From positions 19,939,101-20,003,100 of the forward strand of contig NC_134025.1 in NCBI RefSeq assembly GCF_964204645.1: a stretch of DNA of 64,000 nucleotides. Direction: 5' to 3'. The notes beneath the pieces are model-generated. The model was not told the DNA's origin. It ran no database searches and saw only the letters and a list, made by a program, of their open reading frames with translations. The first letter of the stretch is position 1; every line of letters begins with the position of its first letter. This document shows positions 1 to 64,000 of this stretch, piece by piece. Source of the DNA: Tubulanus polymorphus (taxonomy: Eukaryota; Animalia; Nemertea). The position numbers were made by a program, and so were the translations under genes.

Positions 1-134
1 TACACAAGGATTCAAATTGTACAGGTTCAAGATATGCTGTCAACAATTGATTGGATGATATGCCTACAGAATTACTTAAAATTTTCTATTTCATTTCCAT
101 TTTAGAACTAGACGTTTCATTAGCTGCTTAAACA

Positions 135-3100
135 ATGCCAGTGTCAACAGCTGAGTCATCATTTTTGGAAATCCGACAGCGATACTGTGAAGCCACTCAG
201 AATGGAAAGTTATCTTACACACATTATGCTAAAGGTTTGATCATTGGTGATGTAGGTGTCGGAAAATCTTGCGTGAAAAATACACTTATTGGTAAACCGA
301 ATGTTGAAAATGAAGAAACGCATACATTTGGAGTAAAGCAGGATACAATTGAGACGTATTCCTCATCAAAAGTCTTTCACAAAGTTGAAGAATCTGAGCG
401 TGAATTTTCTAAAGCTGCCGTATTTTTAGCTTTGTACAGTAAAGACTTCATTTTGGCAAAAGTCAATTCGGTAACGTCGGAACATTTGAAGAAAGGTTGT
501 CAACTTATGGTATCATTCTTGTGTTTGTTAATGTGTGTTTGTATACATTGTGGAAGTACACTTAATTTCAGTTTTCTTTATGTATTCAGTATCATTGGAG
601 CGTTGTCCATGAATTATATTTTAGATGTACCCTACAATTTGTACAGGTATGGTCAACATCTCTCTATTGTTTGCGTTGTTATGAAAGTCATTTGTGCAGA
701 AGATTCAGTTTGGAGTCACAGTAATATTGCTACCAATTACAGTAGCGCAAAACTAGGTCTCTTAATTGTAGTAGTTGGAATTGTCATCAGTAGTTTGGTT
801 ATCGGTATTAGTCACAAGTTCTCCTTCACATCAGGGATATGTTGCTATTTTATGGCAACAGGAGAATCAGGAATCTCAGTCAGCATATTCAATGATTATA
901 ATACTATTGCTAAACTTATTATATGTATCGTGATACATTTTTTGATAGATTATTACGCGACATATTTTAGGCAATATTTCAAAAGCATTGAGGCCAGACA
1001 TGGCATCATACCGTGTTTATTATTTGCCATTTTCTACAAGTCAATGCCGGTGTTCGTAACGTGTGCCAGCTTCTCCATATTATTTTCATTAGGGATGAAA
1101 TTGAGTGAATATTTGTGTGATAGACAAAAATATATTGTTAAACGAGATATTGGACATACTATCCAATATGTAATTGGTGTTGAAATTGGGATTATTCTCA
1201 GTCAGTATCTTGATTGGCAACTGCATTTTTCGGTATTTCACACATTGCTTTCCTTGGCAATTTACATTTTTGTTGAATTATTTTTTTGCTATCAAAATCA
1301 ATTTGATGCCTACCCTGCAGATGTAGTAGAGCACCTACAAGAATGTGGCTACCAGTCATGGCCTGTTAAGGTGTGCTTGTTGGATTTTGCTGGTAGCGAG
1401 TTATTTCGGGATGCCAATCATTTGTTCATGGGAGAAAGTGCAATATATATGATTGTTTTATCTCTCCATGAAGCTATACTACAGCCGGAATACCAACTAA
1501 ATAGGGTAATTTACTGGTTGAATGTTGTTTTTGCCCACACTCATTACAGAAATGCTAAAGTCATTCTCATCGGTACGAACAAAAGTAGATGTATGAATGA
1601 TGAAATCAAAGGATTTGGTCTATATCTGAAGGATAATTTGAAAAAGAACTTCAAAGATTGTTTAGCTTTAAATAAAAACAGAAATTTTGTTCCATTGTTC
1701 GCGATTGATAATATGGAATCAATGGATACCGTTGGTTCTGACTTAGATGAACTTCATAATGCCATATGGAAGTATGCTAACGATAGAGAGTTTACACACC
1801 AAAATGTTCCTGTTCAGTGGGTCAAATTTAATGATTTGATCATTCACAAACGTAATTTGCGCAGAACTGGTGAAAGTGAGCATTTAGATTGCTGTATTAC
1901 CGATGTGAATGTGCTTTATCAAGAGGTTAAAGAATTATGTATTGTAAATGATGAGCCAGAATTTTATAAACTGTTAGAATTTTACATTAGTTGTGGTGAA
2001 ATATTTTATCGTATGTGTGATCCTCGGCTGTATAAATATGTAATCTTAGATCCACAGATTATCATGGATTGCACGGCCTGTCTTGCCGGTCAATACCTAA
2101 ACTCTATTCCGACGCATCTTCAATTGCACTGGGATCGTTTGGAACAAAAGGGCATCGCTTCACGTGAAATGTTGATGCATTTACTAAAAGGCATTCCCGG
2201 ACTGAGGGAGTACTATATCGCAATACTGCAGGGTTTAGATTTACTTGTACCAATCGAGAGTCAGATCGGTTTGTTGTTTAGCGAGTCCGACACCTATATC
2301 GTACCATTCAGACTACCTTTGCGTCTGACATCGTCGCGCTATAATGATGACGTCGAACAATTTTATTTCGATTTCGGACCATTCAATCCGCAAATGATCT
2401 TTCTGAATCTCATTGCCAAGTGCTTTCAGATGTCGAAGTTTGTTGCTGAACAAAAAGAACTGCGAGTATCTGACCATGACTGGACGAACAATTTGTACAA
2501 GGATTGTGTCGAGTTCTATTATGGTGACTTGTTTCATTATAAAATCGAAAATTTACAAAACTCCATCGATCGAAATATCTTTCTTGTCAGCGTTTGGAAA
2601 ATCGACCACTCTGCATCGATATTTTCATTGTATGGACTTCTCAATGGAATTATTCTGTCATTGTGCAAAAGGGATTTCCCATTCGTGTCGTATAGTGTTG
2701 GGGTGCTGTGCGATTGTGGTGACTATCACAAAGTTGAGCATCGCAATGATTATGGTCCGGTGAAATACATGCCAATTTCATTTCGTACTACCATCGAATA
2801 TAAGTGCAAGGGTGAAACCAAGATATATACCGAAAAAGATGCTCCACACGAGGTAGGTCAACTGATAGTTTAGTAAAGAAACGTGATTATAACATCAGTT
2901 GCAACAACAGGAATTATCTGGGTTTTTTACTCTACAATCTATTAATTCTACCATCCGGATATCCTGCTGGCTTCATAGTGTGTGGTATATTTATTTGGAT
3001 AATTATGAGATGAGTATTCAAATTAGATGTTTCGAATAGCCAGCTGTAGCCTGAGCCTTTGCCTGTACAAATAGAATGAATGCTATGGTTTTCAGATGAA

Positions 3101-4352
3101 AGGTTTTTTCGTCTTGCAACTAAGTATATAGAAAGCAAAATATCAGACCAAAGAAACCGATCAGCTAACCTGATTGGGTTAGTTATAGATATAGGCAGGT
3201 GTTCACATACTACTCCCAGGATTTTAGATAAAAAATTGTATTTCAAGATATTTCTGAAGTATTTGTTCTTGCCAGCAGCGGTGTTACTTTAAAACGCGAT
3301 TGCACATATAAATTGTTAACCACAGCACCACGGTTATTCCACCAGATGGTGTGGGGAGCACTCAGTCTTATGTTATCAAAATTAGTTTATTTTCAATGAA
3401 CTTTGAACTGAATTTTTAGGGAAGAATTTTCAAATGCGTAGATCCTCACAGGACCCACCAAATATACAATAAATTAATTCTTCTACTTCTATAACGCTAA
3501 TCCTTGAATATCGGTAAAGTTTTCATTTATTTATTGATCTATGTAAGAAAAAGTTCATTCAGTTCTCACTGAAATATAGAAGAAATCGAACGCGAAAGAC
3601 CGAGGTACTACTAACAAACTTGGTGTAAGTGGAATCCTCGGTTCCCACAGGATGTCATAGGCTCCCCATAATATTGAAGCAGAATGTGTTATGTCACATA
3701 TAACCTACAAATTGCTTCATTTCATGAAAAGCAAATACTATAGGCCGACTGTAGTGCCCCTGTGTTTGGGCTCTTGTTTGTTCTATCTCATGATCTATTG
3801 ATTCAATTAAATTGTGTTGAATTGAATTCATTAATTCAAATTATTGCAATTATTTAATTCCAGGAACTTATCAGAGACCAGGAAATCTCTACACATGGCA
3901 TCCATAGTACAGCATTCATCTCTTGTAGCTCAGAGGACCGCGCTTGGGCTCAGTGTGAACTATTGCCTGCTTTGCAGAACATCCTGATACCTCGCAAAGA
4001 AATCCAGTTCAGTACAACACACAGTCAGATAATGATCAGCTTTACGCCAAACGAAAGATCGCGTCTAAGTCAAGAAGCAAAAAATCAACAATTTATTGTC
4101 TCAAGTACCTGTATTCTAGTCATTATTAGTCAAAACTACTTGCAAAATTGCATTAATGAATTGCATTTCGCCATCAAGCATTGTATCCAACACAAGAAAC
4201 GATTGATACCAATTCTATTGGACCAGTGTGAATGCCCGCATGAGTTGAGAATTGTCAAACCGCTTCAGTATCCTTCGGATGAAGGTCAGAATGTTTTTAC
4301 CGAATTTTATTTGCCTCTGATAAAATTGTTCAAAGATATGTCTAAGTGTTAG
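135..4352 (+). CDS. Roco-family GTPase with a multi-pass TM insertion inside Roc, a COR region and a C-terminal TIR domain; join(135..2852,3864..4352), ~1068 aa
   Basis: In-frame TAA at 129-131 precedes ATG 135. P-loop GDVGVGKS (246-269), G2-like THTFGV, G3 LDFAGS (DFAG 1383-1394), G4-like IGTNKS. COR-like motifs VPVQWVKF, YVILDPQIIMD, YIVPFRLP. Phase-0 donor GAG|GTAGGT at 2853 and acceptor TTCCAG|GAA at 3864 join in frame to AFISCSSEDRAWAQCELLPALQ...IISQNYLQNCINELHFA...RLIPILLDQCECP, which is TIR-like. Confidence 0.85.
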
Positions 4353-5068
4353 GATATACAAGGATATATTGCTGCTAATTTTGTCTCCAGAATCATGTTG
4401 TAAGCTTTCATCAGAACTACTTGAATCTGGTGTTATCAAAATCAGCCAAATCTTTACAGTGCTGTAGAATATGTTTCGACTCGAAACGTTTTAGAGAAGA
4501 GTGTCGAAGTTTAAAACGCGAGAATTATTGTTCATTGTCCTGATTAGTGCCTACATTAAGGTAAAGATGGCGAGTTAGTGCTAATCTGACTATGGATTCA
4601 GAACAGTTGAAGCTTACTTTGCTTTTGATGTTCATCACACATATATGTCTCAAAACCCCTCATGATGTGAGGACTGATAAATTTGTTGCATTTATTGGAA
4701 TGGCAGCACTATAAAATGAGCCTCTTCTATTGGTTTTTTATAGTGGTAGCTGCATGACGTCGAGATATCTTTAAGATCAGATTCCTATCGTATTCATTTT
4801 TTATACCCTCTACTATCCATCTTGCACGATTGTCCTGATATTTGGGTCATGGCTGATGTTTGACTATGCTGATGTCATTGTTGATTGTTTTCCATCATAA
4901 TCACCACTTCGTAACATATTTTTTAAGTTTTCAAGTTATACATGTATTTTGAAGACACTCGCATCAATTGCCTATTCATATGTTTATGCCATAATATGAA
5001 TGATGTGACATTAATTGCAAAGTTTTTTATTCATGCCTTTATTGTTTTCTATGAATTTAAAGGAAAAA

Positions 5069-5792
5069 TGTAGTGGAAGACAGTACAGGGTTCTGTTTTA
5101 CTGGGCAGGGACAGTCGCTCAAAGGTTTAAGTTAACTGTCAGATGAATACCTGGTAATGATGAAGTTCTAATTATCGATGACACATGCCGATATAGCTAC
5201 GATCCTAATACATCCACTTTTCGGGATCTATTAAGATCTTTATCGCTTTTTATTGCTACTAAAACAACAGAATTGCTTTATGATGACAGCTATCGGAGAT
5301 AAAGCTAGCCAGCAGCCACAGCAAGTCATATTAAATTGCGTGGGTTTTGACAATGGCCAAGTCAGCCAATCACTGACCGATGTCCAACAGATAAATTTTT
5401 ATTTGCGGTTTATACAAGCTGGTATAGATGTCTTCCATGATTACAATGCTGTTCAACAACAACAACAACAACAACAACAGCTAAAAACTCAACTTTAACT
5501 GACAATGCCTGAATTAGGACCAATATATATACTTCTGCTGAAAGAATATTCCAGAAATTGCCATCATATTCTAGATTGTATCTGGAAAGTTCCCTAAGAT
5601 TGTAAATAATTCCTAAACATTTCAGATAATTCTTCCCATTTCTGGTATTGTCCTAGATGCTTCTTCAATTCTAAAAACTGTAAACAACTAACAATATATC
5701 ACACTATTCTTGACCTAGTGCTACTCTGAGATAGTAACAATCACAAATCAATAATTCTCCAAACCTACACTACACTAAACATGAATATTACA
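5069..5792 (-). mobile_element. Probable solo LTR
   Basis: Termini TGTAGT...ATTACA form an imperfect inverted repeat. Read on the minus strand it has TTCTAGA/TCCAGAA-type short repeats, then a TATATAT box (~5524-5531), then AATAAA (~5248-5253). It contains the (CAA)n tract at ~5454-5478. No target-site duplication found. Confidence 0.4.
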
Positions 5793-6220
5793 GATAGAGG
5801 AATTTTCCTTCTGTCCATTGAGATTGAATAGCCAGTATATTAAATCTCAATATTTGTTTATATAGTGTATATTAGAAATAACCCGAATGATTTCCTGTAC
5901 ATTATCTGGTTTAGAAGGGCAGTTCGAAATAGTAAACGTTAAACGCTTAAGCTCAGTGTATAAACCATTCACGGATACCGCCCTGGAAACAATGGAGTTA
6001 GTTGAAAGAATGTTCTAAAACTTTTTGTGATTAAATCTGTCTTTCATCATTCAAGTTGTTTACTCGTTCTTATGAATGACCGTGAATAGAAATGTTTTTT
6101 TTATCATTAGAATTATATAATTATTATTAAAAATGATGAAATACTTGCTAGTTACTGATTTTATATTTTGCGTTGTGACTGAGTCCAATGGCGGAAAGTG
6201 TCATGTGGTCAATGGTATAT

Positions 6221-6806
6221 GGAGAAATTGTCCTGAAAAAAATGTCCCGGTCTATCATTACTAACTTGTTAATGTTGTTGATTTAACATCATTTAACACA
6301 ACAAACTTGGTATGTGTGCTTCATTTTAATTACAATTTCAACATGTGATAACAAATAATGGCTCTACTTCGATTTATTTATCTGTATAAAAAATATTCTT
6401 AAATTTGACGTAAAATTTAAGTAACTGTGCATTTACTACATAACTTTTCATAATTTTTCCATTAATGATATGTAATTTAGCAACTGCGCATTAATTTCAA
6501 TTGTAAAATCTTCTTAGATTTGATGTATCATGTAATGAGTTCAAAACGCTAGTCCTATAATTCTCATGGTACTCGATGAATTCTTTTTTTTAATGGTTAG
6601 TGTGCAATTAACACCATTACCAAGTTTGTTTGTGTTATTTTGATGTAAAATTTACTAAATAACTAATGATAGACTGGGTTTTTTTTTCTACCTTATATGA
6701 GACATTTTTTCCGGAGGAATTTTTTCCCTGGCATATTTTTTACGGGGACATTTTCCGGGACATTTTTTCCAAGGATGTTATTTCCCGGGACATTTTTACC
6801 TACATT
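6221..6806. mobile_element. Degenerate MITE-like element with subterminal GGACATTTTT repeats
   Basis: CCCGGTCTATCATTA...CACAACAAACTTGGTA (~6245-6312) is the inverted counterpart of TACCAAGTTTG...TAATGATAGACTGGG (~6618-6678); several GGGACATTTTTTCC repeats at 6698-6800. Confidence 0.4.
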
Positions 6807-6848
6807 CGTAGTCAATATATAAGTCTCCGGTCTACGGTATTCTTTTGG

Positions 6849-6856
<8 letters not shown>

Positions 6857-6928
<72 letters not shown>
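6857..6928. repeat. (TA)n microsatellite
   Basis: Perfect TA dinucleotide run. Confidence 0.97.
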
Positions 6929-6931
<3 letters not shown>

Positions 6932-7027
6932 TGAAGATGACTACAAGAAGTAAGTCGAAACGTCGAATAAACTATTGGTTCTAGAAAAATATGTTCGGAC
7001 TTTGGTCTTTCATTATCATTGTGGGAT

Positions 7028-7254
7028 TTTCGTTATTTTATCGTCACAACAGGGATATAGTGTTTGATCAATGCTGACTCATTATACATTTGAAGACAAT
7101 AGATTTGAAGACAATAGCTTATAAATACATGTTGTTGAATATTTCGTTATTTTATCGTCACAACAGGGATATAGTGTTTGATCAATGCTGACTCATTATA
7201 CATTTGAAGACAATAGATTTGAAGACAATAGCTTATAAATACATGTTGTTGAAT
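7028..7254. repeat. Two-copy 114-bp tandem duplication
   Basis: TTTCGTTATTTTATCGTCACAAC...GTTGTTGAATA starts at 7028 and again at 7142. Confidence 0.9.
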
Positions 7255-7822
7255 AATTGAACATAGAGATCGCTTCTTGGATTATTAATTGACGACTTGC
7301 TAGAACGCGTGCTCTGGTAACCAACGAAGCGGTATGTGCCGTATTGGCTTACACTATACACATTAATCTTCAAGAAGAAGACTGTAACGAATAACGTAAC
7401 TCAGAAAATATAAATCGTTCCTTGGAAATGCTACATGTATATTAAATTCGTTTTTAAAGGATAAAGAATTAAAGCAACATGGTGGGTAATGATACTTATA
7501 TATTATAAACTTGTTACACGCGCGTGTGTGTGTTTCTAAATAACGTTAGTTGTTATGAAAAAACTTTCCCACCGTATTTATTGTAGCATATGTACGTTGT
7601 ATTGCCGTATTATGTCTATGTCTAACCGGTAAACAAACTGGTTCCGTTCGTATTCATACTTCAAATAATTATATGCAATACATATGCACTTATATTGACA
7701 ATTTAAGTCAAATACATAGGCCCAGAAAGCGTCTTTAAAGACAACCACACGAGGTTGCTCTGCAACGTTAAATGCGCTCTGGAGATATAGATATATTGTT
7801 GACTCGGAACAAAATCACAGCA

Positions 7823-9872
7823 ATGGCAGCAATTGAAAATCTCCAGGCGCAGGTATAGTTTGCATATTTCCGTTAAGATTAGACTTATATGAATGTTATA
7901 CTATGGTCTATTTCCATTTAAAAACTGTTGTGTATATTTTCACGCGGGACTGATTAAACCATATTAGAAATCAGTAAATCCATAGCCTATAGGCCCTTTA
8001 TAACTATAGGACATATTATGATGATGTATAAAAAGGGTTAATTAGGGCCATGAATAGAAGTATTTGGCAGAAATGAATACCCTATTCTATTTCTATAGGT
8101 CCTACAAAACGTAACGATCATCTACCAATGATAACCCTCATATTATCGGGTTGTCGAGATTTTTTCATGGGCCGCTTAGGCTATCTGAAATAGTGAAATA
8201 GTTGAATTGATGCTCGTAACAATTCAAACCGATGAGTACCATGGATACTTGTAGATAGCGCCTCATTGAAACGACTGTCTGACAATACCGTAATATATCT
8301 AATATATAATTTTCAGGTGGATCAATTTTCAGAAGAAGAAATTGCAGGTAAGGCAACATCAAAGAAAACCCTGTTTCTCGGGCCTGACAGACCCGGATTT
8401 CGTCATTTCAAATAACTATAATGAAATTGCCTACCGACCTTATTTCGGATGAAATAAATTTTTTCAAAATTAAATTTGTGGCTGACCGACTACAAAGCTC
8501 TCCATCGTGATCTCGGCACAGATCGACACCATAAAATTATTTTTGACATCGGATTTAACAATTTGATTCTGGAAATGGTAGGCCTACAGCTGTGCTCAGA
8601 CATTGATGGCAACCTTGGAATGTACAATTCCAGGAATACCGTATAAGATAATTGTTAAAGGCCTATTCAAGATTTTGATGTTTTTCTTTTCATGAACAGT
8701 TTCCAAGTGTGTTCAAAATAATAGTTTTTTTATAGTTTATTGTACAAAAAAACCTGAACTTCCTTTTATTATTGTGGTCTTCTAATTGCTAATCATATTT
8801 TTTAACTGGAAATTTGGTCTTGCATAAAGACCGACCGACCGACCGACCGACCGACCGACCGACCGACCGACCGACCGACCGACCGACCGACCGACCGACC
8901 GACCGACCGACCGACCGACCGACCGACCGACCGACCGACCGACCGACCGACCGACCGACCGACCGACCGACCGACCGACCGACCGACCGACCGACCGACC
9001 GACCGACCGACCGACCGACCGACCGACCGACCGACCGAAATTGTAGTGTATGTGTAGGTTATACATAGGTATATCTGTGCTTTTCAGAATTTAAAGAGGC
9101 CTTTGCGATTTTTGACAAAGATAGCTCCGGATTCATTACGACAAAAGAGCTCGGTACAGTTATGAGAACGTTGGGCCAAAATCCAACAGAAGGTCAACTC
9201 GCATCAATGATTAGAGACATTGATGTGGATGGTAAGACAAAAGCTGGAAAGAAGGAATTTATGAAAATTTTCTCTTAAGAATAATACCTGAAAGTGGGTT
9301 ACAGGGAAACGTCCCTTCTCTCCAAAATTTCACCTGGGGAAGTTGAGGGATTGAAATTAGCAATTCGCATTACTTAAGTAGGAATTCGAAAATTATCAAA
9401 AATTATGAAGCGAGGCAACTTTATATTTTAAGCCCACTGAAAGCAATTTTCCTTAGTTGTTGTCTGCATGAATTCTTCCGTATACCAACATCGCATCCTC
9501 TCGTTTAATCGTGTAGGGAATGGAACTCTGGATTTCCAAGAATTTCTTGGTTTTATGGCGAGAAAAATGAACGACGGCACAGAAACCATAGATGACATCA
9601 TAGAATCGTTCCGCGCGTTTGATAAGGAAGGTAACGGGTTCGTAAGCGCTGAAGCATTGGAAAATTTCCTCATGAACATGGGCGAAAAACTGGACGAAGA
9701 CGAAATGGGGTGTATGCTGAAAGAAGCGGGAGTAGATCAAGATGGACAAATTAATTACGAAGGTAGGCATCGTTATATTCCAAATTGAATTCAGTATCGT
9801 GTATAGCACGGTAAGTAATTCTTTTCGTGGATTCTTTTATTTTCAGAGTTCGTTAGACTTATGATGTCATGA
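7823..9872 (+). CDS. Calmodulin-like EF-hand protein, 158 aa; join(7823..7852,8317..8347,9088..9231,9517..9762,9847..9872)
   Basis: Spliced translation [86 protein letters not shown]...[12 protein letters not shown]...[19 protein letters not shown]. All introns are GT-AG with compatible phases, and several sit at the usual calmodulin positions. Exon 1 is the least certain. Confidence 0.9.
8350..8781. mobile_element. Non-autonomous DNA-transposon-like repeat; a second copy starts at ~25850
   Basis: AAGGCAACATCAAAGAAAACCCTGTTTCTCGG...TTTCGTCATTTCAAAT...AATTGCCTACCGA matches AAGGCCACACCGGAAGAAAACCTTGTTTCTCGG...TTTCGTCATTTCAAAT...AATTGCCTACCGA at 25850-25950. TGTGGTCTT at ~8773-8781 is a candidate inverted right end. 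Confidence 0.5.
8829..9037. repeat. (GACC)n tetranucleotide microsatellite in intron 2 of the calmodulin-like gene
   Basis: About 52 perfect GACC units; explains the spurious DRPT/GRSV ORFs. Confidence 0.97.
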
Positions 9873-10526
9873 TTAATTTCCACGTACAATTATAGTTCAT
9901 TATGTTTATGTATATGTTAGAATTAGAATAAATTTTAGCTTTTTTGTAAAGAAAATTGTCCTCGCGAGTATACTTCGAAATATTTCCTTTCGTCAGTTTC
10001 ACACGAGTTCTTAATACGTTTCCGTAGCATTCTATGTAATCTACGTGTATTTATTTTTCTTTCTGCCAACCACAATGGAAGTTCATTTACCAAGGCTAAG
10101 GTCTAGACACGATGTTATTCGAAAACCACAAATATTGGTGCACAAATGTCGAGAAATATCTAGAGTATCCTGTGCAGCGTCGTATCGAGTCGATTCACTA
10201 TTCAAATCCGCTCGTAAATATCCCAAATTACTTCGTAACGAACGACAAGTCTGTGAAATAAAACACGATAAAACTGTAAGAACCGAATTGCGAGCGTCGG
10301 TCCTTGGGGGTTGTGGTTCCGAGCGATGTTTTTATCTGATGAAATGGCGCATTGATCGATACTGCAAATTGCATCCAGAAAAATACTGTGAATAGAATAA
10401 GAAAATGTTCTAGTAGTTTATTGGCGTGTCTGATTTATCTTAACATGGAATAGCACTGTTCCAGCTAATCGCATTACAATTTATGAGAAACTTTATTCTT
10501 ATCAAAACACGCTTAACTATCTGATT

Positions 10527-11606
10527 TTATTCATCTGGTTGTTCGCCCCTTTCGTCTAAATTAAAGTGGCTCTTTTGGATCATTTGAATCCACCCGATGA
10601 CCTTGTCGTCATCATCTTGTTTATCTTTGAGCGTTTCGGGAAGAATACGTTCATGTTTTCGGTTGTATTTTTGGTTCGTTGAAGTCTTTAGTTTATTAAC
10701 ACCGTTATTATCCGATATCACCGGCAATCGATCAGCTGAACCGGTCGTATCCTGGCGATCCATCAAAAAAGTAACAACCTTTTCCAACTTTGGTGCGTCG
10801 ACGTCGTCGCTAATTTCACGGAAAAACTGTTCAATGCCGTTTCCCTGGTCCATTTGCGGGTCATTATTTTCTGGGTTTTCGTCGCTTAGATTTTGCTGCT
10901 CATCAACTCTTGTTGCAAGTGCTGGCAGAGGTTTGTACGTTTTGATGCGATGCCGTTTCAATGTTCTACGCAAGGCCAGTCGACGAAGTTGGGGCAAGTA
11001 AGATTTATCTATATAAGATTCACCTACATCTGTCGAATAGACGCCATGTTTATGATGGCGAGCATTCTTGCTACAGTGGAAGAACGCATCTTTCTTAGCG
11101 GCAGCAATTTCTTTCTGGCAGCCGAATTGCAGTGACGTCACTTGTTTGCAGTCTTTTCGAGGTCGGCGAATAGAGAGAATTGTTTCGGGATCAGCTAAAT
11201 TTGATTTTGGTCGTGTTACTTTAATCGGGGATCTTTCCATTCCAATCTGCTGTAGATCTTTGATATCTAGACTTATACTGGTTCGGTCAGCTTTAAACAT
11301 GGGGATACACTTACCCATCGTAAAGATTGGAGCGTCTTTTGTTCCCTGTTTAAAAGTTGACAACGCTTGAAACACAGTCTTTACACGTTTGATTGCCTGT
11401 TTACGCTTTTCTCCGCCAGTATGTTGTTTTTCATCGTTCAATCTATACGAGATTTGACGTTCCTCTAGGATCTCGTTGGTAAGTCGAGCGTGAACGTGGC
11501 ACCGCAATGTTTCTATTTCGCGTAAATTCGATTTTAGCTGATTGTTCAGAATTTCGTTGGCCGACTTAGTAAAACTTGAAAACGATCCTAGTTTACGTCG
11601 TCCCAT
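10527..11606 (-). CDS. Uncharacterised 359-aa intronless protein with N-terminal coiled-coil motif; distant paralogue of 13685..14998
   Basis: Long ORF in AT-rich DNA with Lys/Arg-rich, disordered composition. Residues 17-56 align without gaps to residues 17-56 of the 437-aa ORF (14/40 identical). Confidence 0.75.
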   Translation of the reverse strand: MGRRKLGSFSSFTKSANEILNNQLKSNLREIETLRCHVHARLTNEILEERQISYRLNDEKQHTGGEKRKQAIKRVKTVFQALSTFKQGTKDAPIFTMGKCIPMFKADRTSISLDIKDLQQIGMERSPIKVTRPKSNLADPETILSIRRPRKDCKQVTSLQFGCQKEIAAAKKDAFFHCSKNARHHKHGVYSTDVGESYIDKSYLPQLRRLALRRTLKRHRIKTYKPLPALATRVDEQQNLSDENPENNDPQMDQGNGIEQFFREISDDVDAPKLEKVVTFLMDRQDTTGSADRLPVISDNNGVNKLKTSTNQKYNRKHERILPETLKDKQDDDDKVIGWIQMIQKSHFNLDERGEQPDE

Positions 11607-12053
11607 AGTTAGTTGTTTATCAGCTGTGATATCGTTAGTCTGTAAATCGATATTCCATCATGTATAGATATTTTTTTTCCACCGAGGTGTCATGATATGC
11701 CTTCAATAGTAGACAGCACATTCGTAAACTCCTCCCCGGCAGTAATTTAGCGAATATTATATATAAAACTGTCATCATTCGTGAGAAATAGCTGTCGACA
11801 GTAAAATCCATAGATTATTTAGTTCAGGATATTAAGCGTTATTCAGTACAGTTCACACAATTGGTACAATTTTAATTTGACGAGATTTGATAAATTCGTG
11901 GGAAAGATATGTCATGGTTGAACTATCGATTGCGTTTTAATAGCATAGCATATCTTTATTCTTTAAAAGCTATCGTAGATATGTATATTGTTTCTATGGC
12001 AGAGAGAAAGAGTTTAATGTTCTCGCGCTCTCCATTTTCGCAGTTGAAAATTC

Positions 12054-12375
12054 CAGGATTCATAGCGGCCCTTAAAAGTCATGAAAAGTCCTTTATTGGG
12101 AATGGGTCAATTCGAGGCCTTGAATGTCATGAAATACTTATAGGCTCTAAAGTACTTAAATCATTGTCATGGTCCTTGAATGACATCGCCTCATCTCGCG
12201 ATTACAATTTGAAGCTTCTGATCACATATCATCTGGTGTTTCCGTATATCAGATTACCTTTTTTATGGATGGACCCAATGTGAATTAAAATTGGGTGATG
12301 AAAAGTCTTTGAATCGGGGGCAAAAATGTCCTTGAAATCCTTAAATGAAATTGGTCATGGGCACTATGAACCCTG
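12054..12375. mobile_element. MITE with CAGG(G/A)TTCATAG terminal inverted repeats
   Basis: CAGGATTCATAGCGGCCC at 12054 and GGGCACTATGAACCCTG ending at 12375; internal (C/T)CTTGAA repeats; no clear TSD. Confidence 0.55.
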
Positions 12376-13684
12376 CTGTTCACTCGCAGGTGAAATATTT
12401 AATCTGTAGAATCGTCCAATAAAAGGTCCACTAATTACCCTGGGTACAGCGGCATTTATCGCAATATGGATAGTGGTGTGTATAGAATGATATGGGTTCG
12501 ATATTCACAGGGATTGTTTTACATTCCGACAAGTGCGCATAGGGCACTTTCTTCGAAGGATTATTTTTGCAGTAATTGTCCCCAAAAGATCATCTCAGTT
12601 GATGAGACTCGGTCGGTCATTTTCGTTCCATATTTAGCGAAGCGATGGAGACGATTCGGCAATTTATCATTGGAATTACTGCACTAATCCCGCACGTTAC
12701 GAAGCACGAATCATACCTATATTTAATGAAGCATATCCTACATAGTTGATTGCCTATCATCGTAAGCTATTGGCTAAGATCAGTGCCGAGGACATTGGCT
12801 CCTAGGCGTATTACTAAATGACACATCGTCTAGCCTGATTATAGAGAGCCATCGATGACGATACGAGGATACATTGAAATGTCATTTTCTGATAGCGTCA
12901 TCAACACTCTATCTGCGATAAATCGAAAAGCGCTGTATACGTTTTCCGTTTGGTGACGCCATCGCTTTCATTCAGTCTCTGAAATGCCCGTGCATTCGTA
13001 ATTCAGTAGCGAAAGTAACGCATATCTTCGACATGCAAAGCACTCAAAAAGCTACCGGTCGCGAACAACTAACATCCATTAAACTACACAGTGATACGGC
13101 ATCGATACGGTTTACTCTGTTAAGCCATTGCAACAAGACTCGCCTCTCCGGTCGTTTTATGGCAATTTTCATTTCCCATGATTTATTAGTCTCAAGTATG
13201 CCAACTCTTTCACGATTTCTCATTATGTTTTGTTATAATATTTCTCGTCAGCCCGTTGGTTTTCTTCAAATAGCACCAAAGGCTTTTCGGCCCTCGAAGC
13301 TATTGTTCTCATGGGAATTGGATACATTGTTGGCAAGGACGACATGCTTTACGTTGGAACTCATGGGAACCTCTTCTTTGTCTTTGAGGGTATAAAATTA
13401 AAATCGATCCATTACAACAAAATCTGAACATTATGTTCGGTAATAAATATTCTGCGAGGTGTAGCTTGTTAATGAATTCAGCAAATAATTGCCGCTTATT
13501 GCATAAAAAGCCAGCGCAGTTAGCGACATTTTGCATTATTAAACGTAATTCAGCGAAGATAACGGCAATGTAACACTTATGTACCGGGTAATACTGGATT
13601 TATATGATCGATGACAACCTGTGAAAAAACTCCGCTTTTTGTCCGTGGATTTATATAAAGATATTTACATGAACATACGTCAGG

Positions 13685-14998
13685 ATGATGGGTGAGGATA
13701 TATTTGGTGCTTTATTAAAAGCTCGGGACAAAAATGAACTGCTGAAGTATCGTTTGACAGAGGAGATAAGATTTCTCGATAGACAAAAGAAACAATCAAA
13801 ACATATGTTGACAAATGATATATTCGACGAAAGGAAAGAAGCTTATCGTCTGCAAAGAGAGGTGACCGATATTGAATTACGCGACCAGGAAAAGAAACTA
13901 GCGGCCGAGGCGAAAAAACGAAAGGGCTGGGAAGCATTACGCCGGAGAAAAACATTTTTAGTCGCATTAGCTGGACTTGCAGAGAAAAAAGAATCGAAAG
14001 CTGGAATAAAGGGTACCCAAATGGCGTTACTGAGTCCAGAAAAGGAATATGTTCAGAGAAATCGAACAAGGTCGGCCAATGAGTGGAAGGATAAACTACT
14101 GCCCGAATTGGAACTGAATCGTAGTAAGTCTTTAGTTGTACTGTCGAGCCATTGGGTTGGAGACCCGAGAGCTATTGACTCTGTAAGGCGCGAGCGAAAA
14201 ACCCCAGAAGAAATGGGTACGTACACTCGTTTTTTACAAGGGTTTCGTCACGCGGCCAGGCGATCGATTCGTACGGCTTTCTGCAGTCGACAAAGATGCC
14301 GCGGTGCATACGAGGGTGACCCCGGCTTCACTGACGTCAGTCACATGACCTTGCGTAAAGTCATGAACAAAGCAAAACATATCAAACTAAATGAGGAGAT
14401 CCAACCGGAAGCTCTACAAAATGTCGATATACCCACCCCAGCTGAAGGTAAAACAGCTGGTGGTGTAATAAAATCGTTGCTTACAGACACTCCTTTCGAA
14501 GAGAAACAAGGGCTGCCAAAATCCCGAGAGAATACCACATTCTCAAACGATTCTGGCATCGAAGCAGACGCTTCGAGTGTCGGTGGACTTTCTCGATCAC
14601 ACACGTTACCACAAATATTAGAAGAATCAGAAACCTCCGGAAAAGATAACGAACTTGATAATAAATCAAGTTTACCCTCTCGACCTTTATCTACATCATC
14701 AGCAATGGGTGCAGCTGGGCTCTACTCGCAACTAAGTAAAAGCAAACCAAAAGCGAATCATACGAACAAAACTGGTTTCGGTGTCAATTTAAAGCCTATC
14801 AACTACGATAATATTACAAGTCCGATTGCTGAGTTACGCCGGATGAGTACGAACTTTTTGAACCGGGAAGACGTTATAACTGTCGATGTAAACAAATCCG
14901 TCAGAATTCATAAAACCGTTAATTTCAACGCTGACGCAGTTGAACATAAGAAACATTTGGCTCGTCGAAGGATCATTTTACCCGATATGATATTCTAA
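13685..14998 (+). CDS. Uncharacterised 437-aa intronless protein with N-terminal coiled coil and Ser-rich disordered tail; distant paralogue of 10527..11606
   Basis: 1.3-kb ORF; heptad-like N-terminus; shares the NE(L/I)L..L....R...LTN(D/E)I..ER...YRL motif with the divergently oriented 359-aa ORF. Confidence 0.8.
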   Translation: MMGEDIFGALLKARDKNELLKYRLTEEIRFLDRQKKQSKHMLTNDIFDERKEAYRLQREVTDIELRDQEKKLAAEAKKRKGWEALRRRKTFLVALAGLAEKKESKAGIKGTQMALLSPEKEYVQRNRTRSANEWKDKLLPELELNRSKSLVVLSSHWVGDPRAIDSVRRERKTPEEMGTYTRFLQGFRHAARRSIRTAFCSRQRCRGAYEGDPGFTDVSHMTLRKVMNKAKHIKLNEEIQPEALQNVDIPTPAEGKTAGGVIKSLLTDTPFEEKQGLPKSRENTTFSNDSGIEADASSVGGLSRSHTLPQILEESETSGKDNELDNKSSLPSRPLSTSSAMGAAGLYSQLSKSKPKANHTNKTGFGVNLKPINYDNITSPIAELRRMSTNFLNREDVITVDVNKSVRIHKTVNFNADAVEHKKHLARRRIILPDMIF

Positions 14999-16999
14999 AA
15001 ATGTAGAACTGTCAACAAGAAAATCTAATTTAGGCTAATTGAAAAATGGCTGAATGGCATATTGATCTCATATTAATCTCGTTTGATTATTTGAGGGATT
15101 GATTAATAACTCCCTAACCAAACTCTCATTAATTCAATGGAAAGTCTTCTTGTTTGATAAGGCGGTAGCTATCAGCTATAACTTAAGATATCATTCTATG
15201 TCACTCAATAAAATGTCTTTTTCTTTTTTTCTTTTTTACAAGGCAAACAAAAAATGTCTTTTCGAAGTGCATTTTAATCTGATGCCTAGAATGTATTGTA
15301 ATCGGCTCATTTATCATTTCGTTGGAAAGTCTTCAATCGTATGGGATATTCTTATTTTGACATCTTGATCCGTTCGTGTTTGGTGTTATTAGATAGTAAA
15401 TGGACGATCGATGGAATTCTCTCTAGTTGAACCCGCTGGATTACGGGATTTTATATCAAGATGGCTCCTTTTGAGAACTGAGGCTGAGAACCATTTTGAT
15501 GATTGGTTGTTTACCATCAGATGCCCACGTCAAAAACCGATACATCTTCGCTATACAGTCCAATTTGTGCCAACTCGATCACAAACAGAAGACAGATTGA
15601 CACATGAATAACAAAGAATATGAATGATTTTCGTACCATCTTAAACGATTTTAAAATACTGAGCGTTTTCTTTTTCATCGAAAGCGTTGAAAAACTTGAA
15701 AACAGCAAAAGTTTCAAAACTTTTGCTGTTTTCAAGTAGTTTCAATGCGGCAGCGATAGAAGCCTATTGTAAGCGAACGTCTCGTTTCCTGGCGAGCTAT
15801 TACTTAAAAATAACGAACCAACATAATCCCTAGCGAAACAATTGGCACAGACAGGGGTAGTAGCATAATAGACAGGGGTGTAAAAGGTTGCAAGAAACCT
15901 TTCACGATTTCGAACACGAAAACAAGCGTGCATCTGACATGAGGGATGGTCCATGACTGTAGGCGAGGATGTGAGAAAACTATGCGATAAATAATCCCTC
16001 CCACCTGCCGTAACAGTGTTTTCCAAATACTCGAACGCTGTAACAAGATTTTCATATCGAATTTACTCTTCGTGTTACTACAATTAAACCCAGGTATTGT
16101 GTATGCGTTTTCCAGGATGAGGTTGATAAGTACTATATTCATTGCCAACTAAGAGGTTGTTGTTCAATTTGCACTGCATATGTAAAGAATGCGACTAAAA
16201 AATTTCTAACGATTTGTAAAAAATTAATTCCCTTTTTATCTGACGGTAAAGCTAGCTAGTTAGTTAAACTAGAGTAGTTAGTTGAACTAGAGAGAGTTTG
16301 AATCTGAAGGTTGCCTATAAAGAATAAATTTATTTATGGTTGCTGATTCGTATGAAGACTGATAGCACAGAGAAAACGCTATATTTTTACCATCATATAC
16401 ATGCCGTAATTGAGGTTTCCAAAATAGCGGGTGACAGGTAAATAAATGTGTGTAAATTTCCTGTCGATTCCTCGTTTTACAGAAAACTCTTAAGGCGAAA
16501 TATGATATGGTTTGACAATATGATGAATAAAACAATGAGACGAAACAGAAGTCTGTTGTGTGTAATTTTCTTACACGCGTCGACCACATCGGTATTCAAA
16601 GGTTTTTTGTTCTGTTTATAAACGGATGCATTATCATCCGTAAATTCCATCCACTCCCAGCGGGTGTTTCGTGCGGTTGCGGCAAACGATCAAACCTCCT
16701 GTCTGTGCCACCTACACTAGGAGCAAGAAGACAGTAAAAATCGCTGCCATCAAAAATGTTTTGAAATTCTGCTCATTGATAGATGTTATATAAATTGTTG
16801 TATTAGTGCTGATAGGCTACGTCAATCGGAGATATTTTCTACTGAAAAAAAGACAGAAATAGTTACATATACAGTTCATGATACGGTTCTACGAGCTGAA
16901 CTGATTGAAATTCCTTACCGAAGTTCAACTATATTGGGTTAATTTTTTTTGCATAGCTAAGCAATATTCAGTAGCTTCTTGACAGGCATATGTGACAAT

Positions 17000-17419
17000 T
17001 ACGGAAGCGTCGTGGGACATCATATAGGAAAATCAAACATTTCAAAGAATATCTCAACATAAAATCATTTGGGCCTATGAAAAATAAAAATTTGATTTTT
17101 TGTCGAGATGATAACTCAACATTGAATCAGGCAAACTTTCGGTTAATCGTAAATGATTTAATGTTGCGATATAACACGAGATGAAATCAAATTTTTAGTT
17201 TTCATAAAAATGTCCCCTAGGTAGTGGATCTCGACAAAAAATCTAATTTTTAGTTAAAGATGAGAATATTCGATTTTAATTGTAGGTAATAACGCGACAT
17301 AAAATCGGAAAAACATTTTATTTGAATTGGAAAAACTATTCATTAATCGTAAATGAATGAGACATAACCCAACATCAAATACAATTTTTCCCAAATGATG
17401 TCCCCGGGATGCTTCCGTA
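17000..17419. mobile_element. IS3EU-like non-autonomous element (TAYGG termini)
   Basis: TIRs TACGGAAGCGTCGTGGGACATCAT / ATGATGTCCCCGGGATGCTTCCGTA; 6-bp flanks GACAAT / GACAGT match at 5 of 6 positions. Confidence 0.6.
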
Positions 17420-19437
17420 GACAGTACATATAATTCTGTAAGATGTGCCTTTTGATTTTTCGAAGAATAGATACATGGATTTTATATGAACTGGTACATT
17501 TTCAAAAGGATGTCCTTCAAAATGTTATCGCTACACATGTATTAAGTCTGATACGGGCGAGCAGCGATCGTAATAACCGCTATGATTTTTAAGGAAATGA
17601 GATCGAAGAATGGGAAATTTTTCTTCGTTTAAACGAATTTCTCGTATCTTTGTGTTCGTATTAAACTGATTATTTACAAGTAATTTGTACTTAACTGGGA
17701 CGACTTAACTGTATTTTAGCAGTTATGTTCATTGAGTTAGAATACAACCTGCTGGTAAAATGGTCGCTGTGGAGAAAATGTATTGACCAACAATTGACGA
17801 GAAAAAGAATAAGATTTTTCAATATATATGTATTCCATTTTCTGCGAAAAATGGAAAAAAATATTATCTTCCGTTCGAAGTTTTCTCATCACGCTTATCG
17901 AAAGGGCATTTTTGTTTTATTTTCGTTTGACGTCATTGACACAATAGAATGACTACCGGAAATATACGACCAGAAAGTTGACTTTTGACGGATATCATCA
18001 AAACATTTGAAATCTCCAGATATTCGTTCATGTGTGTTCTTCGTGGCCTGTGACCCATTTTTAAGGGCCAAAAATGGCGATACAGTACCTTATTTGGATA
18101 ATTAGACCAATAACCTACGCAACTCACTTCAAGTGGCTCCAAACGTTTTGTAACGTCAGCTCTTGTTACGAATCTCAACTTCCGACTGAGATAAGTATTT
18201 ATACACAACCCACGAGACACGCTAAACTGAATATACGCATATGTAAGTCAAAAGCATTTCGAATGAATTTACGTGTGAACTATTTCACCGTCAACGATAT
18301 CGTACATGTGTTTTGTAGTCTTTCCCTGTGCGTGGGCGTAATTATGACAGTGAGGAGCATTCGAATCACATTTTTTTGTCGAATACTAGAGATGTTTTCA
18401 AAGGTTTCTCGCAGTTGTGTTCTTGTTTCAAACCAGTGCGAATGATTGATCATTTCGCTACTAGACTAATCTGAAAATCTATTATTTTAGAACAATTCGA
18501 GGCCGGATCCAGTACTTCTGTTTGATCAAATATCGATGGGAAATAGGGACTGGATGTGATTAATATACACATTGATTCGATTGATTTCCATCTTTGAGAA
18601 ACAGGAAACTATTTCATTGAAATGCATCTTCGCCAAAATTGCTTTCCTTCAACTAAGTCTGACGACTGTCGATAGAAGTCATCATCCAGCTTCAAAAAGA
18701 AAAAAATTACGACATTTAGCGAAAGTAAAAATGTGCGCTTTAAATGTTTAGTTTACTTACAGGGAGCCGCTAGTTCACGTGAAATTCGAATCTTTTCAAA
18801 TATTTCAGTGAATTCCACCAGAAATCATCGATAGGCATTTTTATCCAAGCCCCGCTGTTACAATGAATTACAACTTTCAAGCGTTGCCAATATTCGGAGT
18901 TTTCCATAAATCTACCCGTTCAAATAGGTCACTATTTTCTGAAATGTAAATGCTGAAATGAAAGTAACAGGCCCGTGGAAGGGGTTTTCTTCGGGGTCCC
19001 CTTCGAGAAAAAAGGACTAACTTCGGAGATGCATTTTCAGGGATTTTTTTTAATTGAATCTACATCAATTGTCGAACAAAATGTCTAAATCTCATGACTT
19101 ATAATTGAAGATAATCGCTTACGTGTCCCGGACCAAATAAGCGTAATTCTACACATGCTGTAATTCTAGATGTATATAATTTTAGATTTTTTTTCTAGAT
19201 TCATGACTGACAAACTATATTTACGTAGACTTTTTATTGAGTTTTGTCGAGTGGTGGGATTCGGCGTTCTCATAGGCAAAATATGTGTGACGTCACTGCA
19301 CCGAAGACCTGCGTAATATAAGCGGGATGATGCGAAGTTTGCAGCGCAGTTTAACAGCTATCTATACCGGTGTAGAGAGAAAAACAAGTTCACTAGCATT
19401 TTACTATCACGGAGCTACTATTTCTAACAGAGAAATC

Positions 19438-22400
19438 ATGAACTGTGGAACGGAAAGTGGTTTATCGATGTTCTTTTTCATATTAGTAAGTAACGTAGAT
19501 TTTCATTATATTCGTTGAATTATGTACCTTCTATTGAACGCCATGAATGCAATTCATAAAAATTTCCATTACCTATTCACCTCGGATGTATTTTGAAAAC
19601 AGTTTCTTTTTGTAGAATTATCAAATTTACAATTCAAATTCACTCAACCCCTCCCCAAACGAAAGCGATGCTGCCAGGTTAATCATAGTTGATTTATTAC
19701 AGTGGAACCTTGTTTATCGAATCTTGTGGGCTTAAGTGAAATTGTCGTATTAAACGGGTTTCGTATTATCCATAGCTTGATTTATATGAATATCTGGGCC
19801 ATGCGGGAAATCATCGTACTCGACGGGTTTCGTCATAAACGAAGTCGTATCAACGAGGTTCAACGGTATCAATTAAGTATAAATCTATCTATCCCTTTTC
19901 GTGGAATTTAGAAATCAGAAAAATACTAACTAGCATCGTTATCTTTATTTCAGGTCGCTATTTTCTCATCTCCGTCATCTGTGATCGCAGGTAGGAAACT
20001 TTTCAATATTCGCACACTTAAAATTATCGTTTAGCGAAACATGAAAACAACAACAGTATGAGCATTTCGTGTTCTTGTTGTGCTGTTTTATCGGGTCAGT
20101 AATGCAATTCTGGTCTATTACTTCCGAATCCGAAGAAAACAGAAAATTGTAATTATCCATTTGCCTGATTGATCGTTGCTTTTATAAGGCGTAGATTTTT
20201 AAGAGTTCAGTAAACACGGTTAGTCTTGGCTTTGGTGCGTTGAAATGTCGGAATTTCCTCGAGTATACGGAAAGCAAACAACAGAAAAGTATCAACGTCG
20301 TTCTGCATTCTAAGATATCATATTTGGATTTACTTTTTGCTATTACAGTTCTACAAAGGGTTGTTGCTCTAGTATGTGGGATTTCCGTGTTGGGCTGTGA
20401 TAAAAAGCTTAAAAATTTCCGCATTCATTGAATAATTTCTAAAACATCAGAAGAAACATTTATTCTTGCATAAATAATAACGATAGCGCAATGATTTTTT
20501 AAACATTTTTTCATCCAAGCAAAAATACGGCACGGGTCTGAGTGGGCACGTCATTCGATATATCTATATATGTACATCAGTTTTTTTTGCTACAAATCAT
20601 TTAATCAACCGAGCTATGCTGCTTGGCCTTCTTGGAATCACTTGACACATTCTCTCACATATCAATGTGAATGATCTATCAAAAACGGGTATTGCTGTAA
20701 AAAGCTCTTGCGAACACTTTTCAGAGTGCAATTCGAACTCCTCTAGAGCGTACTACGACCGTTTACGATGATATATTATTTAGTAGAACGTCGTCATCGG
20801 CGGTAGTGCGATTTCAAAGTGGGAATCAAATCTAATTTGAAACTCAATTTGACTCCGTTTCATATATACTTAGCAGGTTATTGCTTCTGCTCGAACCGTG
20901 GCAAAATAATTCCATATGCTTTTTTCACGGTATCAAGGTCGCGGATATTTTCACAACTTTTCTGTGTTAACGAAAACACCGCATTTTTATTCAAGGAATT
21001 CTAATTGTGTTGATTTTGTTTTAAGTATGCTGATGCGGTAATCTTCGTGGCGATTAAGTTTATACTAGCAATTTATACTAGCAATTTAACTCCGGCATGA
21101 ATAGTTCGTTAAGTCACCGACCGAAGAAGAATTCGTTTCTATCCGACTTTTAAATGCTTACGATAACTACAGAAATATTTACGTTATCCCGTCTGTTAAT
21201 TAATGCATCATAACCACGCTCGTAAAAACGACATTGTCTAAAAATATAGGATAATTGAAATATTTCCGTATCTAATACACCTGCCTATTCGTTCTGAATT
21301 CATGTGTGAATAATTATTCATCAGATACGAGTGAAATCTAAGTGCGATGTACAATAAATCTTCGCCCTGGCCATCTATATGATATGTAGGCCTACAACTG
21401 ATTTTATCGATACCAAATTGTTGAAATAATACATAGATCCTGAAATCATACTTCGATTGATGACTGAATTGCAATGTTTCATGGTAACAGTGAGTTGGAA
21501 TTTTATCGGCAACGCTTAATTGTACTTACGTAGCCTTATTCTGGAGTTAGTGCTAGCATTCTTCAAATTTTAGTTTCATTCTGAAAATTAGCAGTGGTTG
21601 AAAATGTTAGAATGAAAAGCGTATCCTACCGGTGGCAAAGGAAATTGAATACTCGGATTTGTTAACTTGAACAAAGACATTAAACAGATCGAAGGACAGA
21701 GAATTGACCAGATAATTGCAATTCTTGAAAAAAAGTGTCAACGATGACAAAAACTGCACGTTTTACTCGTCCATTCGAATCCGCAATATGTATGTATATA
21801 CTCGGTAGATTGGATAAGAAATATATTCGAGAGTTTATCATTCACCCGAATCGAATTGATGTGGTATAGGCTATAGGCGAATTTTTGAATAGAAGAAAAT
21901 TGATAGTATTTTTGCTTTGTAAAAATCTGGGTCCAATGGATCAAGTGAAAATTATTTAGATAAAGACGTATACGTATTGTACGAGTTACCATAAGCAATG
22001 TCTATATGGTGACTATGGTAACTCGTACTATATGATTATAAAATATAATTTGTATAAGTAAGTGGTTTACCGAATAGCCTATGTTTATGTTTTTGCAGGC
22101 GATAGTGACCACGGATGTAAAGTCGGTTTGGCTGACATTGTATTCATGTTAGACGATTCATCGAGCATCTGGCCAAACAATTTCACGCTGCAGAAGAATT
22201 TCGTAAACCAAATGATAAATTCATTTGATATCGCTCCCGACGCTACACATGTTGCAGTCGTCACGTTCAGTACGCGCGCACGTCTTCAATTCAGACTCAA
22301 TGAAATGATGGAGAAAGACAAACTGAGGGAGGCCGTTTTCAGAATCCGACAACGAGGTGGCGACACTAACACCGGAGACGCGCTTAATTTAGCGAGGACC

Positions 22401-24980
22401 TACGCCTTCAGCCGTTCTCAGGGTGGACGACCAGGGAAAGTGCCTCAAATTGGAATCGTGATCACCGACGGCAAATCGCAAGTAATGCGCCAAACCACCA
22501 GAGAAGCACGGTTAGCGAAAGAGCAGGGAATTATTCTGTTCGCAGTTGGTATCGGAGAACACGTCAGTCAAAAAGAGTTACGATCAATCGCTTCAGGTGA
22601 CGATTTTATATTTGAAAATAATGACTACGCCACTCTGTCAAAAATAGAGACACAACTTCAACAAAAAGCGTGCGAAAGTAAGTATTGAAAAAGAACTGCG
22701 AATGATCTTGCAAAATCAAGTCTCTTATCGATATTCATATTGCTTTCAGTTCCAATACCAACAGAGGTCAAAGTAGGAAAGAACTGCCGGAACAAGGAAC
22801 TTGACCTTATATTCGCTGTAGACGTAGCCAAACCGATCTATAAGATCGACTACTTCAAGACACTTGCCTTTGTACAAAGTGTCATGTATTCTATGGATCT
22901 TGGCGACGACAAGGGCAAAGTTAGTGTAATAGCGTTCGGGAATCACGTAGAACCTGCTTATCAACTCGGTGAACACAATTCTTATTCCAAAAACTCCAAA
23001 TCATTGTTCAACATTAAGCAGATGGATGGACCGTCAGATTTTGCCAGTGTCCTACAATATGCCAGATCTAGAGGTTTCAATGAGCGATATGGCGCGCGCA
23101 AAAGTGCGGCCCAGGTTCTTGTACTGGTAACCGATGGCAAGTCAGCAGACTTTGCAGAAACTGTCCGACAAGCGGAAAGAACAAAAACGGCCCGCATAAG
23201 AATATTTGTGGTGGGAATCGGCCCCGATGTAAACACTGGAGAACTGGAAGCTATAGCATCTATGCCGGCTAGATACCATGTGTATAAGGTTGATAACGTT
23301 GATCAGCTGGCAAAAGTCAAAACTTCAATATCCAGGAAAATATGTAGTGTATCAGGTCCAGTACAACTCGAAGGTAGGTCGACCGAGTATTCTAGTCGAA
23401 CAATCTTTAGACTGTCACTTAAGATGTGCTGCATTGAAATTTCTATGAATATATATTGCAGCTTGTGGTCGAAGAAAGGGAGCTGACATAGCTTTTGTAA
23501 TGAACACCGAGAATGCTATTGCTAAAGACGTTGTCAAAACGAGAGCTTTCATGAAGAACATCACTACCAGTTTCAACATGGGCAAAAACAAAATCAAAGT
23601 GGCCGCGCTACCAACAAAATGTAACTCAGTGCCTGGTTTCAGACTCAACGAAGGCGGCGAAGACAAGAAAGTTGCGCTAGAAAAGATCGGAGCCGATACT
23701 AACAAGGACGCTCTTACTGCATTGTTGACCGACGTTCGCACAGACGCATTCGAAGAGAAAAACGGTGCTCGAAAGGGTGTGAAGAAAATTGCCATCGTCG
23801 TTACAGACAATAAACCAGAAAATCCACGTAAAACTCTATTAGAAGCGATGAAAACGAAGATGTCAGATGTGGAAATATTCGTGATAGGGGTCGGCAAGGA
23901 GGTCGATTCGAAGCTGCTGAAAAATATAGCATCCACGCCGACTGAACGCCATGTAGCATTTGTACCCAATTACTCTACATTACACGAAACTAAAGAAATG
24001 TTAGTCGACAACGTATGCGAAGGTAAGATCGATATGTTTTCTTGAAAAAAATGACTCCATTTTAGGTATCTTAGGAATCTTTACATCCATTCTTAATGGG
24101 AATTCGGTACGCTTAAAATCACTTTGTGGGATATAAGGGGAATATAAATATGTAACTCGAACTCGAACCAATTATTAACTCCCAACTTGAAACAAACTAG
24201 ATGCTAGTTGTATAGACTGATCCCAGCAACAAAGTTGTGAGTTACCATTTACATTTCGACTCGTCGAGATCAAATTCACAATGTTCTTACTTTTTGGGTG
24301 CATTTCTCGAAAGGCTATGAGGTCATTTTAGTTGGAAATGGTGGATATGATAATTATCGGAAGATTTTTGGCATTTTTTTTTGCTTTGACGTCGAAGAAA
24401 GATATCCCGAAGAAAAATATGGTATTTTGAACACATATCAGAAAGTGACAACCTGAAGAAGGTTGTCAATAAATCAATATGAAAAAGTGCAATTTCAGCA
24501 TTACGTAAACCATGATTTGAAATGAATTTGAAGATTTGTCGGAGTACTCGAAAACCTCACTGAGTTTTTTTGCAAAATAAGTCATTCACTTGCGCAGTCG
24601 TCGTACCTGTAAACAGCAATGAAATACGGCGAGATAGAATGTATGTCGATTCATACATAAACCCAATACATGTTGCAAATTTAAGAATGACATCAACTGT
24701 GCCTCGCCTTGTGTAATTAGCAGTTCCAAAAGTATAGTGAGGATTATCATACAATTTTGAGAACAATCATCCGTTTTTTCGTTGGTTTCTGGTTAGACCT
24801 ACGAGCAATCATCCCAAAATCTTGAGATGATTGCTCGTAGGCTAGACATAGTATATAGCCGACACCGTGGTCTTCACGTACGTTACATCAAGATCGCAAA
24901 GTCCGTCATGAAGCGAGGCTTCTTTGATTGATACTATGTGATTATTGATTTCTTTTACAGAACTGGAAAATGGGTCTTAA
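19438..24980 (+). CDS. Secreted three-VWA-domain protein (matrilin/collagen-VI-like VWA modules), ~622 aa; join(19438..19485,19954..19990,22099..22677,22750..23373,23462..24022,24961..24980)
   Basis: Signal peptide MNCGTESGLSMFFFILVAIFSSPSSVIA is built from two small exons. Three phase-1 exons each encode a C...DIVFxxD...IVITDG...FAVGIG...C VWA module. MIDAS DDSSS is intact only in VWA1. All junctions are GT-AG and in phase. Confidence 0.88.
19700..19866. mobile_element. Tc1/pogo-like MITE
   Basis: TA|CAGTGGAACCTTGTT ... CAACGAGGTTCAACGG|TA: imperfect TIRs flanked by TA. Confidence 0.55.
24798..24841. repeat. Short perfect hairpin, probably a miniature TIR element
   Basis: CCTACGAGCAATCATC / GATGATTGCTCGTAGG form a 16-bp inverted repeat with a 12-nt spacer. 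Confidence 0.6.
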
Positions 24981-27900
24981 ATCGACGAGAAAGTAGTTAC
25001 TATAATGGCACGCCAGGTCGAGAGAACATGATCAGGGTAAAAGACTCGGACATTCTACCAAAGATAGTGACATCCGATTAGTACACCAGCATGGCTACTG
25101 CATACTTGTTGAAACTTAACTGTATGATAGAATAGATAACCATAGTAATTTATTGATGCATAGATTATATATCATATGTGTATATTTTGACATCTGAAAT
25201 TGTAAATTATTAGTTTTCATTTTACGTCTGCTTAAACACAGCTGACCGTGGTTAGATCGAAATGGGGCACGTGTGTGCCAAATTTATTACATTTTTCACA
25301 AGACAGCCTACGTTTGAATTTTTCACATTCCAAACCAGGTTTTAAATAAATACACTACAGAACAAACGATTATATTGCTGCAGTTCTTAATCAATTAGTA
25401 ATTATTGCTATGCATTGAATTTAAAAACGTTAAAATAAATAAACGGGTTATTAGGGTGTGGATATTGTTAAAATGTCAAAAAGCTATGAAGAATGTGTAT
25501 AAGTTAGTCTGATAGCTTATCGTAAAGATGTAAATTATTTAAAAAATCAGGCATTAGAATTATTTTTTAATGTTTTTAGTAAAATATACTAATAAATAAA
25601 TGTGATTGATTTGATGTGAAAACTGATTTCATATATTGAATACGCGGATCATGTCTACACACAAGGCAAAATAACACCACCCTAACCACCAGTGTAAACT
25701 TATAAGCAAAAATCAATGAAATACACCTGATGCAAACAGGTAGAACCACTTATCTCTGTAAAATGAAACTACATAACCCAACAAATATTCAATATAGCCG
25801 CCCCGATGCGATTCTTACCCTCCGCCTATGAATCAACGACCAATTACGTAAGGCCACACCGGAAGAAAACCTTGTTTCTCGGCCTCGACCCAATATTTCG
25901 TCATTTCAAATGATTATTTTCGAAATGAAATAGAATTGCCTACCGAGGTATTTCAAAATTTTGAATGAAATAAAACCCGATCAAAACTGTAGGCTATATA
26001 CGTAAGTGTACAAACATAATATTCACGTGCCTGTGCCGCTTTCTTACTGATGGGCTATCAATGCGCATAGCACTGTCCGTTTGATAGACTGGTCGCCTGT
26101 CCAATTCTGCGCCCACCTGCATTCGCCGTCAGAATAGTAACCTTCTAACTGAAGGTAGAGACCGACAACCAGTCTATCCGTTTGATGGCAACGCATCCAC
26201 AGACCTCATACGCACTGTATATTAGAAATACAAAACAGCTCCCCGTGTGAAACTTATAGGCAAACTCAGCTCCAGATGTGAAGTACCAACTGCGCCACCC
26301 CTTGACGGAGAAACCCATCCTCATCAGAGCTGCGCCGTCGGTGTCATACAACTACACTTCAGATACCCCAGGACCGTACTCTCATCTGGAAAATGTGCGT
26401 TTCGAAATGTGCTTCCTTGCTATCTAGTCAACACGCGGGACAATCAACTTAGAGGACCGCCGATCACACAACTATATCTGTACTTCGATTTCCGTTTTCA
26501 AAATCAAACCCCCTGTTTCGCTCCCGGCAGGTGTGGTGGGTCTGTAAGAGACATTACGAAAGCGTAAAATCATTCAGATTCATTTATTTCAACTTTTTTT
26601 TGCCCATTTTCTTCCAAATCATGCGCACACTCATGCTCACACTGATTTATTTTACCAACAGTCTCACAAAAGCTTCGGCTATTATGTTTGTCGCTGGTAC
26701 CGAGACACTGGTTTTGGAACCGACGCTATATCGGAAACGCTTACACAAACCAGTTACACGGCTGCAACTGAACATTTTTGGATTAATGAATGCATGTATA
26801 GCATAAGGCACATTTTTGGCAAATAAAATGGAATATGTTTTAGTATAGAGTATTTTTATTGCTCGACAAAGATACATTTGCTTCGAGCACTAAAACAAAA
26901 AACTGACTTTGGGAAATTTGGAAGCGGCTTTGATAAATTGAGTAAGTTGTTTAAGCTGTTTCCATTTAGTTTCCATTAGTTGGGTAGTTTTGTGCACGCT
27001 TGGCCTAGTTCTGAAAAATGATTTTAAGAATTTAGTGCGAATGTTTCGGAAAATGGGCACTCAATAACGTGATGGAATTCGTCCCCAAAAATGAATTATT
27101 CTACACCAAGAAATCAAAAACTACAGAATCTTTTAGAAATATTATAGGCTCGTTTTGATGCCATTCCATTCACAATTGGTATTTTGCAAACACACGTTAT
27201 CGGAAATCTTCAATGTCGTTATATTTCAATTTCCATCAATTGAAATCGATGCAACTTTTCTACAAAGCGAATCAATTATCAACGAAAAATTATATCAAAC
27301 GCCGAGTATCAATCCAAGATTCTTGGCATGTCGTGTGAAAATATATGAAAACCCAGTTCGAAGCGTATTCGTTCCTTTATTTTTTGACATGGAGTACGCA
27401 TCGCACCATCTAGCGGGATAGCTGGTAGTTCCCGTTGGAGAGGGCACCATGGATATGACTGAGATTCTTATTGGTTTGTCATACAGTGAAATAACGCAAA
27501 ACACATCTTGAGTGTTTAATTACAGCTTTTGAGAAGAGGTAGAAATTGATGAGTCTGATAGGAAATATGGTGTTGCATCGAAAATGAATTATATGTATTT
27601 AACAAAATCAACTATTTTTCCACCTTGGTGTAACATATATACTTCAAGTCATATCATAGTTAGGATTCGCAGTGTAATAACGTTTAGAGAAATTGATGAG
27701 TCAATTTTGGACAAGTACTGAGATTGATTTAATTCATTCATTTTTCAGAAAATTGAAAAGAAAACATGTTTTACTTGTGGACTCGTTCACATTGATTGTC
27801 AAGACTAAATCTAAGACCGGACTAAAATCGTCTTGGTTTTATAAACAATGTATAAGAAGACTTTTCACGTATACGCTAATTCAATCTCAAGAGATCGCCT

Positions 27901-28799
27901 ACTCCCACGTAACTTATTTAATATCCCAACCCTTGAAAATCTAAAAAAAAAACTATTCGAAACCCGAAATACCTTTCTATTATGTAATTTAAGCAAACTA
28001 TGCCGTCAGGTTGACAATAGATAATTTATCCTACGGTTACTCTTTGATTGACTATAAATACTATTCAATGTTTCAGTCTGTATTCAATTGGGCTCAGTCC
28101 CACGAAGGTAATTAGTGACCAGTTGCTTATGGTAACCTTTAAATTTGAATTGTGTTTATTGTGTAAAATTGATGTAAAACTACCCGTTGCCGGTGCGGCT
28201 GATGCCGCCACTGCTGCTGCTGTTAAATCTCAACTTGTCATTAATAACACTTATTGATATCGTGCACTAACCATTCAATCAGCTCCTGTCAATGCAAATT
28301 TTTGTGTGGTCAATAAAATTTCTAAATGTGAAAGAGATATTTTCACCTACCTTTTCTTTCGAAAGCTAACGTCACAATTTCATCGATAGAACGCCAATCA
28401 ATTGCATACACTTTTACAAAATCTATTTAGTTCAATGAATAATACTTAAGAAATATCTATCCAGAAAACATGTTTGTTTACGAATGAATTACTAATGTTT
28501 ATGCAATATACATGCGTATTCTTTATATGCGTATATTTTTGATGTTAAGTTAATGCTTCTTGGTTCAGTTTCATGAAAACGTTTAAGCTTAAAACGGTTT
28601 AGTTTGAATTGTTGTCCTCATTAAAAACATTGAGTAAACGATACAGCTAGCTAAGGCGAAAAACTGAGTTTGACGTACAGTAAACTATCGCAGGCCGGGC
28701 AATTTTCCAGAAAATATGAACAACTGCCCTGAATGTTCTAGGAAATGCTTCTTATTTATCATGCGCACGGCTTTTCGTATTTTTTTTTTTATTTTTTGA

Positions 28800-30230
28800 A
28801 ATTTGATTTCAACATGATGTACATGGTGTTCCCATGTAATTCTGTCGGGAGCCTGGGAATCTAGCAGTTTTCACCTTCTTTATTTCTTCATTATCAATAA
28901 ATAGTTTTACAGTCCTAGTTATTTTCATACTTCCTGAGAATATCAAACGATTGGCGTTATCAATATTTAAGGATAGTTTATTAGCGCAGAGCTACGTTCT
29001 TAATTTCAATTAATTAATTTCAATTAATTGTTCATTTCAGTCTCGAGATTTTAAGGACATCTACTGCGAATTAAACTAGTGTCATCTGCGAAAACGATCG
29101 AATCTAAATTTTTGAAGCTTCTGTGATATCAACAATAGAAATAAAAGCGGTCCTAGAACCTGAACCATGTATTTGAAATGCCTCTAATGCCATAATGATT
29201 CATTTTGTACAGTAAAGTCGAATAATCTAATGTATAAAGACCCTTTTAAAATCGAGAACAATTAGGGCTGTAATTTTACCACTTTCAAGGTTTTAGTAAT
29301 TTTGTCTAATTATGTTATCAATGCAGTCTGTTGATTTTTTCCCGAAAGCCAAACCGTTCGTCAGATAAAGTCGAGTGTTTATTACAAAAGTTCGATAGTC
29401 GACTTTACATGAGTTCTTCTAGAATGTTTGAAATAGAGGGGAGACTTGGAATAGGACTTATCTCATATAGCTCTTAACTTTGCACGCGAAGCCAGATTTA
29501 AAGATAGGTACAACTCTGGCCGTTTTGTATGGTGGCTGATTCGGGCCATAACGTAAAATTCCTGGTATGCAAATGAGGGCGCCAGACACGGATTTCTAGA
29601 GAAAATTCGACATTTTTCGTTGTTATGGCGGGGGCGCCAAAACGCAAGTTCATTTTGGTGGGGGCGCCAAAACAGAATATTCTTTTTTTGACGGACTTTC
29701 AGATAAAATTGGACGTTTTTTCGTTTTGGCGTTCTGGCAACCTCATTTGCATACCAGGAATTTTACGTTATGGCCCGAATCAATCACCATAGTTTTGAGT
29801 TTATTAGGAACAAAACCGGATTTGAACGATCTGTTGAAAATGTGGCATAATGGAGTCTCGATTTCTGGTGATGACGTATTTGATGATTTTCATGGTTTAA
29901 CCACCAGTACCAGCTGTGTTAGAGGGGCTCGCACTGAATCTATAATTTCAGCTTCGACTATTGGAAATAGAAAAGGTTTGAGAGGTTTTGATTGGGAAAG
30001 AATTGTCGAAAATCTTCGAATTGTCTTTTAAATAATCTCGTTTATGATTTTCCAAGTGTTTATCATGATATTCTTCTGGTTTAAAAGATTTATTTATAGT
30101 AGTAATGTTTCTCAGCTGTTTTAAGTATACCATGAGGTTTATTTTTGTAATTTAGGTATTTATTCTTATACCTATTGGAATTACTTTTCTGAAGAATATC
30201 TTTATAGAAGAATGTTTTTTTTAATGTAAT
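28800..30230 (-). mobile_element. Decayed CR1/L2-type LINE reverse-transcriptase relic (copy A)
   Basis: Minus strand retains NHYGIRGISNTWF and FADDTS-like motifs; many stops and frameshifts; colinear with 37390-38730. Confidence 0.65.
29528..29791. mobile_element. IS3EU-like MITE with a perfect 6-bp TSD (GTTTTG)
   Basis: Long TIRs TATGGTGGCTGATTCGGGCCATAACGTAAAATTCCTGGTATGCAAATGAGG / CCTCATTTGCATACCAGGAATTTTACGTTATGGCCCGAATCAATCACCATA; GTTTTG at 29522-29527 and 29792-29797. An internally deleted counterpart lies at ~38184-38272. Confidence 0.8.
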
Positions 30231-30946
30231 GGCAGAACTATTTTTCTATCATTACAAGGTTCCAGGTAGTGGGAACGTCTCAAAAAATACAAACCTCGGA
30301 ACAAAGTTTAGATTGCCAATATTGCTAGAATTTAATTCCCAACTGATGACATACGTCGCCTGAAACCGAATAAGTTTCAGAACGCTAGGTTTTTGAATCG
30401 GAGTTTAACCTGTCATATTTGAATTTTAAGTGGAGATGATAATGATTGTAGCTCCCTAAAAACCGTCCTAAAATACTAAGATATTTTGATGGAAAGCTAG
30501 ATACGTATCTAACGTACGATGTGCCCACTACAGCGTTATGCGCGACTTTTGCCAGTTTTACAGTTTATCTTTAATTTCATTACTATGGCTTTTAAGCTAT
30601 TTAACGCTTGGCCAGACTGATATGCGTACGTTCCCTGCTCTGCAATTTCGTTCACCGTTTAACTAATAGCCGTCCGAAAATTGCATTCATATATATTTTA
30701 AACGATTCACCATACGCTGGCGATCTATTCTGTTATAATGTGAAAAATCGTTATTTCAAAAATTTGGCAAGCGAATGGGTAAACGAATGACGTCCTTTCA
30801 AAATCAGCAAATCAATGCACAAACGTTAAACATAATGCCGTAGTATCGAGTATCGAGTACATAAGTCTTTCCAGGTATCATTTGTTAAATTGCATCTATT
30901 AGCTCTGCTAACAAGACTATAGTATATTCCAGTTCGCACCATATCG

Positions 30947-31993
30947 ATGTTTAATCTACCGGTACGTGATTCATCAAATCGCCGTTACACATTTTCCTTA
31001 GCGAAAAAAAACACGAACACAACGATGAATTCATCCCAGTGCCCGATAGACGAGATACAAGTATTCAAACACTACGTGATAGTATATGGCGTCGGTGCAA
31101 TCTGCGTCTTGGGTATATGTTTGAACATCTTCGGGATTTTCGTTTTTCGAAAAATGACGGAGAGTGGACAAGCTATCTATCTCCTCACACTACTATCAAT
31201 AGCCGACACAGTTTATCTGCTAAACATTTTTCTCGATAGTCCGGTTCGACGTCTCATTTACCAAATAATCCACGGTGACAAATTATTTCGTAGGAAAGAC
31301 TACGGTGTATTTCCGATCTGGAACTGGTTCCGCATTGCTGCTTACAAGTCGACTGTTACAATTCGCAATTGGGTTGTCCTTCTGTCAGCAGTTGTTCGAT
31401 GTTTGCACATTTTGTTTCCGCTATGGTCCCGTCGAAACATTGATCGGAAATTTGTGAATTTATGTACGGCGATAATAGCGATCGTGTCGGCGGTAATATA
31501 TATACCTCGTTATTTCGGCGGTCGCGTTGTCCCGTTTAAGTGTCTGGGATCTTCAATGTCGAGTCCAACTTATCCAAAATTTGTGAAAGGAAAAGCAATG
31601 GATTTGAGCTCAACATGGATTTATTTGATAGTAACAGTAAATGCACCTATGATTATTCTTATGCTCGCAAACACGATTTTGCTGTGGTCCGTCAGTCGTT
31701 CGGTGAAAAATAGGAAATCGATGACGTCATCTAATACCGAAATAAATGTTAACACAAGAGCCACTCAACTTGTGATCATAGCTACTCTTATATATATAGT
31801 TTGCGAGTCACCAACAATCATTTCAAGAATATTTAATTATTTCATTAAATACGAATCCACAATTACGATGAGGAAAATGTTTGTCCTCTTAGACAACCTG
31901 ACTCCGATCGACTCAGCTATCAATTTTGTTATCTATATTATTGCCAGTAAAATATTCAGAAAAACCGCGTATAAAATACTGTTTGCCAAATAA
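30947..31993 (+). CDS. Intronless class-A GPCR, FMRFamide/peptide-receptor-like (chemoreceptor-type), copy A
   Basis: Seven hydrophobic segments; GICLN (TM1), LSIAD (TM2), VRCLHILFPL in place of DRY, IPRYF, CESP (TM6), DSAINFVIY (TM7), helix 8 FRK. The true start may be the ATG at 31025 (MNSSQC). Confidence 0.9.
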   Translation: MFNLPVRDSSNRRYTFSLAKKNTNTTMNSSQCPIDEIQVFKHYVIVYGVGAICVLGICLNIFGIFVFRKMTESGQAIYLLTLLSIADTVYLLNIFLDSPVRRLIYQIIHGDKLFRRKDYGVFPIWNWFRIAAYKSTVTIRNWVVLLSAVVRCLHILFPLWSRRNIDRKFVNLCTAIIAIVSAVIYIPRYFGGRVVPFKCLGSSMSSPTYPKFVKGKAMDLSSTWIYLIVTVNAPMIILMLANTILLWSVSRSVKNRKSMTSSNTEINVNTRATQLVIIATLIYIVCESPTIISRIFNYFIKYESTITMRKMFVLLDNLTPIDSAINFVIYIIASKIFRKTAYKILFAK

Positions 31994-32267
31994 CAAATAC
32001 ATTCTTTTATTTGCAAATACTGTTTCATTCGACCGCCGATCACATAACTATACTTCGATTTCCGATTTAAAAATCAGGTGGTTCAAAATCCGGCAGGTGT
32101 GATGGGTCTGTAAAGGGCTCGAAATCAAAACAAGTCTTATCTATTCTACGAAATGACTAAATGAGAGGGACAATCCCACAGATGTAAAAACGCCACCAGC
32201 CACAACGAATTATTATATTGAACATAACGATATTATACTTTTTGGTTATGACGCAATGACCGAGAAA

Positions 32268-35096
32268 TTATCCATAAAACTAAATCAAAGGATAATTATG
32301 TTGCCGTGTAGTTTTTTCTTCTTTATCATGTTTTGGTCCCCAACTGGGATGCGGTTTACAAGTGCTTCGAAGTCTCTACAAAATATGAAATTGAAATACT
32401 TTGGTTGATAGAATACTATTATGACGGAATACTACTTAGTCGTTTCATAATTCCTATGTAACCTTTTAAGTTTGATGCTCGTTTTAACAGGAAATGTCGG
32501 TGTATCAATACGCCGATCATTATTCCTATGAAACAACAGTTTGAAGCATCTGATTTTCCGTAAAGCATGTGGACAGTAACATGCAGTTTCACAAATATCT
32601 TTACAGCGCTGGTTAACAATATTTTCTAAATGAAACAGGCGCTATACCAATTCACAGATTATTATTGTATTATCTTTATTAATCTATTCAAGGCTTCTGG
32701 CAAATTTTTGAAATTACCTTTACAAAATTGCCTTTACTGACTACGAGATAACCAAAGAAATTACACAGACTAGGAAGGCAAGACACGACTGTAAACGACC
32801 ATCCAAATCCTATTGCCCATGCTGGATATGTATAGTATCCATACGTTGGCGTTAGTGCTGTTGCGTAGCCGTAAAATAAAAACATCTAAAGAAAATATAT
32901 ATCAAGAGATAAAAGACTTGCTTTCTTTTCAAGTGACTGTTGTTCAATCGAAGAAAAAAACCAAAAACTGTTCCCGTTTCGAAAATGGCTCGAATAGCAT
33001 TTAATCGAAACGTAAAAATCCTGAATTATAGGTTTTGATTTGAGCGAAATTGATGGCTTTCGACTGCAAATGAATCATTTTGTTGTTCGGCGCACATTGA
33101 GATGAATCAGTCAAGGGAAATCTTCATGAGACGTTATGGGTGAATCATTCGGTTGAAATTTTGCTAGCGTATATGGTGTGTGCGTATATATGGCTATGGA
33201 TAGAATACATGGATTCTCTTACCAGTAAAAGAGTAGGTATCGCAAAGCACCAACATATTTTCCATAAAATATTGGGCTTCTTTCCTAACATCATTTCAAT
33301 ATCCCTAGAAAATCTGTTCACGCCTTCGAAATGTAGAAGAATACGTATTATTTATCAATTGAAGTCGATTTGATATGCATAAATGAACATACAGATGTAA
33401 TGAACATCATGATCGTATCGTTCGAAATGTAGAAGAATACGTATTATTTATCAATTGAAGTCGATTTGATATGCATAAATGAACATACAGATGTAATGAA
33501 CATCATGATCGTATCGTCTGTAGTTTTCTCATGATAGCGTAAATAAATCAAATGATGCACTGAAGCATCGCTATCACGAGGACAGTATACGCGCAGCCGT
33601 ACCAATCGACGATCTGGAACCAATATATACCAGCCTAAAAGAAAAAGAACCATACCTCTGATGCAATAGACCAAAATTGAAAAAGAAATTGTAAATTCTA
33701 GTGAAACATATAGGGAAACTCGTTGAATTGTAGTTTGTAAATCCATTCAATTGATGAATTGAATTAAAAAAGAATGTGGTGTCGTACCCTCGAAACAAAT
33801 ATCAGTCCCGTTATACAGCATATTATAACGGTAACTATCAGAACAATTAACCTTCTACTTCTGAGAGTCTCCGGGAACTTGTCAACAATCCCGCTAACAA
33901 CTGTTTCAACGCAGATAAACTGGGAAAAGAAGAACTTTTTACTAATATCGATACTTTGAATCGTCAAAAGCATTTTAAAGCATTATCAATGGCAACATGT
34001 CAATATTTCCTTACTTGAGAGTCGAGACCAACTGTTAACAACATGATGAAGAATAGCACAGACCATATCGCAGCTCCTGGAATCTTTGATAGAGCTTCCG
34101 GGTAGGCCACGAATGCAAGTCCAGGCCCTTGATTTGTGAATCATTGAAATGAAATAATGAAATGATATCAATGAAATAATATTTATGGATGCATTTAAAA
34201 TGAAATGAAATAGGGTTTTTTGTTTTGTATCTATTATTATATATGTAACGGCAGTAAACGCTTCATCATACCTGAAGTTACAGCTTCGCTCACCGGTACA
34301 TTTCCTTCATGAGCGATTTGACCAATGATAGAAAAGATAAATCCGGCAAAAAAGCTAGAACAGCAGCAGACAACGGGATAAACAATGGCGTCCCTGGGAA
34401 AACGTCACAAAGAAATTATCTACCATCAATTAGAGAATTAAATGGATTTTGGTCTAAATCAAAATGAAAGTTTTAGTGTATTGTATAGAATTTACTTCAT
34501 ATGACCCGCATACCTGTACAAATTGTGAGGAAAACTTGTTGTAACTCGCCATGGTTATCAATCCTCCCCAACCTGGACCTAAAGGATAGAAAATCTGGAA
34601 ACAGGCTTCACACCATATCAAAAAAAGAATGGCGTATGTTAGGATTGGAACATACTAATCGTTTATGGTATGGGCAAGAGTAATCGCTTTTTTTGAAATG
34701 CGTCCTACAGGCCTCATTTACCATATTATTTCATTATTTACCTTAAAAGACAATAGTTTCTGCCAGTCTGGCGAAATGTAAAACAGAATGCCGTCCCGTG
34801 CACCGGGCAGAGTCAATCCTCTAATGAGAATTACTACTAAGAATACGTACGGAACAGTAGCAGTCACATACACAATCTGAAATAATTTTTAGGATGCAGT
34901 TTTTCAGATAAAACATAAATCATGATGCCTGATCCCCTATGCCAAAATGAAACTAATATATACCTTTCCAGAAGATTTAAACCCTTTAATGACACAAAGG
35001 AAGATAATCGTCCAAGCTGCCAAAAGGCAAAGCACCAGTTGCCATCGCAATCCTCCTATATCACTGATGCCAGTAGTCATATTTAAAACGTGAAAC
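32268..35096 (-). pseudogene. 5'-truncated SLC6 pseudogene (exons 4-13 only) in duplication copy A
   Basis: Colinear with 40744-43480 but lacks exons 1-3. Lesions: exon-6 acceptor AG>TG (~34620), +1 frameshift in the SYNKF exon (~34530), 3-nt deletion in exon 7, TGC>TGA plus loss of the exon-10 donor (~33537-33550), GAG>TAG in the last exon. Confidence 0.85.
33325..33517. repeat. 96-bp tandem duplication present only in copy A
   Basis: TTCGAAATGTAGAAGAATACG...CATGATCGTATCG at 33325 and 33421; single in copy B (~41803-41898). Confidence 0.85.
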
Positions 35097-36109
35097 CTGA
35101 AAATAGTTGTTTGGGCTCCTATAACGCCTCTTTTATTATAAGTTGAATTACGGATTTGATGGACTTGAACTAATTGGGGAGATGGAAAAACTGAAGAAAA
35201 AAAGTTCTAACATTAAATTCATAACTAATTAAATGATCGTAAAGGGGAATTTTCCAAGAAAATAGATACGAAATTCCTTTATTTAGGGGGTCGTTTGGAT
35301 AATGATACCCGAATATTGTCTATTTATTGCATACACACATAACTAACGCCGCAATTTTTGCAGATCACGCTATTGAACGAACCCAACAAATATATCTTTT
35401 AGAACACCATTGTCCACTACGATTTTTTGGGTGTGTCATGTCAAGATGATGTGGCAATGGACAAAATAACAAATGTGTTCTTTTTCTATTTCCATATCTA
35501 TGTTTAAAAATGTGGGGGTACCGGAAAGAAAATAAAAATAATTCGAAAATAGAAATCGAGAAAGTTCGTCGGCAGATCCGTAATCCAACTTATAACAAAA
35601 ATGCCCCTTGGACATTAGTGAGAAGTAATGCATGTACTCCCTTACTTAATAAGATACATTTCAAGAATCAGCCATTCCATTCACAATTGGTATTTTGCAA
35701 ACACACGTTATTGGAAACCTTCAATGTTGTTATATTTCAATTTCAATTGAAATCGATGCAACTTTTCTACAAAGCGAATCAATTATCAACGAAAAATATA
35801 TCAAACGCCGAGTTAAATATCAATCCAAGATTTTTGGCGGGTCGTGTGAAAATATATGAAAACCCAGTTCGAAGCGTATTCGTTCTTTTATTTTTTGACA
35901 CGGAGTACGCATCGCACCATCTAGCGGGATAGCTGGTAGTTCCCGTTGGAGAGGGCACCATGGATATGACTGAGATTCTTATTGGTTTGTCATACAGTGA
36001 AATAACGCAAAACACATCTTGAGTGTTTAATTTCAGCTTTTGAGAAGAGAAAGAAATTGATGAGTCTGATAGGAAATATGGTGTTGCATCGAAAATGAAT
36101 TATATGAGC

Positions 36110-36747
36110 TAAAACGAGCGCAGAAACGAACTTCGTTTCTGCGCCCGTTTTGGCGCGTTTTAGCGCGGTGATTTCTCGTTTTTGCGCTGCGCAAAAACGA
36201 ACTTCGTTTCTGCGTCCGTTTCATCTTAAAACGTAGCCTATTTTAGAGCCCACGTTAACGTCAATTTATTACAAATATTTCATTTGAATTTGTTTACTTA
36301 AGTGAAGGAAGTGCTAATGGCTTTCGTAAAACATCAGAAAATCACCGATAAAGGAAGTTTTATTGCGTATAAACGTAACTCTGAAAATTAAATTAATTAG
36401 AAAATAATTGGTATAATAATTCAACGTTTTAAGGCCGTAATTAGTATCACGAGATGAACCCTGGCGCCACCATCCGACCAAAATTTCCGCGCATGAACGA
36501 AGAAACGAATTTCGTTTTTGCGCGGCGCAAAAACGGACGCAGAAACGGAGTTCGTTTTTGCGCGGCGCAAAAACGAGAAATCACCGCGCTAAAACGCGCC
36601 AAAACGGGCGCTAAAACGAACTTCGTTTCTGCGCTCGTTTTGGCGCGTTTCTGGGCGGAAAATTTCCTTTTTGCGCGAAGCAATATATTTTTTGCATGGT
36701 ATATTGCACGGAATTTTTTTTTTACTTGGCCCTAATCAGCCACCATA
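36110..36747. mobile_element. Truncated IS3EU-like element with internal foldback repeats, present only in copy B
   Basis: Right end GGCCCTAATCAGCCACCATA resembles the 29528 TIR family. 36110-36222 is an inverted copy of ~36531-36650 (AAACGAACTTCGTTT units). It takes the place of ~27596-28278 of copy A. Confidence 0.65.
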
Positions 36748-37389
36748 CAAACAGCTCCTGTCAATGCAATTTTTTTGTGGTCAATAAAATTTCTAATCTA
36801 ATCTAATATGAAAGTGATATTTTCACCTACTTTTTTTATCGAAGGCTAACGTCACAATTTCATCGATAGAACGCCAATCAATTGCATACACTTTTACAAA
36901 ATCTATTTAGTTCAATGAATGATACTTATAGAAATATCTATACGAAAACGTGTTTGTTCAATTTACGAATGAATTACTTATATTTATGCAATATACATGC
37001 GTATTCTTTATATGCGTATATTTTCAACAAAGTAAATGCTTCTTGGTTCAGTTTCATGAAAACGGTTTAGTTTGAATTGTTGTCCTCATTAAAAAAATTG
37101 AGTAACCGATACAGCAGCTAAGCCAAAAAACTGAGTTTGACATTAAACTATCGCAGGCCGGGCAATCTTCCAGAAAATATGAAAAACTGCCCTGAATGAT
37201 CTAGGAAATGCTTCTTATTTATCATGCGCACGGCTTTTCTCTGTAGGAGATACAGATTATTCAGTCTTGTGGAGTAGTTGTTAGCCCAGACAATGTAACA
37301 GTATTGTATGTGAGGCGATGCTAATGATTGATATATTGTTTTTAGGGTGAGGGTAAGTATAGTTTATGTTTTGATTTGCTAAGTATTAA

Positions 37390-38730
37390 TCGAAATTTGA
37401 TTTCAACATGATGTACATGGTGTTCGAATATAATTCTGTCGGGAGCCTGGGAATCTAGCAGTTTTCAGCTTCTTTATTTCTTCATAATCAATAGATAGTT
37501 TTACAGTCCTAGTTATTTTCATACTTCCTGAGAATATCAACGATTGGTGTTATCAATATTTAAGTATAGTTTATTAGCGCAGAGCCACGTACTTATTAAT
37601 TTCAATTCAGTCTCGAGATTTTAAGGACATCTAGTGCGAATTAGAATAGTGACATCTGCGAAAACGATCGAATCTAAATTTCTTGAAGCGTCTGTGACAA
37701 TAAAAATAGAAATAAATTCATTCCTAGAACCTGAACCTTGTGGTATTCCTTTAGTAATGGTTTTAAAATGCTAGCCTTTAGTTTTATGCTAGTCAATTGG
37801 TATCGATCTGTTAGATAACTCTTAAACCATGTATTTGAAATGCCTCTTATGCCATAATGATTCATTTTGTACAGTAAAATCGAATGATCTAATGTATAAA
37901 AACCCTTTTAAAATCTAGTACAATTAGGGCTTTAATTTCACCACTTTCAAGGTTTTTAGTAATTTTGTCTAATAATGTTATCAGTGCAGTCTGTTGATTT
38001 TTTTCCAAACCGTTTGTCAGATAGAGTCGAGTGTTTATTACAAAAGTTCGATAGTCGACTATACATGTGTTTTTCTAGAATGTTTGAAATAGAGGAGAGA
38101 ATGAGGATAGGACTTATCTCTTATAGCTCTTAACTTTGCACGTGAAACCAGATTTAAAGATAGGTACAGCTCTGGCCGTTTTGTATGGTGGCTGATTCGG
38201 GCCATAACGTAAAATTCCTGGTATGCAAATGAGGGCGCCAGACACGGATTTCTAGAGAAAATCAATCACCATAGTTTTGAGTTTATTAGGAACAAAACCG
38301 GATTGGAACGACCTGTTGAAAATGTGGCATAATGGAGTCACGATTTCTGGTAATGACGTATTTGATGATTTTCATGGTTAGACCATCATAGTACCAGCTG
38401 TGTTGGAGGGGCTCGCAATGAATCTATAATTTCAGCTTCGACTATTGGAAATAGAAAAGGTTTGAGAGGTTTTGATTGGGAAAGAATTGTCGAAAATCTT
38501 CGAATTGTCTTTTAATTAATCTCGTTTATGATTTTCCAAGTGTTTATTATGTTATTCTTCTGGTTTAAAAGATTTTTTATAGTAGTAATGTTTCTCAGCT
38601 GTTTTAAGCATACTATGAGGTTTGTTTTTGTAATTTAGGTATTTATTCTTATCCCTATTGGAATTCCTTTTTTAAGTATATCTTTATAGAAGTATGTTTT
38701 TTTAAATGTAATGGCAGAACTATTTTTCTA
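37390..38730 (-). mobile_element. Decayed CR1/L2-type LINE RT relic (copy B)
   Basis: ORF 37674..37865 MNHYGIRGISNTWFKSYLTDRYQ is a typical CR1-type RT segment; degraded. Confidence 0.7.
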
Positions 38731-39422
38731 TCATACAAGGTTCCAGGTAGTGGGACCGTCTCAAAAAAATTCAAACCTCGGAACAAAGTTTAGATTGCCA
38801 ATATTGCTTGAATTTAATTCCCAACTGATGACTTACGTTGCCTGAAACCGAATACGTCTCCGAACGCTACGTTGTTTGAATCGGACTTTAACCTGTCATA
38901 TTTGAATTTTAAGTGTAGATGATAATGATTGTAGCTCCCTAAAAAACATTCTAAAAGACTAAAATATTTTGATGGAAGACTAGATACGTATCTAATGCAC
39001 GATGTGCCTACTACAGCGTTATGCGCGACTTTTGCCAGTTTTACAGTTTGTCTTTAATTTCATTACTATGGCTTTTAAGCTATTTAACGCTTGGCTAGAC
39101 TGATATGCGTACGTTTCCTGCTCTGCAATTTCGTTCACCGTTTAACTAATAGCCGTCCGAAAATTGCATTCATATATATTTTAAACGATTCACCATACGC
39201 TGGCGATCTATTCTGTTATAATGTGAAAAATCGTTATTTCAAAAATTTGGCAAACGAATGGGTAAACGAATGACGTCCTTTCAAAATCAGCAAATCAATG
39301 CTCAAACGTTAAACATAATGCCCGAGTATCGAGTACATACGTCTTTCCAGGTATTATTTGTTAAATTGCATCTATTAGCTCTGCTAACAAGACTATAGTA
39401 TATTCCAGTTCGCACCATATCG

Positions 39423-40469
39423 ATGTTTAATCTACCGGTACGTGATTCATCAAATCGCCGTTATACATTTTCCTTAGCGAAAAAAACCACGAACACAACG
39501 ATGAATTCATCCCAGTGCCCGATAGACGAAATACAAGTATTCAAACACTACGTGATAGTATATGGCGTCGGTGCAATCTGCGTCTTGGGTATATGTTTGA
39601 ACATATTCGGGATTTTCGTTTTTCGAAAAATGACGGAGAGTGGACAGGCTATCTATCTCCTCACACTACTATCAATAGCCGACACAGTTTATCTTCTAAA
39701 CATTTTCCTCGATAGTCCGGTTCGACGTCTCATTTACCAAATAATCCACGGGGACAAATTATTTCGTAGGAAAGACTACGGTGTATTTCCGATCTGGAAC
39801 TGGTTCCGCATTGCTGCTTACAAGTCGACTGTTACAATTCGCAATTGGGTTGTCCTTCTGTCGGCAGTTGTTCGATGTTTACACGTTTTGTTTCCGCTAT
39901 GGTCACGTCGAAACATTGATCGGAAATTTGTGAATTTATGTACGGCGATAATAGCGATCGTGTCGGCGGTAATATATATACCTCGTTATTTCGGCGGTCG
40001 CGTTGTTCCGTTTAAGTGTCTGGGATCTTCAATGTCGAGTCCAACTTATCCAAAATTTGTGAAAGGAAAAGCAATGGATTTGAGCTCAACCTGGATTTAT
40101 TTGATAGTAACAGTAAATGCACCTATGACTATTCTCATGCTCGCAAACACGATTTTGCTGTGGTCCGTCAGTCGTTCGGTGAAAAATAGGAAATCCATGA
40201 CGTCATCTAATACCGAAATAAATGTTAACACAAGAGCCACTCAACTTGTGATCATAGCTACTCTTATTTATATAGTTTGCGAGTCGCCAACAATCATTTC
40301 AAGAATATTTAATCATTTCGTTAAATACGAATCCACTATTACGATGAGGAAAATGTTTGTCCTCTTAGACAACCTGACTCCGATCGACTCAGCTATCAAT
40401 TTTGTTATCTATATTATTGCCAGTAAAATATTCAGAAAAACCGCGTATAAAATACTGTTTGCCAAATAA
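39423..40469 (+). CDS. Intronless class-A GPCR, FMRFamide/peptide-receptor-like, copy B
   Basis: 348 aa; differs from copy A at 5 residues (N/T, I/V, I/T, Y/H, I/V). Confidence 0.9.
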   Translation: MFNLPVRDSSNRRYTFSLAKKTTNTTMNSSQCPIDEIQVFKHYVIVYGVGAICVLGICLNIFGIFVFRKMTESGQAIYLLTLLSIADTVYLLNIFLDSPVRRLIYQIIHGDKLFRRKDYGVFPIWNWFRIAAYKSTVTIRNWVVLLSAVVRCLHVLFPLWSRRNIDRKFVNLCTAIIAIVSAVIYIPRYFGGRVVPFKCLGSSMSSPTYPKFVKGKAMDLSSTWIYLIVTVNAPMTILMLANTILLWSVSRSVKNRKSMTSSNTEINVNTRATQLVIIATLIYIVCESPTIISRIFNHFVKYESTITMRKMFVLLDNLTPIDSAINFVIYIIASKIFRKTAYKILFAK

Positions 40470-40743
40470 CAAATACATTCTTTTATTTGCAAATACTGTT
40501 TCATTCGACCGCCGATCACATAACTATACTTCGATTTCCGATTTAAAAATCAGGTGGTTCAAAATCCGGCAGGTGTGATGGGTCTGTAAAGGGCTCGAAA
40601 TCAAAACAAGTCTTATCTATTCTACGAAATGACTAAATGAGAGGGACAATCCCTCAGATGTAAAAACGCCACCAGCCACAACGAATTATTATATTGAACA
40701 TAACGATATTATACTTTTTGGTTATGACGCAATGACCGAAAAA

Positions 40744-43700
40744 TTATCCATAAAACTCAATCAAAGGATAATTATGTTGCCGTGTAGTTTTTTCTTCTTT
40801 ATCATGTTTTGGTCCCCAACTGTGATGCGGTTTACAAGTGCTTCGAAGTCTCTACAAAATATGAAATTGAAATACTTTGGTTGATAGAATACTAGTATGA
40901 CGGAATACTACTTAATCGTTTCATAATTCCTATGTAACCTTTTAAGTTTGATGCTCGTTTTGACAGGAAATGTCGGTGTATCAATACGCCGATCATTATT
41001 CCGATGAAACAACAGTTTGAAGCATCTGATTTTCCGTAAAGCATGTGGACAGTAACATGCAGTTTCACAAATATCTTTACAGCGCTTGTTAACAATATTT
41101 TCTAAATGAAACAGGCGCTATACCAATTCACAGATTATTATTGTATTATCTTTATTAATCTTTTCAAGGCTTCTGGCTAATTTTTGAAATTACCTTTACA
41201 AAATTGCCTTTACTGAATACGAGATAACCAATGAATATACACAGAATAGGAAGGCAAGACACGACAGTAAACGACCATCCAAATCCTATTGCCCATGCTG
41301 GATATGTATAGTCTCCATACGTTGGCGTTAGTGCTGTTGCGTAGCCGTAAAATAAAAACATCTAAAGAAAATATATATCAAGAGATAAAAAGACTTGCTT
41401 TCTTTTCAAGTGACTGTTGTTCAATCGAAGAAAAAAAAACAACAACTGTTCCCGTTTTGAAAATGGCTCGAATAGCATTTAATCGAAACGTAAAAATCCT
41501 GAATTATAGGTTTTGATTTGAGCGAAATTGATGGCTTTCAACTGCAAATGAATCATTTTGTTGTTCGCCGCACATTGAGATAAATCAGTCAAGGAAAATC
41601 TTCATGAGGCGTTATGGGTGAATCATTCGGTTGAAATTCTGCTAGCGTATATAGTGTGTGCGTATATATGGCTTTGGATAGAATACATGGATTCTCTTAC
41701 CAGTAAAAGAGTAGGTATCGCAAAGCACCAACATATTTTCCATAAAATATTGGGCTTCTTTCCTAACATCATTTCAATATCCCTAGAAAATCTGTTCACG
41801 CCTTCGAAATGTAGAAGAATACGTATTAGTTATCAATTGAAGTTGATTTGATATGCACAAATGAACATACAGATGTAATGAACATCATGATCGTATCGTC
41901 TGTAGTTTTCTCATTATTACCGTAAATAAAGCAAATGATGATGCACTGAAGTATCGCTATCACGAGGACAGTATACGCGCAGCCGTACCAATCGACGATC
42001 TGGAACCAATAGATACCAGCCTAAAAGAAAAAGAACCATACCTCTGATGCAATAGACCAAAATTGAAAAAGAAATTGTAAATTCTAGTGAAACATATAGG
42101 GAAACTCGTTGAATTGTAGTTTGTAAATCCATTCAATTGATGAATTGAATTAAAAAATAATGTGGTGTCGTACCCTCGAAACAAATATCAGTCCCGTTAT
42201 ACAGCATATTATAACGGTAACTATCAGAACAATTAACCTTCTACTTCTGAGAGTCTCCGGGAACTTGTCAACAATCCCGCTAACAACTGTTTCAACGCAG
42301 ATAAACTGGGAAAAGAAGAACGTTTTACTAATATCGATACTTTGAATCGTCAAAAGCATTTTAAAGCATTATCAATGGCAACATGTCAATATTTCCTTAC
42401 TTGAGAGTCGAGACCAACTGTTAACAACATGATGAAGAATAGCACAGACCATATCGCAGCTCCTGGAATCTTTGATAGAGCTTCCGGGTAGGCCACGAAT
42501 GCAAGTCCAGGCCCTTGATTTGTGAATCATTGAAATGAAATAATGAAATGATATCAATGAAATAATATTTATGGATGCATTTAAAATGAAATGAAATAGG
42601 GTTTTTTGTTTTGTATCTATTATTTTATATGTAACGGCAGTAAACGCTTCATCATACCTGAAGTTACAGCTTCGCTCACCGGTACATTTCCTTCATGAGC
42701 GATGTGACCAATGATAGAAAAGATAACAAATCCGGCAAAAAAGCTAGAACAGCAGCAGACAACGGGATAAACAATGGCGTCCCTGGGAAAACGTCACAGA
42801 GAAATTATCTATCATCAATTAGAGAATTAAATGGATTTTGGTCTAAATCAAAATGAAAGTTCTAGTGTATTTAGAATTTACTACATTATGACACGCATAC
42901 CTGTACAAATTGTGAGAAAACTTGTTGTAACTCGCCATGGTTATCAATCCTCCCCAACCTGGACCTAAAGAATAGAAAATCTGCAAACATGCTTCACACC
43001 ATATCTAAAAAAGAATGGCGTATGTAAGGATTGGAACATACTAATCGTTTATGGTATGGGCAAGAGTAATCGCTTTTTGAAATGCGTCCTACAGGCCTCA
43101 TTTACCATATTATTTCATTATTTACCTTAAAAGACAATAGTTTCTGCCAGTCTGGCGAAATGTAAAACAGAATGCCGTCCCGTGCACCGGGCAGAGTCAA
43201 TCCTCTAATGAGAATTACTACTAAGAATACGTACGGAACAGTAGCAGTCACATACACAACCTGAAATAATTTTTAGGATGTAGTTTTTCAGATAAAACAT
43301 AAATCATGATGCCTGATCCCCTGTGCCAAAATGAAACTAATATATACCTTTCCAGAAGACTTAAACCCTTTAATGACACAAAGGAAGATAATCGTCCAAG
43401 CTGCCAAAAGGCAAAGCACCAGTTGCCATCGCAATCCTCCTATATCACTGATGCCAGTTGTCATATTTAAAACGTGAAACCTGAAAATAGTTGTTTGGGC
43501 TCCTATAACGCCTCTTTTATTATAAGTTGAATTACGGATTTGATGGACTTGAACTAATTGGGGAGATGGAAAAACTGAAAAAAAATTGCAAGATCAAATT
43601 CATAACTAATTAAGTGATCGTAAAGGGGAATTTTTGAAGAAAATAGATACGAAATTCCTTCATTTAGGGGGTCGTTTGGATAATGATACCCGAATATTGT

Positions 43701-44939
43701 CTATTTACTGCATACACACATAGCTAACGCCGCCATTTTTGCAGATCACACTATTGAACGAACCCAACAAATACATCCATTAGAACACCATTGTCCACTA
43801 CGATTTTTTGGGTGTGTCATGTCAAGATGATGTGGCAATGGAAAAAATTACGAATGTTTTTTTCTACATTTCTGTATTTCCATATTTATGTTTAAAAATG
43901 TGGGGGGGGGGGCGGAAAGAAAATGAAAAAAATTCGACAATAGAAATCGAGAAAGTTCGTCGGCAGATCCGTAATCCAACTTATAACAAAAATGCCCCTT
44001 GCACATTAGTGAGAAGTAATGAATGTACTCCCTTACTTAATAAGACACATTTCAAGAATCAACACGTTACTCTGCCTTATTTAATCGAGATTGCTTACGA
44101 TAAGCTTACTCGCTATACTTACTGCCAGAATTCCTCACCGGCCGAATAGGTTCTAGAATTAGAAACGTTTGCTTTATCCCCGGTGGTGTTTAAGTAATAC
44201 TCTCTTGTGATGTTAAACCCCGTGGAGTTATTTGTAAAAACCGTCCCGTTCCAGGCCGCTGAAACACCGGGCAGTCGACAATGTTCGGTATTCCATTCGT
44301 TGTCACATTTGGACCACAGCGGCTCCCAACTTTTGAACGCGGATACCAAATAGTATATTACCCAGGCAATGATCGTATTGTAGTATATAACCATTATGGA
44401 ATTGACAATCAGAATACTCCAACCAATACCTTGAATGAAAAACTATGCAGTTGATTTACGAAATTGCTTCAAATTTTGAGTACACCAATCAATTGGTGTC
44501 AGTTCTACCGAAGTGCCAAATGAAAACGATCTTACCTGACAACAAGCGGCATATCTTGAAAACAGTGGCTGCACTTTCGCTTGAGAATTGTCCCAATGAG
44601 AACTCCATCATAGAAAGCGGAATTCCAGCAATGACCATGAATATGAAATACGGAATGAGAAATGCACCTAAAATGAGAATTATGTATTTGCAATTTGGAT
44701 TGATAAAAAGAACGCACTGGACTAGGTTATTCAAAAGATGAAACCCTCAATTCTACACAGAATATATACTCACCTCCTCCGTTTCTCATACATAGATATG
44801 GAAATCGCCAAATATTTCCCAGTCCAACTGCGTATCCAATACAAGATAATATGAACTCTATGTCTTTGTCCCAATATCCCCTCTTCGTCGTTTCTTTTTG
44901 GTCATCTTTCGACTTGGTGACTCTGGATTCTGGCATCAT
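40744..44939 (-). CDS. SLC6 Na+/Cl--dependent amino-acid transporter (GlyT/ATB0,+-like), 13 exons, ~607 aa
   Basis: Exons 44774-44939, 44536-44667, 44123-44429, 43348-43480, 43126-43260, 42901-43004, 42658-42782, 42401-42513, 42174-42305, 41921-42020, 41701-41801, 41194-41361, 40744-40851 sum to 1824 nt. Motifs [61 protein letters not shown]. Confidence 0.92.
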
Positions 44940-45099
44940 ATTTCAGCAAATGAATCCAATCATCTGCGGATATAAACGATTCTATTTGAAATCACTGGTA
45001 ATTCAATTTCTATAGCACCTTTCCACTGTGACACTAAGTCTACCAGCGATTTCCATTAAATTGTATTATTAACCCCTGCCTATATCTCTAACCGTTCAG

Positions 45100-45260
45100 C
45101 AGTCATCTCTCCATGGGGAGAAGTTACATCCGAGCAGCTGCTAGGCGTCATTTAGCAGACCAGGTACCCATTTAGTTCTGGTTGAATTTAAGCTATACGT
45201 CGCCCACAACGCTCGTTCAAAGACGTACAATTGCGACTACTGAGATTAGATTTGACATCC
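45100..45260 (-). mobile_element. SINE-like fragment
   Basis: CCAGGTACCCATTTA (~45160-45174) resembles the conserved core of metazoan SINEs (reverse of TAAATGGGTACCTGG). Confidence 0.35.
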
Positions 45261-47885
45261 CCTCAAAAGAAAATAATTTCCTCAAGCAAAATATAGGATA
45301 GTATTTGATACAAATTTCACTTGATGAAAATACAAACATGAAGAACATGAAGTCCTTTATAAACAGAGAGGCTTTATTGAGAGACTTCTTTCAATTCTTC
45401 AATTAGTATCGGCATGTAACGAGAAATATATCCACAATTTAGAAACGAACTCGGTGTTTGTATTGTCAAAGTGTATATTTGTGAGCAAGCGTTATGTCTA
45501 TAAGTAAAGTATAGTTAAATCTTTGAAAAATCAAAAACATTGAAATCTCAGTTTTGTGAAAGAAAAACCTTTTTTCAGCAGTTAAATTCATAAAAAAGCG
45601 TTATCTATGAGACAGCAATTGCAGAATGATGTAAGTATAATCTATCAGCTCAGCATCTGTGTTGCGACATAATCGATATGTTAACTCACAAACGTCAGTA
45701 TTCCTAAGCCCGTCGCAACTGTTGACTTCACGGCCAAAAGTATTTTACACGTTTTATTCAGTTACAATTCGTGAAAAGCTGCATAATTATTCGTACATTA
45801 GCATTCTATCTTATAAAAATACCATTCATAAATATATAACCTGACTGAAAAACCTCAAGATTGTATTCAAATCGGGTATTATGCGCGCTATTAAATTTAG
45901 AATATTCTTTAAATCGTGTGTAACAGCGCATTCAAACAATTTGACAGAATACTATAAAATATCACCTTTGTCAGAGAGTTGACTCTCACGTCATGGAAAA
46001 TTACCGGCTCGCGGTTGTATCATGTTTTACTCGATCAATGTTGAAAATAAGTGCGTTTATATGAATCTAATCAGGGCGAATTTTCCTTTAAAAGTATAGT
46101 TTTTTAAATAAATAGTACATGCATTCGTCAATGAATGGTTGGTCCACATACGATCATGGAAATTATTCAGTATTCATGAAATGATTCAATACAATGTATT
46201 AAGTTTAGGTTATCCGAGAAATATACTTACGAGGTTACAACCCAGGTTTTATTTTTTGAAATTTGGGAACTCTGACCTACATTTTTAACATGGGTCACAT
46301 ATGTCCCTATGAGAAAGTATGTGTGTCAAAGTCATAAATATTGTAAAAAAGTAGTGTTGCCAAATTTCAAAATATGACAAAATAAGCATTTTCAGTATCT
46401 TAACAGTCCTCATAATACCAATTAGGCATTGTAAAGTTCAATTATAACGGTACTCATGACGACGGAAACGTGTCTATGTAAAACAAAGTCCATCCTCGTA
46501 CTCATGTCACATGTTTTGTCAGTTTCATCTATTCTATACAAAGCACAGCATTCATGTTCGTGTTACTGCATTGGCTAGTAGGCATATTTATCAGATTGCA
46601 CATCTTTTTTGTATGTGGACATCGCGATGAAGGTGGACATTGTCCGGTCACATTCTGTAAACATGTAAAAGAAAGAAAAATTAGGTCAATATTATATATC
46701 TCTGATCCAGTAATGCCTAAACAGTAAATATATATACAGTAGGCCATAGTTTTTCCCTCTAAATAATATTTTGAATACTAATAAAGAAATTTTGCATGAG
46801 ACATAAAGAACCATAGGGACGTATGTGATCCACGCTGAATAACACACCGGTCTAGAACCATCCTCATCATTTATCAGAGTAAAAACAGGCCTACGTGTAC
46901 TACCTGTACTATAGATAATATCTAACAACAATATACGGTCACCACTTACCTGGTTTAATATCTGTGGCTGGATCACTACACACATATCCATGCACTCTTC
47001 ATTTCCATGGGGGTATCATAGTATCCAAATATGTGTCTGTCCCTATGAGCTTTCTGAGTGACTTTTTAAATTTTTTCATTGCACTGAATATTTTCAGGGG
47101 GCTTTTCAAAGTGGCTGGGACAAATATGACCCCATGGGTTTTCTCTTAAGTAAGAATCGAAGTCATATATATATGAAAATGAAACTATAGTGTGAATAGT
47201 ATATTTTGTTATCATGATATTTACAATGAAATGATACTATGTCTAGCGAATCGCGAAGCATGAAACAAACACGAAAAAGCACTGTTCTTCTGACGCACTT
47301 CTATGACTTGTTTTGTAAGGTTGTGTATTGCTACGAAACAAGAAAAAAAAAACAATGCTTCATCTAGAAAACCAAGGATAATGTTTTATGATCCCATTCA
47401 ACAAAAATACCATACTGACAAATCAGCTATCACTGGATAACTTTAAACTCATGGGGCCGGTTTCATAGACATGGCAGTTAGATTGAATATCTAGTATAGC
47501 TTAAATTCCCCAAATTTTGATGGCCAGGTCTCGATTAGTTGGATGAATCTTTGTAGTTTGTCCATCCTGATTTCAGAGGTTTGGGCATATACATCTAGAA
47601 ATGTTTGCAATGCTGATTTCTACGTGTCTGTGATCGATTTTTTCACGATTTTTTGCCAAGGATTCATCTCAAGCCTAACAGGCTATACTCAAACAGAATA
47701 TTTAGTATTCTTTCGTTTCTTTGGAATATGAACAATATCAATTTGTTTTTTCGATATCACATATCGTCTACAATATCAGACAGCAAATAGAAGTAATCAC
47801 ACCAAAATTGTCATCTTAAGAGAAATCTTGATACGTAAACAGCTCTCATTCCGCTAACAAAATTGCATATAAACTTTGCTTCCAG

Positions 47886-48128
47886 AGATGCCATCGTCAT
47901 TCCTGTAGTTAACTGTTGCACCAGCTTCTTTGTCGAAATGTGCCGGTAAGTGAAGCCATTACATCAGGTGTTTCGTCTAGGAAAAAACTTTGAATCGGAA
48001 TAATAATTTTCCGTCAACTTTATTTAAGGACCTTGCATTCGTGGCCTACCAGGAAGCCCTGTCCAAAATACCAGGAACAGCGATTTGGTCTGCGCTTTTC
48101 TGATGTTAACAATCGTCTCGATAGTCAG
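47886..48128 (+). pseudogene. SLC6 pseudogene fragment (degenerate exons 7-8)
   Basis: GATGCCATCGTCATTCCTGTAGTTAACTGTTGCACCAGCTTCTTT ([15 protein letters not shown]) followed by an internal deletion, then [23 protein letters not shown]...LDSQ|GTAAG; homologous to 56232-56580. Confidence 0.85.
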
Positions 48129-48988
48129 GTAAGGAAGAGATTTTGCATATCATTCATGCATAAAACCACAATATACAATCTCGATATGAATGTGTAAAAA
48201 TTGTTTCACTAGGCTATCGTATGGTTTTTCGAAATACGTGTATCCTGTAAAGATTATGTGGTTTTCAAAATGTGTAGCCTATCCTGAAAAAATCTTCGTT
48301 TCCAAACACGTTTCACGAAAGAACCTTTATCACACATATACGACACCAAATTCCAACTCCAAATACCGCAAATTAAGGCAAAAATCGGTTTTCTATTTTT
48401 ATGACTACAAATACTGAAAAGTAGCGGTGACGGATGTATATAATATTATTGTAGAAATCTGAAATTTGCGGTAACTATGGAAATGCTCGAAAGTACACCG
48501 ATAGATAATGATGTTCCTTTGTATATACCTCTCGTCGAGGTGATGAGTGTAAATTAATTTCATTCATTTCAATTAAACACGTAACTGGAAGTTAACAATA
48601 AAAAGAAAAAAGAAATTAATTTCAAAATTTCATTTCATTGCTCTAACTGCACTACAAGCACGCTTCAGACGTGTCTTACAGTCGTTGTATTGCCCAATTA
48701 CAAATAGTTTTTTAAACGATATCTCGAGAAATTTATTTTTCTATTCCCACCGAATGGGATCCCGATGTTTAGAACGCATTAACCTCAATGAAAACTGTGT
48801 TACATTAAAATCATATCACTTAGAATAAAGATTAGGTCTTGATATGGTATATATGATGTATCGATACATTGATAGTTCAAATAGATCGGCTAAGATGGAA
48901 GGTAGAAGGTTGTGTAAATGACAATATACAATATGAAAATTTGACAATATGAAGTTTCAGTATATGTATATGTTTCAGTATATGTTTC

Positions 48989-50458
<1,470 letters not shown>

Positions 50459-51241
50459 TGTGTTCTAGGGAGTACCTTTTTGTGATGGTCCTTCTAACTC
50501 TATTTTGAAGTTATTTTGAAATCATTATGAAATAATTTACTAGAGTAGAATCGAAGATGTTGCCCTTACAATATTGCAATTCAATTTAATTTTATTGATG
50601 GTACCCAATACTTTTGGTGATTACAGATCCAAGCCACACAAAGACCGTCATTCCAAGCCACCGTATGAAAACACAATCCAAGCCAATCGAAAAATGCTAA
50701 CTAAAGAAGGAGATTGTATCTCGACCGAAGACATAGCATGACTCGAATTCAATTTTCGTAATTCATTAAATAGGTAACAAATTCAATTTCACTTTTGAAA
50801 TAAGATTACCCCCAATTTTAAGATTTATCTAAATTTCATAAATACTCTAACTCTAACTCAGCTTAACATCACTATAGGCGTTCTGATTAAACATATATGT
50901 ATAAATGTCTCGCACGCTAGACCGGGTTGAATCGGTTCAGCGAATAGGACGTCTCACACTCCACGGCTCCACGGTTTTATTTCGTGTGACCTCAGTTTCT
51001 AACCTATACGAAGGGACCTTTTTCACACTTGCGTAGATGATTTGCGTTGATACGGATTACGAATTCGAATTATTCATTGTTTGAATACAGGTTTTCATCT
51101 AGTGTATCTAAATAAGTATACTTATTGATATATAGGTCAGCAGACGTGTCCCAATACGTAACACTTGACGAGACACCGTGCAGTCAGCTGAGTCGTGTAA
51201 AGTGACAAGTATACGATTATCATTTAGCCAGAGCAGATATA

Positions 51242-54200
51242 ATGAATTGCTGTCGTAAAAAAGTGTCGGAATCTTATATCTCTGAATCTAAAAGAGATAA
51301 ACATGAAACGACTGAACGAGGATATTGGAGTCGAGATATAGAGTTTTTGTTGACTTGCATTGGGTGCGCAGTTGGTCTGGGAAACATTTGGCGTTTTCCA
51401 TACCTATGCATGCGAAATGGAGGAGGTAAATATAAACTCATATGGAATATATTTAAGGTTAATATTATGGAATTCATTTTTCCTAAGACATTTTACGTCA
51501 TTGGGAACAAGATAATGAGGCTACACGGGTCTAGAGTTAGGGTTAGCCTCGCATAAGAACTCGCCGAATTGAAAAAAATAGTTTAATTGTGATTGAAATT
51601 AATCCAGTATAAAATTCAGTGCACCAAAAATCATTTTCTAGCGCGTCAAAATGAATTTTTAGAGATAATTCACCGTTTTTTGTTCTCGGTTAGGCGCTCT
51701 AATACCTTCATATGCATATCAGGAAATTCACAATTATGGCGGCTGTACAGCCCAACGTTCCCTTAAAGAAAATATTTTATTGTATTGAATAATCCGATAT
51801 GTTTATTCTGAATGATAGACATATTGTGAACAAAATATTATTTTGTGTGACGACGATCGTAGAGCATTTCGATTATACTTTGTGAACCCATGCGATTTGA
51901 CAATGCATTGCTGTCTCCAGAATTGCGGTACCATTACGTTAAATAGACCATTCCATTAAGCATGACCACCTTTTCAGAATCCTCTAGACATCCCAAATCA
52001 CATTTACTGTGTTTTTACGATCTTTCTATTCTTCGCCTGCGGATAAGAATAAAAGTATTTTGCCGTCCAATCGTACAGCGTAACAAAGAATCTATCGGTA
52101 ATTGAGGTCGTCGATTGAAAAAGTTTTAACCAAAGAAATTTAACTTCCAAAATAACTATTGGTTATTTGCGTAACGTTCGAATTCAACATTGTAAATGGA
52201 ATCTCTTAACTTCAGTCAACATGTATAATCAAGAAGAAATGTTCACTTCTAATTATTTCCAGGTGCGTTTCTGATCCCGTATTTCATGTTTATGATTATT
52301 GCCGGAATTCCACTTTGTTTAATGGAGATTGCATTGGGTCAGTTTTCAAATGAAAGTGCAACAACCGTGTTCAAAATATGTCCCTTATTTTCAGGTAGGA
52401 TTTTCCCGGTGTTTTCAGTTTCAATGTTACAGATAGAAGTATTTCCATGCTCCTTTTATTTTGTAGGTATTGGTTGGGGTATCCTGCTAATCAATTTTAT
52501 AATCATGATTTACTACAATACGATCATTGCATGGGTAATATACTATTTGGCATACGCGTTCAAAAGTTGGGAGCCGCTGTGGTCAAAATGTGACAACGAA
52601 TGGAATACGGAATTTTGTCGACTGCCAGGCGTTTCAGCCAAGAATTTATCATATTTCACCAATAACTCCACTCATCTTAATGCATCGACACAATATGACT
52701 TCAACAATATTTCGGTTTACAACTCAAAAACCACGGATTTAAAAACACATTCAGCTGGCGAAGAGTTCTGGCAGTAAGTAAAATATGAAATAATACATGG
52801 GCCTGTTTTTGCATTTGTATAATGCAAAAACTTATGGTTTCCATTATCTCATTTCTGCTGAAGGCAAGAAAGGTTATAAAAAAAGAAATTATTTTGAGAT
52901 TTGTTTTCATCGTTGAATATTTATTTGCAGATTTCACGTTTTGAATAAGAGTGCTGGTATCGGCGATTTAGGAAATTTGCGATGGCAACTTGTGCTGTGT
53001 TTGTTTGCAGCATGGGTCATCGTCTTTCTTTGTGTCATTAAAGGATTTAAATCGTCGGGGAAGGTTCGTTAGGCTTTCCAATGAGCTAGCGGACGAATTA
53101 TAAATTAGAAACTAAATGAACACTTACGTTGTGTTAGCACTTAGGGGTGGTGGAGAGTGGAGAACAGAAAGTGACGCTATCCATAACGCCATACTCCCAT
53201 AATTCTAAATTCAAGACGGCGGTTGTTTAAGGTTCCATAGTACAAAATGATTTGAAATCGACGTTTCGCGTGAACATGTCGAACAAAGGAAATGAAACCA
53301 GAAAATGTGATTGGGCATGAGCAATAAATACTAAAATCTAATATATCACATTATTCTTCTCATGAAAAACGAGCTTTCATTCCTCTGGGCCCAGTTTTCC
53401 CTGTTATACATCTTATTCAATGCATATATGCGTTGGAATATCACCGTTTCTATACATTTTTCAAAATTTCTAAATCCTTTTGACTTCAGCATATCTGGAG
53501 ATTTATAGGATATGGCAAAAAAGTTGAATAAGCCCCGGGAAACATTTCAGACCCCATCCTAAGTGTGGGATTTTCTATTGGCAAATTGGCAAAAACACTT
53601 CCAATGTGTAATACTACATACTACATTTCGCACACAATTATCTGCACTCTGAATAGAAATTTTATTTTTCTTCACAGCGGTGTCTCCGCATTCGTGTATG
53701 TCATTCTACAACAAAGGCAACAATATAATGACCGAAGGTGAATGAAGCAATCGACGTTGCTACGTATGTCGGAAATTTCCGTCCGTACAAATATCATTTT
53801 TGTTCATTCAAACTCAGCGAGTCTTAAAACATTTCGATTGTATACATGGTACGATTATAATCCCGACAACGACGATTGGCGCGAATATAGTTTACGAGTC
53901 GTGTCACATTTGCCCAGTGACACGCCATGTGTATTAGTGCCTCCCTGCGCTAACTTAACGCAGATTCACAATTCGGGTCAATATCCGCATGCGCATACGG
54001 ACAGGTTGTGACGCTGAGCGTGAAGAAATCTTGGGTGGTGTATAGATTAATGAACGGTCTGCGGTCATAGGGTTTGTGTAGGGATGTTTCATAGGGGTAT
54101 GACCGATGAATTGCTAAACAAATGCGGGCAGAGGGCTTATATTTCTGAATTCGTTTCAGCAGGGCCCAAAAATATTAGAACAGATTATAAAACTTTGGTT

Positions 54201-57200
54201 TGATGGTCATTAGAAATATCAAAGAATGATATGACCGCGTTTTCGTTTTCAGCCCAAATTAGATAAATAAAAACACCAAAGAATGTACTATTTACATTAA
54301 AGACGCAAAAATACTGCATGTAAAATAAAAATAAAGTGTATAATTATGTTTTCGGATCAAAGGTCGAAGGTCGAGCTCATAGAATTCTTTATATTTATTT
54401 ATTATATTTAATGTTATAAATCTAAATCATTTTACTGACACTTTACTCACACTTTTATAATTAATGTATATATAATTATTTCTCTATATTTAATATTATA
54501 AATCTAAATTATTTTGCTAGCACTTTACTCACACTTTTGTAATTTACTCGTCACTTTTTTATAATTAGAAATTGATTTTTTTCGAAATCTATATCACGAC
54601 ATCCTTTTTCATTCTTACCTTTATATATGAAATAGAAATCACCAGAACATAATTCTTCAATATCTTCACTAGATAATCTATGAAATCTATCTGGTAAATA
54701 CGTTCTGAATTCATATCTATTTCCTTTTAATCCTTCATATTCTAAATGTTTCACTAATTTATTACCATATCTATTAGTAATTGTTTCAATATTTGTAATT
54801 GAATATTTCTTAGTTCTGTTAACGTTTTAGATTTACAATCTACAGATTTGGCACTTGTAGTATCTTTAATCCTTTTAATAAAGTTTATATTGTTTTGTGA
54901 TTGTTTACTATATACATATTTTTTTATCAAAGTTAAAATTATTATATCATATTTTGGGTATTCATTTTATATATCTTAATATTTCTTTTTTATATTATAA
55001 AATTATTCAAATGAAATATTTCAATAAATATTAGAGTAAGTGTATAATTATGTTTTCAGATTGAAGGTTGAAGGTTGAGTGAATAAGATAAAAATAAATT
55101 CGAGCTTGCTAGCTTTATCTATTCTATGAGCTCGACCTTCGAATGGTATCTAAAAAGGGCATATTTTTTTATCAAAGTTAAAATTATTATATCATATTTT
55201 GGGTATTCATTTTATATATCTTAATATTTCTTTTTTATATTATAAAATTATTCAAATGAAATATTTCAATAAATATTAGAGTAAGTGTATAATTATGTTT
55301 TCAGATTGAAGGTTGAAGGTTGAGTGAATAAGATAAAAATAAATTCGAGCTTGCTAGCTTTATCTATTCTATGAGCTCGACCTTCGAATGGTATCTAAAA
55401 AGGGCTTTTGGCCCCACAAATAAATTCAACTCGCTTCCTAACCCTTTTCTTGCCGTCCATTCAATAGAATATAACATAAATTGTATCTATCTTTTTCGTA
55501 CAAAAAGCTGTGACAATGTAAATGAAAAGTATTGATCCCGTGTCAAATCATGTTCTAAGGCTTCATTTCTTTGTTCGAAATATTCACGAAAAAACTGATT
55601 GATTTGAATTTCAACCATCAATAGATTTTTTGCTTATAACTGGAATTTTAACCGCCGTCTTTGATTTGTAATGGTAGAAGTATGACTCCATGGATGACAT
55701 CACTTTCTGCTCTCCACCTGCACACTGCCCTGAAGTTCCAACATTAAAACTACTCACATATTTCCAGGTTGTGTATGTGACTGCTACTCTGCCGTACATA
55801 TTTTTGACGATAATTCTTATCAGAGGTTTGACGCTGCCCGGTTCCCTTGAGGGCATCTTATTCTTCATATCACCTGACTGGGATAAGATGTTGTCATTTC
55901 AGGTAAAAAGGAGCCGAAGAATTGGCTATACAACCTTTGAGACTTTTGCTATTTGCTTCACAAACCGATCCTTCATACTGTACATGAACTCATTTTTAGG
56001 TATGGTGCGAAGCTTGTTTGCAAATTTTCTACTCACTGGGGCCGGGTTGGGGAGTTCTGATAACTATGTCAAGCTACAACAGATTCCATCATAATTTCTA
56101 TAGGTATGTTCATTGAGAGGAAAGCAAATTGAAGTGAGAATGATATATCTTGGATTACATTTCAAAGCTTATTCCATGGTCCATGGTAGAAATACATTAT
56201 GTTGACAAAATTGTATCAATATTTCATTTAGGGACGCCGTCATTTTCCCCATTGTCAACTGTTGCACCAGCTTCTTTGCCGGTTTCGTTGTATTTTCTAT
56301 TATTGGTCATATTGCCCACGAAGGAAATGTGTCGGTAAGCGAAGCTATAACTTCAGGTAAGTTTGATGGCTGTTGATAAAATCTCTCCCGAAAATAATTG
56401 AGAATGATTTTGATTGTTCATTAATTTGTTTATATTACTATTTGTTTATGAAACTATTTATTTTCAGGACCGGGACTAGCTTTCGTAGCCTATCCGGAAG
56501 CCCTGTCAAAGATACCGGGAGCTGCGATTTGGTCTGTACTTTTCTTCTTCATGTTGTTGACAGTTGGTCTCGATAGTCAAGTAAGTGATAATGTGACATG
56601 AACAAACATGTGACATACTGCAAATTCTAGTTTTTAATTTAAAGGTTTCAGTTTACGTTTTGAGGAGTGCGTTTATGTAGCTGAATCAAAAACCTTCTGT
56701 TCTTCTGACAGAATTTGGTTTTTTATTCACTTATTAAGACTACTACCAGCATTTAAAGACCACTTCTTCTCGGAAAAACATTTGATCCTTGCTGTAAACA
56801 TTTTGACGATTTGAAAAAACCGTTTATTTCTTATGTCTGACTAATAACAAACCTTACTGCGTAAAAACAGATCTTACCGATTAAAAACAAATTATTATAC
56901 GATGAATCTATAACGTTCAGGATCAATAAAGTGATATTATTTTGAGTGTGAATATGTAGATAATTGAATTGAATTGACCGACAACCAGTCTAGCGCCGAT
57001 TAGTTCATGACGTATGTAGTGCAAATCAATTCACATACGACACTTAACGCGTAGTAGTTGTAAATGTATAAAAACTTTAATACATCGTTTTTTTGCGTCA
57101 AAAAGCCTTCTGTAATGAGATCAAAAATATTATCGCAATTTTCTGCGAGTATTTTTCTTACGGATAAAGATTCAACTTTTAAGATTTTTTGGAAGAATTC

Positions 57201-60200
57201 ATTTCCAGATATTAACTTCGAGCAGAATATTGAATGGAATTATGTTGCATTTCGGTCGTATATACGTCTTACAAAAGAATACCGTGCATGCTATTTTCTT
57301 GACAAGAAATGAATTTCTGTTGAAAGTTCGCTTTTGCGCGTTCTCGTGGAGGGTGAAATCTTTATATATATATAAACACATAGTATCTTTCTACTGGTTA
57401 ATAAGACTTAATTTGGTTTTGATTGAATATAAAGGACGGATTCAATTACTCTTTCCACAGTTTGATTATTCCAAGGTTAAATAGAGAAATATATCATAAA
57501 ATTCAGATATATACTAGCCTACTTAAAAGATACGTAATGTCATGTATTGTACTAGCAGTTTTAAAAGGCTGAACTCGTTCGATTGATAACAGGATCAAAT
57601 TGATAAGATGACTAAATCGTCGTATTTGGCAATTACATCTAAAAGAACGAAGAGAATAAATTTCAAACGTCATCTGGAAGAGACCGATTTTGAGAAAATT
57701 CTATCAAATTCCAGTTTGTCTTTGTTGAAACAGTTGTAAGTGGAATTATCGACAAGTTTCCAGGTACTCTCCAAAGTAGAAGATTAACTGTTTTGACCGT
57801 TGCCGTTGTTGCAGCGTTCTTAGTTGGACTTATATTCGTTTCGGAGGTAAGAACTGTCATGATATGTCATGTTTAATTGGCTCATATCTATTATTCATTT
57901 GATGTTCACAAACGCTACTATCTGAAGCGATCTGCCTTTTCTATAGCTTCCTTAAGGTGTTTGGGTCTTGTGATATAAGAATATCTATCAATTGTCTCTT
58001 CAATTGATTTGATTTCTGAAAAATATCGATGCTAGAAAAACTAGGAGTCATTTTGGGAAATGCTCGATAATCTGGCAATTTCAATTTCCAACGCCCTCTG
58101 GTGAACAAATACAGTAATCAATGACCTTGAAACAATGGTTACAAAGTATGCATAAGATGTACCGATTTACATGAAAATGTAATGTTGTTCCACATTAGTG
58201 GTCATTAATTGACAGTTGCCTTTTTTATTTATATTATGCTGCACGCGCTTGATGGCCAACGTGATGCGCTAAATATGATGTGAATAACGGACTCTGTCTT
58301 GATGTGCAAATGCGTTAATACCCGGTAATGGGAATGATAAGAATATTGAAAGTTTTGAAAATAGTTTTCTAATTTTTCATCACGCTTCTCCATATATTGA
58401 CTTAACTGACAATGATCGTTGCGACCTGTGGCTGGCCAAAAATGCATACAGATCACACTACAGTACTACCGTTCTAACCCATAGCTACCCACTTCTTTGT
58501 TATAACCTTCCAATCATCTAGTGCGTTGCTCCCCGGATGTGCAAATGTAATGTGTAATTACCCGGCACAGGGAATCATGAAAATATGATATGGCTGATTC
58601 TATACGGCTGGAGCAACGATAACAAAATTTTCACAGTGGCCCTTTTTGGTTTTCTCGCGCGAGAATTCAAAAAGTTTTGAATTCTCGCGCAGGAAAAAAA
58701 AATGGGCCATTGTAAAAAATTTTAGCCAGTCAGAAAAATTTTTCAAACCAAAATGTTTAGTTTTCTCGCGCGAGAAAACCAAAAGTTTTGAATTCTCGCG
58801 CGAGAAAACCAAAAGTTTTGAATTCTCGCGCGAGAAAACCAAAATGTTTAGTTTTGTCGCGCGAGAAAACCAAAAGTTTTGAATTCTCGCGCGAGAAAAC
58901 CAAACTTTTTGAATTCTCGCGCGAGAAAACCAAACTTTTTGAATTCTCGCGCGAGAAAATCAAATGTTTTGAATTCTCGCGCGAGAAAACCAAAATGTTT
59001 TGAATTCTCGCGCGAGAAAACCAAAAGTTTTGAATTCTCGTGCGAGAATGCCAAAAAACGGGCCAATGTGAAAAATTTTCATCGGTGCTTTAGGCGTACA
59101 GAAAAATTTTTTAGTATGGCCCGAATCAGCCACCATAGTTTCGAGCACAAATGATCAAAAATGTTCACCGGTCACAAACTTGACTTTTAATTTTCATCTA
59201 CTCTCTAGGCCGGGGTTTACTGGTTCCAGATCGTCGACTGGTATAGCTGTTCCTTTACCGTTCTCGTTATAGCAATATTAGAGTGTGTCATAGTTTGCTT
59301 TATTTACGGTAAAATTCTACCTATTATATTCCACGAAAAGAAAATAGTTTAATCTTCACTCTATTTCTTCTCTTCGTTTTTATGTCCGTAGGTATTGATA
59401 GGTTTTACTGCGATATTAAACTCATGTTAGGAAAGAGCCCATTCGTTTTATGGAAAGTGTGTTGGTGCTTTTTGACTCCGGTTGCCTTGCTGGTAAGTAA
59501 TGTCACAAGCGGATAAGCATGAATCTATCAAATAGATAAGTAACTAATCGAATGAATTTTTCAGATATTTCTTCTTTACTCATATATCAACTTGAAGGCG
59601 CCCACATACGGGGGATATTCGTATCCAGGCTGGGCAGTTGGCTTTGGTTGGTCGCTCGCGGCTCTGTCGTGTCTTCCGATTCTCTGTGCACTTGTAAAAG
59701 AGCTCATCGTCAATGAAGGAAATCTCATAAAGGTGAATTCGAAAATAATGAATAATCGATCCCCCTGAATAAAATCTCAAGGAATAATGATTATAATGAT
59801 TATTTGGAACTTTAAAGAAAGACTACGTGCGCTCCTTTATTGAAAAAGATCTAAATACTGTTTAATACGTAATTGTCAAACCTAGTAGCAAAATTCAAAC
59901 TATGTCCGTAGATAGAATTATAGTGAACATGAAAAAATTAATCCGCTGACTCAAGTAAACGCAGAGGAAACAGCGCTGAAACTCGCAATGAAAATAGACA
60001 CCCTGCAATGAAATAGCTGTCGAGTGAAAACTCGGCAAGATATCTTTTAAGTTCAAACTCTATTTGAAAGGGGGGCATCTACGCGAAGACTTCTTGAAAT
60101 GATAGAAAATGATTTTGAAAAATAGATTTTCATGAAGTTGAGTACCTTGAGCGTGTTTTTATGCGTATGACAGGAATTTGCCACGATTTTTTATATCGCT

Positions 60201-60637
60201 CTCATGTCGCACTGTTCGTCAAAAGGACCAATGAAATAGGATAAAACACGCATCGTAAATATTTTTAGAGAAGAGAAACAACAACCAAACGATGCAGGAC
60301 AACAGTACCCTAACAAATTAATGGCTAGCAAAGTGGTTTATTTGATGAGTCCTACTTTAAAAGTTGGCTGTGTCCTAATTTGGAATTTGTGTTCCGCTTA
60401 CCTAACGCTCAGACGTTCGTATAATGTATGATATTTTTCTTACTAAGGCTTGTCTCTAATCTGAATGTTAAATTTTGAATTTCACAGAGATTGAAAAGAG
60501 CCTGTAAGCCTGATTCCACATGGGGACCTAAAATTGACCAGGCAGCAATGAGGCAACATGATTACCAAATGACAGAAGATGATGCAAAACTCGTTCAACA
60601 AGCCAAATTGTCGTTAATTGCTGAAGAAAATTTATGA
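51242..60637 (+). CDS. SLC6 Na+/Cl--dependent amino-acid transporter (GlyT/ATB0,+-like), 13 exons, ~627 aa
   Basis: Exons 51242-51425, 52263-52394, 52467-52773, 52931-53063, 55768-55902, 56000-56103, 56232-56356, 56468-56580, 57715-57846, 59209-59308, 59392-59492, 59565-59732, 60488-60637 sum to 1884 nt. Internal exon sizes are identical to the minus-strand paralogue. Motifs [41 protein letters not shown]. Confidence 0.92.
54333..55404. mobile_element. Second AT-rich element related to 48989..50458, with ends in the opposite orientation and a ~245-bp tandem duplication of its right end
   Basis: GAAGGTCGAGCTCATAGAAT (~54367) is inverted to ATTCTATGAGCTCGACCTTC (~55121 and ~55366). It shares the GGTCGAGCTCAT, TATTAGAGTAA and AAAAGTGTGAGTAA motifs with the first element. 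54915-55159 is repeated at 55160-55404. Confidence 0.5.
58584..59137. mobile_element. IS3EU-like element carrying a ~31-bp tandem array (CTCGCGCGAGAAAACCAAAAGTTTTGAATT)
   Basis: Right end TATGGCCCGAATCAGCCACCATA matches the 29528 TIR family; the left end TGGCTGATTC is degenerate. About 10 palindrome-containing units at 58760-59050. Confidence 0.7.
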
Positions 60638-61264
60638 ACCAAGAAACGTCCATGAGATATGCGTATACTTCTTCAAAATATTTATGGTTATGCACATTTT
60701 GGCACATGATTACGAAACCGTCCTTAGGATATTATTGTTTTTTTTATAGCATTTTATTCGATTCTATTAGATTGTTGTCCATCATTCACTGGTTAAAAAC
60801 TGTTTTCTTCATTATACCATTCTAAATCTTCGAACGAAAGATAACTGTCGATTGCGGAACAATCGATTCATCCAAAAACCCGTCCGTTAAGGATCCCCTG
60901 ACAAAGTATCACCTATCTTAAGTCTCAATGTAATGATATGTCTGTCTATTTTTCAAAAGCGTGTCAAAACTTAGCTAAAATCAGGATTTTGCGGATGGAC
61001 ACAAAACGGCAAAAAGTAGATTTCATAGCGTGTTATAGTTTTAGCTTTTCAAACTAGTGTCATTTTCTACAAGAAGCTATACCTTTCAGAAGTTCACTTA
61101 CTAGGAGTGAAACTAAGATACTAGGAAAATCTATAGAAAAATATTTTCCTCGAAGATACTTAAACCAAACGCACGCAACGCAAAGAAAAAGTTGCTTTAA
61201 AAAGTTTTTATAGTTAGCCACTGTTTAGAAAAAAACAGTGTAAAGATGCTTAGATCTCGAAAAA

Positions 61265-61460
61265 TTTGTTTATTATAGACTTAATACCTCTGGCGGACGA
61301 CCATTCACATTTCTTGCTCCCACCCTTTCGCATGGTCTACCTAAAATATTCGTCATGAACCCGACCTAGATAAATTCAATAGACTCCTAAAACCTGTTTA
61401 CTGGATTACTTTAAAGCGCTTTGAACATCGAATCAGTGAAATTGGCGCTATATGAATTGT
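61265..61460 (+). mobile_element. 3' tail of an L2-type LINE
   Basis: Degenerate GGRPFTFLAPTL..GLP (consensus GxRAFSxxAPxLWNxLP), followed by an AAAGCGCTTTGA...GGCGCTATATGAA tail. Confidence 0.5.
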
Positions 61461-61932
61461 ATCTCATCTCCATCATAAAGTGATTTTAAGTGGTAATTTA
61501 CTATCATTATTACTATTAAAAATTGAAATTGAAATAATTTTTGCTCAGGGCTTCCTCAAAATGGTAACGGAAAACAACACCTTTAAGTAGTAGGTAAAAT
61601 ATTTCATCATAATTGCAGTTTGTCCCATAGTATATGTATGTATGGAGTCAATAAAAAGCACATTAAAAGAAAGCCAATATTTGTTTGTATTAGTAAAGGT
61701 TAATGTGCATTCACTACGAATCTGGATTTTCAACTCTTTGATTCCTGTTTTAACATTTGGATGTGAGTTTTTTAAATTTGGCCCTCTGGAGAGAGTGCAA
61801 AATAATCATTTTTGCCACAGAAACAACCAGAAGACATGTTTGGACGTTAAGGCCAAGCGCCCTAGCTGCGTGACGTTTATTATACAAAACATAAAACGTA
61901 GAAATACAAAAACCATAACAAAATAACATTTA

Positions 61933-62454
61933 GGGGCCGTGCATAAAGTACGTACGCTTGACTTCCGGGTATTTTTAACCCCCTCCCCCTTGTACGCTCA
62001 TTGTACGTTTTTTTATAACCCCCCCTTGCGTACATACTTTTAGGGGTAACCCCCCCCCCAGTAAAACAGAATTTTCAGGAATAATGGTTTAAAGAAGGCA
62101 AAATCCACCCTGATTCAACAGAGTTCCTGCTGACGTTGATCAATGATCTTCCATGGCGACGAAATGAAAGACTGAAAGTGGGGAATTCCCGAGATCCAAA
62201 TAAAATATATTGAATGCAACAAACCCAGGGAGACCGGTTTCGCAATTAAGGCAGTGTTTGCTATACATTAAAGGAAGATAGGTTTACCCACAGACATATG
62301 TTTCGTGCACAAAGTACGTACTATTAATATTAACCCTCCCCCCTTGGAAAGTATGTACGTTTTTAGCTGACCCCTCCCCTCCCCCCTGTACGCTTTTGTA
62401 CGGATTTTAAGAACCCCCACCCCCTACGGACGTACGTACTTTATGCACGGCCCC
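61933..62454. mobile_element. PIF/Harbinger (Tourist-like) MITE with TTA TSD
   Basis: TTA|GGGGCCGTGCATAAAGTACGTACG ... CGTACGTACTTTATGCACGGCCCC|TTA: a perfect 24-bp TIR. Confidence 0.9.
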
Positions 62455-63559
62455 TTAGACAATGATATTATCAATTAGAAATCATTAAATTATGGCCCAA
62501 ACGCCCTAGCTGTTTGACCTAGATAATGAATTAATACACCTTAGTGGGCTAAGAAAGTTCCAACATTGTGCCCTTTATGCGACCACTAGCTGATATGTGA
62601 CGATAAACTAAAAGAGAGGACCGAATCGAAAGGTACTAAGGAAGAGGATGGTGGATGGTAAAACGCAACCTGTCACAATCGAGATGCAGAAGAGAAAGGA
62701 ATGTTAAACCAACAGGGATTGACTGGAAAACAGATAACTTAAAGGATTCTCATTGGGCGGAGGTGAAAATAAATTGTTTGTTCATTTTTTCGCCGAATTC
62801 GTTTCACAGACGGGAATAGAAAAAAATAAAGTCTATTTTTATGACTTATCTTCAAATTTCGGAGGCGGCTTAACTCGGCCACAACTCGGAAAAAAGTTTT
62901 CTCAGTTAAAAGCGATTTTGGCAGGTTTATTCCGATTAACAGACTAGACTTCGAATATGAGGTCCATATCATTGGTTGGTGCCGGGATCAATTCATGTAT
63001 TTGAACGGAGATTCTCTCCTCACAACAACGGACCTAACTGTTTCCTCGAGGTCCAGAAAGAACGGAACGAATTACACGACTATACTTGCAATCGGCCCCT
63101 CAGTACTAGTTGAAAGTACTAGTTTATTTCATCCCCAAATCAGATACAATACAGTTGACATGGATCATATGGTTCATTATGATAATGATATGTCTTTATT
63201 TCGTACAAAAAGTACAGACTATAGGAGAAAAAGAGAATACAAAAATACAAAAATGCACATTCAATTTGAAAAACCTATTTACATGCATAATAATTTAAGG
63301 ACATAGATTTAAAGTTACGTGCAGGCTACATGACTTAGCACATACAATAATGGTTGATTAGGTCTTTTATCTCATTTTTGTTAAATTGAAAGTCAGGGGA
63401 TGGATAAAATAGTGCATAAACCAAAGTCAAAGATATGCTGGGCTGCTTCAATATATTCAACTGTGGGTAGTGAGAGCTGGATATCAGGAATAATGGTTTA
63501 AAATAGAAATGTGTTAAATTTGTATCTACTAGAAATATGATTCAAACTGTTACTGACAG

Positions 63560-64000
63560 GCGAATTACTACCATAAAAAGCAAGGCTGCCACAAAAACTT
63601 AATATTGGGTTATCTCAATTGATACATGATTGAAGAAATTTCCAAAATCTGCGGTGGAGTTATCAACAACTAAGGATGAATAATTTTTAGTAGAACTACC
63701 AAATACCATATAAGCGCTTTTCACAGCATTAAAAAGCAAGTCATATTCAATAGCGAAATCATCACAGGTTTCATACATTGCTTTAGCTGCGTGTTTACCA
63801 GGAGCAAGTAAGGTGACATCATCTATATAGCCACTGGCTCCAACATATTGGTTTCCGATGTAGCAGCCAATGCCAATCTTTTTACGGTCACAAAGCAAAA
63901 TGTCAATGTATATATTAAATAGTATAGGGGATAAGACTCCGCCTTGTTTTACAACATTGCTAGCATCGAATAAACTAGAATGACATCCGTTCCATGATAT
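63560..64000 (-). mobile_element. Non-LTR retrotransposon RT fragment (RTE-X/L2-like), cut by the window end
   Basis: KQGGVLSPILFNIYIDILL...GIGCYIGNQYVGASGYIDDVTLLAP...FNAVKS; the YADD motif is altered to YIDD. Confidence 0.85.

Follow-up and report, generated by a model that had tools for sequence, protein, structure and literature searches.

AP-GTPase-COR conflict systems consist of a Roc-COR core with swappable C-terminal effectors, including TIR and caspase domains, and are described with multiple paralogues (Kaur et al., eLife 2021, PMC8195603). Roc-COR-TIR proteins were reported for Aplysia (PMC9334734), Trichoplax (PMC4104024), the red alga Chondrus (TPR-ROCO-TIR; PMC11378527) and bacteria (PMC8195603). 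For Aplysia a GTPase-linked TIR cascade was proposed (PMC9334734). Roco proteins with C-terminal membrane segments are already published as well (PMC8195603, PMC4104024). The trigger of Roco nucleotide cycling is still debated for LRRK2 (PMC6337361).

A Roc-COR-TIR gene was investigated in a 64,000-nt stretch of Tubulanus polymorphus DNA (the window, to which all positions refer). The original prediction was a membrane-anchored protein of undescribed architecture, a candidate innate-immune or cell-death switch. The architecture is new in part only: the order Roc-COR-TIR is known from the organisms named above, but for the polytopic insert inside Roc no description was found in the open full-text literature, a coverage that leaves subscription Roco surveys (Marin 2008) outside. 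Insert-bearing Roc domains are not described in the consulted parts of PMC12909245, bioRxiv 10.1101/2022.05.18.492404 and PMC8662601, and the word 'transmembrane' is absent from those of PMC6337361 and PMC6320773. Supplementary tables beyond PMC8195603 may list insert-bearing Roco proteins.

Gene structure and expression

All features of the gene lie on the plus strand. Coding exon A (135 to 2852; contig 104-2853 of data set X1) codes for 906 aa with Roc and its insert, COR and a Cys/His segment. Coding exon B (3864 to 4352; 162 aa) is the entire TIR domain, with the Pfam match TIR_2 at 3915-4271. The phase-0 GT-AG intron of 1011 nt between them (2853 to 3863), as predicted originally, was confirmed by the frame join and by X1 contigs. 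Donor (GAG/GT at 2852/2853) and acceptor (CAG/ at 3863/3864) are both phase 0, and the joined exons give 1068 aa with the terminal stop as the sole one. The former split into two ORFs corresponds to these two exons, but the second ORF has 106 aa in an ATG-only list and not 129. Within the intron a short genome-wide repeat was found near 3360-3420.

An in-frame TAA (129-131) precedes the ATG at 135. Positions 104 to 134 comprise a splice acceptor (AG at 104-105) and the 5' UTR part of the first coding exon; X1 is also spliced here, with a 27-nt loose end at 104, and the upstream non-coding exon lies outside the window. A likely 3' UTR of about 2.5 kb (4353 to 6840) is covered by X1 contigs (3862-6842, depth about 105-110). 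The cover beyond about 6842 ends at an AT repeat, and the end of the 3' UTR is approximate.

The skipping of exactly 1011 nt with GT..AG ends was detected in one X1 contig reaching 27 nt on the short side (depth 105.7 compared with 18.2 for the unspliced intron). The intron of the neighbouring calmodulin-like gene is likewise skipped in X1, where 4 of 30 bins are uncovered and the intergenic bins are empty. X2, in contrast, covers the intron continuously, with neither the 2853-3863 junction nor that of the calmodulin-like gene. Therefore X1, for which the record gives no type, is read as RNA from its behaviour. The junction 2852^3864, originally proposed as a check, is hence found in the RNA-like X1 and absent from the DNA-like X2. 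X3 and X4 have patchy cover, and the 2853-3863 junction is absent there. X1, X2, X3 and X4 all come from one study and count as a single line of evidence; a Tubulanus RefSeq protein with the same parts in one chain is a second line for the gene model. A retrocopy as source of the junction was ruled out, the DNA-like X2 being without it and X1 splicing neighbouring introns too. The Roc-COR-TIR gene is real and expressed. It is single-copy within the window. The neighbouring genes are unrelated, housekeeping or sensory.

Roco domains

Judged by its motifs, with Roc G1-G3 and a COR after Roc, the protein belongs to the Roco proteins. The predicted Roc GTPase was recovered by Pfam (E 2.8e-08) in two stretches; Ras was matched by Pfam as well, but no KAP family. 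The N-terminal half (aa 30-75; 222 to 359) aligns to residues 16-58 of the LRRK2 Roc chain 6oje and carries G1 GDVGVGKS (aa 38-45), switch I Thr64 and strand beta2. The C-terminal half (aa 411-550; 1365 to 1784; Pfam Roc 411-482), with its G3 part aligned to residues 78-151, carries G3 DFAG (417-420), G4 TNKS (481-484) and the G5 region with N526. G1-G3 are intact, G43/K44 being kept in 67 of 72 relatives and T64 in 69 of 72. In G4 a Ser replaces the Asp of the motif, which is mostly TH[RK]D in the family. This Asp is present in 39 of the 72 relatives, variable across the family and missing in the three closest relatives too. Its loss may weaken nucleotide control in the T. polymorphus copy.

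For the predicted COR (aa about 555-860; 1797 to 2714) the match of the protein itself to COR-A (595-724, E 0.0025) stays under the cut-off, but relatives aligned over this region exceed it, with COR-A scores down to E 1e-12 and COR-B in some. The CxC..H..C segment (C859-x-C861..H865..C891; 2709 to 2807) is present as described before. It is partly conserved (C859 in 48, C861 in 20, H865 in 32 and C891 in 38 of 72 rows, many of which stop short of the segment) and is a possible metal site. The C-terminal TIR was verified on the last exon (TIR_2, E 4.6e-11; 43.7 bits compared with the cut-off of 28). As expected from the original prediction, the Pfam scan of the 1068-aa protein gave zero matches to LRR, ankyrin, kinase or Death domains.

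The insert in Roc

The insert of about 335 residues (aa 76-410; 360 to 1364) interrupts the GTPase domain after switch I and ahead of switch II; it sits in the interswitch hairpin formed by beta2 and beta3. In the alignment to LRRK2 Roc this hairpin holds about 345 residues, compared with about 20 in LRRK2. Charged residues make up 10% of the insert compared with 23% of the remainder. The AlphaFold2 monomer of aa 29-445, built from a 68-sequence alignment, reached a pLDDT of 82.6 and a pTM of 0.77, the GTPase halves rejoining around a helical bundle; with a single sequence of a Tubulanus relative only a pLDDT of 35.8 was obtained. The predicted membrane domain (aa about 120-390) has about ten crossings, with eight long and two short helices. 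The content of K/R per residue is 0.129 in the four inner loops compared with 0.058 in the five outer loops, a test that is not blind, the ten crossings being set by hand from model and hydropathy after viewing the profile. K/R are more frequent inside than outside in 47 of 68 sequences (9 compared with 2 in the T. polymorphus protein). Both Roc halves, COR and TIR are predicted to be cytosolic. Membrane insertion, as claimed before, is supported; the insert is a predicted domain of about ten passes inside the GTPase fold and not a simple anchor.

In the VIA structural comparison with Roc plus insert as query, all 50 listed matches were P-loop GTPase folds, mostly with about 80-90 residues across the model (1..417). 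For LRRK2 9ci3 (1332-1422) 90 residues were aligned with Z 7.6 and rmsd 2.7; one chain among the 50 matches listed reached Z 8. Since about 85 residues from both ends of the model align to GTPase domains, the two halves rejoin. A membrane fold was absent among these 50 matches, the listing being filled by GTPase folds. Foldseek with the same model gave nothing at E<=0.001 in PDB or the viral library. No usable match to the insert was detected in the ESM Atlas, where a hemichordate member matched unnamed Roc/Death/COR clusters.

The insert is the most variable region, with a pairwise identity of 0.145 compared with 0.25-0.42 elsewhere across 72 rows; for 52 close coral sequences 0.84 was calculated compared with 0.90-0.96. 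Membrane segments usually diverge faster than enzymes, and therefore this variability does not prove selection.

Occurrence and relationship of insert-bearing proteins

A profile search of 1.84 billion representatives yielded 62 matches at E<=1e-30, the best 150 matches being listed. G1 and G3 were scorable in 105 of 156 proteins. A search in other animals, as suggested originally, places the gene in a broad family: a hydrophobic insert was found in 66 of the 105 scorable relatives, with corals among the named ones. The other 39 have none, including two threshold misses with inserts of 313-338 aa and one protein with a 56-aa gap. Names were looked up for 20 of the 150 listed matches; five clusters carried none, and the named ones belong to Tubulanus, Lingula, Ptychodera, Glandiceps, Saccoglossus, Asterias, Patiria, Amphiura, two Branchiostoma species and Corticium. 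At E<=1e-15 a query from the coral clade gave 356 proteins; those listed (120) include named entries from Oculina, Orbicella and Pocillopora. We take the groups of the named members to be nemerteans, a brachiopod, hemichordates, echinoderms, amphioxus, a sponge and corals. The named insert-bearing relatives are all annotated as 'uncharacterized'; the Saccoglossus record is a partial model without insert, auto-labelled pats1. Some coral-clade proteins lie on contigs of equal length and may thus form arrays; Ptychodera members have adjacent accessions. An alignment-driven word search for relatives gave one new protein only.

The Tubulanus RefSeq relative is a single chain with Roc, insert, COR and TIR, showing 31% identity over 95% of exon 1 and 35% across the TIR. 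The nearest named relatives in the tree are two Tubulanus genes (support 98). In a leave-out test the T. polymorphus insert reached 17.9 bits on the inserts of non-nemertean bilaterians compared with -18 for the reversed sequence; the inserts of the two Tubulanus relatives scored 95 and 72 bits. By these profile scores it is homologous to the non-nemertean bilaterian inserts. The sponge insert reached 18.4 bits compared with -15.7 reversed. On the bilaterian profile all 122 coral inserts stayed below 10 bits, and the hhalign probability was 0.12. The coral inserts are thus without homology detectable at this level, and the evidence does not establish a single origin of the inserts. Two trees built without the insert supported the bilaterian clade with 99 and 96 and placed all insert-bearing proteins on one side, weakly (84 and 66), against a soluble outgroup made up only of proteins retrieved by the insert-family profile.

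NHR, LRR or ankyrin domains are frequent in soluble relatives. In 64 of 66 insert-bearing rows the P-loop lies at most 110 aa from the start, and therefore no room is left for such an N-terminal sensor. The family is apparently unnamed, and its distinctive part is the uncharacterized membrane domain. Domain scans miss it, since no Pfam family covers the insert and a separate exon often encodes the effector.

Among 47 proteins scanned, Death tails were detected in 16, TIR_2 in 5, caspase in 1 and none in 25. The TIR, originally regarded as the effector of the protein, is present as a tail, but it is one of several swappable tails of which Death is commoner. With a local TIR profile made from seven tails, five further TIRs were found; TIR tails occur on at least three separate branches. 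Many of the tail-less records are probably single-exon calls lacking the effector exon, as in the ORF split of the T. polymorphus gene. Four named coral gene models stop after the Cys/His segment without an effector. These models would fit a sensor-effector reading only via a separate partner.

Discussion

Observation covers the splice and domain order, an insert located after switch I and before switch II, and a family with swappable tails. As explanation we favour, with a probability of about 0.5, a sensor of innate immunity or danger that is embedded in the membrane, its insert controlling the Roc switch and the TIR tail being clustered by the latter. The membrane domain would stand in for the sensor that other Roco proteins carry at the N-terminus as LRR, ankyrin or NHR domains. 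Since the insert hangs on the strands bearing both switches, a ligand or a membrane change could shift the nucleotide state via the insert. This shift would alter COR-mediated dimerization, as in other Roco proteins, and the clustered TIR would recruit TIR adaptors as a scaffold and not act as NAD+ cutter. An immune or death role of the protein is an inference. The sensor reading is supported by the pattern of a variable sensor, an AP-GTPase-COR core and swappable TIR or caspase, which matches the conflict systems (PMC8195603).

The membrane domain could itself be the effector, a GTP-gated pore or channel with secondary tails, which we regard as unlikely. GxxxG motifs are enriched in 35 inserts (207 observed, 57 shuffled; GxxxGxxxG 54 compared with 4), two short helices lie within the bundle and coral members occur without fused tail; moreover, plasmolysis is caused by the bacterial NTPase Tmn, whose membrane helices follow Walker A (PMC13552941). 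However, GxxxG is common in helix packing generally, and the T. polymorphus insert, with a single GxxxG, has lost most of the family glycines while the TIR is intact. Conserved polar residues of the insert are few (R171, an R321-equivalent and E381) and located near helix ends, and no internal repeat was found in it (hhalign probability <8% in eight comparisons). An insert serving as mere anchor or scaffold, as in Kidins220, with a role in trafficking or developmental signalling and not in defence, is likewise improbable. In favour of it, LRRK2 works at membranes in trafficking (PMC6337361), and the genes next to the locus are unrelated ones with housekeeping or sensory functions. On the other hand, ten crossings exceed the need of an anchor, and both the Death, TIR and caspase tails and the expansions in single lineages are what immune and death systems typically show.

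The sensor and switch could also be as favoured here, with a TIR that cleaves NAD+ in the manner of SARM1 and so acts directly, by killing or signalling. The top Pfam match is TIR_2, the sister tails are death effectors and the T. polymorphus TIR carries the alphaC Glu (codon 4158-4160). At this position Glu was found in 7 of 12 family TIRs and Asp in one more, but Lys or Arg in the remaining four. The nearest solved TIRs are TLR10, TLR6 and TLR1, all weak matches (E 0.11-0.31), and in TLR10 and TLR6 the aligned residue is Glu as well. The TIRs of TLR10 and TLR6 are not known to be enzymatic. No SARM1 chain was present among the five PDB matches to the TIR at E<=10. Going by these alignments, the alphaC Glu does not imply NADase activity, and the enzymatic reading appears quite unlikely. 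Since Glu is common to non-enzymatic TLR TIRs, a Glu mutant alone is no test of the TIR mechanism. Finally, the T. polymorphus copy could be a drifting or pseudo-GTPase paralogue, acting as decoy or constitutive scaffold. Its degenerate G4, lost glycines and long end branch (1.09 compared with a median of 0.62) fit this, and the missing G4 Asp and family glycines also speak against a sensor. We consider it very unlikely: the frame of 1068 aa is open, the transcript is spliced, G1-G3 are intact, the three closest relatives lack the G4 Asp as well and G4-G5 vary in Roc domains generally (PMC6337361).

Under the favoured reading of a membrane-embedded sensor, a domain on both switch strands offers a direct, testable route from membrane input to the control of the Roc GTPase. 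More tentatively, the family could represent an undescribed, animal-wide class of polytopic immune receptors parallel to TLRs and NLRs, with a new-fold ten-pass sensor in the Roco interswitch and outputs via TIR, Death or caspase domains. Such a class would have been present from sponges and corals onwards, with expansions in marine invertebrates. The Roco family would gain a membrane-embedded branch, and animal immune receptors a candidate third design. The candidates occur in corals, sea stars and amphioxus, in which pathogen sensing is poorly known.

Comparison with known systems

The conflict systems share the variable C-terminal effector with the insert family, which has Death, TIR, caspase or none. 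They are described from prokaryotes, with an N-terminal LRR sensor and with the listed TM segments after COR (PMC8195603), whereas the T. polymorphus protein has no LRR, a P-loop at aa 38 and a polytopic domain inside Roc. The soluble Roco-TIR and Roco-Death-TIR proteins of invertebrates differ in their LRR, NHR, MBT, EF-hand or TPR domains (PMC9334734, PMC4104024, PMC11378527). Comparable soluble relatives have hydrophilic interswitch inserts of about 75-225 aa and stand on a separate side of the tree. In Ectocarpus, the LRR-ROCO proteins are expanded, variable and proposed as immune receptors (Zambounis 2012 as summarized in PMC4104024). Their sensor is a shuffled LRR array, and a transmembrane-like C-terminal region, present in some, follows COR (PMC4104024).

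The Roc-COR tandem is common to LRRK2, DAPK1, MFHAS1 and Chlorobium Roco, and the Roc motifs align to LRRK2, but kinase and repeats are missing in the T. polymorphus protein. Rab proteins bring LRRK2 to membranes (PMC6337361), whereas the T. polymorphus protein is predicted to be embedded. Membrane segments inside a P-loop NTPase, a link to defence and variable C-termini are reported for KAP NTPases (Kidins220, PifA) and Tmn (PMC13552941). These represent another NTPase class, which limits the parallel to an analogy; in the KAP example that was tested, the domain contains one helix and not about ten (PMC13552941). Toll-like receptors resemble the T. polymorphus protein as membrane proteins with a cytosolic C-terminal TIR, which is weakly TLR-like here. 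In contrast to them, it has no LRR ectodomain, is predicted to be multi-pass instead of single-pass and carries a GTPase between membrane and TIR.

Genomic neighbourhood

Immediately 3' of the Roco-TIR gene lies a multi-exon gene for a calmodulin-like EF-hand protein (window 7675-9880, + strand), for which splicing was seen in the RNA-like run X1. A tandem copy of about 114 nt at 7027-7142 is contained in the window sequence and is skipped by the DNA-like run X2; this copy is either an assembly artefact or a polymorphism.

Furthermore, a segment of about 8.5 kb is duplicated in tandem between approximately 29800 and 44000, with copies 96-97% identical. It carries a near-identical pair of Srw-type GPCR frames of 356 codons each, the first at 30923-31993 and the second at 39399-40469. 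Three successive VWA-domain exons (22062-24045, +) are a portion of an adhesion or matrix protein. Exons of an SLC6/SNF transporter were located at 52253-56094 (+). The window closes with part of a reverse-transcriptase sequence (63599-64000, -). For two long frames, at 10527-11606 (-, 359 codons) and 13673-14998 (+, 441 codons), no match in Pfam was detected.

Variation among the relatives

The three isoforms of the Tubulanus relative LOC141905184 (P0003, P0004 and P0005) differ solely at the TIR end. The last TIR helix is missing from two of them, a loss which could tune TIR assembly.

The coral sequences of the P0194-P0262 group form a strongly polymorphic subfamily without effector. More than 70% identity to one member was found for 52 sequences, every one of which forms its own 90% cluster; their variability is highest in the first and the late membrane helices.

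In the family member P0016 of Branchiostoma floridae the tail is a full caspase domain. This protein is predicted to be a membrane-bound, GTPase-gated caspase.

Follow-up and report, generated by a model that had tools for sequence, protein, structure and literature searches.

A Roco protein of Tubulanus polymorphus with a predicted membrane bundle inside its Roc domain

In a stretch of 64,000 nucleotides of Tubulanus polymorphus DNA (contig NC_134025.1, positions 19,939,101 to 20,003,100 of the forward strand; hereafter, the window), which is eukaryotic DNA with introns, an open reading frame of 912 codons (135-2873, + strand) carries GTPase motifs that are separated by a long hydrophobic run. 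The locus raises the questions of whether this run is a genuine part of the protein, in what kind of GTPase it lies, and what it may do there. The features were assigned as follows (positions are those of the window, and residues are those of the query protein, P0001).

104..137, + strand: splice acceptor AG (104-105), 5' UTR portion of the exon with an in-frame stop codon TAA (129-131), and the initiating ATG (135-137); from the sequence and the X1 contig
135..362, + strand: N-terminal half of Roc (aa 1-76) with alpha0, beta1, the G1 P-loop, alpha1, switch I/G2 and beta2; from motifs, alignment and model
363..476, + strand: linker on the cytosolic side (aa 77-114), joining beta2 with membrane helix 1; from alignment and model
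477..1310, + strand: predicted ten-helix membrane bundle (aa 115-392) with both ends cytosolic; from models, charge bias and family homology
1311..1808, + strand: return linker and C-terminal half of Roc (aa 393-558) with beta3, G3, G4 and the G5 region; from Pfam Roc, motifs and model
1809..2852, + strand: COR domain (COR-A and COR-B, aa 559-906); from Pfam COR-A and structural alignment
2853..3863, + strand: phase-0 GT..AG intron of 1011 bases; from a 57-letter X1 record joining 2852 to 3864 and a frame check
3864..4352, + strand: exon of the TIR effector (aa 907-1068, 162 residues), whose CxxE pattern holds a Glu (4158-4160); from Pfam TIR_2 (E 4.6e-11)

The core of the gene is one large exon (nt 106-2852). 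The X1 contig starts at 104 with 27 letters that differ from the upstream DNA of the window, and, because the in-frame TAA stands six bases 5' of the ATG, this splice form has no further N-terminal domain and thus no repeat domain. A single X1 contig spans 104-2853 and an X2 contig spans 1-3407, both without a break; note that contigs omit rare variants, that the run types are not on record, none being listed as RNA, and that runs X1-X4 are from one study and may be the source of the window itself. Run X5 gave no contig here. The initial annotation had considered that the hydrophobic segment might be spliced out, which was not seen in the X1 contig. The intron joint 2852/3864 is phase 0 and in frame, and its record has 27 letters on the short side, below the 31-letter bar of the method. 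The spliced product (906 + 162 = 1068 aa) has the order Roc-COR-TIR. Compared with the TIR at the C-terminus of P0002, the best relative, its TIR exon has 35% identity, and the glutamate, which judging by the motif is at the likely catalytic position, is kept in both.

The mean hydropathy of the insert is +0.90, against -0.22 in the rest of the protein; the hydrophobic segments listed in the initial annotation are present in the translation, and the insert is not soluble-like. It holds six windows at Kyte-Doolittle 1.6, a count that none of 2000 draws from the remaining protein matched. Of 2000 peptides made from random codons with the base composition of the insert, 39 reached it. Since T-rich DNA can mimic the window count, the weight of the claim is carried by the family evidence given below. 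The inflation of hydrophobicity by T-rich DNA, together with runs of unrecorded type from one study, is what could be said for an artefact, i.e., an unspliced intron, chance AT-rich read-through or the mis-assembly of two gene pieces. However, the 267-codon frame is free of stops (probability 3.5e-9; there are 16 and 17 stops in the two remaining + frames), the contigs of two samples cross the region unbroken, and homologous inserts occur in curated gene models of five phyla; an artefact is therefore extremely improbable and, in our view, effectively refuted.

As for the kind of GTPase, G1 (GDVGVGKS, aa 38-45, nt 246-269), the G2-like THTFGV (aa 62-67, nt 318-335; G2 Thr64, nt 324-326) and G3 (DFAG, aa 417-420, nt 1383-1394) lie where they had initially been annotated, and the gap put there at about 350 residues measures 353 aa from Thr64 to Asp417. 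Rab14 was weakly matched by aa 26-71 (E 0.06), and Pfam Roc was found on aa 411-482 (E 2.9e-8, above the cut-off). Pfam COR-A at aa 595-724 was below the cut-off (E 0.0025); it was found in 41 of 53 aligned members of the family, and the model was aligned with the COR of C. tepidum (3dpt_B) over 281 of 299 residues (Z 15.2, rmsd 3.5). The features of Roco membership found were a Roc domain with G1, G2 and G3 and a COR domain directly 3' of Roc. The polytopic bundle inside a G-domain that had first been described is supported, although its host is a Roco protein and not a small GTPase. G4 is GTNKS (1572-1586), with Ser in place of the aspartate, and the G5 region is FAIDN (1698-1712). The G4 aspartate is present in 24 of 42 relatives, and G4 of the query's three nearest relatives ends in Ala. 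An acidic residue at aa 525 is retained in 49 of 49 aligned sequences and may take the place of the G4 aspartate. Because variation in G4-G5 is normal for Roc according to part of a Roco review (PMC6337361), the query without the G4 aspartate is still a Roco member.

Structure prediction with AlphaFold2 from 49 sequences (pLDDT 81, pTM 0.76) joined aa ~25-75 and ~405-550 as one G-domain, the assembly that the initial annotation had proposed to look for. Rab6 could be aligned over its full 162 residues with aa 31-548 of the model (Z 18.1, rmsd 2.5), and the model was aligned with 313 of 323 residues of M. barkeri Roco2 (4wnr_A; Z 27.6, rmsd 3.6); Foldseek with the model gave 35 matches at E 0.001, the top ones being LRRK1, LRRK2 and the C. 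tepidum Roco. In the model, the insert exits after strand 67-74 (beta2) and re-enters before strand 411-418 (beta3), that is, in the interswitch hairpin. The bundle is accordingly attached to the switch region, as first claimed, but via the beta2-beta3 loop and not via switch I itself. The two halves of Roc are predicted to form one complete G-domain lying against the membrane, with linkers of about 40 and 20 aa between the bundle and the beta2-beta3 loop; in the former, the Trp conserved in the family (aa 81) is Phe in the query.

Nine long helices and one short one were modelled in the insert, and ten helices when the insert was modelled alone (pLDDT 75, pTM 0.68). The predicted helices 1 to 5 are at aa 115-142, 145-163, 169-195, 202-228 and 231-241 (short), and helices 6 to 10 at aa 255-281, 288-303, 305-331, 337-358 and 367-392. 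The earlier count of 9-10 helices holds in the models but not from the single sequence, which gives eight windows at 1.2 or above. Helix 5 has only 8-11 residues in the models and is followed by an extended stretch; the pLDDT of the insert by block ranges from 47 to 87. Across 42 relatives, K+R per residue was 0.077-0.219 in all six predicted inner segments and 0.038-0.073 in all five outer loops, a split that would occur by chance once in 462, with the windows having been placed after the profile was seen. This alternation agrees with the prediction of ten crossings and both ends in the cytosol; the predicted crossings are even in number, and the odd topology named in the initial annotation as separating the G-domain halves was not seen. 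The outer loops are short (family mean, 5-22 aa), so that there is no evident ligand-binding ectodomain. N-glycosylation sequons showed no sorting by membrane side across the family, and a two-copy complex prediction of aa 100-400, in which the alignment was not used, scored 0.00.

Among 1.84 billion representatives, phmmer found 109 matches to aa 31-552 at E 0.001, 24 of them at 1e-10. Both Roc halves are present in 81 of the 110 proteins (matches and query); 43 of the 81 have an insert of 313-395 aa with positive mean hydropathy, and the remaining 38 have 57-217 aa in the same loop, with negative (soluble-like) hydropathy in 36. Thirty of the 109 matches were looked up: 20 were named, 19 of these being insert-bearing, and all are uncharacterized or unnamed products. 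The insert-bearing named proteins are from Tubulanus (2), Owenia (1), Branchiostoma (3), Ptychodera (5), Glandiceps (3), and the echinoderms Asterias, Patiria, Amphiura and Anneissia (5 together); we take these genera to represent nemerteans, annelids, cephalochordates, hemichordates and echinoderms. Divergent paralogues occur within a species, with five in Ptychodera and three in Glandiceps among those looked up. Against profiles built without them, 42 of 48 aligned inserts scored at least 20 bits; the query insert scored 33 bits, and 26.5 when its whole clade was left out. Among the controls, no shuffled sequence scored above -2, and of two membrane proteins of the window that are unrelated to the family, a GPCR scored -9 and the other -6. 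The inserts of P0057, P0062, P0064 and P0076 (4 of 48) were below zero against the family profile, and they may be separate acquisitions or cases of extreme divergence.

G1, the G2 Thr and the G3 DxxG are kept in 42 of 42 P-loop-bearing members, which were chosen partly by motif, with a G2-G3 distance of 335-417 aa; the retention of these motifs suggests that selection acts on the switch. The two Roc halves have mean identities of 46% and 35%, COR has 26-27%, and the insert and the linker each have 17%, the insert being the most variable folded part of the family. In a quick tree that covered 81 proteins (the other 29 of the 110 lack one Roc half), 40 of the 43 long-insert sequences formed one group (SH-aLRT 91); P0057 and P0064 clustered with the short-insert sequences, and P0028 stood apart. 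The query was grouped with two Tubulanus proteins and one further protein (support 99) and has a long branch (1.25). Its divergence bears on another explanation, namely that the family is real but the query itself is a degenerate switch (a pseudo-GTPase, or one of relaxed base specificity) serving as a membrane-tethered TIR adaptor or decoy. The TNKS of its G4 and the Ala-ending G4 of its three nearest relatives, the long branch and the drifted bundle motifs (see below) would fit. We nevertheless consider it a distinctly improbable account, since Lys44 and Ser45 of G1, Thr64 and DFAG are all present, splicing joins the open frame to the TIR without a shift, the acidic residue at aa 525 may replace the G4 aspartate, and G4-G5 vary in Roc (PMC6337361, in part). 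The replaced G4 aspartate and the replaced bundle residues also speak against the query being a typical member.

In 42 of the 43 members, no more than 74 aa precede the start of Roc, although unnamed records among them may lack upstream exons, and no LRR, ANK or TPR was among the families listed for 53 members. When the C-terminal regions of 43 were scanned at E 0.001, a Death domain was found in 15, TIR in 2, caspase in 1 and none in 25, many of the latter being partial or single-exon calls; two more relatives had weak TIR matches. The effector types are mixed across the Roc tree.

Within the bundle, the conserved elements are G-x3-G motifs where helices 4, 6 and 8 meet the inner side, G-x-R-x-G-x2-C-x3-PP running through helix 5, Arg171 and Trp361, and acidic positions at aa 184 (helix 3) and aa 381 (helix 10). 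Some family-conserved residues are lost in the query (e.g., Gly324, Arg325 and Pro241-Pro242), which has Lys at 184 and Glu at 325 where the family conserves charges. Conservation by column is approximate here, as two alignments of the insert share only 48% of their residue pairs. Comparison of the profile with itself revealed no internal repeat (best probability, 14%).

Relatives of the bundle were sought by sequence and by structure. Pfam gave no family for the query insert and no membrane family common to two or more of the 53 members, and the bundle had no match in NCBIfam or among PDB sequences. Foldseek of the bundle gave no match at E 0.001 against PDB (best, 0.66) and none against viral structures (best, 0.42). 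In VIA-align with 48,161 chains, none reached Z 8, the best (Z 6.7, rmsd 6.3, 151 aligned residues) being a soluble protein; the best 50 included 11 chains that we take to be of the RND type (Z 3.8-5.2, rmsd 4.3-8.4), within the background range of the method. A word-based protein search gave no match for aa 25-560, one for the alignment at E 1e-20, and no shorter stand-alone relative of the P0006 insert. The ESM Atlas gave no usable match for the query insert, and P0006 led to Roc-COR-Death clusters only. These blanks do not demonstrate a new fold.

Among known systems, the query shares the Roc-COR tandem, alpha0 and G1-G3 with the Roco family (LRRK1/2, DAPK1, MFHAS1 and the C. tepidum Roco). 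It differs from other Roco proteins in that its insert is a predicted multi-pass membrane domain, which would make the GTPase membrane-integral, and in that it has no N-terminal LRR or ANK and no kinase. G-domains are also tied to polytopic units, or hold a folded domain, in FeoB, in GPCR-G protein pairs and in G-alpha. The membrane part of FeoB is 3' of its G-domain, GPCR and G-alpha are separate chains, and the helical insert of G-alpha is soluble and stands before switch I, whereas the query insert follows G2. The nearest design is that of YobI/Tmn and of the KAP NTPases (reportedly the subject of Aravind et al. in 2004), in which membrane helices lie inside a P-loop domain and Walker A and B meet in the cytosol. 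These are ATPases with two inserted helices, whereas the query has a Ras-like G-domain with about ten predicted helices, followed by COR and an effector; membership in YobI/Tmn/KAP is ruled out by the Ras-like G-domain with DxxG and by COR, and they are analogues only. Tmn (YobI family), with two helices inside the P-loop domain, is described in part of PMC13001434 as a decamer that exports Mg2+ when triggered by phage and acts in defence. Inserts within Roc are already known (PMC11378527, in part), and Roc-COR proteins with a C-terminal TIR or Death domain have been reported from sea anemones and Aplysia, without a membrane insert in the parts of these reports consulted (PMC5094078 and PMC9334734).

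The query also resembles NLR/STAND proteins and TLRs in having a nucleotide switch with an exchangeable death-fold, TIR or caspase output, fast-diverging paralogues and a core in a large exon, and TLRs in its putative membrane-bound TIR signalling. The difference is that the variable part of the query is a membrane bundle inside the switch. Membership in NLR/STAND or TLR was ruled out, as the Pfam scan of the query found neither NACHT/NB-ARC nor LRR, there is no LRR ectodomain, and an in-frame stop precedes the ATG.

The architecture, a Roco with a predicted membrane bundle inside Roc, merits high confidence. As to what the bundle does, Roco proteins are usually N-terminal repeats followed by Roc-COR, as described in parts of PMC8195603 and PMC11378527, and bacterial Roco proteins have variable C-terminal effectors and are viewed as conflict-system switches (PMC8195603, in part). 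Since in the present family the repeats are absent, the effector is swapped and the bundle is the fastest-changing folded part, the bundle is the candidate for the input. A fast-diverging insert and several divergent paralogues per species are also seen in immune receptor families. We therefore give an even chance to the reading that the query is a receptor embedded in the membrane and acting in immunity or cell death, with the bundle as its sensor in place of the LRR or ankyrin repeats of other Roco proteins. In this mechanism, the bundle would detect a cue that arises within the membrane or on its far side, which might be a lipid or small ligand, a protein from a pathogen, a toxin protein, or damage to the membrane, and a change transmitted via the beta2-beta3 hairpin, which connects switch I with G3/switch II, or membrane clustering, would shift the nucleotide state of Roc. 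In Arf, a two-residue shift of the interswitch connects the far side of the protein with the nucleotide site (PMC3012027, in part). The COR-based balance of monomer and dimer would then shift as known from bacterial Roco, in which GTP turns the dimer into a monomer with a large conformational change (parts of PMC6337361 and PMC11052575). C-terminal TIRs would be brought together and would cleave NAD+ via the kept Glu or recruit an adaptor; in the relatives, this core would act through a Death or caspase domain instead. Invertebrate TIRs with the Glu often, not always, make cADPR in a Glu-dependent manner, and the glutamate is no guarantee of activity, according to parts of bioRxiv 2026.04.20.719644. 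The soluble inserts tolerated in the same loop and the variable linker speak against tight coupling; the coupling may be loose.

The same two observations would also suit a bundle that is a passive anchor or scaffold that keeps the Roco protein on one membrane and raises its local concentration, with the activating cue acting elsewhere (a Roc/COR partner or the GTP level). So would the conserved residues of the bundle, which are mostly glycines suited to packing, and the four inserts that score below zero against the family profile, as different hydrophobic sequences may serve; membrane recruitment activates LRRK2 (PMC6337361, in part). However, two helices would suffice for an anchor, yet in five phyla the insert keeps a length of 313-395 aa, a conserved G-x3-G-x-G-x-R-x-G-x2-C-x3-PP hairpin and the acidic positions of helices 3 and 10, and the protein would be left without a sensor. 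We consider a passive anchor unlikely, although it deserves serious attention.

Conversely, the bundle could be the output, a GTP-gated pore or transporter (compare Tmn and FeoB), as the initial annotation had suggested as one option, with TIR or Death being a second output or an assembly aid. The models show ten helices, a short half-helix with an extended strand, glycine-rich packing and a few buried charges, features that also occur in channels and carriers. Some relatives have no detected effector domain. On the other hand, a mean identity of 17% and the loss of conserved charges (Lys184 and Glu325) poorly suit a fixed transport chemistry, the search for an internal repeat was negative, and at least 18 of 43 relatives already have a dedicated effector in the chain. 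Because TIR, Death or caspase domains are fused to the core, the receptor reading is more likely than a pore, to which we assign a rather low probability.

The literature searched yielded no description of a Roco protein whose Roc domain contains a membrane domain, most subscription journals being outside the search. The word 'transmembrane' is absent from the 2019 Roco review (PMC6337361), and five accessions of the family are absent from 12 of the 13 supplementary files of PMC8195603. Figure 3A of bioRxiv 2026.04.20.719644, consulted in part, has Roc, COR and TM among its domain labels, and a family member may already have been tested there. Automated annotation misses the architecture because Pfam gives two broken pieces of Roc and nothing between them.

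The spliced, family-wide architecture is real, and it makes this a Roco variant that is predicted to be integral to the membrane. Going one step further, we suggest tentatively, and with somewhat less than even confidence, that the family is an unrecognized class of animal receptors of at least five marine phyla, in which one chain combines receptor, G protein and effector: a ten-helix sensor of a new family lies in the interswitch of an LRRK2-type GTPase and drives an exchangeable output, be it TIR, Death or caspase. The family bears on how LRRK2 and other Roco GTPases become activated at membranes, and on what invertebrates use besides TLRs and NLRs to sense infection. The family offers Roco proteins that are predicted to be membrane-integral and whose simple output (NAD+ cleavage by TIR, or caspase) can be read in cells or bacteria, and it would show that P-loop domains with membrane helices inside them, a design of bacterial defence ATPases, also occur among the Ras-like GTPases of animals. 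If this is true, it would be a naturally membrane-fixed Roco, in which the coupling of input to nucleotide state can be tested directly.

In the query (P0001, the Roco protein with Roc-COR-TIR architecture encoded in the window), as in its whole clade, the G4 aspartate is absent (G4 corresponds to 1572-1586 in the query); an acidic residue was present at amino acid 525, in the G5 region (1707-1709), in all of the aligned sequences (49/49).

Among the relatives obtained by the protein search, P0057, P0063, P0064, and P0075 formed one Roc-COR group in the quick tree (support, 98), and their inserts in the interswitch loop were 345, 203, 395, and 57 amino acids in length, respectively. The long inserts, those of P0057 and P0064, were hydrophobic, and no scoring match was obtained when they were compared with the insert profile of the family (the two-half Roc proteins with a long hydrophobic insert). 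Membrane helices could have been gained a second time in this group, or a stepwise loss could have taken place.

The following other features were assigned in the window:

3360-3600 (approximate), short interspersed repeat within the intron of the query gene
5180-5300 (approximate), short interspersed repeat downstream of the TIR stop
9468-9788, +, EF-hand exon, calmodulin-like (Pfam)
22062-24045, +, von Willebrand A domain exons (two confirmed by Pfam)
30923-31993, +, single-exon 7TM receptor ORF (Pfam Srw)
39399-40469, +, single-exon 7TM receptor ORF (Pfam Srw)
51206-56094, +, SLC6 gene exons (sodium:neurotransmitter symporter)
63599-64000, -, fragment of a reverse transcriptase (Pfam RVT_1), probably left by a non-LTR retroelement

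Numerous loose ends were found at both short repeats in all four sequencing runs (X1-X4). The two Srw ORFs were 97.9% identical with a spacing of about 8.5 kb, and resembling ORFs were also located at 35450 and 43784; this sequence arrangement suggests either recent tandem duplication or two alleles in the assembly. For the long ORFs at 10527-11606 (-, 359 amino acids) and 13673-14998 (+, 441 amino acids), Pfam gave no match at E 0.001.

In P0017 of Branchiostoma floridae, a full caspase domain (E = 9.5e-57) was fused to a membrane-inserted Roc-COR core like that of the query. Given this caspase fusion, P0017 is the easiest member of the family for a functional read-out.
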